Assembly (NCBI GenBank): GCA_963834385.1
Contig: CAWIBO010000002.1
Span: forward strand, 960,001-1,024,000
From: an uncultured Verrucomicrobiae bacterium
GTDB lineage: Bacteria; Verrucomicrobiota; Verrucomicrobiia; Chthoniobacterales; UBA10450
Reading direction: 5' to 3'
Length of the DNA: 64,000 bases
Shown: positions 1-64,000 of the stretch, piece by piece
Position numbering within the stretch: the stretch's first letter is position 1
How the letters are laid out: each line of letters begins with the position of its first letter
The notes under the pieces: model-generated
Database searches by the model: none
Seen by the model: only the letters and a program-made list of their open reading frames with translations
What the model was told of the DNA's origin: nothing
Translations under genes and position numbers: made by a program

Positions 1-68
1 ATGAGTTCAAGGGACATCCCAGCTTCAAACAGCTGATCGACGCCGGTTATCAGGTCATGGTCTTTTAG
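1..68 (+). CDS. 3' end of probable DsrE-family protein (partial)
   Basis: Reads ...EFKGHPSFKQLIDAGYQVMVF* with TAG at 66-68; GHPS...GYQV.F resembles DsrE-like C-termini. Only 21 codons are visible. Confidence 0.5.
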   Translation, partial: EFKGHPSFKQLIDAGYQVMVF

Positions 69-850
69 GAGCCGCTGAGGATCCAGAAACCCCAGCCGGT
101 CAGGAGAAGGCCGGTCAGCGGCCGAAGCCAGCGCAGGCGCGGCATCATTTTTTCCGCCGCGACCAGGAGCGTCAGCGCGGCGATCCAGAGGACGTTCATC
201 ACGCCGAGGACAAAGAGGAGCGCCATCAGGGCCCAGCAGCAGCCGGCACAATACGCGCCGTGGCGCAGGCCCATGGCGAAAGCGCCGGCCCGTCCTTCCC
301 GCCAGCCGCTCATGATGAATTCGAGCGGGCCCTGGCAACGCACCAGACAAGCCCGCTTCCAGGGCGTGAATTGAAACAGGCCAGCAGCGAGGACGAGCGC
401 ACCGCCAAAGAATGCGCTGTTGCTCGCCATCCCCGGTGAAAGCAGGGCGGCGCGGTGCAGAAACCATTGGGCAACCGCCGCCGCCAGGCTGAAAACGCTC
501 CAGACCACGACGTAGCCCGCGGCGAAAACCGCCGCGCCGGCGCAGGCCCGGGCCGCTGCCCGCCGTTTTCGCGCCACCGCGGCAAAGGTCAAAATCATCG
601 GGGCAGCGCTCGGCAGCATCATCGCCACCATCATGACCGTCCACATGAAGAAGAGAGGCAGGAGGGTGGTGGCCGGCCACGCTTGAAGTTCGGGCCCGCC
701 CATCTTCATGCCGAGACAGGCGCAGACGCCGGACACATCCATGCGGCGCGCCTCGTAGGCGGTGTAGATCCAGGCGGCCCCGGCGGAAAGGCCAAGGGCG
801 AGACCGATCAAAAGCCGGTCGCGCCGGCAAAGCGCAGCCACCGCGTCCAT
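65..850 (-). CDS. DUF2182-like predicted metal-binding integral membrane protein
   Basis: Met-rich MWTVMMVAMMLPS, FQFTPWKRACLVRC, G.YCAGCCWALM, GVMN.LW..ALT..VAAEK motifs; multiple TM helices. Start taken at MDAVAAL (850). Confidence 0.85.
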   Translation of the reverse strand: MDAVAALCRRDRLLIGLALGLSAGAAWIYTAYEARRMDVSGVCACLGMKMGGPELQAWPATTLLPLFFMWTVMMVAMMLPSAAPMILTFAAVARKRRAAARACAGAAVFAAGYVVVWSVFSLAAAVAQWFLHRAALLSPGMASNSAFFGGALVLAAGLFQFTPWKRACLVRCQGPLEFIMSGWREGRAGAFAMGLRHGAYCAGCCWALMALLFVLGVMNVLWIAALTLLVAAEKMMPRLRWLRPLTGLLLTGWGFWILSGS

Positions 851-863
851 CAGGCCGGATTCT

Positions 864-1472
864 TCAGTTGTGGTAGCGGATGCGGGCGACAAACCCGGCC
901 TTGTCCGGATAGGAAAAGGTCATCTGATCGACCGCCACCGCCCCTTCCCGGGCGGAGAGCGCCTCGGCCGTCTGGAAAATGAATCCGGTGCCGTGGTTCA
1001 CCGCCACCTGCTCCGGTTCCTTCGTCACCGGATTCCGGATCGGCTCGAGTGATATCTTGAACTGCTCGCCGCCCACCCGGACAGAACTGCGGGCGCCGTC
1101 CATCTTGAAGGTGAAGGGAACGAACTTCGGCTCGAGCAGCGTGGTGAAGGTGCCGGCAAGGATCTCAAAGGGAAGCCCGCCCGCTTCGCCGCTGCCGATG
1201 CTGATCAGCGCCTGCCGCTGTTCCGGCGAGGCCTTTTCGTCAATGAACAAACAGACGGTCCCGTTTCCCTCGTGGATCGCGCCCGGCCATTTGGCCGCGA
1301 AACCAAGCCCCAGGCCATCGAGCGAAACCCCGTCGTATTCGCCGCGTTCGATGCGCCAGGCTCCCATGCCTTCACAAAAACCTGGCGTGGGCGGCGCGGA
1401 AAACTCGCAGGGGCAGCCGTAGTCGCAATTGCAGGCCTGAAGGTAGTCAGCCTCGAAAGACCACTTCTTCAC
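864..1472 (-). CDS. DUF1326-like Cys-rich protein
   Basis: GTG start, then W.FEADYLQACNCDYGCPCEF..PPT.GFCEG, WPGAIHEGNG, IDEKA..EQR.AL; adjacent to the DUF2182-like gene, a known pairing. Confidence 0.85.
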   Translation of the reverse strand: MKKWSFEADYLQACNCDYGCPCEFSAPPTPGFCEGMGAWRIERGEYDGVSLDGLGLGFAAKWPGAIHEGNGTVCLFIDEKASPEQRQALISIGSGEAGGLPFEILAGTFTTLLEPKFVPFTFKMDGARSSVRVGGEQFKISLEPIRNPVTKEPEQVAVNHGTGFIFQTAEALSAREGAVAVDQMTFSYPDKAGFVARIRYHN

Positions 1473-1527
1473 CCGGAAAGTCTGCCTCCGGGCCGGGGAC
1501 GGAGTCAAGAATCCTCTCCGCTCCAGA

Positions 1528-2973
1528 TTAGAAAAGCGCGGTGATGATCCGGGAGACAAGCCGGTCCGGGAGCAGCCCGAGGAAAAGAACAAACCCGGCC
1601 AGGATCGAAATGGTGACCCGCGGCAGGAAAGCCGGCGCTGCCCCCGGGGCTGGCAGGGGCGCGTCGCTGACCAGCACAAGTTTCATGACCACCAAATAAT
1701 AATAGAGGGAAACAAGGCTCCCCAGGAGGGCGAGGGCGACCAGCCAGAGCAGCCCATGGTCCGGTCCGGCGGCCAGGGCCGCGCTGAACAGATAAAACTT
1801 CCCGAAAAAGCCGGCCAGGGGCGGCAGCCCGGCGAGCGAGAGGAGGAAAAAACAGAAACACCCGGCAAGCAGCGGCGAACGCGCGCGCAGGCCAGCGAAA
1901 TTGTCGAGATCGTCGCCCCCGGTCTCGTGTCGGACGAGGGCGATCACGCCAAACGCACCCACAAGGGTGAAGGCATAGATCGTGGTGTAGAACAGGGTGG
2001 AGGCAAAGCCGTCGCGCCCCGCCACCAACCCGAGCAGGGCGTAACCGGCATGGGCCACCGCGGAATAGCCCAGAAGCCGGCGCACATTTTTTTGGGCCAG
2101 CGCCACGAGGTTGCCCACGATAATGGAGGCGGCCGCGAGCAGCGCCAGCAGCGGAGCCCAACCCGGGGCAAAACTTCCCCACTCCGCGTTTCCAATCGCC
2201 GGGCCGAAGGCGGTAAGCACAAGTTTTCCCAGGACGACAAACGCGGCCACCTTGGAGCCGGAGGCAATGAAGGCGGCGGCCGGCACCGGCGCGCCCTGGT
2301 AGGTATCAGCCACCCAGAGATGGAAAGGGGCGGCCGCGATCTTGAAGGCGAACCCGATCAGCGTCATGAGCAGGCCGACGGCAAGAAGCGGGGCCGGCGT
2401 TTCCGTAAATCGGCTGGCGATGGCGTCGAAGCCGGTGCTGCCGGTCATGCCGTAAACCAGGCTGAGGCCAAAGAGGGTGAAGGCGCTGGCGGTGCTGCCA
2501 AAAAGGAAATACTTCAACCCGGCCTCCGCGGAATGGCGGTCGCGCTTGTCGAACGCCGTCATGAGATAGAGGGCGAGGCCGGTCAGCTCGAGGCCGATGA
2601 AGACCATGAGCAATTCCTCGCTTCCGACGAGCAGAAGGAGACCGATTGTTCCCAGCAAAATGAGCGCGAGGAACTCCGCCTGGTTGCGCGGCACCTCCTC
2701 GTCGCGAGCCATGACCACGGTAAAAAGCGCCAGCGCGAGACAGATAACCTTGAACAAGGAAACCAGCGGACTGAGCACGAGCATGCCGCCAAAAAGAACC
2801 GCCTCTTCGGGGAGCCGCCCGACAGCGTAGGCGGCGGCCACAATTCCGAGGGCCGCGAGCGGCGGGGTAAAGGCCGCCCCCCGCGGCCCGGCCAGGCCGA
2901 GCGACAGGACAAGCACGGCAGCCAGGGCCAGGATGGCTTCCGGGGCCGCGAGCAGCAGCAGTTCTAGATACAT
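1528..2973 (-). CDS. nuoN: NADH-quinone oxidoreductase subunit N
   Basis: SAEAGLKYFLFGS, FKIAAAPFHLWVADTYQGAP, RRLLGYSAVAHAGY, SLAGLPPLAGFFGKF. Confidence 0.95.
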   Translation of the reverse strand: MYLELLLLAAPEAILALAAVLVLSLGLAGPRGAAFTPPLAALGIVAAAYAVGRLPEEAVLFGGMLVLSPLVSLFKVICLALALFTVVMARDEEVPRNQAEFLALILLGTIGLLLLVGSEELLMVFIGLELTGLALYLMTAFDKRDRHSAEAGLKYFLFGSTASAFTLFGLSLVYGMTGSTGFDAIASRFTETPAPLLAVGLLMTLIGFAFKIAAAPFHLWVADTYQGAPVPAAAFIASGSKVAAFVVLGKLVLTAFGPAIGNAEWGSFAPGWAPLLALLAAASIIVGNLVALAQKNVRRLLGYSAVAHAGYALLGLVAGRDGFASTLFYTTIYAFTLVGAFGVIALVRHETGGDDLDNFAGLRARSPLLAGCFCFFLLSLAGLPPLAGFFGKFYLFSAALAAGPDHGLLWLVALALLGSLVSLYYYLVVMKLVLVSDAPLPAPGAAPAFLPRVTISILAGFVLFLGLLPDRLVSRIITALF

Positions 2974-3001
2974 GAAAGGGAAATGGTGGCGATCACGGGG
3001 T

Positions 3002-4475
3002 TCATGCGCCGGGTCGGAACAGGTTCATCGCCTCGAGAGCGGGCATGACGCGGTCAAAAAGGAATTTTGGGTAAAGACCGGCGGCGAGCGTGCCGAGCAG
3101 GAGGATGATCGTCCCGATTTTTTCCGGGAAACTCACGGGAGAAAAGGCGGGAGCCGCGGTGTTCTCCTCAACGGTCTCGCGGCTGAAGAAGGAAAGTTTG
3201 AGCGCACGCAGGGTAAACGCCGCCACCAGCACCATGCCGGCGCCGGTCAGGCCGACGGCGACGGGATAATTCTGCCATGCGCCCAGCAGGATGGTGATCT
3301 CGGCGGCAAACCCGCTGAATCCCGGAATGCCCATGGAAGCGGCGGAAGCGGCGGCAAAGGCAAAGGCGAGAAAAGGCAACTGGCGCGCAAGCGGGAGCCG
3401 GGCCAGCTCCGCAAGGTCCCGGGTGTGCGTGCGCCGGTAAATGGCGCCGGCCAAAGCGAAAAGGAGCGCGCCGATGATTCCATGCGAGAACATCTGGAGG
3501 ACGGCGCCGCCTGCGCCGAGCGCGGTGGCCGAGCCGAGTCCAAGCAGGACAAAGCCCATGTGGCTGACGCTCGAATAGCCGATGACGAATTTAAGGTCAC
3601 GCTGGCGGAGAGCCACCGCCGCGGCATAGACAATGCCCAGGACGCCGAGGAAGACGATGGCGTCCCGCCAGGCGTGATAACCCGCCGGGAGCAGGTTCAT
3701 CGCCACCCGCAGCGCGCCGTAGGCCCCGAGCTTCATGACAATTCCGGCCAGGAGCATGGAGCCCGCGGTCGGCGCGGCCACGTGGCCGGTCGGCGCCCAG
3801 GTGTGCAGCGGCCAGATGCCGGCGAGGATGGCAAAGCCGAGGAACAGCACCGGGAAAACCCATGTCTGCACCTCGGTTGCGATCGGATAGCGAGCCAGTT
3901 GCGAAAGATCGAGCGCCGTGGACACGCTCTCTTTTCCCGCGGTGACGTAGATCGCCATGAGGCCGATCATGACGAGCGCGCCTCCGAGAAAGGAATAAAG
4001 CGTCAGTTTCATGGCGCCGTATTCGCGGTTGGTTGAGCCCCAGATCGCGATCAGGAAAAATTTGGGGATGATCACGACCTCGTAGAAGAGGAAGAAAAGG
4101 AAAAGATCGGCGCTCAGGAAAACGCCAAAGGACCCGCCCACCACAAGCAACAGCCAGAAGAAAAACTCGTTCTGGCGCCTGTCCGTTTCCCAGGAAAAGA
4201 GCACGGCGCAGGCGGCCGTGAGCCCGGTGACGAGACAGAGGGTCAGGCTGATGCCGTCCGCCGCGAGATGATATTCCATCCCGAGCGACGGCACCCATTC
4301 GAGGCGCGTGATCGTTTGGAAAAGACCGGGCTTGTCCCGGCCGAAGAACGCCAGGAGCGAGATGCACGGCGCCGGCGCCGGTGACGAGCAGGGCGATCCA
4401 GCGGGCCCAGAGGCGCGGCAAAAGCAGGGCGGCCAGCGCCCCGGCAAAGGAAAGATAGATCGTCCAGGCAATCAT
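3002..4475 (-). CDS. nuoM: NADH-quinone oxidoreductase subunit M (second copy); +1 frameshift near 4365, probably a read error
   Basis: N-terminus MIAWTIYLSF (ORF 3597..4475) joins the 3002..4471 frame with DGISL, PLHTWAPTGHVAAPTAGSMLLAG, IGYSSVSHMG, SMGIPGFSGFAAE. Confidence 0.9.
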
Positions 4476-4479
4476 GCGT

Positions 4480-5946
4480 TCAGGTCAGGATCCGCGCGAG
4501 GTGCACCACGGCGGCGTTGAAAATGTTCAGGAGAAACTGCGGCGCGAGACCGATGGCGAACATGAGCAGGGTCACCGGCGCCACCACCGCCATTTCCCCG
4601 CGGCGCATTTCGGGAAAGGTCTCCGCGCCTGCCGGGACCGGCCCGCTGAAGAGCGCCTGCATCGCGCGCAGAAACACCACCGCGGTAATGAGAAGGCCAA
4701 AGGCCGCGGTCGCGGCGAAGGGCGCAGCCAGGGCAAAGGTTCCCTTGAAGATCAAAAATTCACCGATAAACCCGTTCAACCCGGGCAGACCGAGCGAGGA
4801 AAACATGGCTACGCTCATCCAGCCCGAAAAAATCGGTGCGCGCTGCATCAGCCCGCCGAAATCAGCGAGACCGCGCCGGCCGCGGCGTTGCTCGAGCAGT
4901 CCCACATAATAGAAGAGCGCGGCGGCGGTGATGCCGTGGCTCGCCATCTGCACGAGCACGCCGCTCAAGGCGGCCTGGCTTTCCGCGGCCAACCCGGCCC
5001 CGGCCGCGCCCACGGCGAAAAGAGCCAGCAGACAGTACCCCAGATGGTTGATCGAAAGGTAGGCCACCATTCGCTTGAGGTCGGTCTGCGCCCACGCTGC
5101 CAGCGACGCGAAGAGGATCGAGCAGACCGCCAGCCCCATCAGCCAGGGCCCGAGCGCCTGGATCTGGCTGGGAAAAAGCGGCAACAGCAGACGGATGAAC
5201 CCGTAGACCCCCATCTTCGAAAGCGCGCCGGTCAACACCATCGCCACACCGGTGGGCGCGGCGGCGTAGGCGTCGGGCAGCCAGGTGTGAAACGGAAAAA
5301 TCGGCACCTTGACCGCGAGTCCCAGGAAAATGCCGGCGAAGATGAACCACGTTTCAGGACCTTCGAGCAGACCGCTCCGGCCAAGCGCCGGCAGCGCCGC
5401 AAACTCGAAGGTGCCGCCGACATAATACACCCCGAGAAAGCCGAGGAGCATGGCGATGCTCCCAAGAAAAGTGTAGAGAAAGAACCGGGTCGACGCGCGC
5501 TCGCTGGCTTCCCCACCCCAGAGGCGGATGAGCAGAAACGACGGGAGCAAACTCAGTTCGTAGAAAAGAAACCAGAGCACGAAATTCTGGGCGGTGAACG
5601 TCCCGTAGAGGCCGGCCTGGAGCAGGAGCATGAGGGAGAAAAAACCGCGGGAGCCCTGGTGGTGCGCGCAGAGCGCAAACGGCAGGATCACCGTGGTGAG
5701 CAGGACCAGCAGGAGGCTGAGGCCGTCGAGCCCGAGGAGGTACTCGGCGCCGAGCGACGGGATCCAGGGGCGGCGTTCGACCAGTTGCAAACCCACCACG
5801 TCCGGAACGAACCGGGCGCAAAGACCGGCGACGAGGGCCACGCAGCCCGCCTGGACAAGGAACGTCGCCAGCCGTGCCCGCGCGGCCGGGAGCAGCGCGA
5901 TCCCAATCGCGCCGAGCAGCGGAAGAAGAATAAGCGCGGTAATCAT
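4480..5946 (-). CDS. nuoM: NADH-quinone oxidoreductase subunit M (first copy)
   Basis: LGLDGLSL, FYE..LLP.FLLI..WG, AVKVPIFPFHTWLPDAY, DLKRMVAYLSINHLG, SLGLPGLNGFIGEF. Confidence 0.93.
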   Translation of the reverse strand: MITALILLPLLGAIGIALLPAARARLATFLVQAGCVALVAGLCARFVPDVVGLQLVERRPWIPSLGAEYLLGLDGLSLLLVLLTTVILPFALCAHHQGSRGFFSLMLLLQAGLYGTFTAQNFVLWFLFYELSLLPSFLLIRLWGGEASERASTRFFLYTFLGSIAMLLGFLGVYYVGGTFEFAALPALGRSGLLEGPETWFIFAGIFLGLAVKVPIFPFHTWLPDAYAAAPTGVAMVLTGALSKMGVYGFIRLLLPLFPSQIQALGPWLMGLAVCSILFASLAAWAQTDLKRMVAYLSINHLGYCLLALFAVGAAGAGLAAESQAALSGVLVQMASHGITAAALFYYVGLLEQRRGRRGLADFGGLMQRAPIFSGWMSVAMFSSLGLPGLNGFIGEFLIFKGTFALAAPFAATAAFGLLITAVVFLRAMQALFSGPVPAGAETFPEMRRGEMAVVAPVTLLMFAIGLAPQFLLNIFNAAVVHLARILT

Positions 5947-7919
5947 TGCCACCAGGCGTAGAGGAGAAGAAGCGCCAGCGCGCTGAAGACCAGACCGGCC
6001 AGATAACCCTGCACCCGGCCGGAGTGCAGCCGCGAAATGACCCGGCCCAGCCCGCGCGTGAGTTCGCTCCCATGGTCCACCCGCGCATTGATCGCGTGAT
6101 CGTCCACGCCTTTCCCGATCACACCGGCGAGCTGCCCGGCGCCGCCCACCAGCCGGACCAAACCGCCCCAGACAAAGCGGTCGAGCCAGTCCGCAGCGCG
6201 AGCGGCGCCCCGGGCGACCGCCACCACCGTGACGGCATAAAGTTCATCAATCCAGAAACGCCGCGACAAGGGGCGAAAAAGCCATGGTTGCGTGGCCTCC
6301 AGCCAGTCCTCACGTCCCGAGCCCCGGTAAAACCAGATCCCGAGAAACAGGCCGAGCGCCACCAGCACCATGGAGATGAACAACATTGGCTGAAAAAAAT
6401 TGGCGGGTTCAAAGTGGACCGGTTCGCCGAGAAGATAGTGGTGCAGCCAGGGCCAAGCCGGGGTGAGCAGCGCGCTCAGCGCCACCGTCGCCGCCGCCAG
6501 GAAAAGCAGCGGCAGGCGCATCACCCATGGGCTTTCCTCCGGGACGCTCTCCTCGCGGCGGGCGTCGCCGTAAAAGACGAAGATCATCTGGCGCGTCATG
6601 TAAAGCGCGGTCAGGACCACGCCGGCCATCATGAGATAATGGGGCCAACGCGAAACGGGCCAGAGCGCGGTGGCGTGCAGAATTTCCTCCTTGGTCCAGG
6701 CGCCGGCGAAAAGAAGGGGAAACCCGCTCAGGGCAAGCATGCCGATTGCGTAAACGGCAAAGGTCCACGGCATGAACCGCCGCAGGCCGCCCAGCCTCCG
6801 GATGTCCTGTTCATGATGGTTGCCGTGAATAACCGAGCCGGCGCCCAGAAAGAGCAGCGCCTTGAAGAAACCATGCGCGAGCAGGTGCATGATTCCGGCG
6901 GCGACCCCGCCCACCCCGAGCGAGACCATCATGAGCCCAAGCTGCGAGATGGTGGAATAGGCCAGGACCCGCTTGAGATCGAACTGCGCCAGGGCGAGGA
7001 GAGCGCCGAGCAGCCCGGTGATCACGCCCACCCAGACCACCACGGTGAGCGAGGTCGTGACGCCATTGCCGACGCTGCCCACGAGGAAAAGCGGGTAAAC
7101 GCGCGCGACCAGGAAAACGCCCGCGGCCACCATGGTGGCGGCATGAATCAAGGCGCTCACCGGCGTCGGCCCTTCCATCGCGTCCGGCAGCCAGGTGTGC
7201 AGCGGGAACTGGCCGGATTTCCCGGCGGCCCCGCAAAAGATGAGGAGGGCGATCCCGGTGGCGCTGCCGCCGAGGACCATGAGCGACGCCCCTTCGAGGC
7301 AGCCCGCGCCGTTGTCGTAAAAAAGCAGGGTGCCGCTCCGGTGATAGAGCCAGAGCAACCCGAGGAAGAACCCGACATCGCCAAGGCGCGTGATAATGAA
7401 CGCTTTTTTGGCGGCGGCGGCCGCGGCCGGCCGTTCGATCCAGAATCCGATCAGCAGCCAGGAGGCGAGCCCAACCAATTCCCAGCAGATGAAAAGAAGA
7501 AGGAGGCTGTTGGCCACGACCACGCCGAGCATGGCTGCGGTGAAAAAGGAGAGATAAGCGAAGAAGCGGGTGAAGTTCGGGTCGCCACCCATGTAACCGA
7601 TGCTGAAGAGAAAGATGCAGAGGCTCACCACCGTGATCATGAGCAGGAGGGCGGCGGTCAGCGGATCAAGCATCCAGCCGAGCGGCAACGTCTGGTCGCC
7701 AAAGGTGAACCAGGTGAAGTTATGCACCGCACGCGAGGCGGGCACGACAAGGGTCTCGCGGAACGCGACCAGCGAAAGAACGAGCGCTCCGGCCTGGCCC
7801 GCGAGAGCGAACCCCACCGTGGTCCGGCGCCAGGGGCGCGGCAACAGCAGGATCAGGAGCGCCGCCGCCAATGGCAGGACCGGGATCAGCCAGAGCGAGG
7901 AAACGATGGAGGGATTCAT
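5943..7919 (-). CDS. nuoL: NADH-quinone oxidoreductase subunit L with extended C-terminal lateral helix
   Basis: GKSGQFPLHTWLPDAMEGPTPVSALIHAATMVAAG, KRVLAYSTISQLG, HGFFKALLFLGAGSVIH. Confidence 0.96.
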   Translation of the reverse strand: MNPSIVSSLWLIPVLPLAAALLILLLPRPWRRTTVGFALAGQAGALVLSLVAFRETLVVPASRAVHNFTWFTFGDQTLPLGWMLDPLTAALLLMITVVSLCIFLFSIGYMGGDPNFTRFFAYLSFFTAAMLGVVVANSLLLLFICWELVGLASWLLIGFWIERPAAAAAAKKAFIITRLGDVGFFLGLLWLYHRSGTLLFYDNGAGCLEGASLMVLGGSATGIALLIFCGAAGKSGQFPLHTWLPDAMEGPTPVSALIHAATMVAAGVFLVARVYPLFLVGSVGNGVTTSLTVVVWVGVITGLLGALLALAQFDLKRVLAYSTISQLGLMMVSLGVGGVAAGIMHLLAHGFFKALLFLGAGSVIHGNHHEQDIRRLGGLRRFMPWTFAVYAIGMLALSGFPLLFAGAWTKEEILHATALWPVSRWPHYLMMAGVVLTALYMTRQMIFVFYGDARREESVPEESPWVMRLPLLFLAAATVALSALLTPAWPWLHHYLLGEPVHFEPANFFQPMLFISMVLVALGLFLGIWFYRGSGREDWLEATQPWLFRPLSRRFWIDELYAVTVVAVARGAARAADWLDRFVWGGLVRLVGGAGQLAGVIGKGVDDHAINARVDHGSELTRGLGRVISRLHSGRVQGYLAGLVFSALALLLLYAWWQ

Positions 7920-7950
7920 CAGGTGGCGCGCACGGTTCCGAAAATCGTGG

Positions 7951-8265
7951 TCATCCTTTCAGGTGATCAAGCCGATCCACGCTGGTGGTGCGGTAATGCC
8001 GGTAAACGGCCAGGACGAGAGCGAGACCGACGGCCGCCTCGGCCGCGGCGATGGCGATGGAAAAAATCGCGACCAGCACGCCGATGGGCGGCTGCGGAGA
8101 AGGGGCGAACCGCCAGAAGGCAATGAAGTTGAGGTTGGCCGCGGCCAGCATCAGCTCAATCCCGATCAGGATGAAGATGGCGTGGCGCCGGCTGAGAGCG
8201 GCGAGCAACCCAACGCAAAAAAGCGCGGCGGAAACGAGTAGGATGAGCTGGAGGGTGGCGGTCAT
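7951..8265 (-). CDS. nuoK: NADH-quinone oxidoreductase subunit K
   Basis: [12 protein letters not shown] and [14 protein letters not shown] motifs; ATG at 8265 (MTATLQ). Confidence 0.93.
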
Positions 8266-8267
8266 GT

Positions 8268-8411
8268 TCCCGGGTATCGGGGGCGTCTCGCCCACTGGCA
8301 ATGGCGTCCCTGCCCTGGCGAACTTGAGCAGGCTCGGATGCATCGCGGCGCAGGAAGATCGTTTCGGCAGGATGCCGAAACCGGCGGGCGAGACGCCCAC
8401 CCTACCCGGGA
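8268..8411. repeat. GTAG-type REP inverted pair (REPIN-like) between nuoJ and nuoK
   Basis: Left arm TCCCGGGTATCGGGGGCGTCTCGCCC...CCTGCC (8268-8314) is an imperfect inverted copy of the right arm (8366-8411), whose reverse complement is TCCCGGGTAGGGTGGGCGTCTCGCCC...CCTGCC. Confidence 0.75.
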
Positions 8412-8416
8412 TGTGG

Positions 8417-8899
8417 TCACGATTTTTCCTCCATGACGAGGACAAGCGCGCCGAGCAGGGCCGCGGTGAGGAGAAGGCCGACGCATTGCAGTGGCCAGAT
8501 GTACGCAGTCATGAGCGTTTCACCGATTTGTCTCACGGTGAGCGCTTCCATGGCCGGCGGGGCTGCGGTCAGGCCCGGCGTTCGGAGGATGGCCCAGGCC
8601 AGGCCGCCAAAAACAGCCAGCGCCAGGAGAAGACCGATCCATGGCAGCCCGCGCCGCCCGCTTTCCTCGCGCCGGGTCAGCAGGATGGTGAAGACGATCA
8701 GGATGGCGACGGCGCCGACGTAGACGAAGACCTGGACGAGCCCGACGAACTCAGCCCCGAGGAAGAAATAGAAGGCGGCCAGGCCGACAAAGGCGAGTGC
8801 CAGCGAGAGGGCGGCGTGAATCAGGCGCGGCAGGGTCGCGGCCGCGAGCGCGGCGGCGAGCGTGAAAACGGCGATGAAGGTGAAAACGATGAGGTTCAC
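8417..8899 (-). CDS. nuoJ: NADH-quinone oxidoreductase subunit J
   Basis: [35 protein letters not shown] start overlaps the nuoH stop. Confidence 0.92.
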
Positions 8900-10086
8900 T
8901 CGGCAAAACGGTAGATGCGCCGCGCAAACCGCCGGCGCGGCGCCGCCACGGCGGAGAGCAGGAGGTACAAGGCGGCAATGACAACGAACGACCAGAGCCA
9001 GCCGCGCAGACCGCGCCCGGCATAATGCCAGGTGGCCGCTGCGAGGAGACAGGCAAAAGCCATCGGGAGCATGAATTTCCAGGCAAAGTTCATCACCTGG
9101 TCGACCCGGGTGCGGGGGAGCGTGCCGCGCACCCAGATGAAGACGAAGAGCAGGAGGGCCAGCTTGGCAAAAAACCAGCACCACGAGGGGACCACGGCAA
9201 GGAACTCCATGGGCGCCTGCCAGCCTCCGAGGAACAGGGTCACGGCCAGCCCGCTCACGGCGAACATCCCGAAATATTCCGCCATGAAGAAAGTGGCATA
9301 CTTGAACCCCGAATATTCGGTCATGTGCCCGGCCACGATCTCCGATTCGCCTTCCGGGACATCAAACGGTGTCCGGTTCGACTCGACCAACCCGGAGACA
9401 AAGAAAAGAAGAAAAGCGGCGGCGCCCCAGGGCGTGAAAACAAACCAGCGGGGCACGATTCCGCCGGTGTAACCGCCCTGCGCGGCCACGATGGCATCGG
9501 GGGCCAGGGCACCCACCACCATGACCACCGGAAGCACGGCGAGGATGAGCGGAAGCTCGTAGCTCACCATCTGGGCAATGGCCCGCATGGCGCCGAGCAT
9601 GGAGAACTTGTTGTTGCTCCCCCAGCCCGCCATGAACACGGCCAGCTCGGTGGTGGAACCGACGGCAAAAAAGAAAAGGAGCCCGCCATCGATCGCAAAG
9701 GGGGTCATGTTCCGCCCGTAGGGAATGACGCCAAGGGCAAGAATGGCCGGCGCCGCCACCATGATCGGCGCGAGGAAATGCACCACCCGGTCGGCGCGCG
9801 CCGGCACGATGTCCTCCTTGATCAACATTTTGATGCCGTCGGCCACCGGCTGGAAGAGACCGAACGGCCCGACCCGATTGGGGCCGTAACGGTTCTGAAT
9901 CCGGCCCAGGATTTTGCGCTCAAGGAGCGACATCAGGGCGAAAAGGGCGAGGAAAACGTGGAGCAGGAAGAGAATGGTGAGAAGACTCGAGATCAGCGCC
10001 AGGAGCCAGCCGGGCGCACCGGCCATGAGGGAGAGCACCCATTGTTTCGCCGACACAAACATCTGGTCGAGAGAGGCGGCGCTCAT
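8896..10086 (-). CDS. nuoH: NADH-quinone oxidoreductase subunit H
   Basis: ERKILGRIQNRYGPNRVGPFGLFQPVADGIK, AQMVSYE, ESNRTPFDVPEGESEIVAGHMTEYSG. Confidence 0.96.
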   Translation of the reverse strand: MSAASLDQMFVSAKQWVLSLMAGAPGWLLALISSLLTILFLLHVFLALFALMSLLERKILGRIQNRYGPNRVGPFGLFQPVADGIKMLIKEDIVPARADRVVHFLAPIMVAAPAILALGVIPYGRNMTPFAIDGGLLFFFAVGSTTELAVFMAGWGSNNKFSMLGAMRAIAQMVSYELPLILAVLPVVMVVGALAPDAIVAAQGGYTGGIVPRWFVFTPWGAAAFLLFFVSGLVESNRTPFDVPEGESEIVAGHMTEYSGFKYATFFMAEYFGMFAVSGLAVTLFLGGWQAPMEFLAVVPSWCWFFAKLALLLFVFIWVRGTLPRTRVDQVMNFAWKFMLPMAFACLLAAATWHYAGRGLRGWLWSFVVIAALYLLLSAVAAPRRRFARRIYRFAE

Positions 10087-10296
10087 CCGCGTTTGAGGAA
10101 AGCGGGATGACCCTGGTTAAGCAAGGCAGAAGCATGCCGCGCCGACCGAGACCAAGCCGGGCAGTAAGGGGGAACGGGAGCCACAGATGGACGCAGATCC
10201 AGAGGGAAGAGATTCAGCCGGCGAAAATAAGTCGCCAGTGTTCCGGGTGTCCGATTAAATAAAAACGAAACGGTGGCTCGTTCCCCTTTTTTATCC

Positions 10297-10671
10297 ATGA
10301 CGCCCGATCCTTATTTCTTTCTCGTCATTTTCATCGGGGTTGCGCTGGTTTTCCCGGTTCTGCCGCTCGGTCTGGCCTGGCTTTGGCGCCGGTTTCTCCA
10401 GCCGCCCAAGCCGGGCGTGCGCAAGAATGCCACCTACGAGTGCGGCGTGGAATCAACCGGAGAAGCGCAGGTGCAGTTCCGTTCGCAATATTATCTTTAC
10501 GCCATCATCTTCCTGATCTTCGACGTGGAAGCCATTTTCCTGGTGCCGTTCGCGGTCGCTTTCACGGGCCTGCCCCTCGGCGCTTTCCTGGCCATTCTGA
10601 TTTTCCTGCTCCTGTTGCTCGAGGGCCTCGTCTGGGCCTGGGGCAAAGGCCTCTTGAATTGGTCGCGGTGA
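10297..10671 (+). CDS. nuoA: NADH-quinone oxidoreductase subunit A
   Basis: K.ATYECG, QYYLYAIIFLIFDVEAIFL, W.KGLLNW. Confidence 0.95.
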   Translation: MTPDPYFFLVIFIGVALVFPVLPLGLAWLWRRFLQPPKPGVRKNATYECGVESTGEAQVQFRSQYYLYAIIFLIFDVEAIFLVPFAVAFTGLPLGAFLAILIFLLLLLEGLVWAWGKGLLNWSR

Positions 10672-10685
10672 TCGAAAGGAGAACC

Positions 10686-10923
10686 AATTTGGAAACCAGG
10701 AAGCCAGGAATTGGGAATCAGGAAAAGAGGAACGCAGGAAAAAGAGAATAAGGTTCGTTTTCCATCCCTGATTTGAAATCGCCCGCTAGTGAAGAAGAGA
10801 GCTAATTTGGAAACCAGGAAGCCAGGAAAGGTTCAGAAAGATACGCCTTTCCTGTTTTCCTCTTTTCCTAATTCCTGGATTCCTGGTTTCCAAATTGATT
10901 TCCTGCTTTCCTGCCTTCCTGAT
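10686..10923. repeat. CAGGAA-periodic palindromic intergenic element between nuoA and nuoB
   Basis: 25-bp exact direct repeat AATTTGGAAACCAGGAAGCCAGGAA at 10686-10710 and 10804-10828; 10848-10896 is a near-perfect inverted copy of 10686-10741 with a 7-nt indel. Confidence 0.85.
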
Positions 10924-10937
10924 TCGTCTTCCCCGTC

Positions 10938-11564
10938 ATGAGTGACCCGATCGATCCTGGTCTTAGGAGCGAGCTGCAGAAGCAGGGCATCTGGGTGACG
11001 TCGACCCAGGAGCTGTATAACTGGGGGCGCAAAAACTCGATCTGGCCGCTCCAGTTCGGCCTGGCTTGTTGCGCCATCGAGATGATCGCCACCGCCGCGG
11101 CCAAGTACGACCTGGCCCGCTTCGGCGGCGAAGTCTTCCGGCCGTCGCCGCGGCAGGCCGACCTCATGATCGTCGCCGGGACGGTGACGAAGAAGATGGC
11201 GCCGCAGATTGTGCGTCTTTACAACCAGATGCCCGACCCGAAATACGTCATCTCGATGGGAGCCTGCGCGATTTCCGGCGGCCCCTTCAAGCAGGGCTAT
11301 AACGTCCTGAAGGGAATTGATCGTTACATCCCGGTGGACGTCTACATCCCCGGGTGCCCGCCCCGCCCAGAGGCGCTGCTCCACGCCTTCATGGAGCTGC
11401 AGAAGAAGATTGATGAACAAAAGCTGACCGGAGCGGGCCGGGCGGTTCATCTCGATCCGGCGCACCCGAGTGAGTTCCCGGTGCCGGAATTTGGCGCGCA
11501 CGATCTCGAGCCGCCGGCCAATCCGGACCTGTTTCGGCCGCCGGTGGTGGGTCGACAAGGTTAA
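10938..11564 (+). CDS. nuoB: NADH-quinone oxidoreductase subunit B
   Basis: [33 protein letters not shown] (N2 cluster ligands). Confidence 0.97.
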
Positions 11565-11572
11565 CGAGCCCC

Positions 11573-12223
11573 ATGGAATCACTGGAACAGATCAAGGCGC
11601 GGTTGGAGGCGGCGGTGCCGGGGGCGCAGGCTGAGATCGTGCCCAATCCCGGTCCGGCGGCGCAGCCTTCGTTGCTGCTCGCGCACGAACAGGCGGTGGC
11701 GGCGGCCCGGTTTCTCCGGGACGACGCGGCGCTGCGTCTTGATCATTGCTCCAATGTGACCGGGGTCGATTGGCTGGATCGCGTGAACAAGACGAAGGTG
11801 AAGGTGTTGAAGCTGGTCGAGGGCGAGGAGAAGGAGGTGGAAGAAACCCGGGAGGAACAGGTGCCGGGCTACCTCGAAGCGGTTTACCATCTTTATTCCA
11901 TGGCGCTGAAACAGGGGCCGGTGGTGCTGCGGCTCCGCACGGCCGATCGCGCGGCCGGCACGACCCTTCCCTCGCTGACGCCGGTCTGGCGCAGCGCCGA
12001 GTTCCAGGAACGGGAGATCTTCGACCTTTATGGCATTCGGTTTGAGGGGCACCCCGACCTGCGTCGCATCCTGATGTGGGATGAGTTCGCGGATTATCCG
12101 ATGCGGAAGGATTACGTGGAGCCGGACGATTACGAGTATGAGCCGACGCCGCACGACGAAGTGCTGGCGCGGTCAACGGCGCGTCCGGGAAGCGATGGGG
12201 CGGAGAAGCTGGGCGCCGGATGA
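11573..12223 (+). CDS. nuoC: NADH-quinone oxidoreductase subunit C
   Basis: TGVDW, VYHLYS, PSLTPVW..AEFQEREIFDLYGI.FEGHPDLRRIL, PMRKDY. Confidence 0.94.
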   Translation: MESLEQIKARLEAAVPGAQAEIVPNPGPAAQPSLLLAHEQAVAAARFLRDDAALRLDHCSNVTGVDWLDRVNKTKVKVLKLVEGEEKEVEETREEQVPGYLEAVYHLYSMALKQGPVVLRLRTADRAAGTTLPSLTPVWRSAEFQEREIFDLYGIRFEGHPDLRRILMWDEFADYPMRKDYVEPDDYEYEPTPHDEVLARSTARPGSDGAEKLGAG

Positions 12224-12226
12224 TTT

Positions 12227-12470
12227 GTCCACAGATTACACAGATGAACACAGATTGTGGGGAGGGGACGTTCTCCTCGCGTAGTTTCCCCGCCCGTCAT
12301 CCTGAGCGAAGCGAAGGACCTCACGAACGTCCTTTCGCTCACGCCCGCTCTGGCGCCGCGCTTTCTCTGCACACGCGAGGTCCCTCGTCGTCTGCGCGAC
12401 TCGGGATGACGGAAGCGCGCCGCCATCCGCCTCTTCTTTCAATCTGTGTAAATCTGCGAAATCTGTGGAC
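12227..12470. repeat. Nested palindromic element: ACACAGATT 9-mer-periodic outer IR enclosing a CGTC-type REP pair
   Basis: Outer arms 12227-12257 and 12440-12470 match 27/31 as an inverted repeat; inner arms CCGTCATCCTGAGCGAAGCGAAGGACCTC (12294-12322) and GAGGTCCCTCG...CTCGGGATGACGG (12377-12412). Confidence 0.85.
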
Positions 12471-12487
12471 CACAACTCTCTCCTGAA

Positions 12488-13645
12488 ATGACCACCGGAT
12501 TCCACGAACTGGCCGAAGCGCCGCCGCGAATGACGTCGCGGCTCGAGGGCGAACTGCTTGAGATCTCGATGGGACCGCAGCATCCCTCCACCCACGGCGT
12601 TTTCCGGATGAACGTCGCGCTCGAGGGCGAGATCGTGAGGAAGCTCAAGCCGGTCTTCGGGTATCTCCATCGCAACCACGAGAAGATCGGCGAAAACACC
12701 AGTTACCTCGGATCGATGCCTTACACCGACCGACTCGATTACTTCTGTTCCATGACCAACAACTGGGCCTACGCGCTCAGCGTGGAGAAACTGGCCGGGA
12801 TCGAAGTGCCGGAGCGGGCGGAATATCTGCGCGTCATCCTGGCTGAGCTGACCCGCCTGCAAAACCATGCCTCGCTGCTCGGCTTTCTCCTAAGCGACAT
12901 GGGGGCGTGGGGCACTCCGCTCATGTACGCCTTCCGCGAGCGCGAAAAAATCCTCGATCTCTTCGAGTCGCTCTCCGGTTCGCGCATGATGTGCGATTAC
13001 ATGCGCTTCGGCGGCTGCCGGGTCGACCCCAGCCCGGCCTGGATCGCCCACGCGCGCCGCCTGACCGAGGCGTTCCCGCGGTTCCTCGACGAGTTCGAAA
13101 AGCTGATCGTGGAGAACGAGATCCTGCTCGCGCGCACACAGGAGGTTGGAAAACTTTCACCCGAGCTGGCGATCAACGCCGGCATCACCGGCCCGATGCT
13201 GCGGGCCAGCGGAGTGAACTACGACCTGCGGAAGGTGGATGGTTACGGGATTTATCCACGGTTCAAGTTCCGGGTGCCGCTGGGCGACCATGGGGATTGT
13301 TACGATCGGCTGATGATGCGGGTGCTGGAGATGCGGGAGAGCCTCGCCATTCTCGAGCAGGCCTTCGCGCAACTGCCGGAGGGACCGGTGCAGAATCCGA
13401 AGGTGAAGATCCGCGCTTTCAAACCGCCGGCGGGCGAGGCCTATGGCCGCATCGAGGGGCCGAAAGGCGAGCTCGGCTTTTACCTGATCAGCGACGGTGG
13501 CGCGAACCCTTATCGTTACCGGGTGCGCCCGCCGAGCTTCATCAACCTGACGGTGCTGGAGGATCTCTGCCTCGGGCACACCGTGGCAGACGTCATGGTG
13601 ATCCTCGGCTCGATCGACATCGTCATGGGCGAGGTGGACCGGTAG
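12488..13645 (+). CDS. nuoD: NADH-quinone oxidoreductase subunit D
   Basis: [41 protein letters not shown]-terminal GEVDR; no NiFe CxxC motifs. Confidence 0.97.
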
Positions 13646-16112
13646 GACGGTCCGCTTTGTTTCCGCGGAGCGAGTCGGCCACGGCCGGGTCGATGCTTTG
13701 CAGATGAAGGTCGCGTTGCGGGAAGGGGATGGCGATGTCGGCCTCTGCGAGCGCCTCGGTGATGGCGACGGCCACATCGCTTTTGATCTGGAGGCCCTGG
13801 TCGTAATCGTCGGTCCAGAGCCGGACCTCGAACTCGAGGGCATCGGCTCCAAACCCGGACATGATGGTCTGCGGGGCCGGCTGCTGCGCCGCGAGGGGGT
13901 GCGAACCGGCCACGCGGGTGAGCAACTCGATGACGCGTCGCGGTTCCGTGCCGTAGGCCACGCCCACGGGAATCTCGATGCGGCGCTGCCGGTTTGAGAG
14001 CGTCCAGTTTGTCACCTTCTCCGAGATGAGCTGCCCGTTCGGCACGATCAGCTCCGAGCTGTCGAAGAGCCGGATAACGCTGGCGCGGATGCCGATCCGG
14101 CGGATGACGCCGACGAAAGCGTCCACCTTCACGACATCGCCCACCTTGACCGGCTGTTCAAAGAGCAGGATGAGGCCGGAGACGAAATTGTTGACGATGT
14201 TTTGGAGGCCGAACCCGATGCCGACGCCGAGCGCGCCGGCGAGGACGGTAAACTTCGTCATGTCGAGGCCCATGGCAGCGATGGCGAGAAGGAACCCGAC
14301 GAGGAGAACGCCGTAGTGCAGGAGGGTGGAGACTGCGTAGGAGGAGCCGGTGTTGACGTTAAAGTGGCTGTAAACGTCCTCCTCGAGAAGAAACCGGAGG
14401 AACCGTGAAACCTGGAAGGCCAGCCAGATGGTGAGGACGAAGGCGAGAATGGCACCGAGGGAGAGATGGAGGGAACGAAAGCTGACTTCCGCCGTAACGA
14501 GGGCGTGAAACTGGTGAAAAAGCGGGCCGCGCAGGGCAAACGCGTCGAGGGTTAGAACGCCCCAGAGAATAACGGCGACGAAGAGGATGAACCGGGCCAG
14601 GCGCCGTTGCAGGAGTGGGCGATGTTTGCGAACCACCCCGAAGGCGGCGAAGGGCCGCACCTGGAGAGCGAAGAAGACGAGCCCGGAGAGGACGCCGGCC
14701 GCGGCATAAAGAAAAATCGCGAGGTAGGCGGCGGCCAGGGCGCCGCCGGCAAGATAATTCGAGAGCCGGAAATAGCCGAGGAGGTTGCTGATGAAGACCG
14801 CCGCGAAAAGAAAAAGGCCGAGGCGCGCCCCGGCCCGGGTCGCCTTGCGCGCGGTCGTGCCCGCCTCGGCCGTCCGGCGGGTGGAACGGATGTACCAAAG
14901 AAGAAACAGGGCGCCGCCGATCATCTCCAGGAGCAGGATCAGGCGGGAAAGCCCGGGCAGGGAGGCGACCAGTTTCCGGCCCTGGCCGACCAGGTAAAAA
15001 ATGATCAGCGCATTCAGGATCGGGAAAAGGTGCCGGGCAATCAGGCGGCGGAGAATGACCACCACCGGGAAGAGCGCGAGCAGGGAAAGAATCACCCAGA
15101 AGAGGCGGGGCGGTTCGACGAAAAGCGCCTGGCAGGCGAGCAGCGAAAGAACCGCCGCCATGGCCAGGGGCAGCTGCAAAACGCGGTTGGCCCGGCGCAG
15201 GGCCGGGTCGTCGTCGGTCCATTTTGCCGCCTGCCGTTTCACCCAGAAAAGGCTCAGCGCCAGCGCGCCAAAAATGAGGGCCAGGGTGATGAAGGTGGGC
15301 CATTCCCGCTCCGCGAAGGCGCGCAACTGCACGGCCTGGGCGATAAAGGAATCACGGGTCCGCCCGGCCAGGTCGCGACGGGTCTCCTCACGAAACGCGG
15401 CGTTCCAGATCGGCGGACTGTCGCGCTCAAAGAGTTCGCCCACGGCGGCGGACTGCGCGGCGCGCACCGAACCGAGCGCGGTCTGCGCCCGTTCCGCCTG
15501 CGCGGCCACGCGGCTTTGTTCAGTGAGCAGGGCGGAACGTTCCCCCGTCAGGGCCGTCGCGGCCCCCGCGATTTCCGCCTGCACCTTTTCAATCCGGGCC
15601 TGGATCTCCGGCGGAGCGCCTTCGGCCCGCGCCTGTTCGAGGGTCTTCGCCCAGGTCGCCTGCAAACGCGGCAGAAGCGCCAGCTCCTTCTCCATCAGCT
15701 CGGCCCGGCTGGCCAGATCGTTTGACCAGGCTGAGAGCTGCGTGCCCAGCCGTTCCCAGCGGAGATCAAGGTCGCGCAGGGTCTCGAGCAGCACCCCACG
15801 CTGCAAAAGCTGGCTGGTCTCGGCAAGGCGCGCACTGATTTCCCGGTTAACCTCGGCGAGGTCGCGGCCGGGCACGGTCTCGAACGTTCCCGGTGCGGCC
15901 TCCATTTCCTGCAGGGTGGTCTCAACCAACTCCGCCTGGCCGACCACTTCAGCCATCGGGATTGGCGTCGGCTCAGGCGTGGCCGCAGGCACTGACGTCG
16001 GCGCCGGGGAGGCCGCGGGCGGAGCGGGCGCCGGCGCGGTTTTGACCGCTCCCTGGCCAGCGGCTGTGAGCGCAGACTGAAAGAGGACGATGAAAAAAAG
16101 CAGGCTCTTCAT
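13623..16112 (-). CDS. MscS/MscK-family mechanosensitive channel with periplasmic coiled-coil domain
   Basis: Signal peptide, helical periplasmic region, TM block, [43 protein letters not shown]. Confidence 0.92.
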
Positions 16113-16177
16113 GATGGCAGGGGCACCCGCAGCACCTTATCCTGATCTGGCCGTTTCCCAAGCTCGCGGCGCTCTTC

Positions 16178-17515
16178 GTGCCTACCCGCAGCCGGCTGCG
16201 GGACAAGGTTCCACCAACAAATAAATCTCTCCAACGGGTGCCCGCCTCTTTTCCAGTCCGCAACGCCGAAGAAGGCCCCCGCCCCGCGGCGAACTTGAAG
16301 CTGCGGTTGATTGGACCCGGCCTGATCATGGCGGTGTGCGGGATCGGCGCCAGCGACGTCATCTCCGCCACGATCGGCGGCGCGACCTACGGCGCCCGCT
16401 TGCTCTGGGCGCTTGTTCTTGGCGCGTTCTTCAAGTTCGTCCTGACGGAGGGTCTGGCTCGGTGGCAGCTGGCCACCGGGAGCACGATCGTCGAAGGCTG
16501 GGCCCGCCACTTGCCGCGGTGGGTCTTGAAACTCTTTTTCGTTTACCTGGTGCTTTGGTCGATCGCCGTGGGCGGAGCGCTCTTGAGCGGATGCGGCTTG
16601 GCCATTGAAAACATCACCGGCGGCCGCGTGTCCTTTGCCTGGGGCGCGGCGGCGCAGGGTGCGATCGTGTTCTTATTTATTTACACGGCCCGGACGGCAC
16701 GCTTCGCCGCCATCATGAAACCGCTCATCGCCGTCATGTTTGTCAGCGTGGTGGCGTGCGGCATTCTTGTTTTTCCCGAGCCATCCCGCGTCTGGCGCGG
16801 TCTTTTCCTGCCGGCCGTCCCGTCCGGGGGCGGTCCTTACGTGCTTTCGCTCATTGGGGGGATCGGCGGGTCGCTTACCCTGATCAGCTATGGCTACCTC
16901 CTCCGAGAGGAAACACCTGATCATCCCGCCAACCTCGGACGCGTGCGCCTTGACCTCGCCGTCGCCTACCTTTTCACTGCCATTTTCGGCAGCGCCATCA
17001 TGTTGATTGCCACGCGCGTGTTTCACACCGCCGGAATCACGATCAGCGACAGCGATGCCGTCTCCCGAATGGCGGACGAACTGGCCAAGGTGGCCGGCGC
17101 GGCGGGGTTCTACATTTACTCCATCGGCTTCTGGGCCGCCGTGCTCGCTTCCCTCATGGGAGTCTGGCAAACCGTCCCGAAGATTTTTGCTGATTGCTGG
17201 CCGCTCCTGAGAGCACCGAAACCGCCGACCGACGAGGCTGAAAAAGGCCGGATGTCCCGGGTGGCCCTTGTCTTCATGGCTGCCGTGGCCATGCCCTTTG
17301 CCTTTCTGCACCGGCCGCTCCTGCTCGTGGTCGCCTTTACCATTATCGGAAGTTTCTTTATCCCGTTCCTCGCCGCCACCCTGCTGCACCTGAACAACAG
17401 AGTCTGCTGGAGTTCATCGCTCGGGCGTAATCGGCTGCCAACGAACCTTGTGCTCGGCCTTGTCCTCCTTCTTTTCCTCGCCTTGGGGGGCCTTGAGATG
17501 CGACGGCTCTTCTGA
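16178..17515 (+). CDS. NRAMP-like divalent metal transporter (start uncertain, possibly 16295)
   Basis: IGPGL.MA..GIGASD, GA.YG..LLWA, EGLARWQLATG.T..EG, GGIGGS; about 11 TM helices. Confidence 0.8.
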   Translation: MPTRSRLRDKVPPTNKSLQRVPASFPVRNAEEGPRPAANLKLRLIGPGLIMAVCGIGASDVISATIGGATYGARLLWALVLGAFFKFVLTEGLARWQLATGSTIVEGWARHLPRWVLKLFFVYLVLWSIAVGGALLSGCGLAIENITGGRVSFAWGAAAQGAIVFLFIYTARTARFAAIMKPLIAVMFVSVVACGILVFPEPSRVWRGLFLPAVPSGGGPYVLSLIGGIGGSLTLISYGYLLREETPDHPANLGRVRLDLAVAYLFTAIFGSAIMLIATRVFHTAGITISDSDAVSRMADELAKVAGAAGFYIYSIGFWAAVLASLMGVWQTVPKIFADCWPLLRAPKPPTDEAEKGRMSRVALVFMAAVAMPFAFLHRPLLLVVAFTIIGSFFIPFLAATLLHLNNRVCWSSSLGRNRLPTNLVLGLVLLLFLALGGLEMRRLF

Positions 17516-17592
17516 GGAACGCCTCCGGTCGAGTAGGGACGCGCCCCTTTCTTCTCGCCCTTCCATTCAATCTGATATTCCATTCAGGATCG

Positions 17593-18153
17593 ATGATCGG
17601 GACGGGCATTCTCAACGGCATGGCGGTGACGATGCGGAATTTCGTCGGCAGCTATTTCGAGCCGGATCGGCTGACGACGGTGCAATACCCGGAGGAGCGC
17701 GCGCCGTTGCCCGAGAATTACCGGAATTTTCCCTTCCTGGTCTTTGACGGGGAGGAGAGTGAAGCGGGGCTGCGCTGCGTGGCCTGCAAGATCTGCGAGA
17801 AGGAATGTCCGCCGCAGTGCATTTACATCGTCAAGAGCGACGACAAGAAGCCCGACTACATGGGTAAACCGCAGTTTTACCCGAAGGTGTTCGATATCGA
17901 CATCTCGGTCTGCATGAGCTGCCAGATCTGCGTGGAGGTTTGTCCTTTTGAAGCCATCAAGATGGACAAGGTTTTCGAGCTGAGCACGCGGGAGCGTTTC
18001 GATGCGCTGCTCCTCCGCAAAGGCGAGCTGGCAAAGTCGAACGGGTACTATCACGAGATTCATCCGGTGGAAGCGGCCGCCGTGGATGCCAATCTGGCGG
18101 CAGCCGCGGCCAAAAAGAAAACGACGCAAGAGGCTGCGCCGAAGGAGGCTTGA
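17593..18153 (+). CDS. nuoI: NADH-quinone oxidoreductase subunit I (2x[4Fe-4S])
   Basis: TVQYPEER, CVACKICEKECP and CMSCQICVEVCP ferredoxin motifs. Confidence 0.93.
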   Translation: MIGTGILNGMAVTMRNFVGSYFEPDRLTTVQYPEERAPLPENYRNFPFLVFDGEESEAGLRCVACKICEKECPPQCIYIVKSDDKKPDYMGKPQFYPKVFDIDISVCMSCQICVEVCPFEAIKMDKVFELSTRERFDALLLRKGELAKSNGYYHEIHPVEAAAVDANLAAAAAKKKTTQEAAPKEA

Positions 18154-18161
18154 GACGTCCT

Positions 18162-18185
18162 GGACGAGCGGAAGCTCGTCCCTCC
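18162..18185 (-). repeat. REP-like hairpin GGAGGGACGAGCTTCCGCTCGTCC
   Basis: GGAG tag followed by the perfect stem GGACGAGC/GCTCGTCC with a 4-nt loop, just after the nuoI stop. Confidence 0.55.
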
Positions 18186-18241
18186 GAGTGGGTGCATGAT
18201 TTGTGCTCGTTCTGAATTCCGGCATTTTACCGGGTCATCCC

Positions 18242-18323
18242 GCCAGGGTGGCGAAATTGGCAGACGCGCCAGACTTAGGATCTGGTGTCGCAAGACGTGC
18301 AGGTTCGAGTCCTGTCCCTGGCA
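18242..18323 (+). tRNA. tRNA-Leu(TAG)
   Basis: Acceptor GCCAGGG/CCCTGGC-A, anticodon arm CCAGA-CTTAGGA-TCTGG, long variable arm, GGTTCGAGTCC T-arm; CCA not encoded. Confidence 0.96.
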
Positions 18324-18334
18324 CTTTCGCCCAG

Positions 18335-18363
18335 GCCCCGGCGAAGGTTCGCTTCGCCGGGGC
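18335..18363. terminator. GC-rich hairpin between convergent tRNA-Leu and arsI
   Basis: 12-bp stem GCCCCGGCGAAG / CTTCGCCGGGGC with GTTCG loop; no clear U-tract. Confidence 0.55.
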
Positions 18364-18376
18364 GGGCGGCACCGGT

Positions 18377-18817
18377 TCAGCGGCAGCAGGAGATGACGCT
18401 CGCGGAGTCCGCCGGTTCAGGCTGGTCGAGCATGTCGTCGGTCACGGCATAGACTTCCCAGGCCACGCCGTCGGGATCGTGCACCCAGATCTTGTCCTGC
18501 CGGGCATGGCAGCAGGTGGTGTTCATTTCCTCCTCCGGGGCGAGGCCGGCTTGCTTTAGGCGGTCGCTGATCGCGGTGACGGCGGCGGTATCGGCCACGA
18601 GGAGGCCGAGATGATCGAGCGGGCCGGCCTCTGTCTGCGCCGGTTTTTCCATGAGGGCCAGTTTCACCGGGGGCTGGGCGGCATCGAAGTTGGCGTAACC
18701 GGCGCGGCGCTTGTGCGGGGGCAGGCCGAGGAAGGCCTGGTAGAACGCGACCGAACGTTCAAGATCGGAGACGCGGAGGGAGAGATGGAGTTTGGCGGGT
18801 TGTTCCTGGTTGTTCAT
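18377..18817 (-). CDS. ArsI/CadI-family VOC (glyoxalase-fold) protein, probable C-As lyase
   Basis: HLSLRVSDL..SV.FY, GYANF, LDHLG, TTCCHARQDKIWVHDPDG..WEVY, C-terminal CC. Confidence 0.88.
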   Translation of the reverse strand: MNNQEQPAKLHLSLRVSDLERSVAFYQAFLGLPPHKRRAGYANFDAAQPPVKLALMEKPAQTEAGPLDHLGLLVADTAAVTAISDRLKQAGLAPEEEMNTTCCHARQDKIWVHDPDGVAWEVYAVTDDMLDQPEPADSASVISCCR

Positions 18818-18854
18818 GGCTGATGTCCTTTCTGGTTTCGGTTTTTGTGGTGGT

Positions 18855-18874
18855 GCATCGATGGATATCGATGC
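18855..18874. promoter_or_regulatory. Candidate ArsR operator upstream of arsI
   Basis: Perfect 8-4-8 palindrome GCATCGAT-GGAT-ATCGATGC. Confidence 0.55.
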
Positions 18875-18888
18875 GTTGGGGTTGAAAA

Positions 18889-19200
18889 TCAGGGCCGTTT
18901 GCGGCCCCGGAGCCGCTGGGTCTCTTTCTCCTCCGGGGCAAAGGCCTGCAAAAGGTTGCCGCAGCAGTTCACCACCGCCGCCTGGTTCATGGTGTAAAAA
19001 GCGAGCTTCCCTTCCTGGCGATGATGCACCAGCCCGGCCCGCTTGAGGACCGCGAGATGATGCGATGCCGTCGGCTGGGTCACGCCCACTTCGCGCGCAA
19101 TTTCCGTGACCGGCCGCCAATGGCAGCAACAGTAACGCATGATCCGTTGGCGGGTAGCGTCGGCGATCGCCTTGCCAAACTGAACAGGAGTCGCAGGCAC
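18889..19200 (-). CDS. ArsR/SmtB-family transcriptional regulator
   Basis: KAIADATRQRIM, VTEIA..VGVTQPTASHHLAVLK.AGLV..RQEG...FY HTH; CCC and CC motifs. Confidence 0.92.
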   Translation of the reverse strand: MPATPVQFGKAIADATRQRIMRYCCCHWRPVTEIAREVGVTQPTASHHLAVLKRAGLVHHRQEGKLAFYTMNQAAVVNCCGNLLQAFAPEEKETQRLRGRKRP

Positions 19201-19206
19201 ATCCTC

Positions 19207-19234
19207 AACGTATAGACGTTCGTCGATGCGTCAA
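19207..19234 (-). promoter_or_regulatory. sigma70-like promoter with overlapping operator for arsR
   Basis: Minus strand TTGACG-N16-TACGTT ending 6 nt before the GTG; imperfect palindrome ATAGAC-GTTC-GTCGAT (19212-19227) in the spacer. Confidence 0.55.
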
Positions 19235-19251
19235 GCACGTTTTTTTCGCTC

Positions 19252-19776
19252 TTACGGCGGCGCCACCCATTTGCCGTCCAGCATCACCGGGCCCGCCAGG
19301 ATTTCCTCCGTCCGCTCAAGTTTCCAGCCGGTCAATTCCTGGTGCCAGATGTCCCGCTGCACGATCGCCGTCTGGACGTTGCGCGGTTTTCCCGGCTCGT
19401 TCTGCGCGACCTGGTCGCGGTTGTAGCGCTGCGTCACGATCACGGCGACGTCGCCGTTCCCCAGCGGCATGATGCTCTCGATCTTCGCGTTGACGAAACG
19501 CACCTCACGCGTCGTCTTCATGTTCTGCTCATGCCGTGCGATCATCTCCTCCCGGCTTCGCTCGGTCCCGTCGGCGCTGATGTAGGTGAAGTTCGGCCCG
19601 AGGAAACTGAGAAACTTCACGCTGTCCAGATTCTGGATGGCGAGGGCGATCTGGTCGTAGATCTCGCGGAACTGTTCCTCCAACTCACCGGCGGTGGGAG
19701 TCTTCGGCGCGGCCGCCGCGGCCCCTGCACCAGCCAGGAGAAGAGCAAGAATACAGAGCAGATGTCGTGGGGACAT
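19252..19776 (-). CDS. Secreted NTF2-like (DUF4440/SnoaL-like) protein
   Basis: Signal peptide; FLGPNFTYISADG..RSREE pattern followed by beta strands and DIW...GWKL. Confidence 0.65.
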   Translation of the reverse strand: MSPRHLLCILALLLAGAGAAAAAPKTPTAGELEEQFREIYDQIALAIQNLDSVKFLSFLGPNFTYISADGTERSREEMIARHEQNMKTTREVRFVNAKIESIMPLGNGDVAVIVTQRYNRDQVAQNEPGKPRNVQTAIVQRDIWHQELTGWKLERTEEILAGPVMLDGKWVAPP

Positions 19777-19829
19777 GGAAACAGCCTAGCGCGAAAAGCC
19801 GATTTTGCGCTTTCTCGGCCAGGGAGATT

Positions 19830-20261
19830 TCAGGCGGCCGGTGTCGGGCGCGGGGCGGAAGCGCTCCGATAGATCGCGGCCACGATCAGTCCGAGGAGAA
19901 TGCTTTGCAGGATCCCGGCGACGAACCATTTCGAGGCGAGAGCCCCCGGCATGGGCAGGACGACGAAGTTCATCAGGGCCCAGACGCCCTGGAACACGCC
20001 CATCCAGAAACCGAAAAGCACACCTGTGCCGAGCGAGCGCCCGGCAAAACCAAGCGCCCAGACCATGGTGAAGGCCAGGGCGCAGACCAACTGTGCGCCG
20101 AGCATCCAGGGCAGGCGCGCGGTCATCTCGGCGTCCGAACGCCAGATTTCCTTGGTGGCGGTGTAATCCGGCAGCAGCCAGATGGAGTGGACAATGGCAT
20201 CGCTGGCGAAGATGAAAATCGCGCCGGCAACAATGGCGAGGAGAAGGCGGGTGATGTTCAT
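19830..20261 (-). CDS. Small 4-TM membrane protein (DUF1761-like)
   Basis: Four hydrophobic segments, Y...KEIWR motif, G.LFG motif. Confidence 0.6.
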   Translation of the reverse strand: MNITRLLLAIVAGAIFIFASDAIVHSIWLLPDYTATKEIWRSDAEMTARLPWMLGAQLVCALAFTMVWALGFAGRSLGTGVLFGFWMGVFQGVWALMNFVVLPMPGALASKWFVAGILQSILLGLIVAAIYRSASAPRPTPAA

Positions 20262-20349
20262 GGGGCAGCCCATGGCTTAACAGGACGCCCGGCCCAAGAC
20301 CAGCGCAATCTCTCTGCCGGGATCAGGACAAACCTCTCAACCGCAGGGG

Positions 20350-20835
20350 TTAATCCTCACCCTCGAAGTAATCGGTCTCCGTGCCCTGCACGATCACCGG
20401 TGGACCGCCCTCCTTGAAAACCGACCACTTCCCGCTGTCGGGGTAGTAGCAGGAATCGCCCACCGGATTGTCCGCCACCACATAATAGAGAAAATCCTCG
20501 CCCGATTCGTTGAGGAGCTGGTGGGCCTCGCCCGGTTTAAAAAGAAAGAGGTCTCCGGTTTCCACCTCGGTTCGTCCGCCCGGGTGCCGGACGACGCCGC
20601 GCCCGGCCAGAACAAGGTAAAGTTCCCATTGGGCTGACTCGGCATGATAGGGACAAAAGGAGGCGCCGGGCGGCAGTCGCCCGCGCATGAGGTCAAAAGG
20701 ATGACGCTCAGAGAGGTCGAGCGAATCGGGCTTCCGGCCGAGCGCAACGGAGAGGTCCTGGCGAAAGGAATGAAATTTGCCGGAAGGAGACCGGCGCTCG
20801 GCCTCGGGAACATGCGCGATGTTGATCTTGTGCAC
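20350..20835 (-). CDS. Cupin domain protein
   Basis: LPPG..FCPYHAE..QWELYLVLAG and GD...F.PGEAHQL.N cupin motifs, YYPDSGK tail. Confidence 0.85.
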   Translation of the reverse strand: MHKINIAHVPEAERRSPSGKFHSFRQDLSVALGRKPDSLDLSERHPFDLMRGRLPPGASFCPYHAESAQWELYLVLAGRGVVRHPGGRTEVETGDLFLFKPGEAHQLLNESGEDFLYYVVADNPVGDSCYYPDSGKWSVFKEGGPPVIVQGTETDYFEGED

Positions 20836-20948
20836 GCCTTCTTTTAAGGCCGGAGGCGGCCCGGGTGCAATGCTGTGCCGTGGGAGACAGGGGCCGACGC
20901 GGAGGCCCGTGAAGTTGTGGGAGGAAGGGGAGCCGAGTAGACTCTGCG

Positions 20949-23417
20949 ATGCGATCGTTCCTCGCGGTTTTTCTTCTTCTGTGCGCCGCGACCCTGCCTT
21001 TGCCGGCGCAGGAGAAACCGACGAACGACCGGTCGCGCCTGCCGGCGGGCCTGCGCGAGCTGCCTCTCGAGCGTCTTTCCTCGGGGGCGCTCATGCTGCT
21101 GAACCGCGACGGAAACCTGGTGGCGCCGCCCCGGTCCGCCGCGGCATCCGGCGGGACGCGCGCCGGGGTGCAGGACCGCCAGTTCATGCTCGAGCTTGAT
21201 CCGCGCGTGGGGATGAACATCCGGCTGGGCGACGATCCGCCCGAGCTCCCCTCCACCATCCGCTCGCAAGCCGAGCCGCACATTGAGCGTTCGGTGACGC
21301 ATCCCGACTTTCTCGCAGCCACGTTCCAGGAAGGGCGTTTTACCGACGGCGGCGCGGTTGATTGCGGCTACTCGATCAGCAATGACGGCGGACTGACCTG
21401 GACACGCGAACTGATTCCGAACCTGACCACAGCCAAGGGAGGCACCTATTTTCGTGCGACCGACCCGGTGGTCCGGATCAACCTCGCCGGGCACGTTTTC
21501 CTGAACACTCTGGCGGCGACCGACGAGGCCTTCGACACCGGCGTGATCGTGCTCAGCCGCTCGCAGGATGGGGGCCGTTCTTTTACCAACCCAATCCTGG
21601 TCTACGCCCCGGCCAACAGCACCATCTTCCCGGATAAAAACTGGATGGCGGTGAACAATTTTGCCGGGACCACCACCGCCGGACGCATCATGGTCACCTT
21701 TACCTCTTTTATCGGGAACACGTCGCCGATCACGCGGACCTACAGCGACGACAACGGGAACACCTGGAGCACGGCGACTTTCGTGCACGGTTCGACCACG
21801 GACGCGCAGGGCTCGCAGCCGGTCTACCTCCCGAACGGCAACCTCGTCATCCCCTATTGGAACTTCGGGACCAACGCCAACCCGAACGAGCGGCTCGAGA
21901 CGGTGAACTCGACCAATGGCGGCAACACCTTTGGCGCGCCGGTTTTCATCACCAACGTGGCCCGTTACAACCCGCCCAACATTCGCAGCGCCCTTTTTCT
22001 GCCGAACGCCACCGGCGACCGCACCACCAACAGTGTCTACGTCGTTTATCAGGCCACCTTCGCCGGGGCACCCCGGGTTATGTTCACGAAATCGACCAAC
22101 TCCGGCGCGAGCTGGAGCACGCCCGTGCCGATTTCGGACAACCCGCCCACGACCGGCGTCTTCAACCCAGCCATCGCGGCTTCGCCAGACGGGCAGACTC
22201 TCGCGGTGGTGTTCTACGACCGGCGCGACAACCCGGGCTCGAACACGCTGGTGCATCTCTACCTGGCGCAATCCTTCGACAGCGGCGCAACCTGGCAGCC
22301 GAACATCCGCCTGACGGACACCGTGACGGATGCTTCGCTCGCGCCGCTGACCGCGAGCGGCTACATGCTGGGCGATTACCTGGGCGTGGCCGAGCCGGTG
22401 AACAACAATATCCCGGCGGTCCCGGTTTACATCGACACCCGCACCGGCAACCCCGATCCGTTCGTCGTGCGCGTGGGCATCGCCCCCACGGCCACCTACG
22501 AAAGCTGGCAGGCCGCGCGTCTCTCCCTTTCCCAGATCAACACGCCCACGGTCGGCGGCATGACCGGCGACGCGGACGGCGACACGGAGAACAACGGGGG
22601 CGAGTTCGCCGCCATGACCAATCCGAACGACGCGCTTTACCAAGCCCGGCCGCTCAACATCTCGACCCGGCTCGAGATCGGCACCGGCGACAATGCCGGG
22701 ATCGGCGGCTTCATCATCACGGGAACCGGAAATAAACAGGCCATCATCCGCGCAATCGGACCTTCCCTGGCAAATTTCGGGATCGCAAACGCCCTGCCGG
22801 ACCCGACGCTCGAACTGGTCGGCCCCGGCGGCCCCATCGCGGTCAACGATGACTGGCGCGACACCAACGAGACAGCCATCCAGAATACCGGCCTGGCCCC
22901 AAGCGATGACCGGGAAGCCGCGATCCTGACCACCCTGGCACCGGGGCAGTACACCGCGATTGTCCGCGGAAAGAACGGCGCAACCGGGATTGCCCTGGTT
23001 GAAACCTACGACTTGGGCGACGCCACCGCGAAGCTCGCCAACCTCAGCACTCGCGGCCAGGTGCTCACGGGCGAGAGCGTCATGATCGGCGGAGTCATCG
23101 TGGGCGGCGGCAGCGGCCCCGGCGGCACGGGAAATTCACGTCTCCTTTTGCGCGGCATCGGTCCCTCCTCCGGGCTGGCCGGGGCGCTGGGCGATCCGAC
23201 GCTGCGCGTGGTCAACAGCGACGGCATGATCCTGGCGCAAAACAACAATTGGAAAGAAACACAGCGCCTGGAGATCCTCGCCACCGGCATTCCGCCGGGA
23301 AACGACAACGAATCCGCCATCCTCATCAGCCTGCCCATCGGCCAGTACACTGCGATTCTCGAGGGCGCGGGCAACACCACCGGTCTCGCGCTGGTGGAGG
23401 CCTACGACGTTGACTGA
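20949..23417 (+). CDS. Secreted BNR/Asp-box (sialidase-like) beta-propeller protein with tandem C-terminal NISTR domains
   Basis: Signal peptide; six S.D/N.G.T/S.W/F Asp boxes; PDKNW, GDYLG; C-terminal LNISTR...ALVETYD and LANLSTR...ALVEAYD units. Confidence 0.85.
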   Translation: MRSFLAVFLLLCAATLPLPAQEKPTNDRSRLPAGLRELPLERLSSGALMLLNRDGNLVAPPRSAAASGGTRAGVQDRQFMLELDPRVGMNIRLGDDPPELPSTIRSQAEPHIERSVTHPDFLAATFQEGRFTDGGAVDCGYSISNDGGLTWTRELIPNLTTAKGGTYFRATDPVVRINLAGHVFLNTLAATDEAFDTGVIVLSRSQDGGRSFTNPILVYAPANSTIFPDKNWMAVNNFAGTTTAGRIMVTFTSFIGNTSPITRTYSDDNGNTWSTATFVHGSTTDAQGSQPVYLPNGNLVIPYWNFGTNANPNERLETVNSTNGGNTFGAPVFITNVARYNPPNIRSALFLPNATGDRTTNSVYVVYQATFAGAPRVMFTKSTNSGASWSTPVPISDNPPTTGVFNPAIAASPDGQTLAVVFYDRRDNPGSNTLVHLYLAQSFDSGATWQPNIRLTDTVTDASLAPLTASGYMLGDYLGVAEPVNNNIPAVPVYIDTRTGNPDPFVVRVGIAPTATYESWQAARLSLSQINTPTVGGMTGDADGDTENNGGEFAAMTNPNDALYQARPLNISTRLEIGTGDNAGIGGFIITGTGNKQAIIRAIGPSLANFGIANALPDPTLELVGPGGPIAVNDDWRDTNETAIQNTGLAPSDDREAAILTTLAPGQYTAIVRGKNGATGIALVETYDLGDATAKLANLSTRGQVLTGESVMIGGVIVGGGSGPGGTGNSRLLLRGIGPSSGLAGALGDPTLRVVNSDGMILAQNNNWKETQRLEILATGIPPGNDNESAILISLPIGQYTAILEGAGNTTGLALVEAYDVD

Positions 23418-23429
23418 CGTTTAAAGAAA

Positions 23430-23454
23430 TGCGCCGGGGACGGCGCACGCTATC
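23430..23454 (-). repeat. GTAG-like REP hairpin
   Basis: Minus strand GATAGCG-TGCGCCG-TCCC-CGGCGCA; same architecture as 27974-27998. Confidence 0.55.
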
Positions 23455-23530
23455 GCGACGCGAAGCGGGTGGACGATTTCTTTGCCTGGGACGCGGTTGC
23501 GCCCGCGCTTTCCTCAGCGAAATCGGCGCA

Positions 23531-25309
23531 TTAGGGCGAGGGCGCTGGCGAAGGAGCGCGCTGCGGCAATTCCGGCTCCGCCGAGGGACGCAGGACCAGC
23601 GCCAGCAGGTCGTTGGCCGGGCTGACCAGGACCGGGCCGCGGCCCAGTTGATTCAGGGTATCGGCGATCTCCTGGCCTTTCCCGGGGAAAGCTTTCAGGT
23701 TCAGCATGAGCGCGGAAAAACCGTAACCTTCCAGCGTCTCGATCGCGTCCGTCAGGCCGAGCTTCGTCAGGTCATTGGGCCAATCCTGGCTCGCTCGTCC
23801 CTTCACCGTGCCGAAGGAATAGCGGAGTTTGGTGGAGAAAAAGTAGGGGCGAAAATGCTCGTAACCGGAAAGACCGTCGAGATGGCGCTCGGGGAAATCG
23901 ATGACCGGGAGCTGGAAGACCATCGCCCCGGACGGCAGAGCCTCCTCGAGCTGGCGCGCAAAATCGCGGTCAGATGAGATCGTGCGCGCGATTTGAGCAA
24001 TCCGCTCATCGGGCATGACCGGCGGGGTCTGGTCGGCCCAGGCGACGAGCACCAGCCAGACCGCCAGGAGCATGCCCTGCAGCTGGCGTTCGGCAAAGAG
24101 CGGGGTGAGCCGGCGGCACAGAAACAGGAGCAGCAGCGCAAGGATGACAATGCTGTAACGGGTCGTCGCCCGAAAAAGCTGGAGGCCGGCCGCTCCGAGC
24201 AAACCATTCACGCCGCCGACCACGCTGTAGGCGAAAATCCATCCGATTTGCGCAGCCTCCAGGGGCACGCCCGCGGGCGAGCGCAGGGCGAGCCGCCGAA
24301 ACGTCACCCAGGCCAGCCAGACGAACGCCGCCACCCCGATGAATCCCAGATACGCGCCGGGCGGGATCTCTCCGACCACCAGGGTTTGCTTGAAGTACTC
24401 CAGACTGGCATCGCCGAAGAAGCGGTGGCCGGGATGAGGAACGAAAAGGTCGGTGAACTTGAGCGCGTAATATTCGATCCATTGGTAAAACCGAACCACC
24501 GCCCCCGGATTAAAGCCCTCGGCCAGCCAGGCCAGGAACGTGTTCAGGTTCATCAGCGCGGTCACGCCCAGGGCGGTGCCGCCCACGGCCAGGCCCGGCC
24601 AGGCCCGGCGCCAGTCGTGGCGAAGCCACTGCGCGGCCGCGCCCAGCCAGGCCAGCTGCACAAAAATATTCGTGTAATAAATGTTCTGGAGTCCGGTGAC
24701 GGCGGCCACGCCCAGCGCCATCCACCATGCGTGGGTGCGCGGCCTCAACCCGTCCCCCGTGCTGATCCAGCGGCAGACCAGCAGGCCAAGCGGAACGTGC
24801 CAGAAGAAAGCCACGTTGAGATGGTGCGCTTCCCGCGCCCAGGCGAAGCGGGCCCAGGCAAAGACCAGCGCGCCCAGGAGCGCCCAGGTGCGTTCAGCGC
24901 CCATCGCCCGCGCCGCCGCGTAGAAGGCCGCGCCCGCCAGGAGATGCGCCAGCATCGCAAAAAAGTTCAGCGCCGGAAAAATCCCAACGAAACGCGCGAG
25001 CAAACCCGGGAAGAGAAAGATGGCCTTCTCCGTCCAGGGAAAATCATCCCAGCGCGCACCGGCGGGCGCGCCCAGCTCCGGGATGGTGAGCCGGTGAAAA
25101 AAACCGATGTGTCCCGCTTCCGCGGCCCGGATCCCGGCCAGGAGCCAGAGCACATCCACCTGCGCGCCATCCTCATGGTAGGTGATCGGAACCTGCCAGT
25201 GTTCCCCTTTCCACCGGTTCATCTGCGTCAGCCAGACGCCGGCAATGACGAGGAGGAGGGCGAGCACGACTCCCCCTTCGATGAGGAAGAAGCGCCGCCG
25301 TTCCGACAT
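23531..25309 (-). CDS. Polytopic membrane protein, possible GT-C-type glycan modification enzyme
   Basis: More than 10 TM segments, P.LGAP..A.W.DFP and VFQLP..FPE...YEHFRPY motifs; ATG at 25309 (MSERRRF). Confidence 0.6.
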   Translation of the reverse strand: MSERRRFFLIEGGVVLALLLVIAGVWLTQMNRWKGEHWQVPITYHEDGAQVDVLWLLAGIRAAEAGHIGFFHRLTIPELGAPAGARWDDFPWTEKAIFLFPGLLARFVGIFPALNFFAMLAHLLAGAAFYAAARAMGAERTWALLGALVFAWARFAWAREAHHLNVAFFWHVPLGLLVCRWISTGDGLRPRTHAWWMALGVAAVTGLQNIYYTNIFVQLAWLGAAAQWLRHDWRRAWPGLAVGGTALGVTALMNLNTFLAWLAEGFNPGAVVRFYQWIEYYALKFTDLFVPHPGHRFFGDASLEYFKQTLVVGEIPPGAYLGFIGVAAFVWLAWVTFRRLALRSPAGVPLEAAQIGWIFAYSVVGGVNGLLGAAGLQLFRATTRYSIVILALLLLFLCRRLTPLFAERQLQGMLLAVWLVLVAWADQTPPVMPDERIAQIARTISSDRDFARQLEEALPSGAMVFQLPVIDFPERHLDGLSGYEHFRPYFFSTKLRYSFGTVKGRASQDWPNDLTKLGLTDAIETLEGYGFSALMLNLKAFPGKGQEIADTLNQLGRGPVLVSPANDLLALVLRPSAEPELPQRAPSPAPSP

Positions 25310-25399
25310 GGTCCTACTCACCAGAAATCGCGACTTCTGGCCAGCGAAGAAAATGGGGTTCCGGGGACGCCTTGACGCGGGGTATACCCTCAACGGCAA

Positions 25400-25924
25400 A
25401 TGAGCAATTCCCTCCCGCCCCCGCCCGCCTCCCCGTCGTTCTCTCCCGCGCCGCCGCCGCGGGGCTGGTTCAGCCGCAACTGGAAATGGTTTCTCCCCGT
25501 CGGCTGCCTTGGTTTTGCCGGACTGATCGGCGCCGCCGTGCTCGCCATCATTATCTTCGTCTTCGGCATGATCAAACAATCCGACGTCTACCAGAACTCC
25601 GTCGTGACGGCGCAGACGCACCCGGCGGTGGTCGAGGCGCTCGGTTCGCCGGTGGAGGTCGGTTTCTTCGTCTCCGGCAAGACGGAGACAAACGACGCTT
25701 CCGGCCGAAGCGAGATCGCGATCCCGATTTCCGGGCCGAAAGGGAAGGGGAAGATTTACGCCGTGGGCGACAAGTCAGCCGGCCAGTGGGAAATGCGGGA
25801 GCTGGTGGTGGAGATCGAGAAGACAGGCGAGCGGATCGACCTGCTCGGCGAGGCCCAGGAACGTCTCGAAGAAAGCCCGGCCGAGCCGGAGCCGGACGAG
25901 GAACCGGCCGAGACGACGACCTGA
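25400..25924 (+). CDS. Coa1-like (cytochrome oxidase assembly factor 1 family) membrane protein
   Basis: W..RNWKW, one TM, SDVY..., EALGSP, PISGPKGKG.IY, W motifs. Confidence 0.75.
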   Translation: MSNSLPPPPASPSFSPAPPPRGWFSRNWKWFLPVGCLGFAGLIGAAVLAIIIFVFGMIKQSDVYQNSVVTAQTHPAVVEALGSPVEVGFFVSGKTETNDASGRSEIAIPISGPKGKGKIYAVGDKSAGQWEMRELVVEIEKTGERIDLLGEAQERLEESPAEPEPDEEPAETTT

Positions 25925-25944
25925 AACCGGTAACCGGCCGTTCG

Positions 25945-27829
25945 CTACGGGATGGTGTAGAATTCGACCAAGGCCGAGACCGGTGGTGTCGTTCTTGCCG
26001 CGCAAGATGGCGGTATATTGGCCGGGACCGCGATCCACGATAATGGCCGCCTCCGCGGCATTGGCGGGCGCCAGTCCGGCCGCGGTCAGGGCGGCGGCCT
26101 GCCCGGCGTCATCCTGCCAGTTGTCATTCGCGGCGATGAAAACGCCGTTGCCATCGCGGAGTTCAAGGACGGGATCAGCCAGTGCGCCGCCCAGGCCGGT
26201 GGAAGGCCCGAGCCCGCGCACGACCACCGAGGCCGCTTCCGTGCCGCTGCCGAGGATAAAGCCGGCGATCATGACGTTGTCGCCCGTCTGCACAAGGGAA
26301 CGTCCGCTGATGTTGGCGAGACGCGCCTCCGCGCCCGGGGAGACGTCGTAACCCTCCACCAAACCTACACCGGTGCCGTCGCTGGTGCCGCGGACGATGG
26401 CGGTGTAACTGCCGGGCGTCAGCGTGGCCGCAAGGGCGGACTCGAGATCGTGGTCCGGCTCGAGCGCCAGCGTCTGGATCTCGGCCGCGTCCGGTGAAGT
26501 CATCCAGTTGTCGTTGCTTTGCAGGAGGGTGCCATTGGCATCACGCAGTTCGAGGAAAGGATCAGCCAGCGGGCCGGTGACGAACCCGTCGAGGGACGGG
26601 CCGATGCCGCGGGCCACGATGCGCTTGTAGGCGTCACCCGCGACGATGAAACCGCCGATAAGAACGTTGTCCCCCGTGCCGATGTGCGCGCGGACGGAAA
26701 TGTTCAGGGCTGCCGCCGGTTGCGGACTGTAGCGGACCCGCATCAGATTGTTATTCCCGCGGGAAAGATAATAGAGACTGCCCACCTGGCCGACATGGAG
26801 GTCAACCGGACCGTTCGCGCTGGTGGCAAAAAGCGTCGCCGTGTTCGTGGCCGGATCGAGCAGGCGGATCCAGTCGTTCACGAAATCGGCGAAGAAATAC
26901 TTGCCGAGGTAACTGTCGGGAAATTGCGGGGTGACCGGATTATAAAAGGCGCCTCCGGTAATGGCACGGCCGGCGGTGGTGCCGTTGCCGTGACCATAGG
27001 AGAAGAGGGGATAACGATAATCCGGGTTGGGCGCGCCGCTCGGCGGGCCTTCCTCGTCGGGCCAGCCGTAATTCGACCCGGCAATGCCATCGTTGATCTC
27101 CTCGAAGGAGGATGCGCCCACGTCGTTGATGAACATGCGGCCGGTGGTTTGCTGGAAGGTAAAAGTATAGGGGTTGCGCAAACCGAGCGCCCAGATGGCG
27201 CGATTGGCTCCGGTGGCGGTGTTGTAGAAGGGATTGTCCGTCGGGATGGTGCCGTCGGCATTCAGGCGCAGCATCTTGCCGTGGCGGTTGGCCAGGGTTT
27301 GGGAATTGGTCGAGGCGGCGTTGTCGCCCACGGCAATGTAGAGCTTCCCGTCATGCCCAAAATGAATGGCGCCGCCATTGTGGTTGGTCGCGCCGCTCAG
27401 GTTGTCCAGGTCGACGATTACGGTCTCGCTCCCGGCCGCCGCGACATCGCCGTTGGCGGTGAAACGGCTGACACGGTTGTGCACCGGCAGCGTGCTGGTG
27501 GTGTAATAGAGGTAAACGTATTTGTTCGTCGCGAAATTCGGATCAAAGGCCACCCCGAGCAGACCGCGTTCGCCGGTGGAATTGACCGTGAGCGAGACGA
27601 ACGGAGTCGCGAGGAGCACGTCGTTCTTGATCACGCGCAGCGTCCCCGCCTGTTCGCAGACAAAGATGCGGCCGTCGGGCGCGATGGCCATGGCCGTGGC
27701 GGCGCTCAGGTTGGTGGCCAGGGCCGTCTCGCTGAAACCGGCGGGCAACGTGGCCGCCGAGAGCCCAGCCAGCCCGAAACCGCTCGCAAGCAGCGTTAAA
27801 AACAGATGCTTCAATCCTGCCCCGCCCAT
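25945..27829 (-). CDS. Secreted PQQ-dependent sugar dehydrogenase (GSDH family) with tandem NISTR-type C-terminal domains; +1 frameshift near 25972
   Basis: GERGLLG.AFDP, NHNGG.IHFG.DGKLY, GK.LR...DG.IP.DNPF, GLRNP, DVG...EEIN, NYGWP. Removing one base gives ...GLGLVEFYTIP* (stop 25945) and removes the overlap with the Coa1-like gene. Confidence 0.88.
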
Positions 27830-27973
27830 TAATCCCTTGGTTCTGCACATAGTTTTAGCTGCCACCGACCGCCCATTTTCCCGGGGGTAATGGCTGGCCC
27901 TAAAAAAAGCACAAAACGCAAAGGGCGCCATGCGCCATTTCATCGTTGTCTGGTGAGGACGCTGTTTGCCGAA

Positions 27974-27998
27974 TCCGCTGAGGACAGCGGACGCTACC
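27974..27998 (-). repeat. GTAG-type REP hairpin
   Basis: Minus strand GGTAGCG-TCCGCTG-TCCT-CAGCGGA. Confidence 0.6.
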
Positions 27999-28157
27999 GC
28001 GCGCCAAGCAGATCAGCGCCCATCCGCGAGTCACGCTCTAACGTGCGCGCCGTCCCGGCGCATCCGCTCTGCTCTGCTCTGCTCCTGCTCCTGCTCCAGA
28101 TCCGCTGGCGCGACGCACCGCCGACCTTCCTTAGCCCCGCCCATCCGCCAATCGTCG

Positions 28158-28913
28158 CTAGATATTCCCCGCGAGGAGGATCGGCCCTTCTTTCTTCGGC
28201 ACGCCGCCTTCGCGCTCAAGGCTGATGGCAAACGCTTTCACCTGGTTGGCAGCCTGGACCGGCTGGAACCGGACCTGCGCCACTCCGTTCGCGTCGACCC
28301 TGACCACCCCCGCGCTGATCGGCTCGGGATGCGCGGCGTCAACCGCCCAAAGCTGGTAATCACGGCCCGCGGCCGCCGGCGGGAGATTGCTGATCTTGAT
28401 CGTGCCGGCCTGGCGCGAAGGCTCCCAGGCGACCACTGCCTGGGCCCCGGCCGGCCCATCGGGCACCGGCCCAAGCGCCACCAGCACCTGGGGCGATTCC
28501 ACCACCACCGGCGTGGCGGCCGGCTGGGGCGGTTTCTCCGCGAGGCGTTTTTCCATCTGGGCGCGGTCCTGCCAGAGAAGCCCGCAGAAAATGGCGAGCC
28601 CTGCCGCAATGGCCCAGGGCAGCCAGATGGCCGCGGCGCCCCGACCGGCTCCACGCTCCTCGAACGGCACCACTTTACCGGTGGCGCCCTCGGTCTGCGC
28701 GATCTCCGCCATGACGCGGGCTTTCACCCCGCCACCCGGCGCGACGGCAGGCGCGGTCAGGGCAAGTCCGGCGGCGGCCTCCCGCAAATCGCGCACCAGC
28801 GTGGCCAACTCCGGACTGCCGGCCAGTTCACGCTCAAAGGCAACCCGCTCGGCGCCCGTGAGAGCATCGAGCGCGTAGAGCGCGGCCTGGTCCTGTTGTT
28901 CGTCCGTGATCAT
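28158..28913 (-). CDS. RskA-type anti-sigma factor
   Basis: AALYALDAL...ER..FE, one TM (WAIAAGLA), DYQLW, PISAGV, FAISLE..GG; overlaps the sigma gene stop. Confidence 0.88.
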   Translation of the reverse strand: MITDEQQDQAALYALDALTGAERVAFERELAGSPELATLVRDLREAAAGLALTAPAVAPGGGVKARVMAEIAQTEGATGKVVPFEERGAGRGAAAIWLPWAIAAGLAIFCGLLWQDRAQMEKRLAEKPPQPAATPVVVESPQVLVALGPVPDGPAGAQAVVAWEPSRQAGTIKISNLPPAAAGRDYQLWAVDAAHPEPISAGVVRVDANGVAQVRFQPVQAANQVKAFAISLEREGGVPKKEGPILLAGNI

Positions 28914-29479
28914 GTCAGGCTGCCTCGCATTCTAAGCAGACCCCGCCGAATCCTGGCTTTAACCGTGCCAAGGGGTTCCCCGGATTGTTCCGCTATTTCG
29001 AGGTGAGTCATGTGTCCAAAAAATGCCAGCTCAATGGCCGCCCGCTGATCCGGCGGCAGCTTTTGCAGGGCCGCCCGGGCCCGGGCGGTTTCGTCGCTGG
29101 TCTCTGCGGTATCCGCCGCATCCGGCACCTCAGACGCAATCTCGGCCGCACCACTTTCCTCAAGCGGCGTGGTCGCGACCAGCCGGGTGCGCCGTCCCCG
29201 GGCGCGCAAACGATCGATCACGCGGGACCGCGTCATCATCACGGCCCAGCTGAAGACGCTGCTCTGGGTGGCCTGGTAACTGGCCGCCCGCTTCCAGATC
29301 TGCACGGAAACCTCCTGCAACGCGTCCTCCGCCTCTGTCGGGTCGCCCATCATCTTCAGGATCATGGAATAGAGCGGCCGGTGCAGCCGGTCGTAAAGCG
29401 CGGAGAAAGCCTCCTGGTCGCCGCCGGCGACGCGCGCGATGAGAGACTTGTCCGCCTCCTGTTGGCTTGCGACATCCAT
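28910..29479 (-). CDS. ECF RNA polymerase sigma-70 factor (SigK-like)
   Basis: GDQEAFSALYDR, AEDALQE, TRSRVIDRLR, LP..QR.AIELAFF, EIA...GEPLGTVKARIRRG. Confidence 0.92.
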   Translation of the reverse strand: MDVASQQEADKSLIARVAGGDQEAFSALYDRLHRPLYSMILKMMGDPTEAEDALQEVSVQIWKRAASYQATQSSVFSWAVMMTRSRVIDRLRARGRRTRLVATTPLEESGAAEIASEVPDAADTAETSDETARARAALQKLPPDQRAAIELAFFGHMTHLEIAEQSGEPLGTVKARIRRGLLRMRGSLT

Positions 29480-29555
29480 GCGACGAGTTCGCCTTAGTGC
29501 AGGGGTTCTCCTGCCGCAAGGCGAGAAAAATCAGACCCGGTCCATCGGAGCGCGC

Positions 29556-30047
29556 TTAACGCCCGCGGGGTTGAAACTTGAGCGCGACCCCATTGATGCA
29601 GTAACGCAACCCGGTGGGCTGCGGACCATCGTCGAAGACGTGCCCGAGGTGGGAACCGCAACGCGCGCACAGCACTTCGTTGCGCTGCATGCCCATGCTG
29701 CTGTCATCCGCCGTGCTCACATGGGCGGGGACGAGCGGCTCATAAAAACTCGGCCAGCCGGTGCCCGATTCGAATTTCGTTTCGCTGGCAAAAAGAGGCA
29801 GGGCACAGGCGGCGCAGACGAACACGCCCGGCCGTTTCTCACGCAGGAGCGGGCTGGTGAAGGGCATCTCGGTCCCTTTCTCCCGGAGCACGCGATACTC
29901 GGCCTTGCTCAGGGCAGCCTGCCATTCCGCTTCGCTCCGCGAAATCTTTTGCGCCACGGCAGGCTCCGCGCCGGCCGCCGCCGGGGTTTCCGCGGCTTCG
30001 AGGCCCGAGAGCGCCGCGAGGGCAAGAAGGAAAAGAAGCAGTTTCAT
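29556..30047 (-). CDS. msrB: Peptide-methionine (R)-S-oxide reductase with signal peptide
   Basis: GTE.PF, CAAC, KFESGTGWPSF, CARCGSHLGHVFDDGP.PTGLRYCIN. Confidence 0.95.
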   Translation of the reverse strand: MKLLLFLLALAALSGLEAAETPAAAGAEPAVAQKISRSEAEWQAALSKAEYRVLREKGTEMPFTSPLLREKRPGVFVCAACALPLFASETKFESGTGWPSFYEPLVPAHVSTADDSSMGMQRNEVLCARCGSHLGHVFDDGPQPTGLRYCINGVALKFQPRGR

Positions 30048-30143
30048 GTCTCTATATGGACATTCGAAGGGGACCACGGTTCAGATGCCGTCGGAAAAAT
30101 TTTCGGAAGGAAAATCGAGCCTTCCTCAATCGCCGGGAAACCC

Positions 30144-30392
30144 TCAGGCCGGCTGCGGTTGCCGGCGGCGCCGGCCCCAGCGCTTGTTCGTCAGTTCCAG
30201 GCTGACGACATCCTTACCGTCGAACGGCACAAAGGGATGGCCCCGCACCGCGGCCACGATGGCGCAGGCATAAATCGCCACCTCGCGATAAACCCGACCG
30301 TTGCGCAGACGGACGGAGGCAATATGAAGATCATTGCCGCTGTCGGGCTGATCGAGCAGGAACTGGGTCAGGTTCGGCGGGAGCGTGTTCAT
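30144..30392 (-). CDS. Small hypothetical protein (82 aa)
   Basis: MNTLPPNLTQFLLDQPDSG...VRLRNGRVYREVAI...PFDGKDVVSLEL; fills the intergenic gap with plausible globular composition. Confidence 0.55.
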   Translation of the reverse strand: MNTLPPNLTQFLLDQPDSGNDLHIASVRLRNGRVYREVAIYACAIVAAVRGHPFVPFDGKDVVSLELTNKRWGRRRRQPQPA

Positions 30393-30485
30393 CACAAGGG
30401 GTAAAGGGAATTCGCATCCGGGGATCCGTTTGCGCGTCTGCCGCGGCGATTGACGCCAGGCGCGCCCATGCGTGAGACTGCGCCC

Positions 30486-31559
30486 ATGGAGTGTCCGATC
30501 ACGCACGGGCGAAAGCCGGAATATTACGGCGATTACCTCGCGATCGAGCAGCTTCTCTCGCTCCAGAAACCGCTCTCGCTGGAAAAGGGAAACCTGCTCG
30601 CGCACGACGAGATGCTCTTCATCATCATCCATCAGGCCTACGAACTCTGGTTCAAACAGATCCTGCATGAAGTCCGGGCCTGCGGGGAGGTCCTGAGCAA
30701 ACCGGCCGCGGATGACGACGGGCCGGACATGAACATGGTGGTGCACCGCTTCCGTCGCGTGGTCGAGATCTGGAAACTGCTCAACCACCAGGTCGACGTG
30801 CTCGAGACGATGACCCCGCTCGATTTCCTCGAGTTTCGCGAACATCTGCATGGTGCTTCCGGTTTCCAAAGCCGGCAGTTCCGCGAGATCGAGGCCGGGC
30901 TCGGCCTGAAAATGGAAAATCGGTTCCGGCCCGATTACTACAAGCACTCCGAGCTCGGCGGCTTCCAGGAGGAGGACCTCAAGGCGATCACCGAGGCGGA
31001 AACCTCGCCCTCAATCCTCCAGATGGTCGAGCGCTGGCTCGCGCGCGCGCCCTTCTTCGAGGAAACCTTCTGGAAGGAATGGGGAGAGGCGGGGGATCGG
31101 CCGGCTTTCTGGACGCGTTACCGCAGTCTTTTTGGGCAGAGCCTGTCCGAGCGGGATGAGAAAACGGAACTGCTGCGCCGGTTCGACGAGATCTTTTTCG
31201 AGCAGGGCTCGGGCGATTTTTCACCCGCCTCCTTGCGGACCGCGCTCTTCATCATGCTTTACCGCGACGAACCGCTCTTTCGGCTCCCGTTCCAGCTCCT
31301 GAACGCGCTGATCGAGATTGATGAACAGCTGGCCAACTTCCGCTACCGGCATCTCCAGATGGTGCGGCGCATGATCGGCGTCCGCGTCGGCACCGGCGGC
31401 TCGAGCGGCGAGCAGTATCTGCAGGGGGCGGTAAACAAGAACTACATTTTCAAGGAGTTGACCGGCGTGATCACCTTCCTCATCGAGCGTCATAATCTTC
31501 CGCAGCTGCCGGCGCGTCTTCGTCAGGTTTTGCGCTTTTCCAGCGCGACCCCGGCCTAG
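30486..31559 (+). CDS. kynA: Tryptophan 2,3-dioxygenase (long form)
   Basis: YGDYL.IEQLLSLQ, HDEMLFIIIHQAYELWFKQ, LETMTPLDF, ASGFQS.QFR.IE, RMIG...GTGGSSG. Confidence 0.95.
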   Translation: MECPITHGRKPEYYGDYLAIEQLLSLQKPLSLEKGNLLAHDEMLFIIIHQAYELWFKQILHEVRACGEVLSKPAADDDGPDMNMVVHRFRRVVEIWKLLNHQVDVLETMTPLDFLEFREHLHGASGFQSRQFREIEAGLGLKMENRFRPDYYKHSELGGFQEEDLKAITEAETSPSILQMVERWLARAPFFEETFWKEWGEAGDRPAFWTRYRSLFGQSLSERDEKTELLRRFDEIFFEQGSGDFSPASLRTALFIMLYRDEPLFRLPFQLLNALIEIDEQLANFRYRHLQMVRRMIGVRVGTGGSSGEQYLQGAVNKNYIFKELTGVITFLIERHNLPQLPARLRQVLRFSSATPA

Positions 31560-31579
31560 CCGGACCCGGAGACCGTCCG

Positions 31580-33034
31580 GTGACGCGCACGCTCTGCCTG
31601 CTGCTGCTGGGGGCCGCGGTTCTCCTGGCGTTTTCCGCCCGCCTGGCCGGTCCCAGCGCCATGCACCGGTTTGATCAACCGCGCACGGTGGCTTACACCG
31701 CCGACATCGCGCGGCATGGCCGCTGGCTCCTTCCCCGCGACATGGAAGGGAACCCCTCAACCAAACCACCGCTGGTGAACTGGGCTGCGGCGCCGCTGCT
31801 TCGCCTCGGTTTCTGGCATGAACCCGCCGTCAAATTTCCCATGCTCCTGGCCAGCCTGGTCACGGTGGCGCTTTGCTTTTACGCCGGTCGCTTCTTCACC
31901 CGCGGCCTGCCCGGAGTCGACGCGCAAAATTCCGTCGTCCTCGGCGCCGTCACGGCCCTGGCCTGGATCGGGAACCCGGCCAATATCAACATGATCTACC
32001 ACGCGCGGCCCGATCCGGTGCTGGTGGCGTTTCTGACCGGCGCGTGGCTCAGCGGCACACGCCTCCTGGCTGATAACAACCGACGCCGGGACCTGGCACT
32101 CATTTTCTGGCTTTGCCTGGGGCTGGGCGCGCTGACCAAGGGGCCGCCCGCGCTGGTGCCGCTCGTTTATGTAGTCCTCGCGGCGCGCCTGCTCCATGGA
32201 CGCTGGTCAATCCTGCGCCGGCTTCACGCGAGCTGGGGCGCTCCCCTGGCCCTGGGTCTTTTCCTGGCCTGGCTGGTTCCGCTCGCTTTTTTCCATCCCG
32301 ACCACCTGCGCGACACCCTCTTCCGCGGACAAATTCTCGCGCCGCTTTTCGGCCTGGGAAAAACGTTTGGCAATCCCGACATCACCAGTGCCGGCCCGCT
32401 CACCATCCTGCTCGATCTCTACAAGAACCCGCTTTGGTTCCTGCAGCGCTTCGTCCCCTGGTCGTTCGCGGCGATCGCGGGCGTGATCGTGCTGGTCCGC
32501 CACGGCGGCCGGCGGCATCCGCTCGCCCCGGCGGCGCTCTGGCTCGCGGTGGTGCTTGGATTCTTCAGTCTGGTGGCCGACAAAACGGCCGATTACATCC
32601 TCCCGGCCTATCCCGCGGCGGCGCTCCTCGCCGCCTGGTGGCTGACACGAATTCTGTCGCGGATCGGGCTGCCGCCAATCGCGCCGGTGCTGCTTGCGTT
32701 CGCGTTAGTCTGCGGGTTCGCGGCCGAAACGGTCTGGTTCAGCTCGGCGGCGCGTGATCCCTTGGGCGAAAAGACAAAGGCGTTCGCCCGGGAAATCCGC
32801 ACCGTCACGGGAGGCGGTAAGATTGTTTTCGTGCGGAGCGGTTATAACAACCTGCAGTTCCTGCTCGAAACCAACCAGGCGGGTGAGCCGACCGAAGCCC
32901 TCCTGCGGGAGGCGCGCTGGTTGGTCGCTCCGCCGCAGAACGGGGCCACGCCAATTCTGCTTTCCCGGGAGCTGCCGGGAGTAGAGAAAAGCCGGGACAA
33001 CCCGGAGGGCCGGCTGGCGCTCTACCGGAGATAA
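31580..33034 (+). CDS. ArnT/PMT-like (GT-C, GT83/GT39) glycosyltransferase
   Basis: G.WLLP...KPPL.NW, ARPD, GLGALTKGP..L, PWS, K...YILPAYP. Confidence 0.82.
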   Translation: MTRTLCLLLLGAAVLLAFSARLAGPSAMHRFDQPRTVAYTADIARHGRWLLPRDMEGNPSTKPPLVNWAAAPLLRLGFWHEPAVKFPMLLASLVTVALCFYAGRFFTRGLPGVDAQNSVVLGAVTALAWIGNPANINMIYHARPDPVLVAFLTGAWLSGTRLLADNNRRRDLALIFWLCLGLGALTKGPPALVPLVYVVLAARLLHGRWSILRRLHASWGAPLALGLFLAWLVPLAFFHPDHLRDTLFRGQILAPLFGLGKTFGNPDITSAGPLTILLDLYKNPLWFLQRFVPWSFAAIAGVIVLVRHGGRRHPLAPAALWLAVVLGFFSLVADKTADYILPAYPAAALLAAWWLTRILSRIGLPPIAPVLLAFALVCGFAAETVWFSSAARDPLGEKTKAFAREIRTVTGGGKIVFVRSGYNNLQFLLETNQAGEPTEALLREARWLVAPPQNGATPILLSRELPGVEKSRDNPEGRLALYRR

Positions 33035-33064
33035 CCCTCGGTCCAAGCCGCGGCTGCGGCCGGC

Positions 33065-33581
33065 CTATTTTTCGGGCCCGGCCGGGTGATAGAGCCCAAG
33101 GAAACTGGTGTTCCAGGTTTTCCCGCCGTCCGGCGAGATTTCCCAGTGCTGCTGCACGATGCCATCCGGCTGCGGCGTCCAGGTGATCCGATTGACAATC
33201 CTTTTCGGCTCCGCCGCCTTCCCCGGTAAGGATCATGGAATCGCCCTCGCGCCCGCCTTTCAGGCGCAGGGCGACGCCGTCGGCCCCCATCCAGTATTGA
33301 TGCCATTTTTCGGTGGCCGCGTCGTAGAAGTTGACGCTCAGGCCGCGCCCGCCCCGGGCGCTTTCCCACTGTTCGCGCAGGGCGCACCCGCTGGCCTGCC
33401 GGGTTATTTCATTCCGGCCAAGGACGTTGCCCTGCTGGTCTTTCACGGTCCAGCGCCCCAGCCAGAAATCGAACTGCCGGTATTCCGCGGCGGTGCAGGC
33501 GGCGGGCGGCGGCGCGGCGGGGGCAGGCGAAGGCGAGGGCGACGCCGCCAGGGCGAGAAGTCCCAGGAGCAATGTGTTCAT
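33065..33581 (-). CDS. Secreted hypothetical beta-rich protein; frameshift near 33200
   Basis: Signal peptide, C...EYRQFDFWLG.W, GCALREQW; shifted frame continues IVNRITWTPQPDG.VQQHWE.S.DGGKTW..SFLGLY...* (stop 33065). Confidence 0.7.
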
Positions 33582-33654
33582 GGCCAAGGATAGGGCGGCC
33601 GGGCGCCGGCGGGCGAGACTGGAATGCGCCCGGGTCTGCCGTTAGTTTGCTCTT

Positions 33655-34462
33655 ATGCGCATGAGGGGATGGCTGGTTTTCCTGTTCCTGCCGGCGGCGC
33701 TCCAGGCGACGGAGATCACCAGCCGGCCCGACCTTGGCGCTCTCTTTAAAAAGGAGGGAGTGACCGGGACGTTTGTCCTGCTTCATCCCCGGGACGACAC
33801 GCGCCATCGTCTGGAACGAGACCCGGGCGAGCGAGCGTTTCGTGCCCGCTTCCACCTTCAAGATTGCCAATTCGTTGATCGGTCTGGAGGTGGGCGCCGT
33901 CCGCGACGTGGAGGAAGTTCTGCCCTATGGCGGCCGACCGCAGCGCCTGAAATCGTGGGAGAAGGACATGAACCTGCGCGCGGCGATCAAGGCCTCCAAC
34001 GTGCCCGTTTACCGGGAACTGGCGCGGCGCATCGGCCTGGAGCGCATGCGCGAGCAACTGCGCCGACTGGACTATGGCAACGGGGAGACAGGGGCGGTGG
34101 TCGACCAGTTCTGGCTGGAAGGCCCGCTGGCCATTTCCGCGCTGGAACAAACCCGTTTCCTCCGGCGACTGGGGCGCGGCGAACTTCCCCTGCGCCGGGA
34201 GACCATGGAAGCCGTCCGGGAGATCACGCTGCTCGAGCGCATCGGCGACGCGGCCCTGCACGGCAAGACCGGCTGGCATTGGCCAAGTGATGGGGGACAA
34301 CAAATCGGCTGGTGGGTTGGCTGGGTGGAACGGGAGGGCCGCATCCATGCCTTCGCCCTCAATCTCGACATCGCCTCGGAGCGCGATGCCGCCCGCCGGT
34401 TGCCCCTCGGCCGCGCCTGCCTGGCCGCGCTCGACATCCTCCCGCTCCCCGGGAGCGATTGA
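33655..34462 (+). CDS. Class D beta-lactamase (OXA-like); +1 frameshift in the C-run near 33788
   Basis: Signal peptide (33655 frame) joins the frame with PASTFK, SNV, YGN, FWL.GPL.IS..EQ, GKTG, GWWVGWVE. Confidence 0.88.
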
Positions 34463-34541
34463 CTCCGGGACGTCCGCCCGGGGCGCGCCGTGCGTTTTTG
34501 GCAATGACCGCCGGTCCTCACGTGCCCGGCCGGTCGTCATT

Positions 34542-35630
34542 ATGAAAGTGCCCTGGCGTTCCAAGCTTCTCTGGTCATTGCTTCTCGTGGTCGTCGCGCT
34601 CATCATCGCGCGCGCCCTCCTCCCGTTCTGGGTGCGCGATTATGTGAACCGGAAATTGGACGAGCTGCCGGATTACGACGGCCGGATCCGGGAGGTCGAC
34701 ATTCATCTCTGGCGCGGCGCCTACAGCATCCACGGCATCGACATCGTCAAAACGTCGGGCGACGTTCCGGTCCCCTTCTTTTCCGGGCCCGCGGTCGATC
34801 TCTCGGTGGAATGGAAGGCTCTCTGGCACGGCGCCTTCGTCGGCGAAATTCATTTCGAGAAACCGAAGCTCAATTTCGTCAAGGGCCGCAGCGAGGCCAC
34901 CTCCCAGGTCGGCCTCGACCAGCCCTGGACGGAAAAGATCCGCGAACTTTTCCCGCTCAAGATCAACCGGGCCACGGTCTCGGGCGGCGAGATCCATTAT
35001 CGCGACTACGGCAAATCTCCCGACATCGACGTGGTGATCGACAACGTCCGGATGGTGGCGACGAACCTGACCAACAGCCGCGATCTGTCGGAGACCCTGG
35101 CAGCCGAGCTGGAGATCGCCGGGCGTCCTTTGCGCCAGGGCGAAGTGGAAGCGAAGGCCAAAATCGATCCCTACGCGGAAAAACCGACCTTTGACCTGCA
35201 GCTCGAGATGGAAAAAATTCCGCTGACCGAGTTCAACCGCTTTGCCAAGGCTTATGCCGGGATCACCTTCGAGGCCGGCACCCTCGCCCTTGCCACCGAG
35301 ATGCGTTCGCGCAACGGCCGTTTCACCGGCTACGTCGAGCCGGTCTTCGACAAGATGGCCATCTTCGACCCGACGGAGGACACGGAAAACCCGATCGACT
35401 TCATCTGGCAGGGCATCGTCGGCGGGATCACCCGGATCATTCGCAATCATCCACGCGACCGGTTCGGGACCAAGGTGCCAATCTCCGGCAATTTCGATAA
35501 TCCGGCCCCGGCGGTCCTGGAAACGGTCTTCAACGTTTTCCGGAACGCGTTTGTGCGGGCTTTCGAGGGGAAACTCGAGAGCGATCCTGACCTGCCGAAG
35601 CTGGAGGCCGGCAAGGAAAAGGAGAAGTAG
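34542..35630 (+). CDS. DUF748/AsmA-like protein
   Basis: N-terminal TM, LP..VRDYVN, beta-rich body, N.PRD.FGTKVPISG, FRNAFV.A. Confidence 0.75.
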   Translation: MKVPWRSKLLWSLLLVVVALIIARALLPFWVRDYVNRKLDELPDYDGRIREVDIHLWRGAYSIHGIDIVKTSGDVPVPFFSGPAVDLSVEWKALWHGAFVGEIHFEKPKLNFVKGRSEATSQVGLDQPWTEKIRELFPLKINRATVSGGEIHYRDYGKSPDIDVVIDNVRMVATNLTNSRDLSETLAAELEIAGRPLRQGEVEAKAKIDPYAEKPTFDLQLEMEKIPLTEFNRFAKAYAGITFEAGTLALATEMRSRNGRFTGYVEPVFDKMAIFDPTEDTENPIDFIWQGIVGGITRIIRNHPRDRFGTKVPISGNFDNPAPAVLETVFNVFRNAFVRAFEGKLESDPDLPKLEAGKEKEK

Positions 35631-35713
35631 GTTCAGCGACGCCCGGAAAAAGAAGAAGGCGGCGGCGCGTCGCGGCCTTGCTCCCACTGCCGGCACACGG
35701 CAACCTCTCCCGC

Positions 35714-36709
35714 GTGATTATCTTCCACCGCCCCGGCGAAAAAGGAATCGAGCTGACCGAGCTGGGGCAATGTCCCGCCCTGTGCGAAGGGGCCGTCTGG
35801 ATCGACGTCTGCGAACCAACGCGCGAGGAGGAACGCGACCTCGAGGCGACCCTCGGGCTGAATGTGCCCACGCGGGAAGAGATGCAGGCAATCGAACTCT
35901 CGAGCCGCCTCTACCGGGAGGGCGACATCCTTTACATGACCGGCACCGTGCTGACGAAGGCGCACGTGGAACGGCCGCAGAGCACCGCCATCACCTTCAT
36001 TCTCATGCGCGACCGCCTTGTCACCCTGCGCTACGAATCGCCCCTCTCCTTCCAGGCGTTCCGTGCCCGGCGCGATGCCCATCCGGAGCGCTATCTCACG
36101 GCGAACGACAACCTGGTCGGGTTGATCGACGCGGTGGTGGAGCGGGTGGCGGACATCCTGGAGAATGTCGGCGTGAGCCTGGACCGGATCTCGGAGGAGA
36201 TCTTCGAGGCCAACCGGAAGAGCGGCATCCCGGGGAAAGTCGGCCCGATTGATTTCGTGGCGATCCTGCGGCGGATCGGATTAAACAGCGACCTGGTCTC
36301 GCGCGTGCGCGAGAGCATGGTCAGTTTCACCCGCCTGATGACGTTCTTCCGGGAGGCCCAAAAGGAGGGCCAGGGCGGAACCGCCCGGGAATCGCTGGCC
36401 CACCTGAAAACCGTGGTGGCCGACCTGAGTTCCCTGAGCGATCACGCCACCTTTCTTGCCGGGAAAGTCGGCTTTCTGCTCGATGCCACCCTGGGGCTGA
36501 TCAACAACGAGCAGAACCGCATCATCAAGATTGTCTCGCTGGCCGCGGTCATTTTCCTGCCGCCCACGCTCGTGGCCAGTGTTTATGGGATGAACTTCGC
36601 TCACATGCCGGAGCTGGCCTGGGCCGCAGGCTATCCCTTTGCTCTCCTTCTCATGGTCATCTCCGCGGTCCTGCCCTATTTGTTTTTCAAAAGGAAGGGC
36701 TGGCTCTGA
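35714..36709 (+). CDS. corA: CorA-family magnesium transporter
   Basis: WID...PT.EE, IELSSRLY, FLPPTLVASVYGMNF..MPEL, FKRKGWL. Confidence 0.93.
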   Translation: MIIFHRPGEKGIELTELGQCPALCEGAVWIDVCEPTREEERDLEATLGLNVPTREEMQAIELSSRLYREGDILYMTGTVLTKAHVERPQSTAITFILMRDRLVTLRYESPLSFQAFRARRDAHPERYLTANDNLVGLIDAVVERVADILENVGVSLDRISEEIFEANRKSGIPGKVGPIDFVAILRRIGLNSDLVSRVRESMVSFTRLMTFFREAQKEGQGGTARESLAHLKTVVADLSSLSDHATFLAGKVGFLLDATLGLINNEQNRIIKIVSLAAVIFLPPTLVASVYGMNFAHMPELAWAAGYPFALLLMVISAVLPYLFFKRKGWL

Positions 36710-36750
36710 TTCCGGCAACCGGCAGACCCGCTCGCACCGAAGAGTAACGA

Positions 36751-38544
36751 ATGACTTTCGAGATCGGCCTGCTTTTCTTTTTTGTCCTGGTCGCGCTCAC
36801 CCTGTTTGCCACGGAATGGGTCGAGGCGGACGTGACCGCGCTCGGTCTCCTGATCGCCATGGTGCTGACGGGACTGCTCCCGCCCGACCGCGCCTTTGCC
36901 GGCTTTGGAAGCGACACCGTGATCATGATTCTCGGCCTGCTTATTCTGACGGCGGCCCTCATGCGTACGGGGGTGATGGATTTGGTGGGCCGCTTCATTG
37001 TGCGCCATACCGGTGAGTCGCCCGGCCGCCTGCAACCGGTGGTGATGACCTCGGCGGCCGGCCTGAGCGCCTTTATGAGCAACACGGCGGCGACGGCGTT
37101 CTTCGTCCCGGTCATCTTTGGCATTGCCCGGCGCGCGCGCATCAGCCCCTCCAAGCTGCTGATGCCGCTCGCCTTTGCCACCATCATGGCCGGCACAATC
37201 ACGCTCATCGGCACCTCCACCAACGTGGTCGTGAGCGGCATGATGACGCAATACAATCTGCCGCCCATGGGAATGTTCGAGCTGGCGCCGGTGGGCCTCC
37301 CCATCACTCTTCTCGGCCTGGCCTACATGATGACGCTCGGAAGGCGCCTCATCCCCGACCGGTTCAGCAGCGAGGAAGTGGAAGGTGGCGCGCGCCAGTT
37401 GCGCGACTACCTGAGCGAAGTCGTCGTTCTACCGAAGAGCAAACTGATCGGCCAGACCATCGCCGAGTCTGGCTTTGGACGCGACCTCGACCTGACAGTG
37501 CTCAAGATCACGCGCGACAAGACGCGTTCCATCCCGCCCCGGGCTGACACCATCCTGAAGGAGGGCGATGTCGTCCTTGTCCAGGGCAGCACGGACGAGA
37601 TTCTCAAGATCAAGGACACCGCGGGGATCGACATCAAAGCGGACGTCGAGCTGGCCGATCCGCATCTCGAGGACAAGGACACCGGCATGGTGGAAATGAT
37701 CATTCTTCCCGCCTCGCCCTTGATCCACAGCACGCTGCGGAACCAGCGATTCCGCGAGCGCTACGGTCTGCAGGTGCTCGGGGTCAACCGCCACGGGCAG
37801 CGGCTAAGCCGGCGCCTGAGCACCGAGCCGCTCCAGCTCGGTGACGTTCTCCTGGTGCAGGGACCCAAGGCGCGGCTCCAGGAAACGGCGAGCGACCCCA
37901 GTTTCCGCATCCTGGGCGATCTCTCCTCTTCGCGGCCGAACACGAGCCGGGCGCCCCTCGCCATCGGCATCTTCGTTTTCATCCTTGGCCTGGCCACCTT
38001 CGAGGTCCTCTCGTTGCCGGTCGCGGTCATGCTCGGCGCGCTCCTTGTCTTCGTGACCCGCTGCATCACCCCGGAGGAGGCCTACCGCGACCTCGAATGG
38101 AAGGCGATCATCCTGATCGGGAGCATGCTCGGCCTCGGGGTGGCCATGGAACAAACCGGCGCAGCCCAGTATCTCTCCAGCCTGATCATCGACGCGGGCG
38201 GCATCTCCCACCCGCTGGTTCTGCTCGGCGGTTTCTTTGTCATCACCGTGATCCTGACCCAGCCGATGTCGAACCAGGCCGCGGCCATTGTCATCCTCCC
38301 GATTGCCTTGCAGACCGCCTACCAGTTGCAGCTCAATCCCCGGCCTTTTGCCATGATGATCGCGCTGGCGGCGAGCTGTTCCTTTATCACCCCGCTCGAG
38401 CCCTCCTGCATCCTGGTCTATGGCGCCGGGCGCTACCGTTTCGCCGACTTTTTGCGCGTGGGCAGCGTGCTCACGGTCCTGATTTTTATCCTCGCGCTTC
38501 TTCTCGTCCCGCTGGTCTGGCCGCTCCAGCCAGCCGCGCCCTAG
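36751..38544 (+). CDS. SLC13-family permease with two TrkA_C (RCK_C) domains
   Basis: SAFMSNTA, SPSKLLMPL, TLIGTSTN, two central RCK_C repeats, MSNQAA, GRYRF.DF. Confidence 0.9.
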   Translation: MTFEIGLLFFFVLVALTLFATEWVEADVTALGLLIAMVLTGLLPPDRAFAGFGSDTVIMILGLLILTAALMRTGVMDLVGRFIVRHTGESPGRLQPVVMTSAAGLSAFMSNTAATAFFVPVIFGIARRARISPSKLLMPLAFATIMAGTITLIGTSTNVVVSGMMTQYNLPPMGMFELAPVGLPITLLGLAYMMTLGRRLIPDRFSSEEVEGGARQLRDYLSEVVVLPKSKLIGQTIAESGFGRDLDLTVLKITRDKTRSIPPRADTILKEGDVVLVQGSTDEILKIKDTAGIDIKADVELADPHLEDKDTGMVEMIILPASPLIHSTLRNQRFRERYGLQVLGVNRHGQRLSRRLSTEPLQLGDVLLVQGPKARLQETASDPSFRILGDLSSSRPNTSRAPLAIGIFVFILGLATFEVLSLPVAVMLGALLVFVTRCITPEEAYRDLEWKAIILIGSMLGLGVAMEQTGAAQYLSSLIIDAGGISHPLVLLGGFFVITVILTQPMSNQAAAIVILPIALQTAYQLQLNPRPFAMMIALAASCSFITPLEPSCILVYGAGRYRFADFLRVGSVLTVLIFILALLLVPLVWPLQPAAP

Positions 38545-40823
38545 GCCGAGGCCGGTTCCGGCGCGCCCATGACTTTCTCCAGCGCGGTGCGCAGTTCTTC
38601 CCAGCCGACCGGTTTGGTCAGGTGCCGGGAAAAGCCGGCGGCAAGGCTGGCGTTGATGTCCTCGCGCATGCCGTAGCCGCTCAGCGCAATCGCCGGCACC
38701 GGGCGTCGCGCGGTCAGTTCGCGCAAGAGTTCATGCCCGCTGCCGTCAGGGAGCCCAAGATCGCTGATGACCAGGTCGATCTCCCCGTCAAAGAGCCGGC
38801 GGGCTTCGGCCCCGGAGGAGGCGGAGAGCACGGTATGCCCGGCACGTTGCAGCAGGCGCCGGAGCTGGGCGGCGGTGTCTTCGTGATCTTCCACCAGGAG
38901 GATGCGCAGCGGAGGCATGGCCGGGTCCGGGCCCGCCGGTCCCACCGGAAGAACCGGCGCCGTGGCGGGTGCTCGGACGGTTTGCAAACGAATCGTCATC
39001 CGGGTCCCTTTGCCCGTCCCCTCGCTCGTCGCGACCAGGGTGCCGCCATGAAGATCGACCAGCGCCCGGCTGATGGCGAGGCCCAGCCCGAGCCCGCCGA
39101 AGGTGCGCGCACGCGACTCTTCGCCCTGCTCAAAAGCGTTAAAAATTCGCGAGATAAACTCAGGGCGAATCCCGATCCCGGTGTCAGCCACTTCCACCAC
39201 GAGATCGGGAGGGGTTCCGCCCGGGCCGGCGGCCGGGCGGGAAACAGCGTCCGGTTCATTGAAGACCCGCACCGTCACCGAGCCAGACTCCGGGGTGAAT
39301 TTGCAGGCGTTCTGCATCAGGTTCCAGAAGACCTGGGTCATGCGTGAACTGTCGGCAAGGATGTGCGTCTCGGTCGCATCGATCCGGAGGGAGAGCGCGA
39401 GCTTTTTCCGGGCCGCATGGTCGCCGCAATAATGTTGCAGGGCGTGTTCCAGGAGCGGCCGGACATCGACCACCTGCCGGTTCAACTCGACCTTGCCGCG
39501 CGCGATGCCGGTTACATCGAGCAGATCGTCGATCAGGCGCGCCTCCACCTCGATGTTTCGCCGGATGACGTCGATTTCCCGCCGCACCACCTCCGGGACG
39601 CGGTTGTCGTTCTCGAGCAGGCTCACCGTGGCCAGCACCGGGGTCAGCGGCGTCCGCAGTTCGTGGCTGAGCACGGCCAGGAAATTGTCCTTGGAACGAT
39701 TGGCCGCCTCCGCCGCCTCCTTCGCCGTGTTCAGTTCCTCCTCGGCTTTCTTGGCCTTGGTCACGTCCATGTTGACGCCGCTCATCCGGACCGGGCGACC
39801 GGTTTCGTCACGGAAGACACGCCCGCGTGAAGCCATGTGGCGAACCTCGCCGGCCGCGTCGATCACCCGGAAGGTGACATCGATGTCGCCCCGTTTCTGC
39901 AGGATGGCGCGGGTGCGCCGCTCGAGGTCCTCGCGGTCGTCCGGATGAATAAAGCTCTTCCAGGTCTCGGGCCGGCCATCGAACTGTTCCCGGGTCCGTC
40001 CGAAGAGCGGATACATGTAATCGTCCCAGGTGATGCGACCGGTCACAAGGTTCCAGTCCCATGTCCCGGTCTGCGACCCTTCCAGGGCGAGGCGGAGCCG
40101 CTCCTCACTGGCCGTGACCGCCGCGTCCCGTTCGCCGATCGCCGTCAGCATTTGGTTCAGCGCATCGGTCAGCTGTCCGATCTCGTCCTCGCCGTATTTG
40201 GTCGCGCGCACGGAGTAATCCTGCCGGGCGGAGACCGCGCTGGCCACGCGGGCCAGTTCAAGGATGGGATGGGAAATGCGGCGCTGCAGGGTGGCGGAGA
40301 GGATGATGGTGGCGACGGCCGAGCCCGCGGCCGAGATGAGGAGGAGCAGGCCATAGACGCTGATCCGGGTGAACATCGCGCCCAGGTCAGCCTCGAGGTA
40401 GATCGTCCCCAGTTGTTTTCCTTCGAGCAGAATCGCCTCTGAAAGCAGGAGCCGGTCCTGCTCGAAGACGTGGTCGCGCTCGGGCGGTTCCGCCGGGAAG
40501 TTCGCCCGGGTCAGCCCGGCGGGAAACTGCGCGAAGAGATTCCCCTGCGCATCGTAAATCGCGGCGGCGCGCACCTGGTCCTCCGCGGCCAGGGCCGAGA
40601 GCACCTCCTGCGCATCGCGCGGTTCGCGGAAGGCGAGGGCGGCCGTGCTGTTCGAGCCGATGATCTCGGCCAGAACACCCATGTTCTTCACCAGGGTGCG
40701 GCGAAAGGTGACCAACTCGTAGGTAATCAGCGCGCTGCCCATGAGGAGAAGCGCGAAGCTGCTCGTCAGGAGAATGACGAGCAGCAGCTTGCGCCGAAGC
40801 GGCAGATCCCGGAGGGCGATCAT
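38541..40823 (-). CDS. Hybrid sensor histidine kinase (periplasmic sensor-HAMP-PAS-HisKA-HATPase-REC)
   Basis: Two TMs, DEIGQL..ALN.ML, IHPDD, SHELRTPL, NACKFT, DTGIG, GLGLGL, ILLVED...ISDLGLPD...HLTKP. Confidence 0.93.
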   Translation of the reverse strand: MIALRDLPLRRKLLLVILLTSSFALLLMGSALITYELVTFRRTLVKNMGVLAEIIGSNSTAALAFREPRDAQEVLSALAAEDQVRAAAIYDAQGNLFAQFPAGLTRANFPAEPPERDHVFEQDRLLLSEAILLEGKQLGTIYLEADLGAMFTRISVYGLLLLISAAGSAVATIILSATLQRRISHPILELARVASAVSARQDYSVRATKYGEDEIGQLTDALNQMLTAIGERDAAVTASEERLRLALEGSQTGTWDWNLVTGRITWDDYMYPLFGRTREQFDGRPETWKSFIHPDDREDLERRTRAILQKRGDIDVTFRVIDAAGEVRHMASRGRVFRDETGRPVRMSGVNMDVTKAKKAEEELNTAKEAAEAANRSKDNFLAVLSHELRTPLTPVLATVSLLENDNRVPEVVRREIDVIRRNIEVEARLIDDLLDVTGIARGKVELNRQVVDVRPLLEHALQHYCGDHAARKKLALSLRIDATETHILADSSRMTQVFWNLMQNACKFTPESGSVTVRVFNEPDAVSRPAAGPGGTPPDLVVEVADTGIGIRPEFISRIFNAFEQGEESRARTFGGLGLGLAISRALVDLHGGTLVATSEGTGKGTRMTIRLQTVRAPATAPVLPVGPAGPDPAMPPLRILLVEDHEDTAAQLRRLLQRAGHTVLSASSGAEARRLFDGEIDLVISDLGLPDGSGHELLRELTARRPVPAIALSGYGMREDINASLAAGFSRHLTKPVGWEELRTALEKVMGAPEPASA

Positions 40824-40826
40824 CCC

Positions 40827-41379
40827 CTAACGTCGGAATTCGGCGACACGAAGCAACTTCGCACTGACTTCCACGCCCGGCCGCCCGCAAACTCTCCTGG
40901 CTCAGGCTCAGCCGGACACGGTTGCGGTCGGTCGTCAGCGCAATCATGCCGCCCCGCGCGATGAAGTCGTCCGCTTCACCGACGGTGACCACGTTACGCC
41001 CGGCCGTGGCCGCGATGATCTGGTCGAGCCGGCTGGTTTCGCGGCGGGGCACATAAAGCAGATGACACGGCCCGATGTCGCGCGCCGCCCGGTAATGTTC
41101 CACCCGCACGGGGCGGCCGCGCAGGACTTCACCCCTCACCGTTTCCAGCAATAGCGAGCCGAAGGGATCGTCGCCGATGATCCCGATGACCAGCGCGTCG
41201 CCCGACGAGGAGAAGGCCGTCCGCGGCCATTCGATGAAACGGAGGAAATTGTAGACAAAGACGGCTTTGACCGCGTATTCGGCCTCGCCGGGGGGCGGAG
41301 CCGGGCTGGCCGGAAGCGGGCTCGCCCAGGCCGCCAGCCCGAGGAAAGCGAGAAGCAGCGACCTTCTCAGAATTGCCAT
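40827..41379 (-). CDS. YfiR (DUF4154)-family periplasmic protein; +1 frameshift near 40877
   Basis: EYAVKAVFVYNF.RFIEWP, CHLLY, TVGE...F...GGMI; corrected end ...GVEVSAKLLRVAEFRR* (stop 40827). Confidence 0.88.
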
Positions 41380-43337
41380 CGGATGGTTCCATAAAGACTC
41401 CGGCGAACCTCGCGTGCCGCCAGCAAACTCCGGTCGGAAGTCATCGAGCCGCCCCGCATCTCCGGGTGCACATCATCAAGTAGATTCCGCCCGACCAGCG
41501 CCACCTCCAGCCGATCGGTGACCCACCACCCGAGACGGGCATCAACCGTGAGGTAATCCGGCGTGGCCGGCGCCGGCAGATCGTCCACATAACGAATAAT
41601 GGCGTCCAGTTCGAGGCGCCCCGGCAAGTCCATGGAGGAACGTCCCATGACAATGGCGTTGGGATCGTTCGCCTCCCCGGTGCCCCCGGAAAAATCCTGG
41701 CTGCCGGATTCGCGGTCCACATCGGTCTGGATCAGGGCCACGCTCCCTTCCGCTTCCCACCAGGAAGCAATCCGCCAGGTCGCAGAGGCCGTTCCGCCCC
41801 ACGACTCGCCTTTCTGCCCGTTCCGCAGGATCACCCCGGTTCCGTCCGGGTCGGGCTCGGCGCTGCGCAGGTTCGAATAATCGTGAAAGAAAATGTCGGC
41901 CTCGAGGGAGAGCACTCCGCTCGGCCGGATCCGGTAGCCCAGTTCGTAGGCAATCAATTCCTCCGGAGCAAAACTCCGGCTCCCCCGCAGAAAACTCGGG
42001 AACCCGGTGGCCGGGTTGGGCAGGACCACGTCCTCGTCCACCCGCGTGGGTGTTCGCACCGCCCTCGAGATCGCGCCCCAGATGGTCTGGTTGCCGCCTG
42101 GCGTCCAAAGGAACCGGCCGCTCGGCTGGACCTCGACTCCGCTAAAGGTGTTGTACTCGAGCTTGGTGCCGGCAATGAGCGAGAGCCGCTCCGGGACGAG
42201 CGCAAATTCGTCCTGGATGTAGCCGCTCAAAAGCTGCGATTCCTCGTGGTCCGGCAGAAAAGCCAGCTCCGGGCTGGTGTTGTCGATCTCATCGATGGAA
42301 AGCCGGTAATTGAGCCCGTAAATGACGTCGTGCCGCGGAGCGGGCGAGAACCGGTGCTGAAACTCCACATCAAAGGTGTTGCGCTCCTCCGCGGCCAGCC
42401 CGGGCACATCGCGGAAGGTCCGGTCGTAATAGGTTTGGACGAAAAAGCTCTCGTCCCGCCCGAGCTCGCGGGTCCAGCGCCCGAGGACGTTGCCGCCATT
42501 GACGTCGATGTCCGCCGCGGTGAACTGCCCGAAACACCCGCCATAGACGTCGCTTTGCAGCGTGAGCAGGTCGTCGGCCGTCAACTGCGAGTCGAGACGA
42601 AAGCCGCCCTGCGAAAGACTCGAGCCGTCCCGGGCGCTCCCGTTCCACTCCAGCTTGAGGCTGTCCCGGTCGAGCTGGGTAAAGTAGACCCGGTAATATG
42701 TTTCCGGCCCGAGTTTGCCGCCCCAGCGGATCCCGCCAAACTCGGCCTCGCCGATCCCGCCGCCGGCCCAGGCCAGTCCGCCCTGGGTCTCCCGCGCGCT
42801 TTTGGTGGTGATATTGATCACGCCATTGACCGCGTTGGCTCCCCAGAGGGTGGCGCCGGGCCCGCGAATCACCTCGATCTGCTGGAGGTCGGGCAAAAAC
42901 GTCTGCTGCACATCCCAGAAGACGCCGGAGAACAGGGGCGTATAAAGATTCCGGCCATCCATCAGGACCTGCATCTTGTTGGCGATGGCGATGTTGAAGC
43001 CACGGCTCGAGATCGCCCAGGTGTTGCCGCTGACCTGCGCCACGTGCAGCCCGGCGGCGAGACGAAGCGCATCGGGAATGTTGGTCACGCCGGCCCGGCG
43101 CATTTCTTCGCCGGTCACGACATCAATGGCGGTGGCCGCCTGCGAAGCGCGTTCCGGCCGCCGCGACGCCGAGGTGATCTCGAGGTCGACCAGCTCCTCC
43201 AGGGAAAGGCGCTTCAAAGCCTGGGGATTGCGATAGGCTTCCTGCGCGGACAGTGCCGGGGCCAGCAAAGAAAGGACAAGGCCCAGCAGAGGAGCCTGGA
43301 CGAAAAGGCGAGCCGCTGGGAGGAAGCGATAAGCCAT
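41367..43337 (-). CDS. TonB-dependent receptor
   Basis: LSLEEL..LEITSAS, plug IEVIRGPGATLWGANAVNGVINI.TK, beta-barrel, C-terminal WQF. Confidence 0.93.
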   Translation of the reverse strand: MAYRFLPAARLFVQAPLLGLVLSLLAPALSAQEAYRNPQALKRLSLEELVDLEITSASRRPERASQAATAIDVVTGEEMRRAGVTNIPDALRLAAGLHVAQVSGNTWAISSRGFNIAIANKMQVLMDGRNLYTPLFSGVFWDVQQTFLPDLQQIEVIRGPGATLWGANAVNGVINITTKSARETQGGLAWAGGGIGEAEFGGIRWGGKLGPETYYRVYFTQLDRDSLKLEWNGSARDGSSLSQGGFRLDSQLTADDLLTLQSDVYGGCFGQFTAADIDVNGGNVLGRWTRELGRDESFFVQTYYDRTFRDVPGLAAEERNTFDVEFQHRFSPAPRHDVIYGLNYRLSIDEIDNTSPELAFLPDHEESQLLSGYIQDEFALVPERLSLIAGTKLEYNTFSGVEVQPSGRFLWTPGGNQTIWGAISRAVRTPTRVDEDVVLPNPATGFPSFLRGSRSFAPEELIAYELGYRIRPSGVLSLEADIFFHDYSNLRSAEPDPDGTGVILRNGQKGESWGGTASATWRIASWWEAEGSVALIQTDVDRESGSQDFSGGTGEANDPNAIVMGRSSMDLPGRLELDAIIRYVDDLPAPATPDYLTVDARLGWWVTDRLEVALVGRNLLDDVHPEMRGGSMTSDRSLLAAREVRRSLYGTIRWQF

Positions 43338-43475
43338 GCGTGGTTTTGTCACTCGGGGGAGGGGGCGACGGGAAAAGACTGCGGCATTGCTGCCATTTTC
43401 ATTTCCCGCTGGCAAGCCCGCCCTGCTATCCTGCCGCCGATTTTTCAGAATTCTCGGCCGCCGGACACCACGCCC

Positions 43476-44717
43476 ATGCTCGATCCACACCAGACAATTG
43501 CGGAACTAAAGGAGTTGCGCGCCCTTACCGGCGACGAGAACGGGGCGCAGCGGGTCGCCTTCACCGAAACATGGGTCGCCGCGCGCGACTGGCTCCGGGG
43601 TCTGCTCCAGCCGCTGGCCGACGAGATGCACCAGGACGAAGCCGGCAATCTCTGGGCCACCGTGGCAGGTGAAAACGCAGGAAAAGCACTCCTCATCGGG
43701 GGGCACATCGACTCGGTTCCGAACGGCGGCTGGCTCGACGGCTGCCTCAACACGCTCGCGGGTGTCGCCATTCTCCGCCGGCTGCGCAACCAGGGCGGTC
43801 GGCCGGCGGTGAGCGTTCGCCTGGTCGACTGGGCGGACGAAGAGGGCGCGCGCTTCGGCAAAAGCCTGTTCGGTTCCTCTGCCTGTTCCGGTCACCTCGA
43901 CATGGCGGAAGCGCGGGCGCTTCGGGACCGGGACGGCATTACGCTCCCGGACGCTCTGCAAAAGGTCGGGATCGATTTCGAGAAAGCGAAGGAATGCGGC
44001 CGGGAACTCCAAACCGCCGCGGCCTACCAGGAACTTCATATTGAACAGGGACCGGTCCTGCTCGATCTCGATCTCCCGCTCGGCACCGTCCTGGGCACCT
44101 TCGGGGTTGAACGCCACGCCATCACTTTCCGCGGCCAGGCCGCCCATTCCGGCAGCACTCCGATGAATCGCCGCCGCGACGCCTTCCTGGCCGCGGCCCG
44201 GATGAGCCCCGAGATTTACGCCATCGCCGAGCGCAGCCAGGGCGGTGTTTGCACCATCGGCTCCTGCACCACCCGGCCCGGCATCGTCACCAGCGTGGCC
44301 GAGGAATGCCGAATCACGCTCGACCAGCGCCATCTCGACGCCGCCGCCCTCGCCCGCATGTTCAAGGAAGCCCGCGCCGCGAGCGAACGATTCGCGCAGG
44401 AAGGAAACGTCAGCGTCGAGTGGGAACGCCTCTGGCAGATCGAGCCGATCCTGTTTCACGACGACCTGATCAAGCGGGCCGACGAAGCGATCGCGGAAAC
44501 CGGCGCGAAACCGCATCGTCTGCCTTCCGGCCCCTTGCACGACGCCGCCGAAGTCGCGCGGGCCGGCGTGCCCACGATCATGATGTTCGTGCAAAGCCTG
44601 CACGGCCTCAGCCACAACAAGATCGAGGACACCAAAGAAGAACATCTCGAGCTGGCCCTGCGCGCCTTCGACAAGCTGGCCGACAAAACAATCACCTGGA
44701 TCGCGGGCCGGAACTAA
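43476..44717 (+). CDS. M20-family Zn amidohydrolase (beta-ureidopropionase / N-carbamoyl-amino acid hydrolase, PydC-like)
   Basis: GGHIDSVPNGG.LDG, DEEGARFG, ELHIEQG, AHSG.TPM..R.DA, SGPLHDA, SHN; pyrimidine catabolism context. Confidence 0.88.
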   Translation: MLDPHQTIAELKELRALTGDENGAQRVAFTETWVAARDWLRGLLQPLADEMHQDEAGNLWATVAGENAGKALLIGGHIDSVPNGGWLDGCLNTLAGVAILRRLRNQGGRPAVSVRLVDWADEEGARFGKSLFGSSACSGHLDMAEARALRDRDGITLPDALQKVGIDFEKAKECGRELQTAAAYQELHIEQGPVLLDLDLPLGTVLGTFGVERHAITFRGQAAHSGSTPMNRRRDAFLAAARMSPEIYAIAERSQGGVCTIGSCTTRPGIVTSVAEECRITLDQRHLDAAALARMFKEARAASERFAQEGNVSVEWERLWQIEPILFHDDLIKRADEAIAETGAKPHRLPSGPLHDAAEVARAGVPTIMMFVQSLHGLSHNKIEDTKEEHLELALRAFDKLADKTITWIAGRN

Positions 44718-44794
44718 GAGGCCCCGAAGATTTTAGTCGATTCCGCGGGAGCGAGAACGGTATTCTGTCGCTCCTCGAAAAACCCCGCCCTGCC

Positions 44795-45928
44795 ATGCCC
44801 ACCCTTGCCACCACTGTCGACGGCCTCAAACTGCCCAATCCTTTTGTCATCGGTTCCGGTCCGCCGGGGACGAACCTCAACGTCATCAACAAGGCCTTCA
44901 AGGAAGGCTGGGGCGCCGTTATCGCCAAGACCGTCAGCCTCGATTCCTCCAAGGTGGTCAACGTCAGCCCGCGCTACGCCAAGCTTTATGCCGGCGACGG
45001 CAAGGAGGTGATCGGCTGGGAAAACATCGAGCTGATCAGCGATCGCAAATTCTCGATCTGGCTCGAGGAATTCAAAAAGTGCAAGGACCAGTTCCCCGAC
45101 GGCATCCTGATCGCCTCCATCATGGAGGAATACAACAAGGACGCCTGGGTCGAAATCGTGGAGCGCTGCCAGGATGCCGGCGTGGACGCCTTCGAGCTGC
45201 AACTTCTCCTGCCCGCACGGGTTGCCCGAGCGCAAGATGGGCGCGGCCATGGGGCAGGATGCCGGAAATCCTCGAGGAAGTCTGCGGCTGGGTCATGAGC
45301 GCCGCAAAAAAACCGGTCTGGGCAAAAATGACGCCAAACGTCACCCGCATCGAGGACCCGAGCCGGGCCGCCTTGCGCGGCGGCGCCACCGGTCTCGCCG
45401 CCATCAACACCATTCGCAGCGTCATGGGCGTCAACCTCGACACCCTCCGGCCGGAACCGGCGGTGGAAGGTTTCACCACCCCCGGCGGCTATTCATCCAA
45501 GGCGGTCAAACCGATCGCGCTTCGCATGGTGATGGAAATTGCCACCATGATCCGGCAGGAATTCCCCGGGCGTTCACTCTCCGGGATCGGCGGCGTCGAA
45601 AGCGGGAATGACGCCGCGCAGTTCATCCTGCTCGGGTCCGACACGGTCCAGGTCTGCACCGGCGTGATGAAGTTCGGCTACGAATGCGTGAAGCCGATGT
45701 GCGAGGAGCTGCTCGCCTTCATGGAAAAACACAAGTTCGAGACCCTCTCCGATTTCAAAGGCAAGAGCCTCGACTACTTCACCACCCACGCCGAGCTGGT
45801 CCGGATGCAGGGCGAACGCAAAGCCGCGCAAAAGGCGGCCGCGGAACAAAAGGAAGTGGTGAAAGCGGATGGCGACTGGAGCGGCGACTCCTTCGTGCAG
45901 CAGTCAAACGCCCTGGCGACGAAACTGA
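44795..45928 (+). CDS. preA: Dihydropyrimidine dehydrogenase PreA/PYD1-like (FMN domain only); +1 frameshifts near 45200 and 45261, stop inferred at 45926-45928
   Basis: NPFVIGSGPPGTN, GWGAVIAKTV, GWENIELISDR, ELNFSCPHG.PER.MGAA.GQ, WAKMTPN, GGYS, SGIGG, VQVCT. Confidence 0.88.
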
Positions 45929-45936
45929 CACCTCTG

Positions 45937-46473
45937 GTGAAACTCCAAGCCTCAAGCCCCAACCGCCAGATAAGCTCCAAATTTCAAGCCGCCTTGCGCA
46001 AATCCCAAACGCGTCTCGAATCCCAGGATTCCAGGTCGCACGGCCGCCGCCGTGCGGTCTTCAGTTACTCAAAAGCCGACAATTTCGCGGTCGCTTCCAG
46101 GGCACAGGAGACGGCGGGTCCGAACGGCGACGAAAGACATCCATTCGACCTGGAAGAACGGACGGCGGCCTTTGGTGAATGGATTGTGCGGTTTGCCAGG
46201 ACAATCCCGCGGGGCCCGGCAAATGATCGATTGATCAGTCAGCTTGTCGGTGCGGGCACCAGCGTGGGAGCAAACTATTGCGAAGCGAGTGAAAGTGTTT
46301 CGAAGAAGGATTTTCGTTGCACGATCGGGAGGTGCGTCAAAGAAGCCAAGGAAACCAAATTCTTCCTCCGCCTCATTGCGGCGGCCGAACCCACCCTCGC
46401 CGCGGAGGCACGGTCCATTTTCCGGGAAGCGAAGGAACTGCATTTGATCTTCGCGGCAATATTTCGCAAATGA
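45937..46473 (+). CDS. Four-helix bundle protein (23S IVS/S23/Avd-like family); start uncertain
   Basis: DLEERT..F, QL..AGTSVGANY.EA.ES.S.KDF, KEAKET.FFL.LI, EA.EL..IF..I; visibly lower GC3 than neighbours. Confidence 0.85.
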   Translation: MKLQASSPNRQISSKFQAALRKSQTRLESQDSRSHGRRRAVFSYSKADNFAVASRAQETAGPNGDERHPFDLEERTAAFGEWIVRFARTIPRGPANDRLISQLVGAGTSVGANYCEASESVSKKDFRCTIGRCVKEAKETKFFLRLIAAAEPTLAAEARSIFREAKELHLIFAAIFRK

Positions 46474-46549
46474 AGACGAAGCGATCATTTTCGGAGCCTG
46501 GTTTTTGCTTGCGGCTTCCCTGAAGTTTGGATGTTGGTGCTTGGAGTTT
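45940..46549. mobile_element. Putative IR-flanked four-helix-bundle cassette inside the pyrimidine operon
   Basis: Heptad-periodic arms: AAACTCCAAGC... at 45940 and its reverse complement ending at 46549 (11/11 terminal match, 26/36 overall); no transposase. Confidence 0.55.
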
Positions 46550-46554
46550 AAAAA

Positions 46555-48089
46555 ATGTCCGCAACCTTACCGACCGAGAAGATCACGCGGAACGGCGGCA
46601 AATCGCTCACACCCTGCCCTCTCTTCATCGGAGGCGAGTGGGAGGAGATCGAGGGCGGCGCCGGATTTCCCGTGCACAATCCCTCAACGGGCGAAGTCAT
46701 CGCCGAGGTGCCCGCCTGCGGACAGGAGCAGGTTGACGCGGCGGTGGAAGCGGCCGCCCGCGGCCTTTCCCGGCTGGTGGGAAACACCGCCGGTCGAGCG
46801 CGCCCGGGTGTTTTTCCGGTTCAAGATGCTGCTCGAGGAGCATTTCGAGGAACTGGTGCGCTTAAACACCGCGCGAGCATGGCAAGACCCTGGTGGAATC
46901 GCGCGGCGACGTCCGCCGCGGCCTGGAAATGGTCGAGTTTGCCTGCGGCATTCCCTCGCTTTTGACCGGCGAATCAATCGAGAACATCGCCCGCGGCATC
47001 GATTGCGACACCATCCGGCAACCGCTGGGCGTCTGTGTCGGGATCACGCCGTTCAATTTCCCGGCCATGGTCCCGCTCTGGATGTACCCGGTCGCGATCA
47101 TGTGCGGGAACACCTTTGTCCTGAAGCCAAGCGAGAAGGTGCCGCTCACGGCCATCCGCATCATCCAGCTCCTCCAGAAAGCCGGCCTCCCCGCGGGCGT
47201 GATCAACATCGTCCACGGAGGCCGCGAATGCGTCGACGCGCTCCTCCGCCATCCGAAGGTGCGCGCCATCTCCTTTGTCGGTTCGACTCCCATCGCGCGC
47301 TACATCTTCGAGACCGGCACGCAGCACGGAAAACGCGTGCAGGCGAACGGCGGCGCCAAGAATTTCGTCTTTGTCATGCCCGACGCCGATGTCGAAAACT
47401 CGAGCCGCGGCGTCATCGAGGGCGCCTTCGGTTGCGCGGGCGAACGCTGCATGGCCAGTTCCACCGCCGTCATGATCGGCGAGGCCGCCTCCGCCGCGCT
47501 GCCGGAGATCGTGCGCCTGGCCGGGGCCATCAAGGTCGGCCCGACTGACCGCGAAGCGCAGCCGAACATGGGCCCGGTCATCACCGCGCAGCATCGCGAC
47601 CGCGTGGCGGAGCTGATCGCCGCCGGCGAAAAAGAGGGAGCGCGGGTTGTGGCCGACGGCCGCGGCGTCAAGGTGAAGGACGCGAACGGTTTCTTTCTCG
47701 GCGCCACTGTCCTCGATGGCGTTCGCGAAGGCATGACCGTCGCACGCGAGGAGATCTTTGGCCCGGTCCTCAACGTCATGCGCATGGAAGACCTCGACTC
47801 GGCCATCGAGGCGGTGAACCGCTCTCCCTACGGCAATGGCGCCTCGATCTTCACGCGTTCCGGTAAAGCCGCGCGCGAGTTCAAACACCGGATCAAGGCC
47901 GGCATGGTCGGGATCAACATCGGCGTGCCCGCTTCCATGGCCTGGTTCCCCTTCAACGGCTGGGACGAATCGTTTTTTGGCGATCTCCACATGCAGGGCA
48001 AGGAAGGGGTGCAGTTCTTTACCCAGCAGAAGGTCACCACCAGCCGCTGGTTCAGCTACGGCGAGGGCAGCATCTGGGCGGAGAAATAG
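46555..48089 (+). CDS. mmsA: CoA-acylating (methyl)malonate-semialdehyde dehydrogenase; +1 frameshifts near 46760 and 46871
   Basis: RGLE.VEFACG, ITPFNFPAMVPLW, LKPSEK.P, SFVGST, GGAKN, AFG.AGERCMA, EEIFGPV, GMVGINIGVP. Confidence 0.92.
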
Positions 48090-48119
48090 CCGGCCGCCCC
48101 CAACCCTGCGCCCACCACG

Positions 48120-49502
48120 ATGTCACTCCTGATCAAAGGCGGCGAGATCGTGACGGCCGACGAACAGTACGTCGCCGACATTCTTTGCGAGGGCGACATC
48201 ATTTCCCGGATCGAGCCGGCCCTGGAGCCGCCGCCCGGCTGCGAGGTGATCGATGCCGCCGGCAAGTATGTCTTCCCGGGGTTCATCGATCCCCATGTGC
48301 ACATTTATCTCCCTTTCATGGGGACCGCGGCGAAGGACAACCACGAGACCGCCAGCCGGGCCGCTCTCGTTGGCGGGACCACCACCTTCATCGAGATGAT
48401 CTGCCCGTCGCGCGACGAAAAGCCGCTGGAAGCCTTCGAACTCTGGCTGGGCAAAGCGCAGGGCAACAGCGCCTGCGATTTCTCCTTTCACATGGGGGTG
48501 ACCCGCTTCGATGAGGCGGCGGAACATGACCTCGCGGAAATCGTTCGCCGCGGGGTCGCCAGTTTCAAGGTCTTCCTCGCTTACAAAGGCGCCTTCGGGG
48601 TCAACGATGAGGAACTCTACCGGACCCTCGCGCTGGCGAAAAAGCTCGGCGTCATCACCACGGCGCATTGTGAAAACGCGGACCTCGTGCTCGCGCTGCA
48701 GAAGAAACTGCTGAGCGAGGGGAAAACCGGCCCGGAATTCCATTACTGGAGCCGGCCGCCGGTGGTCGAGGCCGAGGGCGTGCATCATCTCATGACTTTC
48801 GCCGAGATGACCGGCGCGGCGGTTTACATCGTCCACCTGAGCTGCCTGGAAGCGCTCCAGGAAGCTGTGCGCGGCGCGAAGCGAGGCGTCAACGTCTCGG
48901 TCGAGACGCTGATCCAGTATCTCCTGCTCGACCGGACGGATGCCGAGAAACCGGATTTCGAGGGCGCCAAGTGCGTGATGTCGCCGCCCCTGCGCGACCG
49001 TTCCAACCATAACGTTCTCTGGGAAGGTCTCCGGGACAGAACGATCGCCACCATCGCGACCGACCACGCCCCTTTCGATTTTGCCGACCAAAAGCGCATG
49101 GGTTTGCAGGACTTCACCCGGATTCCAAACGGAATCCCTTCCCTCGAAGACCGGGTGAACCTTTTCTACACGCACGGCGTCAAGACCGGCCGACTCAGCC
49201 TTTCCACCTTTGTCTCCGCCGCGAGCACGGAGGCGGCGCGTCTCTTTGGTCTCTATCCGCGCAAAGGCGCTATTCAGGTCGGGAGCGACGCCGACCTGGT
49301 GGTTTACGATCCCGATTACCACGGCACGATCAGGGCGGCGGACCACCTGATGAACGTTGATTACAATTCATTCGAAGGAATGGAGATCGCCGGTCGCCCG
49401 CATGTGGTCACGGTGCGGGGGGAAATCGCCGCCCGGGACGGCCGGTTCGTCGGCGCCTTTGGGCGCGGGCGTTTCCTTGAGCGCAAGCCGACCCATTTTT
49501 GA
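48120..49502 (+). CDS. hydA: Dihydropyrimidinase (D-hydantoinase)
   Basis: PGFIDPHVH, SFKVFLAYK, AHCEN, YIVHLS, MSPPLR, TDHAPF, IPNG, GSDADLVV. Confidence 0.95.
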   Translation: MSLLIKGGEIVTADEQYVADILCEGDIISRIEPALEPPPGCEVIDAAGKYVFPGFIDPHVHIYLPFMGTAAKDNHETASRAALVGGTTTFIEMICPSRDEKPLEAFELWLGKAQGNSACDFSFHMGVTRFDEAAEHDLAEIVRRGVASFKVFLAYKGAFGVNDEELYRTLALAKKLGVITTAHCENADLVLALQKKLLSEGKTGPEFHYWSRPPVVEAEGVHHLMTFAEMTGAAVYIVHLSCLEALQEAVRGAKRGVNVSVETLIQYLLLDRTDAEKPDFEGAKCVMSPPLRDRSNHNVLWEGLRDRTIATIATDHAPFDFADQKRMGLQDFTRIPNGIPSLEDRVNLFYTHGVKTGRLSLSTFVSAASTEAARLFGLYPRKGAIQVGSDADLVVYDPDYHGTIRAADHLMNVDYNSFEGMEIAGRPHVVTVRGEIAARDGRFVGAFGRGRFLERKPTHF

Positions 49503-50968
49503 TGGAACAGGCGTCGTCCCGCATCGATCCGACGAACTCGCTTTCGAACGAGGACCTTGCCCCGGTGCCGCTCGCACAGCGCACCTGGTCGAAGTGGAAC
49601 ATCGCCGCGCTCTGGGTCGGGATGAGCGTGTGCATCCCCACCTACATGCTCGCCTCCGGCCTGATCTCCGGCGGGATGAACTGGTGGCAGGCGGTCCTGA
49701 CCGTTTTCCTCGGCAACCTGATTGTCCTGATCCCGATGGTCCTGAACGCCCATGCCGGCACGAAATACGGCATCAGCTTCCCGGTGTTTGCCCGGGCCTC
49801 CTTCGGCGTGCATGGCGCCAATGTCCCGGCCATCCTGCGCGCCATCGTCGCCTGCGGCTGGTTCGGGATCCAGACCTGGATCGGCGGCTGGGCCATCTAC
49901 AAACTCGCCCTGGTTGCCTGGCCCGCGCTCGCGCAGACGCCTGATCTCGCTTTGCTCGGGATCAACGCCGCGCAACTTCTCTGCTTTCTCTCCTTTTGGG
50001 CGCTCAACGTCTGGATCTTCTGGCGCGGCATGGAAAGCATCCGGGCGGTGGAGGACTGGGGCGCGCCCCTTCTTCTTCTCATCGGCGTCGCGCTCCTCGT
50101 CTGGGCTTATCTCAAGGCCGGCGGCTTCGGCCCCATGCTCCGGCAGCCGTCACGCTTCCAGACCACCGCCGAGTTCTGGAAGTTTTTTGTCCCGGGCCTG
50201 ACCGGCATGGTCGGGTTCTGGGCGACGCTCTCGCTGAACATCCCGGATTTCAGCCGCATGGCGCGGAGCCAGCGCGACCAGATCCTTGGCCAGGCCCTTG
50301 GCCTGAACACCACCATGCCGTTTTACGCTTTCATCGGCGTGGCCGTGACCAGCGCCACCATGGTCATCTTTGGCGAAACCATCTGGGATCCGATTGAACT
50401 GATGTCCCGGTTCGACAACGTCGGGCTGATGCTGGTGGCGATGTTCGCCCTCACCCTGGCCACGCTCACGACCAATCTCGCCGCCAACGTGGTCGCGCCC
50501 GCCATCTCTTTTTCCAATCTGTCCCCCCGCCGCATCAGCCGGCGCACCGGCGGCCTGATCACCGGCGTCATCGGCATCGTCATGATGCCGTGGAAATTGG
50601 TGGCCGATCCAACCGGTTACATTTTCACCTGGCTCATCGGCTATTCCGCGCTCCTCGGACCGATCGGCGGCATTCTCATCTGCGATTATTTTCTGATTCG
50701 GCGGACCCGACTCGAGCTCGATGACCTCTACCGGACGGACGGCGTTTATTCCTACCGGGGCGGCTGGAACCTCGTTGCAATGGTCGCGCTGGTGGCCGGC
50801 ATTCTCCCGAGCGTTCCCGGTTTTCTCGGGACGGTCGGCGCCGTCTCGCCCGCGCAAGTCGGCCCGTTCCTCATGTCCCTTTACAGTTACGCCTGGTTTA
50901 TCGGTTTCGGTCTCGCTCTTGCCGTCTACTGGATCGGCATGAAAGTGCGGGGCTCCGCCCATCACTGA
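49502..50968 (+). CDS. NCS1-family nucleobase:cation symporter
   Basis: NEDLAP...[49 protein letters not shown]. Confidence 0.95.
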
Positions 50969-50973
50969 TCCTT

Positions 50974-52315
50974 ATGCAAAATCCCGAACTCCCGCCGTTT
51001 GATCATTCACCCCAGGCTTATCGCGGCCCTTCCGCCGAGGAAGTGCTCAAGCTTCGCCGCGAATTCCTCAATCCCGGCATCTTTCTCTATTACAAAAAGC
51101 CGATCATGCTCGTGGAAGGCAAAATGCAGTATGTCTGGGACGAATCCGGCAAACGCTATCTCGACGCCCTCGGCGGCATTGTCACGGTCAGCGTCGGTCA
51201 TTGTCATCCCGAGCTGGTCGAGGCGGCCCGCGCGCCAGAACGAGCTGCTCCAGCATTCCACCACGATCTATCTGCATCCCAACGTGGCCGAGTACGCGCG
51301 CAAGCTGGCCGGGAAAATGCCGGGCGACCTCAAGGTCTGTTACTTCGTCAACTCCGGCTCGGAGGCAAACGATCTCGCGCTGCTCATGGCCAGGGCTTTC
51401 ACCGGCAACTACGACATGATCGCGCTGCGCAACGCCTATCACGGCGGAAACGCCTCCGGCATGGGCCTGACCGCGCATCACACCTGGAAGTTCAATGTTC
51501 CGCACAGCTTCGGGGTGCACCACGCCATCACCCCCGATCCGTTCCGCGGCGCCTGGGGACGCGATAACCCGGAGGCCGGTAAAAATTACGCGGCGGATGT
51601 GAAGAGCCTGATCGATTACGCCACGCCGGGGCAGGTCGCGGGCTTCATCGCCGAATCCATCCAGGGGGTCGGCGGCTGCGTCGTTTTCCCGGATGGCTAC
51701 CTGAAAAATGTCTACGAACATGTCCGCGCGGCGGGCGGTGTCTGCATTGCCGACGAAGTGCAGTCCGGCTTTGGCCGGACCGGTTCGCATTACTGGGGGT
51801 TCGAGACCCAGGACGTCATCCCGGACATTGTCTCCATGGCCAAGGGCATCGGCAACGGCGCGCCGCTGGGCGCGGTGGTGACGACGCCGAAGATCGCCGC
51901 CGCCCTGGCGCAACGGGTTCATTTCAACACCTTCGGAGGCAACCCGATCGTCTCCACCATCGGCAGCGCCGTGCTCGATGTGATCGACCGCGAGAAATTG
52001 CAGGAGAACAGCGCCCGCATCGGCGGACGGATCCTCGAGGGCCTGCATCGGCTGCAAAAAAAGCACAACATCATCGGCGATGTCCGCGGCAAGGGACTCA
52101 TGCTCGGGATCGAGCTGGTGAAGGACCGCGCCACCAAGGAGCCGGCCAAAGCCGAGTGCGCGCAGGTGCTCGAGACGGCCAAGGAAATGGGGCTCCTGCT
52201 CGGCAAAGGCGGGTTGCACGGCCAGACCATCCGATTTTCCCCGCCGATGTGCGTGCACGAGCAGGACGCCGATTTCCTGCTCGAGGTTCTCGACCGCGCC
52301 TTCCAGTCGCTCTAA
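50974..52315 (+). CDS. Class III PLP aminotransferase, AGXT2/PYD4-like (beta-alanine/BAIB:pyruvate); +1 frameshift near 51231
   Basis: [66 protein letters not shown]. Confidence 0.9.
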
Positions 52316-52326
52316 CAAGACTTCGC

Positions 52327-52767
52327 ATGGACTTCGACGACGGGATGCGCGCAGCCGTGGAAGAGATGCATGCCGGACTGGCGGAAGGCGGCATCCCCAT
52401 CGGGAGTTCGCTCGCGCGGGATGGCCGCGTCGTGGCTCGCGGCCATAACCGGCGGGTGCAGGAGGGCGACCCCATTACGCATGCCGAGATCGATTGCCTG
52501 CGCCGGGCCGGTCGGTTGCCGGGCGGTTTTCGCGGCGCGGTTCTTTATTCCACCCTGATGCCGTGCCATCTCTGCGCCGGGGCCGCGGTCCAGTTTGGCA
52601 TTGCAAAGGTGATCGTGGGCGAGAGCCGCAACTTCGCCGGAGCGCCCGACTTCATGCGCGAACATGGCATTGAAGTGATCGATCTCGATCTGCCGGAATG
52701 CGTGGAGACCATGCGCCGCTGGATCGAGCAAAACCCCACGCTCTGGAACGAGGATATCGGCCTATAG
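52327..52767 (+). CDS. Zn-dependent nucleoside deaminase, fungal Fcy1-type cytosine deaminase-like
   Basis: EGGIPIG, GHN.RVQ, HAE.DC, PCHLC, C-terminal W.EDIG. Confidence 0.9.
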   Translation: MDFDDGMRAAVEEMHAGLAEGGIPIGSSLARDGRVVARGHNRRVQEGDPITHAEIDCLRRAGRLPGGFRGAVLYSTLMPCHLCAGAAVQFGIAKVIVGESRNFAGAPDFMREHGIEVIDLDLPECVETMRRWIEQNPTLWNEDIGL

Positions 52768-52771
52768 CCGC

Positions 52772-54554
52772 CTATTCCTGCGGAATCCCGGAAAGATCGA
52801 TCGGCGGATAGAAGAGGGCGTCCGGCGGGAGAGCCCGGCGCACCCGTCGTGGCTGGGCAAATATTTCCCCGGAAGGCGCCTCGAAAATCCATTCGCCCCG
52901 AGGAGTTACCCCGACGAATCGGGCATTGTAATTCCGGCGCACTGTCTGCCGGCGGGAGCGCGACAGAATCCGCGCCTCCTCGATCTCAGCCGGGAGCGCC
53001 CGGCGAACTTCACGGGCGCGGGTGCGTGCCGGGCGACTGTTCCGCGCTGTCATTTTCGGCTTCGACGGGACTGTGTTCTCTTTCGCGCGAAACCCGGCTT
53101 GGCTGGGATGAAGCGACGGCCTTCGGGGGTTCGTCCGCCCCGGAGGTGGTGTCGTCCGAAGGAATCTCCGTGGTCGACTCGGCCGTCAGGTCTCCTTCTT
53201 CTGGTCCCTCCGCGGGCGGCTCAGCTTCCACCGGCGCGGGCGTGGCCGCGGCGACAACCTGTTCCGTCGGCGAAACGGCTGGCGCAGGTGTCGTGGTCTC
53301 CTCAACCACCGCCGCCGGGGAAGATTCGGTGTCCGCCAACACCGGCGAGGCGGTCGCCGCGGGTGACACCTCCTGCATCGGTTCGGGACTCGCCGTGGTG
53401 ACAATTGTTCCACCGGCTGCGCCCACGCCCGGTGTCGGAACGCCGACGGGTTCGCCGATCAATTCCGCTTCCTGGCGCGCCTGGCGATTTTCCAGTGCGC
53501 GCTGGAAAGCGGGCCAGGCCAGGCTCGCCAGCACAATTAGAGCAAGCGCGGCCACGGCGTATCCGGCCGGTTGCAGGAGATTGCGGAAGGCCCGGGCTTC
53601 GCGGGACGACGCCACCGGGTCGGCGACCACCGGTTCCGGCTCGGGCGGCGGGACCGTCGCCGCGCTGACCGCGGCTCCGCCGAGGAAACCGGGGAGCCAC
53701 GAGCGGCCGCGCAGCCGCGTGAGGTGTCGCTCCATCTCTTTCGCCAGGAGCACGGGATCACGCGGTCGCGCATCCGGGTTTTTCGCCAGCATCTTCTCCA
53801 GAAGCTCGCGCACCCCTTTCGGCATGGCCTCCAGTTGCGCCACCGGCGGTTCCGCCATCATCTGCTGCGCCGTCACCGCCGCGGGCGACCCGAGAAAAGG
53901 CGGATGACCTGTCAAAAGAAACCAGAGGGTGCAGCCAAGCGAGTAAACCGCCGACTGAAAATCAGTCTCCCCGCGGTCAAGCTGTTCGGGCGCGGCATAC
54001 TGGAACGCGGCCAGGCGGGCGGCTTCCTCCGGACCGGCGTCGGCCTCGGCCGGCCGCAGCCGCCCGGGACCGAACCCGAGCAGCTTGATGAAGGGCCATT
54101 CACCTTCGTCGTTCACTCCCGGCACCAGCATGATGTTCGCTGGTTGCACCGCGGCGTGGGAAAGACCGTGGAAAGCTCCGGCGCCAAGCGCGAGCACCAC
54201 CTGCCTGGCAATGCGCAGGGCCGCTTCCGGCGGAAGCGGTCCGTGCACGGAAACCCAGCGATCGAGCGGTTCGCCTTCCAGCCGCTCCATGGCGGTATAA
54301 TGAAAATCCCGACCCGTCCCGGTCTCGAGGATCGTGGCGATATTTGGATGATTCGGCCGTCCCGCATCGTCAGCGGCCGGCGCGGCCGCCGCAGTGATGT
54401 CCGTCATGGCGAGCGGGACCAGGCGGAGCAGAACCGGGTCATGGGTGGTGCGATGCTCGGCTTCCACGGTCAGTCCGATCCCGTCGCGGGTGAGCACAGT
54501 GGGCTCTCCGTCGTATCCGGTTATTACTCGATAATTTCCAAAATTTCGTTCCAT
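52772..54554 (-). CDS. Membrane-anchored Ser/Thr kinase-like protein with degenerate catalytic motifs; +1 frameshift near 53025 probably extends it to 52772
   Basis: HPNIA, ME.LEG.PL, Q/KPANIM, YAAPEQ, VYSLGCTL.FLLTG.PPF, L.KNP..RP; one TM; Pro/Glu/Thr-rich linker. Confidence 0.82.
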
Positions 54555-54695
54555 ATTTGCGGTCTCGGGCGCGATGGGAGGGCCGAAAGACCCCGCGCCA
54601 CTCCCTCTTAGACCGCCGGGCCCGGGAGATATTCAGAAGAACCCGCGCAATCTCGCCCGGGCGACGAAAAGAAGTCCTGCTGCCCAAGAGCCGCC

Positions 54696-54766
54696 CTACC
54701 CCGCATGGATTCGAACCATGAATAACGCCTCCAAAGGGCGCTGTGTTACCGTTACACCACGGGGTA
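54696..54766 (-). tRNA. tRNA-Gln(TTG)
   Basis: Minus strand TACCCCG-TGGTGTAACGGTAACAC-A-GCGCC-CTTTGGA-GGCGT...GGTTCGAATCC...CGGGGTA-G. Confidence 0.95.
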
Positions 54767-54863
54767 TGGTGGACAGGCGATTGTCGATTTGCCGGGGGAA
54801 GGGTGCAACCGTCTTTTGCCGGGACCACGCTCTGACGTCGCGTGGAAGACGAGGATGCCGAGC

Positions 54864-56006
54864 TCAGGCCGCGGCCGGGGTCGCCTCCGGGGCAGGCACG
54901 GGCAGACGGATATCGACCGTGGTCCCGCTCCCCAGCACGCTGCATACGGAAATCTTGCCCTCGTGGGCGTCGACGATTGACTTGGCGATGGCCATGCCGA
55001 GACCGGTGCCGTGGGCCTTGCCGTGGGTGACAAAGGGCTCGAAAAGTTTCGGCAGAATCTCGGGCGGGATGCCGCAGCCGGTATCGGTAATGCGCAGCGC
55101 CACCTCGTCGTAAACGCGGTCGGCCGTGATGGTGAGAATGCCGCCCTGGGGCATGGCTTCCCGGGCGTTCTTGATCAGGTTGGCCAGCATCCGGGTGAAC
55201 CGGGCCAGATCGATGTCGAAAACACCGTCGTAACTGATGCGCTTGGCAAACTGGATGTTCTGGCCCGGCAGCAGGCGCAGCGATTGCTGGTTCAGGTCGT
55301 CGAGCAGGCGCCAGATGGTGACGCGCTGCTTCGAGAGCGTCATGGAACCGCGGGCGTAATCGAGCAGCTCCTGCGTCATGGCGAGCATGCCATCGACCGC
55401 GGTGTCCATCATGCCGGTCAGCTCGCGCAAACGCGGATCCGGGGTTTCCCCCGCGATCAGGTCCGAGCAGCAGCGGACAATGCAGATCGGGTTCTTCAGG
55501 TCGTGAATGATGGAGCTGGCCATGGCCCCGACGAGGCTGAGGCGTTCCGTGCGCATGACCTCGGTGATGAAGTGCGAGTTCACCGCGCGGAGCCGCTCGG
55601 AGACGCTGCGCAGGAAGTTCATGTGCAACCGGCTCGGGGCCAGCTCGAGGATGTGCTGGAAAGTGCTTTCGGTCACCGCCCCCAGGAGGGTTGGTTCGGC
55701 CGCCGTGGCCATGGCGGAGCGCGGCTGGCCGTCCAGCAGGGCCATCTCGCCGAAAAAGTTGTTGGACTGGATGAACCCGAGGGTCTCCTGGTTCCCGCCG
55801 CGCCCGATCTTGGAAATCTTGACCGAGCCTTCGCCCACCAGGTAAAGCGAGTCGCCGGGGTCCCCCTCCTTGAAGATCACTTCGCCCGGGGCCAGGCGCA
55901 TAACACGCACCTCAGGCGCGATTTCGTCGAGGAGTCCGCGCTCAATCCCCTCAAAAAGGCGATTGCCGTAAAATTGGTCGACGGCCTGGAGGGCGGAGGA
56001 AATCAT
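54864..56006 (-). CDS. Cytoplasmic histidine kinase with N-terminal cNMP-binding domain
   Basis: IFKEGDPGDSLYLV.EG.V, FFGEMALLDG.PRSA; HDLKNP, NAREAM, DTG.GI, FVT.GK..GTGLG. Confidence 0.92.
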   Translation of the reverse strand: MISSALQAVDQFYGNRLFEGIERGLLDEIAPEVRVMRLAPGEVIFKEGDPGDSLYLVGEGSVKISKIGRGGNQETLGFIQSNNFFGEMALLDGQPRSAMATAAEPTLLGAVTESTFQHILELAPSRLHMNFLRSVSERLRAVNSHFITEVMRTERLSLVGAMASSIIHDLKNPICIVRCCSDLIAGETPDPRLRELTGMMDTAVDGMLAMTQELLDYARGSMTLSKQRVTIWRLLDDLNQQSLRLLPGQNIQFAKRISYDGVFDIDLARFTRMLANLIKNAREAMPQGGILTITADRVYDEVALRITDTGCGIPPEILPKLFEPFVTHGKAHGTGLGMAIAKSIVDAHEGKISVCSVLGSGTTVDIRLPVPAPEATPAAA

Positions 56007-56722
56007 CAGGCTCCCTGGGAAGCAGTCATAATGCCGTCAGCGGCCTTTTTTGGCCCCGCGCCCGCGATCTCGAGCAGCGAGGTCAACTGGGAGACGAGCT
56101 CATCCGGCGGGAGCGGCTTCCGCAAGAAGGCCGAGAGGCCGCGGGCGAACATTCCCTGGAGCCGGATCTCGTCGATAAATCCGGTCGTGAGGATGACGGG
56201 AAGGGCAGGGGCCAGCGTCCGGATCCGATCAAAGGTCTCTTCCCCGTCGAGGAACGGCATGGTCAGGTCGAGGAGCACGGCGTCGTATTGACCCGGTTGT
56301 TGCACGAGAAGATCGAGGCACTCGAAGCCGTTGGCCGCCTCGCGCACGGCAAACCCGGCCCCGTCCAGCACGCGGGCGGTGAGCTCCCGCGTCATGGGCT
56401 CGTCATCGACCACCAGGATGGTGCCCCGGGGCTGGCGGGCGCGCTCCGCTTCCTGCCTTTGCAGAAGGGCGCCGAGATCAGGATGCAAGAGGACCTTCTT
56501 TTCGCAGCCTCCGACCTGGCGGACCAGCTCGCTCGTGACCTCGGCGGCGCGCTCAACACTGGCGCGGAGCATGGCGAAGTATTTTTCGGAGCCGGGTGAG
56601 CCGTCCCAGATGTTTTCGATGACCTCGCTCGTGCCGGCGATAACCTGCAGGAGGTTGTTCAATTCGCTGGCGGCGACCGGCACCTGCTGGCGCGCGATCT
56701 CGTTCTCTTTGGATGATTCCAT
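56006..56722 (-). CDS. Response regulator receiver protein with N-terminal His-less DHp-like helix pair
   Basis: ASELNNLLQVI; ILVVDDE, LLDLTMP.LDG, ILTTG, FLRKP. Confidence 0.85.
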   Translation of the reverse strand: MESSKENEIARQQVPVAASELNNLLQVIAGTSEVIENIWDGSPGSEKYFAMLRASVERAAEVTSELVRQVGGCEKKVLLHPDLGALLQRQEAERARQPRGTILVVDDEPMTRELTARVLDGAGFAVREAANGFECLDLLVQQPGQYDAVLLDLTMPFLDGEETFDRIRTLAPALPVILTTGFIDEIRLQGMFARGLSAFLRKPLPPDELVSQLTSLLEIAGAGPKKAADGIMTASQGA

Positions 56723-56725
56723 GGA

Positions 56726-59700
56726 TTAACCGCCGGGAGGCAGCGCGCTGAGGGATTTCGTTGTGGCTCCCATGCCGGTGAACGTGCCGGTGGTGGAACC
56801 GTTCCCGCCGAAGCCGGTGTAGTTCGGGTTATTGGTGTAAACGTTCGCGGGCAGGTTCCCGTTGATCGTCACCTGCACGTTGTTAAAGATGTTGACGGTA
56901 TTGGCCGCGATCGTTTTTGCGGCCGTGCCGTTGAGGGTGGTGTTGCCGGTAAAGTTGATCGTGCCGCTGCTTCCGCCGGCGTAGAGGCGGATGAGCGAAT
57001 TGCCGCTGAGCTGGGAATTGCCCACGTTGAGGACGCCATTGCGGCCGACCGCGCTCAGCTTCACGACATCGGCGCTGAGGGTGGAGTTGTTGACGGTGAC
57101 GGTTCCGGTGCCGCCGTTGTTCTGAACGTCGATGGTTCCGCGGTCCGCCTGTACCCTGGCGCCGTTCAGGTTCACCGCGCCGCCGCCGAGGTCATCTTGA
57201 TGGAGCCGCCGGAACCGCGGGCCGTGGCCGCGAGGAGGCTGTTCAGCTCGGCCGAGCTGGTCACGTTGATGGCCACGCCCGTCTTTTTCCGGCTTTCCAG
57301 CGTGATGGTACCGCCCTTGTCGCTGATCGCGCCGATTTCCGTCGTTCGACGACACTTCGATCTTCGATCCGACCGTGATGGTGTCGTCGGACTTGAGCTC
57401 GACTTTGCCGCCCTGGCCACCGGTCATGCCGGCGGTGCTGTTCAGGCCGGTCGTGGCGAGGATAGGGACGTTGACCGCGATGGCCCCCACGGTGTCCGCC
57501 TTAAGTTCGCCGCCATTTCCCCCGGCCTCGGCACGGGAGGGGGAGGCATCTCCGCCGGTGAGACTGGCGCTCCGGACGGCGGTGCCGGCAGAATCAAAGT
57601 TCAGGGTGCTGGTAACGAAGGTCACGCTGGAGGCATGCTGCGGCGCGCTGCTGGCCGTGCCGGAGGCGCCGTCCAGCTTGATGCCGCCGGTCCACTTGAT
57701 GTTGGGCGCGGAGATCGTCTTGCTCTCGGCCACCGGGCCGCTGAGGAGCCCGCCCGAACCGATGGAGAGCACGGTCCCGGCCGTGACCTGCTTTGCGCTC
57801 AAGGAACCGGCCGAGATGCTTTTGGTGGCGGTGATCTTGTCGCCGGCGATGAGGCCGCCGACACTGATGAGCCCGGGAGTGGTCGCCTCCTTGAGGGCGT
57901 ACAGATTGCCAGTAAGGACCAGGTCGCCCTTGAGATTGAACTTGAGAGTGTTGACCGAGAGTGAGCCTCCTTCGTAGGAGCCGTTGGTGAGGGTGATCTT
58001 GTCGAATCCGACCAGATCGAAGGCGGCGGCGTTGATGCCCCCGGCTTTCACCGTGATGTTGGAGGCGGAGGGCGCGATGGAGAAGTCGGTCAGGAGCGTG
58101 AGACCGTTTGAGTTAATATTCAGGGTCTTGAGCCGCGCGGTGTCGACGCCGCCACCCCGCCGTTGGCGGAGGCCAGGCTGATGACGCCGTTGCTCGAGTT
58201 CAGGGTCAGATAATCGGCGGAGAGATAGGCCGTGCTGGCATTAAAAAGAAGCGCGTCGGTTCCGGTAAGCGTGAGGGTGGGGGCAACAAGGCGGCCGAAG
58301 ATCTGGGTGTCGGCCGCCGCGAGAACGAGGGCGCGCGAGGCCTGCAGATTGGCGCTGGTGGCGACATGAAGATCCCCTGTCGCGCTCACGCTCAGGTCGC
58401 GTCCATTCATCCCACCGGCAAGGCTGGCTGAACCGGTGGTGTTGGCCTGGATGTCCTCCACCGCCGAGAGATTGCTGGCCGCACCGGTCACGAGGTCGCC
58501 GGAGAGGCTGAGGCCGATGTTCCTGCCGCTGGTGACAACCGAATTGATTGTCGCTCCCGCGGCGTTGGCCTGGAAATCCGCGCTGTTCACCGTCCCGTTG
58601 ATGAGCAGTTCCTTTGTCCCGGTCAGCTTGAAGGTTTTGCCACTGCTTCCGCCATCGAGGGTGATCCGCTGGCCCGAGATGGTGACATTGCCGCCGGCGC
58701 CGAGGCTGCCGCTGCCGTTGAGGATAAAATCCTGAGTCATGGTGAAAACCATGTCGGCCGCGGACTCGAGGGGTCCCCCGACGATGGCTTTCTTGCCGGA
58801 CACGCCGATGCTCTGCGTCTGCGCGCGATCGTTCATGGTCACGTTACCCTTGGCGGCGCTCAGGGTGAGTTTGGCGGAATTGGTAGTCCCGCGGAGAAGG
58901 ATGTCGCCGTTGAGAGAGGTGACGGCGATGTCCTTGGTGGTCGAGATGGAGCCAGTAGCCCCAAGGGTAAAATTTGTCCCGGTGGTGAAGGTGGCCAGAT
59001 CAGCCTGCAGCGCCTGGTTCACGGTCGCGTTTTTGACGTTGGCGACGAACGCACCCGGCGTTTGGATGGCGGCGTTGGTGGTGAGGTCCTTGCCTGCCGT
59101 GATGGAAAAGTTTTTCCCGCTGGCGGCGCCGTTCAGGGTCACGTTGTTCACCGCAGTGAGGCTGACGGAGTCCGTCGCGCGCAAGTTGCCAGAGGCCGAA
59201 AGGAGCAGGTCGTCCTTGTTATTGACGGTGAAATTGCGGGCGGAAATTGGACCGGCCAGGGTAACGTTGGTGCCTGCGATGTTGACGTCAGCACTATTGA
59301 CGGCGCCGTTGACCACGATGTTGGCGAGCCCGTTGAGACCGAGAGAGCCCGCGGTCGTGATTGTGCCGTCCAGGATGATGGAATCAGAAGCGGTCACGCT
59401 GGCATTACCGCCGAGATTAATGACGCTGCCGTTGCCCGCGCGGAAGGAAGTGCCGGCGTTAAAGGTGGCGTCCTTGCCGCTCAGGCTTCCGTTGAAAGCG
59501 ACACTGGGACCGGTCGCGACCAGGCTGGAGAGAGCCTCGGTTGTCCCGTTAAACGTCAAAGCGCCAGGGATTCCCCTGTTAGTCCCGGAGGTGATGGTCA
59601 CCACGTTGCCCCGGGTGGCGCCGTTCAGATTGATCAGGCCCGCCGAATTGATCGTGAGGTTTTTGTCCGGCCCGGTGGCGGAAAGGCTCGCCCCGCTGCC

Positions 59701-62221
59701 CAGGGTAAAGGACTGGCCAGCGTTGAATGTCAGTTTCTCGCCCGCGATGGCGTTGTTTGCATTCAGGACAGTGCCCGAAGCGACCAGGTTCTTGGTGGTC
59801 ACCGGTCCGTTAAAATTGATGGCGCCGTTTAACAAGAATCGGATTGGTTCCCGCAGAGAGGGTCATGGTGGACCCATTGTTGATCGCCCCCAGGTTCATC
59901 CCGCCGCCGGTGGTGATGGAGAGGTCGTCCGTATTCAGCGCCGCGGCGCCGGTCATGTTGAAATCGTTGGTCATGGTGAACCCCACCGTTTTTCCGGTGA
60001 CGGTATTGCTGATATTGGCCGTGCGACCCGAGGCGGCCAGGACATAGGAGGCGGTGAGTTTGCCGCTGACGTTGATGTCGGTCCCGGCAGTGAGGATGAA
60101 CTTTTTGCTCGTGCTGGTGGCGTCCTCGAGTTCCGAGGTGGCCCCCGCCAGGTTCATGGCCCCGCCCGTGACAATGGTCAGGTCGTCCGAGGCGTTGATC
60201 GTGCCGGCGCTGCTGAGATTCAGGTCCCCGCCGATCTGCAGGTTAAGGTCCTTGCCCGAGAGAGAACCGTTGATGGTGGCTGAATTGCCGTAGCCGAAGA
60301 GATCCTCGGCGTTGATGCTTCCGTTGACCACGAGCTGGCCGCCGGCGTAGACCTGCGCAAAACGGCTCGAGATCGCGCCGTTGATCACGGTATCGCCCAG
60401 GGCGGTCAGCGAGGCGGAGCTCGCCAGAATGCTGGCGGTCGCATCCACCGTGACGTTTTTCTCCGCGGCGAGGAGCAGGCTGGCGTCCTTCAGGTTCATG
60501 GAAGAGCCAAAGTTGACGTTGCCGTTCCGGGCATAGAGCTCAATGAGCTTGAAGGCACTTCCGTCCGCCTTGGTGAAGGTGAAGCGGTCGCTCAGGCTGA
60601 TCGACCCGTTCGCGGTCCCGAGGAAGAGGCCCTCAAGCCCGTTAAGATTCACCGTCCCGCCCAGGTTCGAGGAGGTGATGTCCGTCTGGCTGATGAGGGA
60701 GATGCGGTTGGCGCCGGCGCGGGTGAGGAAGCTGGGGTTGCCCTCCAGCTCCAGGGCGGAGAACGAGTAAACGCCGCTGCTGGAGAAGTCGCGGTTGTAC
60801 TGGTTGTCGAAATCCATCCGGTTATCAAAACTGGAGGTGCTTCCGAAAAGGAACTTGGAGGCGGAACCGGTCGCCGCGGTGCTGCGGAAGAACATTCCGG
60901 AGTCGGTCACCCCATCCGTGGTGATGGAGGGGGAGGCTTTCGAGGTGTCGATCAGCGTTCCCGACTTGATGATGTAAGGGCCGCTTGAGGCGATCCGGGG
61001 AGGCGTCGAAGAGGGCACCGCATTCACGTTGGGGGTTGGAGCGGGGTTGGGCGTTGCGCTCGCGCCGGCGAACGGTGTGGGAGTCGGTCCCGGCACGGTG
61101 GGAGTCGGCGTGGCGGTTGGCGTGGCGGTTGGCGTCGCGGTTGGCGTCGCGGTTGGTGTCGCGGTTGGTGTCGCGGTTGGTGTCGCGGTTGGTGTCGCGG
61201 TTGGTGTCGCGGTTGGTGTCGCGGTTGGTGTCGCGGTTGGTGTCGCGGTCGGTGTCGCGGTCGGTGTCGCGGTCGGTGTCGCGGTCGGTGTCGCAGTCGG
61301 TGTCGCGGTCGGTGTCGCGGTCGGTGTCGCAGTCGGCGTCGCGGTCGGTGTCGCGGTCGGTGTCGCGGTCGGCGTTGCTGTCGGCGTCGCACCACCACCG
61401 CCCCCGCCCCCGGCCGGTGAGTCGTCCGGGAACAACTGTTCAACGTCGTGGCGCTTCTTGATCGTTTCCATCAGGTCGTCCTCTGCCATCACGACCTGTG
61501 TCCCGCGTCCAAGGATGACAAGATTGGTATCGACGAGAGAATCGGAAGTCTTGTCGTCGGACTGCCGGGCGATCTCCTCGTTGATCAACGGCATGCTGGG
61601 CAGGGGCGGCACCGCTCCGTCGGGCCCGGGCATGTTCACCAGCGTCGAAGTGGTGACCACCGTCTTCAAATCAACCGTCACGGGATCCGGGATGCGTTTG
61701 GCGTTGGGCGGCATGATGACCATCTTGCCCGGGGTAAGAAGGAGGGAGTCGCCGAAACGACCGTTCATGGAAAGGCGGAGACTGCCTTCCAGCACCAGCA
61801 CCTTGATTGATCGGGCCGGACGATACTCGAGCAGGATCGTCGTCCCCGTGATCGAAGCGGTCACGGCCGCGGTCCGGATTTTCGCGCCGCCCAGGCCTTT
61901 CGGGACCTGCAGCAGCATGGTGCCCTCTTTCAGGGCCATCTCGCGAGTGCCGGGCTTGAAACTGAAGAACGTCTCAGGCCCGATGCGGGTCAGGGTGTTG
62001 TCCTGAAAGCGGATCTCGGAGCGCGATTTCACGCCGGTTTTCAGGCCGATATCATCCTTGATGACGTCATCCACCCGGGCGGGCTGGATGCCGGCCGGTT
62101 GCACAAGGTTCACTTGGTTGATCACCTTGGTGACCCGCGCCTCGGTAAGGGGGGCGGCGTGGGCGGTGAGAGCGCCGACGGTGAGAAAAAGAGCGGGGAG
62201 GAAATAGCGGACACAGTTCAT
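56726..62221 (-). CDS. Giant (~1830 aa) secreted protein: FecR-like domain, ATPT linker and long Gly/Asn/Thr beta-helix-like repeat region; frameshifts near 59835, 58155, 57335 and 57188
   Basis: Signal peptide; TG..SR.E..F.D.TLTRIG, IRT....ASITGT, VLEG FecR-like motifs; ORFs 59810..62278, 58120..59835 and 56726..58051 join by small indels with continuous composition and no intergenic space. Confidence 0.78.
61103..61390. repeat. 12-bp tandem repeat (~24 copies) encoding (ATPT)n
   Basis: Repeated GCGGT(T/C)GGTGTC units in frame within the FecR-domain protein. Confidence 0.95.
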
Positions 62222-62292
62222 AAGGGGAATCTCCGCCCGGTGGGGGAGCAGAAGGCGTGCCGCTGCCATAATTTCCATAACGTTAAATGCCT

Positions 62293-63234
62293 TCAGAATC
62301 GGAAGTTAAACCCCATCCCCAGCCCCGTGGTCATGACGTCGTAGTCGAAGGCGAGCCGGTTCGAATCATTCGTCCCGTAGGAGAAAAAGAGGCCCGCCTG
62401 AAGGTTGCGGGAGATCAGATAGCGCAGGGAAACCGTGGCGAGATGGTTCTGATCCTGGCGGCCGCCGGAGTTGTAGAAGAGCCAGGAGTAACGGTAGAGA
62501 AGGTCGGCCTCGAGCGAGCGGGTCAGGCGGAGGTGGTAGTTAAGAGAGGCGGAAAGCTGATCGCGCTGGGCCGCGGAAGGATGGGCGAACCCGGCCATCC
62601 CGACGAGGCCCAGGGAAAAGGCATGGGATCGGCCGAGGGAGAAGACCTTCTGGGCGGCAAGGGAAAGCTCGTGGTCGCGCAGCATCTCGTTGCTGTGTGA
62701 GTCGAGAAGTTCAACGAAATCGTAACGGGCCAGGAAGGAGACGCCGCGAAGAGCCGCGGGGGTCCAGTTCAGACCGGCACCCGCGCTCAGGTTCTCGAAA
62801 TCGAGCTCCGTGGTTTCGTGATAGCGGAAGAAGGCGCCGCTGATGTTGGCGGTGACATTCCACTGGGGTCCAAGGGTCCGAAACCAGTTGGCGCTCAGGT
62901 TGGTTACCCAGAGGAAATCATCCGTCTCATCGGCGGCGGCCAGGGCGACGTTGCTGGTATGGATGAGGGTGGACTCACCCACGATGGCAAACGTCGGCAG
63001 GCGTGGCTCCTCCTTGAGAATCTGCTGGGCGCCAAAGCTTCCGTCCGCCTCGCCCGCCTCGGTCTCAACCGGGATGACCATGCCATCGGCGTTCACGGCC
63101 GGAGACGGCGAGGGCCCGGTTTGCCCTTGCACTAAACGCGCACGGTCGAGGGCGGAAACCGCTTCCTGGGCGCGGGCCGGGAAGGCCAGCGCGACAAGGA
63201 GAAGCAGAATGAGACTATGCCGGGGGGCGGCCAC
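62293..63234 (-). CDS. Outer membrane beta-barrel protein
   Basis: Signal peptide ...[12 protein letters not shown] motif, alternating beta strands, N.SN...FDY, C-terminal FNFRF. Confidence 0.8.
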
Positions 63235-63351
63235 CTGCTGGTCATCAGCAGCGGGTATGCCAGAGCAGGCGTTTATCCTTCTCCGCAAGGTTTTTACGTC
63301 TCTCGTCCATCCGCGTCCGGACCCGGCACGTTTCCGGCTTGGCTTCACCCG

Positions 63352-64000
63352 ATGCCCTTCAAGCGGACAATCATGATCTGCGCCATCGCCGTCGGCGTTC
63401 TGGCGGTGACGATCGGCGTGGAGGTGCGCGAACCGAAGGCCTACACCCAGCTCCGCCATCTCTACCGGGATGCCGTGGTCCGGGCCGGTCGGACCACGCC
63501 GCCCAACCCTGACCTCGTTTTTCTGGCGATTGATTCCGATTCGGTGGGCCTGGAGCAGGAGACCGACCTGCAGGAATTCTACGAGATCGACGATCCGACC
63601 TGCCTGAGGGCGCTCTCCCTCATGACCCAGCGTTACCCGTGGCCGCGCGAAGTCTACGCTTTGATCCTCGACCGCCTCATGGCGGCCGGAGCCCGGGTGG
63701 TTGTTTTCGATCTCACCTTTCCTTCCGCCACGGCGGACGACCCTCTTTTCCGTGCGGCGCTGGAGCGCTACCGCGACCGCGTGGTCGTGGGCAGCAACTT
63801 TGTCGACCCGAGCTGGAGCGGCGGATTTCAGCGCATCGGCGCAAGCCACACCCGGCCGACCGACACGTTGATTCCGCAGGATAAGCAGGACGATCGCGTG
63901 GCTTTCACCAACTTCTGGCCCGACGCCGACGATGTGGTCCGAAACGCGCAGTATCGGGTGACCTTCGAACAGGTGCAGGGGCGATCTCCCACGTCGGATT
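63352..64000 (+). CDS. CHASE2 domain sensor protein (partial; output domain beyond window, often an adenylate cyclase)
   Basis: Open from ATG 63352 to the window end: TM, LVFLAIDSDS, YPWPREVYA..LDRL..AGARVVVFDLTF, DD..F..AL, D.D.VVR. Absent from the ORF track because there is no stop. Confidence 0.88.
   Translation, partial: MPFKRTIMICAIAVGVLAVTIGVEVREPKAYTQLRHLYRDAVVRAGRTTPPNPDLVFLAIDSDSVGLEQETDLQEFYEIDDPTCLRALSLMTQRYPWPREVYALILDRLMAAGARVVVFDLTFPSATADDPLFRAALERYRDRVVVGSNFVDPSWSGGFQRIGASHTRPTDTLIPQDKQDDRVAFTNFWPDADDVVRNAQYRVTFEQVQGRSPTSD

Follow-up and report, generated by a model that had tools for sequence, protein, structure and literature searches.

A 2M-type complex I encoded across a Chthoniobacterales family, with a second NuoM carrying a TM5 lysine at the expense of the TM7 lysine

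Introduction

Does an added antiporter subunit add a pumped proton to complex I? The 2M design, with its two NuoM subunits, is the simplest natural test of this question, and it is over that added proton that the one-proton-per-subunit model of complex I parts company with the NuoL-only model. The design itself is already known: 2M complex I was reportedly described by Chadwick et al. in 2018, and the pumping of five protons per two electrons by such complexes is a published hypothesis. Our literature search found no experimental study, structure or pumping measurement of any 2M complex. A 64,000-nucleotide stretch of DNA (the window) from an uncultured Verrucomicrobiae bacterium carries two nuoM genes side by side and had been proposed, in a preliminary description, to encode such a complex. 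Here we ask whether a four-antiporter complex is encoded at this locus and whether its second NuoM could still couple. The verrucomicrobial complex belongs to a known kind; what this case contributes is its family-wide occurrence and a second NuoM with a rebuilt ion pair that could be transferred into E. coli NuoM.

Results

Gene content of the two-M cluster

Open reading frames and HMMs agree on the proposed order nuoL-nuoM-nuoM-nuoN, with both nuoM genes between nuoL and nuoN (Table 1). The minus-strand cluster runs nuoH-J-K-L-M-M-N, and nuoA-B-C-D and nuoI are divergent on the plus strand; in relatives, locus comparison places nuoI close behind nuoD. A promoter scan of the divergent nuoH/nuoA gap found nothing. 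By HMM scores, the window also holds all the other core subunits (A, B, C, D, H, I, J and K), and neither the window nor the locus comparison reveals nuoEFG in the two-M cluster, which encodes 12 subunits, two of them NuoM, and no NADH module. The preliminary description made no mention of the missing nuoEFG. A canonical 14-subunit complex I is also encoded elsewhere in the genome, and its operon holds the only NuoF. The closest named homologues of the cluster belong to Chthoniobacterales/Verrucomicrobiota, in line with the verrucomicrobial host suggested earlier. NuoL retains every pump residue tested (E147, R178, D181, K234, H259, H345, H349, K353 and K410, with E411 in place of E. coli D400).

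Table 1. Features of the two-M complex I cluster in the window.
Feature	Position	Strand	Evidence and remarks
nuoN, 481 aa	1528..2973	-	HMM; E129, K211, K241, H308, K392 retained
nuoM2, ~490 aa if intact	3002..4475	-	HMM, fold; E144, K265, H322, H348, E407 equivalents retained, K234 absent
Leu codon at E. coli NuoM TM7 K234 site, in M2	3824..3826	-	Leu in 37/37 position-2 NuoM
Codon for the new TM5 lysine in M2, six residues past TM5 Glu (E. coli position 150)	4061..4063	-	Lys in 26/26 verrucomicrobial M2
One extra base shifting the nuoM2 frame after ~36 codons	4364..4367	-	Relatives' sequences, strain contig
nuoM1, 488 aa	4480..5946	-	HMM, trees; E. coli E144, K234, K265, H322, H348, E407 equivalents retained; H248 replaced by Tyr
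nuoL, 658 aa	5943..7919	-	HMM; every tested pump residue retained
NuoL lateral helix HL, residues 554-631	6027..6260	-	Predicted as one unbroken 78-residue helix, then TM16
HL module 2, residues 604-629	6033..6110	-	Second-best match of the single-module profile, 26 residues past module 1; amphipathic
HL module 1, residues 578-603	6111..6188	-	Top match of the canonical single-module profile
nuoK	7951..8265	-	HMM
nuoJ	8417..8899	-	HMM
nuoH	8896..10086	-	HMM
nuoA, head-to-head with nuoH	10273..10671	+	ORF, HMM
nuoB	10938..11564	+	HMM, passes equivalog PRK14819
nuoC	11573..12223	+	HMM
nuoD	12488..13645	+	HMM
nuoI, same complex	17593..18153	+	HMM; two unrelated genes between nuoD and nuoI here

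A lengthened NuoL lateral helix

The lateral helix HL of NuoL is modeled with pLDDT values of 74-82 over residues 551-600 and 52-62 over residues 601-640. The 69 residues counted earlier between IDELY and LHSG are confirmed, and the insertion is real on alignment: the span D558-G634 measures 77 residues compared with 52 for the canonical NuoL of this genome (+25), and exceeds the 51-residue class by 26, the size published for 2M complexes in the available text of PMC9040806. As far as identity goes, the cluster is very likely a 2M-type complex I. Among NuoL sequences that could be anchored (9 of 156 could not and were excluded), the span is 77 residues in 30/30 verrucomicrobial two-M loci, 77-81 in 11/11 Chloroflexota two-M loci, and 48-53 in 102/106 single-M loci. 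The HL extension is not diagnostic of 2M complexes because the remaining four of these 106 single-M NuoL are also long.

These exceptions, which include Poribacteria and two Chloroflexota loci, would suit a reading in which the complex takes up either M1 or M2, never both together, and the longer helix has no bearing on how many pumps there are. That reading is highly implausible in view of the long helix in all 41 anchored two-M loci and of an M1-M2 order that is fixed over two phyla, with the genes abutting in one operon. Both copies also persist in one relative (G340) although they lie 35 kb apart there. Very probably, the two M copies sit within one complex.

The best amphipathic period of HL is 96-97 degrees, so that 26 residues amount to seven turns and the helix face is kept. 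The two 26-mers lie where the preliminary description had placed them (Table 1), and its reading of them as a tandem duplication is backed by a profile test and not by the sequence itself. They share 3/26 residues and 24/78 bases, an identity at chance level, and the self-similarity of HL in the window at lag 26 is not significant (P=0.20); a family self-profile gives P=0.018 when the lag is fixed and 0.61 when all lags are considered. The canonical single-module profile nevertheless recovers module 2 as its second match (column-shuffle P<1/5000). A circular-shift control yields similar scores (up to 0.47 vs 0.50 for the window, 0.24 vs 0.13 for Chloroflexota), and has no discriminating power because a true tandem repeat matches rotated units too. 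By the profile test, though by no direct one, an ancient duplication seems to have given rise to the additional 26 residues.

Two divergent NuoM copies and the nuoM2 frameshift

Both M copies score far above the cut-off of the NuoM model TIGR01972 (441 bits for M1 and 417 for M2; cut-off 263.8), and an MrpD or HyfB identity was rejected for either copy since these NuoM scores far exceed their best MrpD scores (155 and 153) and the HyfB score of M2 (140). For the M2 model, the best 27 Foldseek matches listed are all NuoM/ND4/NdhD chains, with a TM-score of ~0.9 for the top one. Of the earlier claim of two divergent, full-length NuoM proteins, the NuoM identity and the divergence (33-34% identity between M1 and M2) stand; M2 is split as assembled and full length only if one extra base is an error.

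This base is absent from five relatives and lies outside any homopolymer, as would be expected if nuoM2 were a real, recent pseudogene in this strain, leaving the complex inactive or M1-only. We give this explanation only a slim chance. The extra base is missing from the one contig (224 nt, 12 differences, depth 5.4) that represents a close strain, the remaining 452 codons are open with all axis residues present, and the branch length of M2 resembles that of M1 (0.35 vs 0.32). Moreover, five other genes of the assembly are frame-split, including the PBP1A and pepN orthologues, and M2 is a single ORF in 15/19 family loci, the other four being broken at different places. Among the contigs listed for runs X1 and X2, none bridges the site. 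The frameshift is very probably an assembly error.

Ancestry and distribution

NuoM trees were computed with a NuoN outgroup and no MrpD rows, the later one being a quick tree, and all trees are composed of sequences other than those of Nitrospira and the clade 1 and clade 3 references. Within this sampling, M1 clusters with the Chloroflexota position-1 NuoM (SH-aLRT 99 and 98 in two trees), and NuoL minus its helix likewise unites the verrucomicrobial and Chloroflexota two-M sets (support 94). The grouping of M2 with Chloroflexota is weaker (89 including two singles, 68 alone). A recent local M1/M2 duplication was rejected (AU p=0.0001). At the level of sequence, these trees show that the verrucomicrobial two-M complex shares its origin with the Chloroflexota 2M complexes, and M1 is likely to be the added copy.

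An M2 orthologue is present in 20/21 published genomes of the family (the unpublished G002, G007 and G014 being excluded from this count and from the survey of oxidoreductase linkage below), so that the two-M complex, as encoded, is family-wide; relatives occur in a second verrucomicrobial family (13/26 sampled). No paper listed in the literature search joins Verrucomicrobia, Chadwick, nuoM and complex I, and none listed names Udaeobacter with complex I, which is not proof of absence from print.

Lysine loss and substitution in the second NuoM

An examination of the antiporter Glu/Lys residues, suggested for both copies in the preliminary description, gives different answers for the two. M1 has the textbook antiporter-like set, i.e., the TM5 Glu/TM7 Lys pair, the central Lys and the distal Glu, and M2 departs from it at the TM7 lysine (E. 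coli K234). Judged from its residues, M2 is a NuoM variant carrying a TM5 lysine instead of K234 (Table 1). Together with the non-diagnostic helix and the non-significant repeat, this loss weakens the simple form of the earlier 2M interpretation, which is partly supported.

The available text of PMC9271201 gives the E144/K234 pair a central part in the wave model, and that of PMC3046159 describes E. coli NuoM K234 mutants as having lost function. Four antiporters might assemble with the K234-less M2 only relaying charge along the central axis, for a yield of at most four protons. The leucine shared by all position-2 NuoM and the invariance of the M2 axis residues E144, K265, H322, H348 and E407 are in line with such a relay, as is the M2 model, in which TM7b is low-confidence and non-helical, a feature that may reflect the 37-row alignment. 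We nonetheless consider a mere relay unlikely on two grounds. Among 138 in-register representatives (12 of 150 were out of register and dropped), a Lys or His at position 143, 150, 259, 263 or 264 is present in 32/34 NuoM without K234 and in 0/104 with it, i.e., substitutes follow the loss of K234. Furthermore, the same lineage supplies the sole NuoM of the canonical verrucomicrobial complex I, which is K234-less in 9/9 cases, and the lineage can therefore couple. The balance of evidence tilts towards K150 replacing K234, such that M2 would still couple.

This swap of the TM7 lysine for a TM5 lysine arose at least four times in the NuoM lineage of M2. Verrucomicrobial M2 has Lys150/Leu259, whereas Chloroflexota M2 has Met150/His259; only four pairs bearing on this K150/H259 exchange are independent (sign test p 0.125-0.5), and in the K150/H259 tree K234 and H259 occur together in two Bacillota NuoM. 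Among the papers listed in the literature search, none was relevant to K234-less NuoM in 2M complexes. If coupling is indeed kept, the rewired M2 would be a naturally occurring means of telling whether pumping is driven by the Glu/Lys ion pair or by the central axis alone.

Electron donor, quinone and proposed mechanism

Judged by midpoint potentials, electron transfer from NADH to menaquinone spans ~0.25 V, too little for five protons, and transfer from ferredoxin to menaquinone ~0.35-0.43 V, enough for five protons at modest proton motive force. The genome contains two futalosine-pathway menaquinone genes and a single 2-oxoacid:ferredoxin oxidoreductase, ~28 kb from nuoN. An oxidoreductase of the same type lies ~2-12 kb from nuoN in six relatives, which were picked because the gene was near; the linkage is loose and owed to common descent, and G012, G017 and G020 lack it. 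A normal, NAD-linked 2-oxoglutarate dehydrogenase is also present, and RnfD was not found in the genome (89.6% complete). We lean slightly towards ferredoxin reduced by the 2-oxoacid:ferredoxin oxidoreductase as the donor, with the complex running forward.

Alternatively, a four-pump complex might run in reverse, with proton motive force driving electrons from menaquinol to ferredoxin to feed carboxylation or biosynthesis, along the lines suggested for Nitrospira; the available texts of PMC6606698 and PMC9040806 propose this role for 2M complexes. The co-occurrence of the NAD-linked dehydrogenase with the ferredoxin-linked enzyme would be compatible with this direction, as the latter could be anabolic. 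It is quite unlikely here, considering that neither RuBisCO nor NiFe hydrogenase was found in the genome at this completeness and that the relatives of the lineage are Chloroflexota rather than the Nitrospira clade 3 type, which is described as lacking nuoH (PMC6606698, available text).

As a plausible forward mechanism, the four-antiporter arm N-M2-M1-L likely assembles beneath the lengthened NuoL helix, the likely electron donor is ferredoxin or flavodoxin and the acceptor menaquinone, and a predicted five protons would be pumped per two electrons, the coupling of M2 being kept through K150 in place of K234; NADH would instead be handled by the canonical 14-subunit complex I. We see an even chance that the complex has this four-antiporter arm, ferredoxin/flavodoxin:menaquinone activity and five-proton stoichiometry. 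The fuller proposal, a working five-proton ferredoxin:menaquinone pump across the Chthoniobacterales family in which M2 was rewired, its TM7 lysine lost and a TM5 lysine taking over, swapping with a TM8 histidine at least four times, is tentative and, taken as a whole, doubtful.

Comparison with known systems

The closest likeness is to the Chloroflexota 2M complexes (Chloroflexus aggregans nuoABCD..HJKLMMN, Anaerolinea type), which share the L-M-M-N order, the absence of nuoEFG, the longer helix, the presence of a canonical complex I besides the 2M one, and the grouping of M1 and NuoL in trees. In the available texts citing the 2018 scheme, Chloroflexota and marine heterotrophic Thaumarchaeota form its 2M clade 2 (PMC7300363, PMC8004040, PMC7117926), of which missing nuoEFG is a feature (PMC7300363, PMC8004040). 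The Nitrospira clade 3 and 'Ca. Manganitrophaceae' Complex_I_3 systems share the extra antiporter and the 26-residue HL insertion (PMC9040806, available text); in the description available from PMC6606698, however, Nitrospira clade 3 has no nuoH/E/F and an enlarged nuoG, whereas the cluster here has nuoH and no nuoG. Canonical NuoM and NuoL (E. coli, Thermus, Paracoccus; cyanobacterial NDH-1 NdhD) have the same fold and central-axis residues, but in canonical complex I the antiporters number three, the helix is shorter by 25-29 residues and the TM5-Glu/TM7-Lys pair is intact. Unlike the Chloroflexota 2M clusters, those of the verrucomicrobial family have an inverted, head-to-head A-B-C-D-I block.

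Organization of the two-nuoM cluster

The complex I cluster of the window is a real, well-conserved member of the known 2M kind, which carries two nuoM genes. The order nuoL-nuoM-nuoM-nuoN given in the preliminary description is confirmed on the minus strand, and neither NuoM is an MrpD or HyfB, both copies (M1 and M2) passing TIGR01972 with scores far above those of the MrpD and HyfB models. No nuoE, F or G was found within the cluster; the genome (2.9 Mb, 5 contigs, 89.6% complete) encodes a second, canonical complex I on contig 3, which combines an EF fusion with G and a single nuoM and holds the genome's only NuoF domain. Published work describes a 2M clade 2 without EFG (PMC7300363) and a 2M clade 3 (PMC6606698); further complex I literature was drawn on (PMC11636273, PMC8129789, PMC13220270, PMC8165549, PMC7419157). 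Among named proteins, those nearest to M1 mostly carry the label Chthoniobacterales or Verrucomicrobiota, and short soil metagenome contigs (three runs, one study) match parts of the window at 95-100%.

Coordinates of the cluster, its neighbours and related loci (unprefixed, window; L, fetched loci; G, genomes; C, contig)
Feature	Location	Strand	Remark
nuoH-J-K-L-M1-M2-N	10086 down to 1528	minus	
nuoA-B-C-D	10273-13645	plus	head-to-head with nuoH
nuoI	17593-18153	plus	
nuoM2 ATG start	4475	minus	
Extra base in nuoM2	4364-4367		
DUF1326 and PF09948 (copper chaperone-type) genes	65-1469	minus	directly after nuoN; pair not found adjoining relatives' clusters
MscK-like mechanosensitive channel	13623-16112	minus	lies between nuoD and nuoI; no counterpart at this place in relatives' loci
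Nramp-like transporter	16178-17515	plus	lies between nuoD and nuoI; no counterpart at this place in relatives' loci
ArsR-family regulator and glyoxalase-family gene	18377-19200	minus	after nuoI
Spacer nuoC/nuoD	12220-12486		repeat-like look
Spacer nuoJ/nuoK	8266-8416		repeat-like look
ORF6N gaps, nuoM1 to nuoM2	L083:14395-14961; L084:4568-5116; L100:4877-5428		similar gaps in L085, L088, L089, L094, L095, L097, L101
Separated nuoM1 and nuoM2-N	G340:C14:519038-520498 and 555341-556777 (L156)	opposite	in a member of the family; 35 kb apart, both intact
Poribacteria nuoL	L006:9998-12199; L063:9998-12211		27-residue helix duplication, one-nuoM operon
Chloroflexota nuoL (G359, G381)	L169:3933-6089; L170:3877-6039		one-nuoM operons, helix span 82; genomes also have a 2M operon
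K234-lacking nuoM, the sole nuoM of canonical verrucomicrobial complex I	L001:3924-5396; L103-L122; L179		
Pyruvate:ferredoxin oxidoreductase and dihydroorotate-dehydrogenase-like gene	L184:433-5101; L185:1637-6450; L186:5475-10219		G001, G021, G022

Integrity and distribution of M2

Two divergent full-length NuoM had been proposed; both are indeed NuoM, 33-34% identical, but M2 is frame-split as assembled. Its frame changes after about 36 codons, where the window has one base more than five relatives, and one contig of a close strain spans the site without this base. Beyond the shift, 452 codons stay open and are modelled as a NuoM fold (pLDDT 87.8, pTM 0.92), and M2 is a single ORF in 15/19 loci of the UBA10450 family. 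Testing the assembly with relatives' proteins gave 81 merged rows, of which 7 were split; the breaks fall at five separate sites, in genes orthologous to PBP1A, crtI, pepN, fdhD and a glycosyltransferase. The extra base is probably an assembly error; that nuoM2 is a pseudogene is very unlikely.

Of 21 published family genomes, 20 carry an M2 orthologue (63-79% identical), as does 1 of 16 genomes from other families of the order. In a phylum-wide sample of 300 genomes it was found in 16: both of the family, 13/26 of a second family (f19) and 1/3 of a third (f39), the last in a single-M operon. Six fetched f19 loci read A-B-C-D-I-H-J-K-L-M-M-N without EFG, as do 5 of the 11 Chloroflexota two-M loci found in a set of 61 genomes. 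The Chloroflexota two-M loci share L-M-M-N with the window; the head-to-head inversion is seen in 16/16 family loci with nuoA in range. In 10/19 family loci a gap of 560-670 bp between nuoM1 and nuoM2 holds a gene of ~185 aa, an ORF6N-domain gene in all three tested, which is absent from the window. One assembly (G011; L091, L092, L093) contains the 2M cluster in triplicate, the copies being near-identical and two of them lying on 18-kb contigs; these are probably haplotypes of different strains.

Origin of the two NuoM copies

NuoM trees place verrucomicrobial M1 within the Chloroflexota position-1 NuoM of two-M loci (support 99; 98-99 with a mixture model), and when the helix is removed from NuoL, the verrucomicrobial and Chloroflexota two-M sets still unite, with support 94. 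A topology holding M1 and M2 together, as a local duplication, was rejected (AU p=0.0001). Because M2 and NuoL have the same single-M relatives whereas M1 is placed elsewhere, M1, adjoining nuoL, was probably the added copy, with moderate support, in agreement with PMC7117926 and differing from PMC8004040.

The NuoL lateral helix

Alignment of the window NuoL with the canonical NuoL of the same genome reveals a gap-sized insertion where the preliminary description had placed a 26-residue tandem duplication. Measured between the equivalents of D558 and G634 (147/156 NuoL frames anchorable), the helix spans 77 residues in 30/30 verrucomicrobial and 77-81 in 11/11 Chloroflexota two-M loci, versus 48-53 in 102/106 single-M loci (78-82 in the remaining four), which bears out the insertion. 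AlphaFold2 models NuoL residues 554-631 as one helix, its second half at lower confidence. Both 26-residue modules are amphipathic with a best period of ~96-97 degrees, so that 26 residues make seven turns; ~26 residues amount to ~39 Å of helix, roughly one antiporter width. That M1 and M2 are alternative subunits, each serving in place of the other, is highly unlikely.

The duplication fares less uniformly: direct identity within the window repeat is at chance level (3/26 residues, 24/78 bases), but a single-module profile from 12 canonical NuoL scores highest at offsets 21 and 47, a spacing of exactly 26. This holds for the window (column-shuffle P<1/5000), for the family (P<1/5000) and for Chloroflexota (P=0.0002); because the shuffle does not preserve helical periodicity, an ancient duplication is likely but falls short of proof.

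Two Poribacteria NuoL carry an overt duplication (10/17 and 12/17 identical at period 27) in one-M operons, so pump number cannot be read from helix length alone. Each of these genomes has another one-M operon; in the operon retrieved, from G041, the NuoL helix is not lengthened. PMC9040806 also reports the 26-aa insertion in complexes without extra pumps.

Pump residues and loss of K234 in M2

Aligned against E. coli, NuoL, NuoN and M1 retain the tested residues. M2 (E. coli NuoM numbering) retains E144, K265, H322, H348 and E407, but the TM7 lysine K234 is Leu in 37/37 position-2 proteins, so the antiporter Glu/Lys pair is intact in M1 but not in M2. Verrucomicrobial position-2 NuoM have Lys150 and Leu259 (26/26), whereas those of Chloroflexota have Met150 and His259 (11/11). 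Canonical verrucomicrobial NuoM also lack K234 and have H143, H259 and K264 (9/9 examined). Among 138 representatives in register, Lys or His at positions 143, 150, 259, 263 or 264, which were picked from an earlier alignment within the same analysis, occurs in 32/34 without K234 versus 0/104 with it, and K150 (n=12) and H259 (n=17) never occur together. On a tree built without these five columns K150 requires at least four changes, always with Leu259, and with only four independent pairs significance is out of reach.

Relocation of the charge is the likeliest reading of K234 loss in M2. An M2 that only relays charge and pumps nothing is unlikely; it would accord with the loss of function in E. 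coli NuoM K234 mutants (PMC3046159) and with the axis residues that M2 retains. The E144/K234 pair stands at the centre of the wave model (PMC9271201). A rewired second NuoM leaves the extra-proton claim uncertain yet testable.

Electron donor and direction

Since EFG is absent, electrons are likely supplied by ferredoxin or flavodoxin. The genome encodes one two-subunit 2-oxoacid:ferredoxin oxidoreductase, ~28 kb past nuoN, futalosine-pathway genes for menaquinone, and sucA; no menB exceeded the cut-off, and RnfD, NiFe hydrogenase and RuBisCO were not found in this 89.6% complete genome. Redox potentials permit five protons from ferredoxin, not from NADH. In the proposed mechanism, ferredoxin or flavodoxin would donate electrons to menaquinone, and five protons would be pumped in this forward direction. 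We favour such a forward ferredoxin:menaquinone pump, at about even probability, because EFG is missing, and gene context and potentials fit ferredoxin rather than NADH; the same complex running in reverse is quite unlikely. In three relatives a pyruvate:ferredoxin oxidoreductase and a dihydroorotate-dehydrogenase-like gene lie 2-5 kb beyond nuoN.
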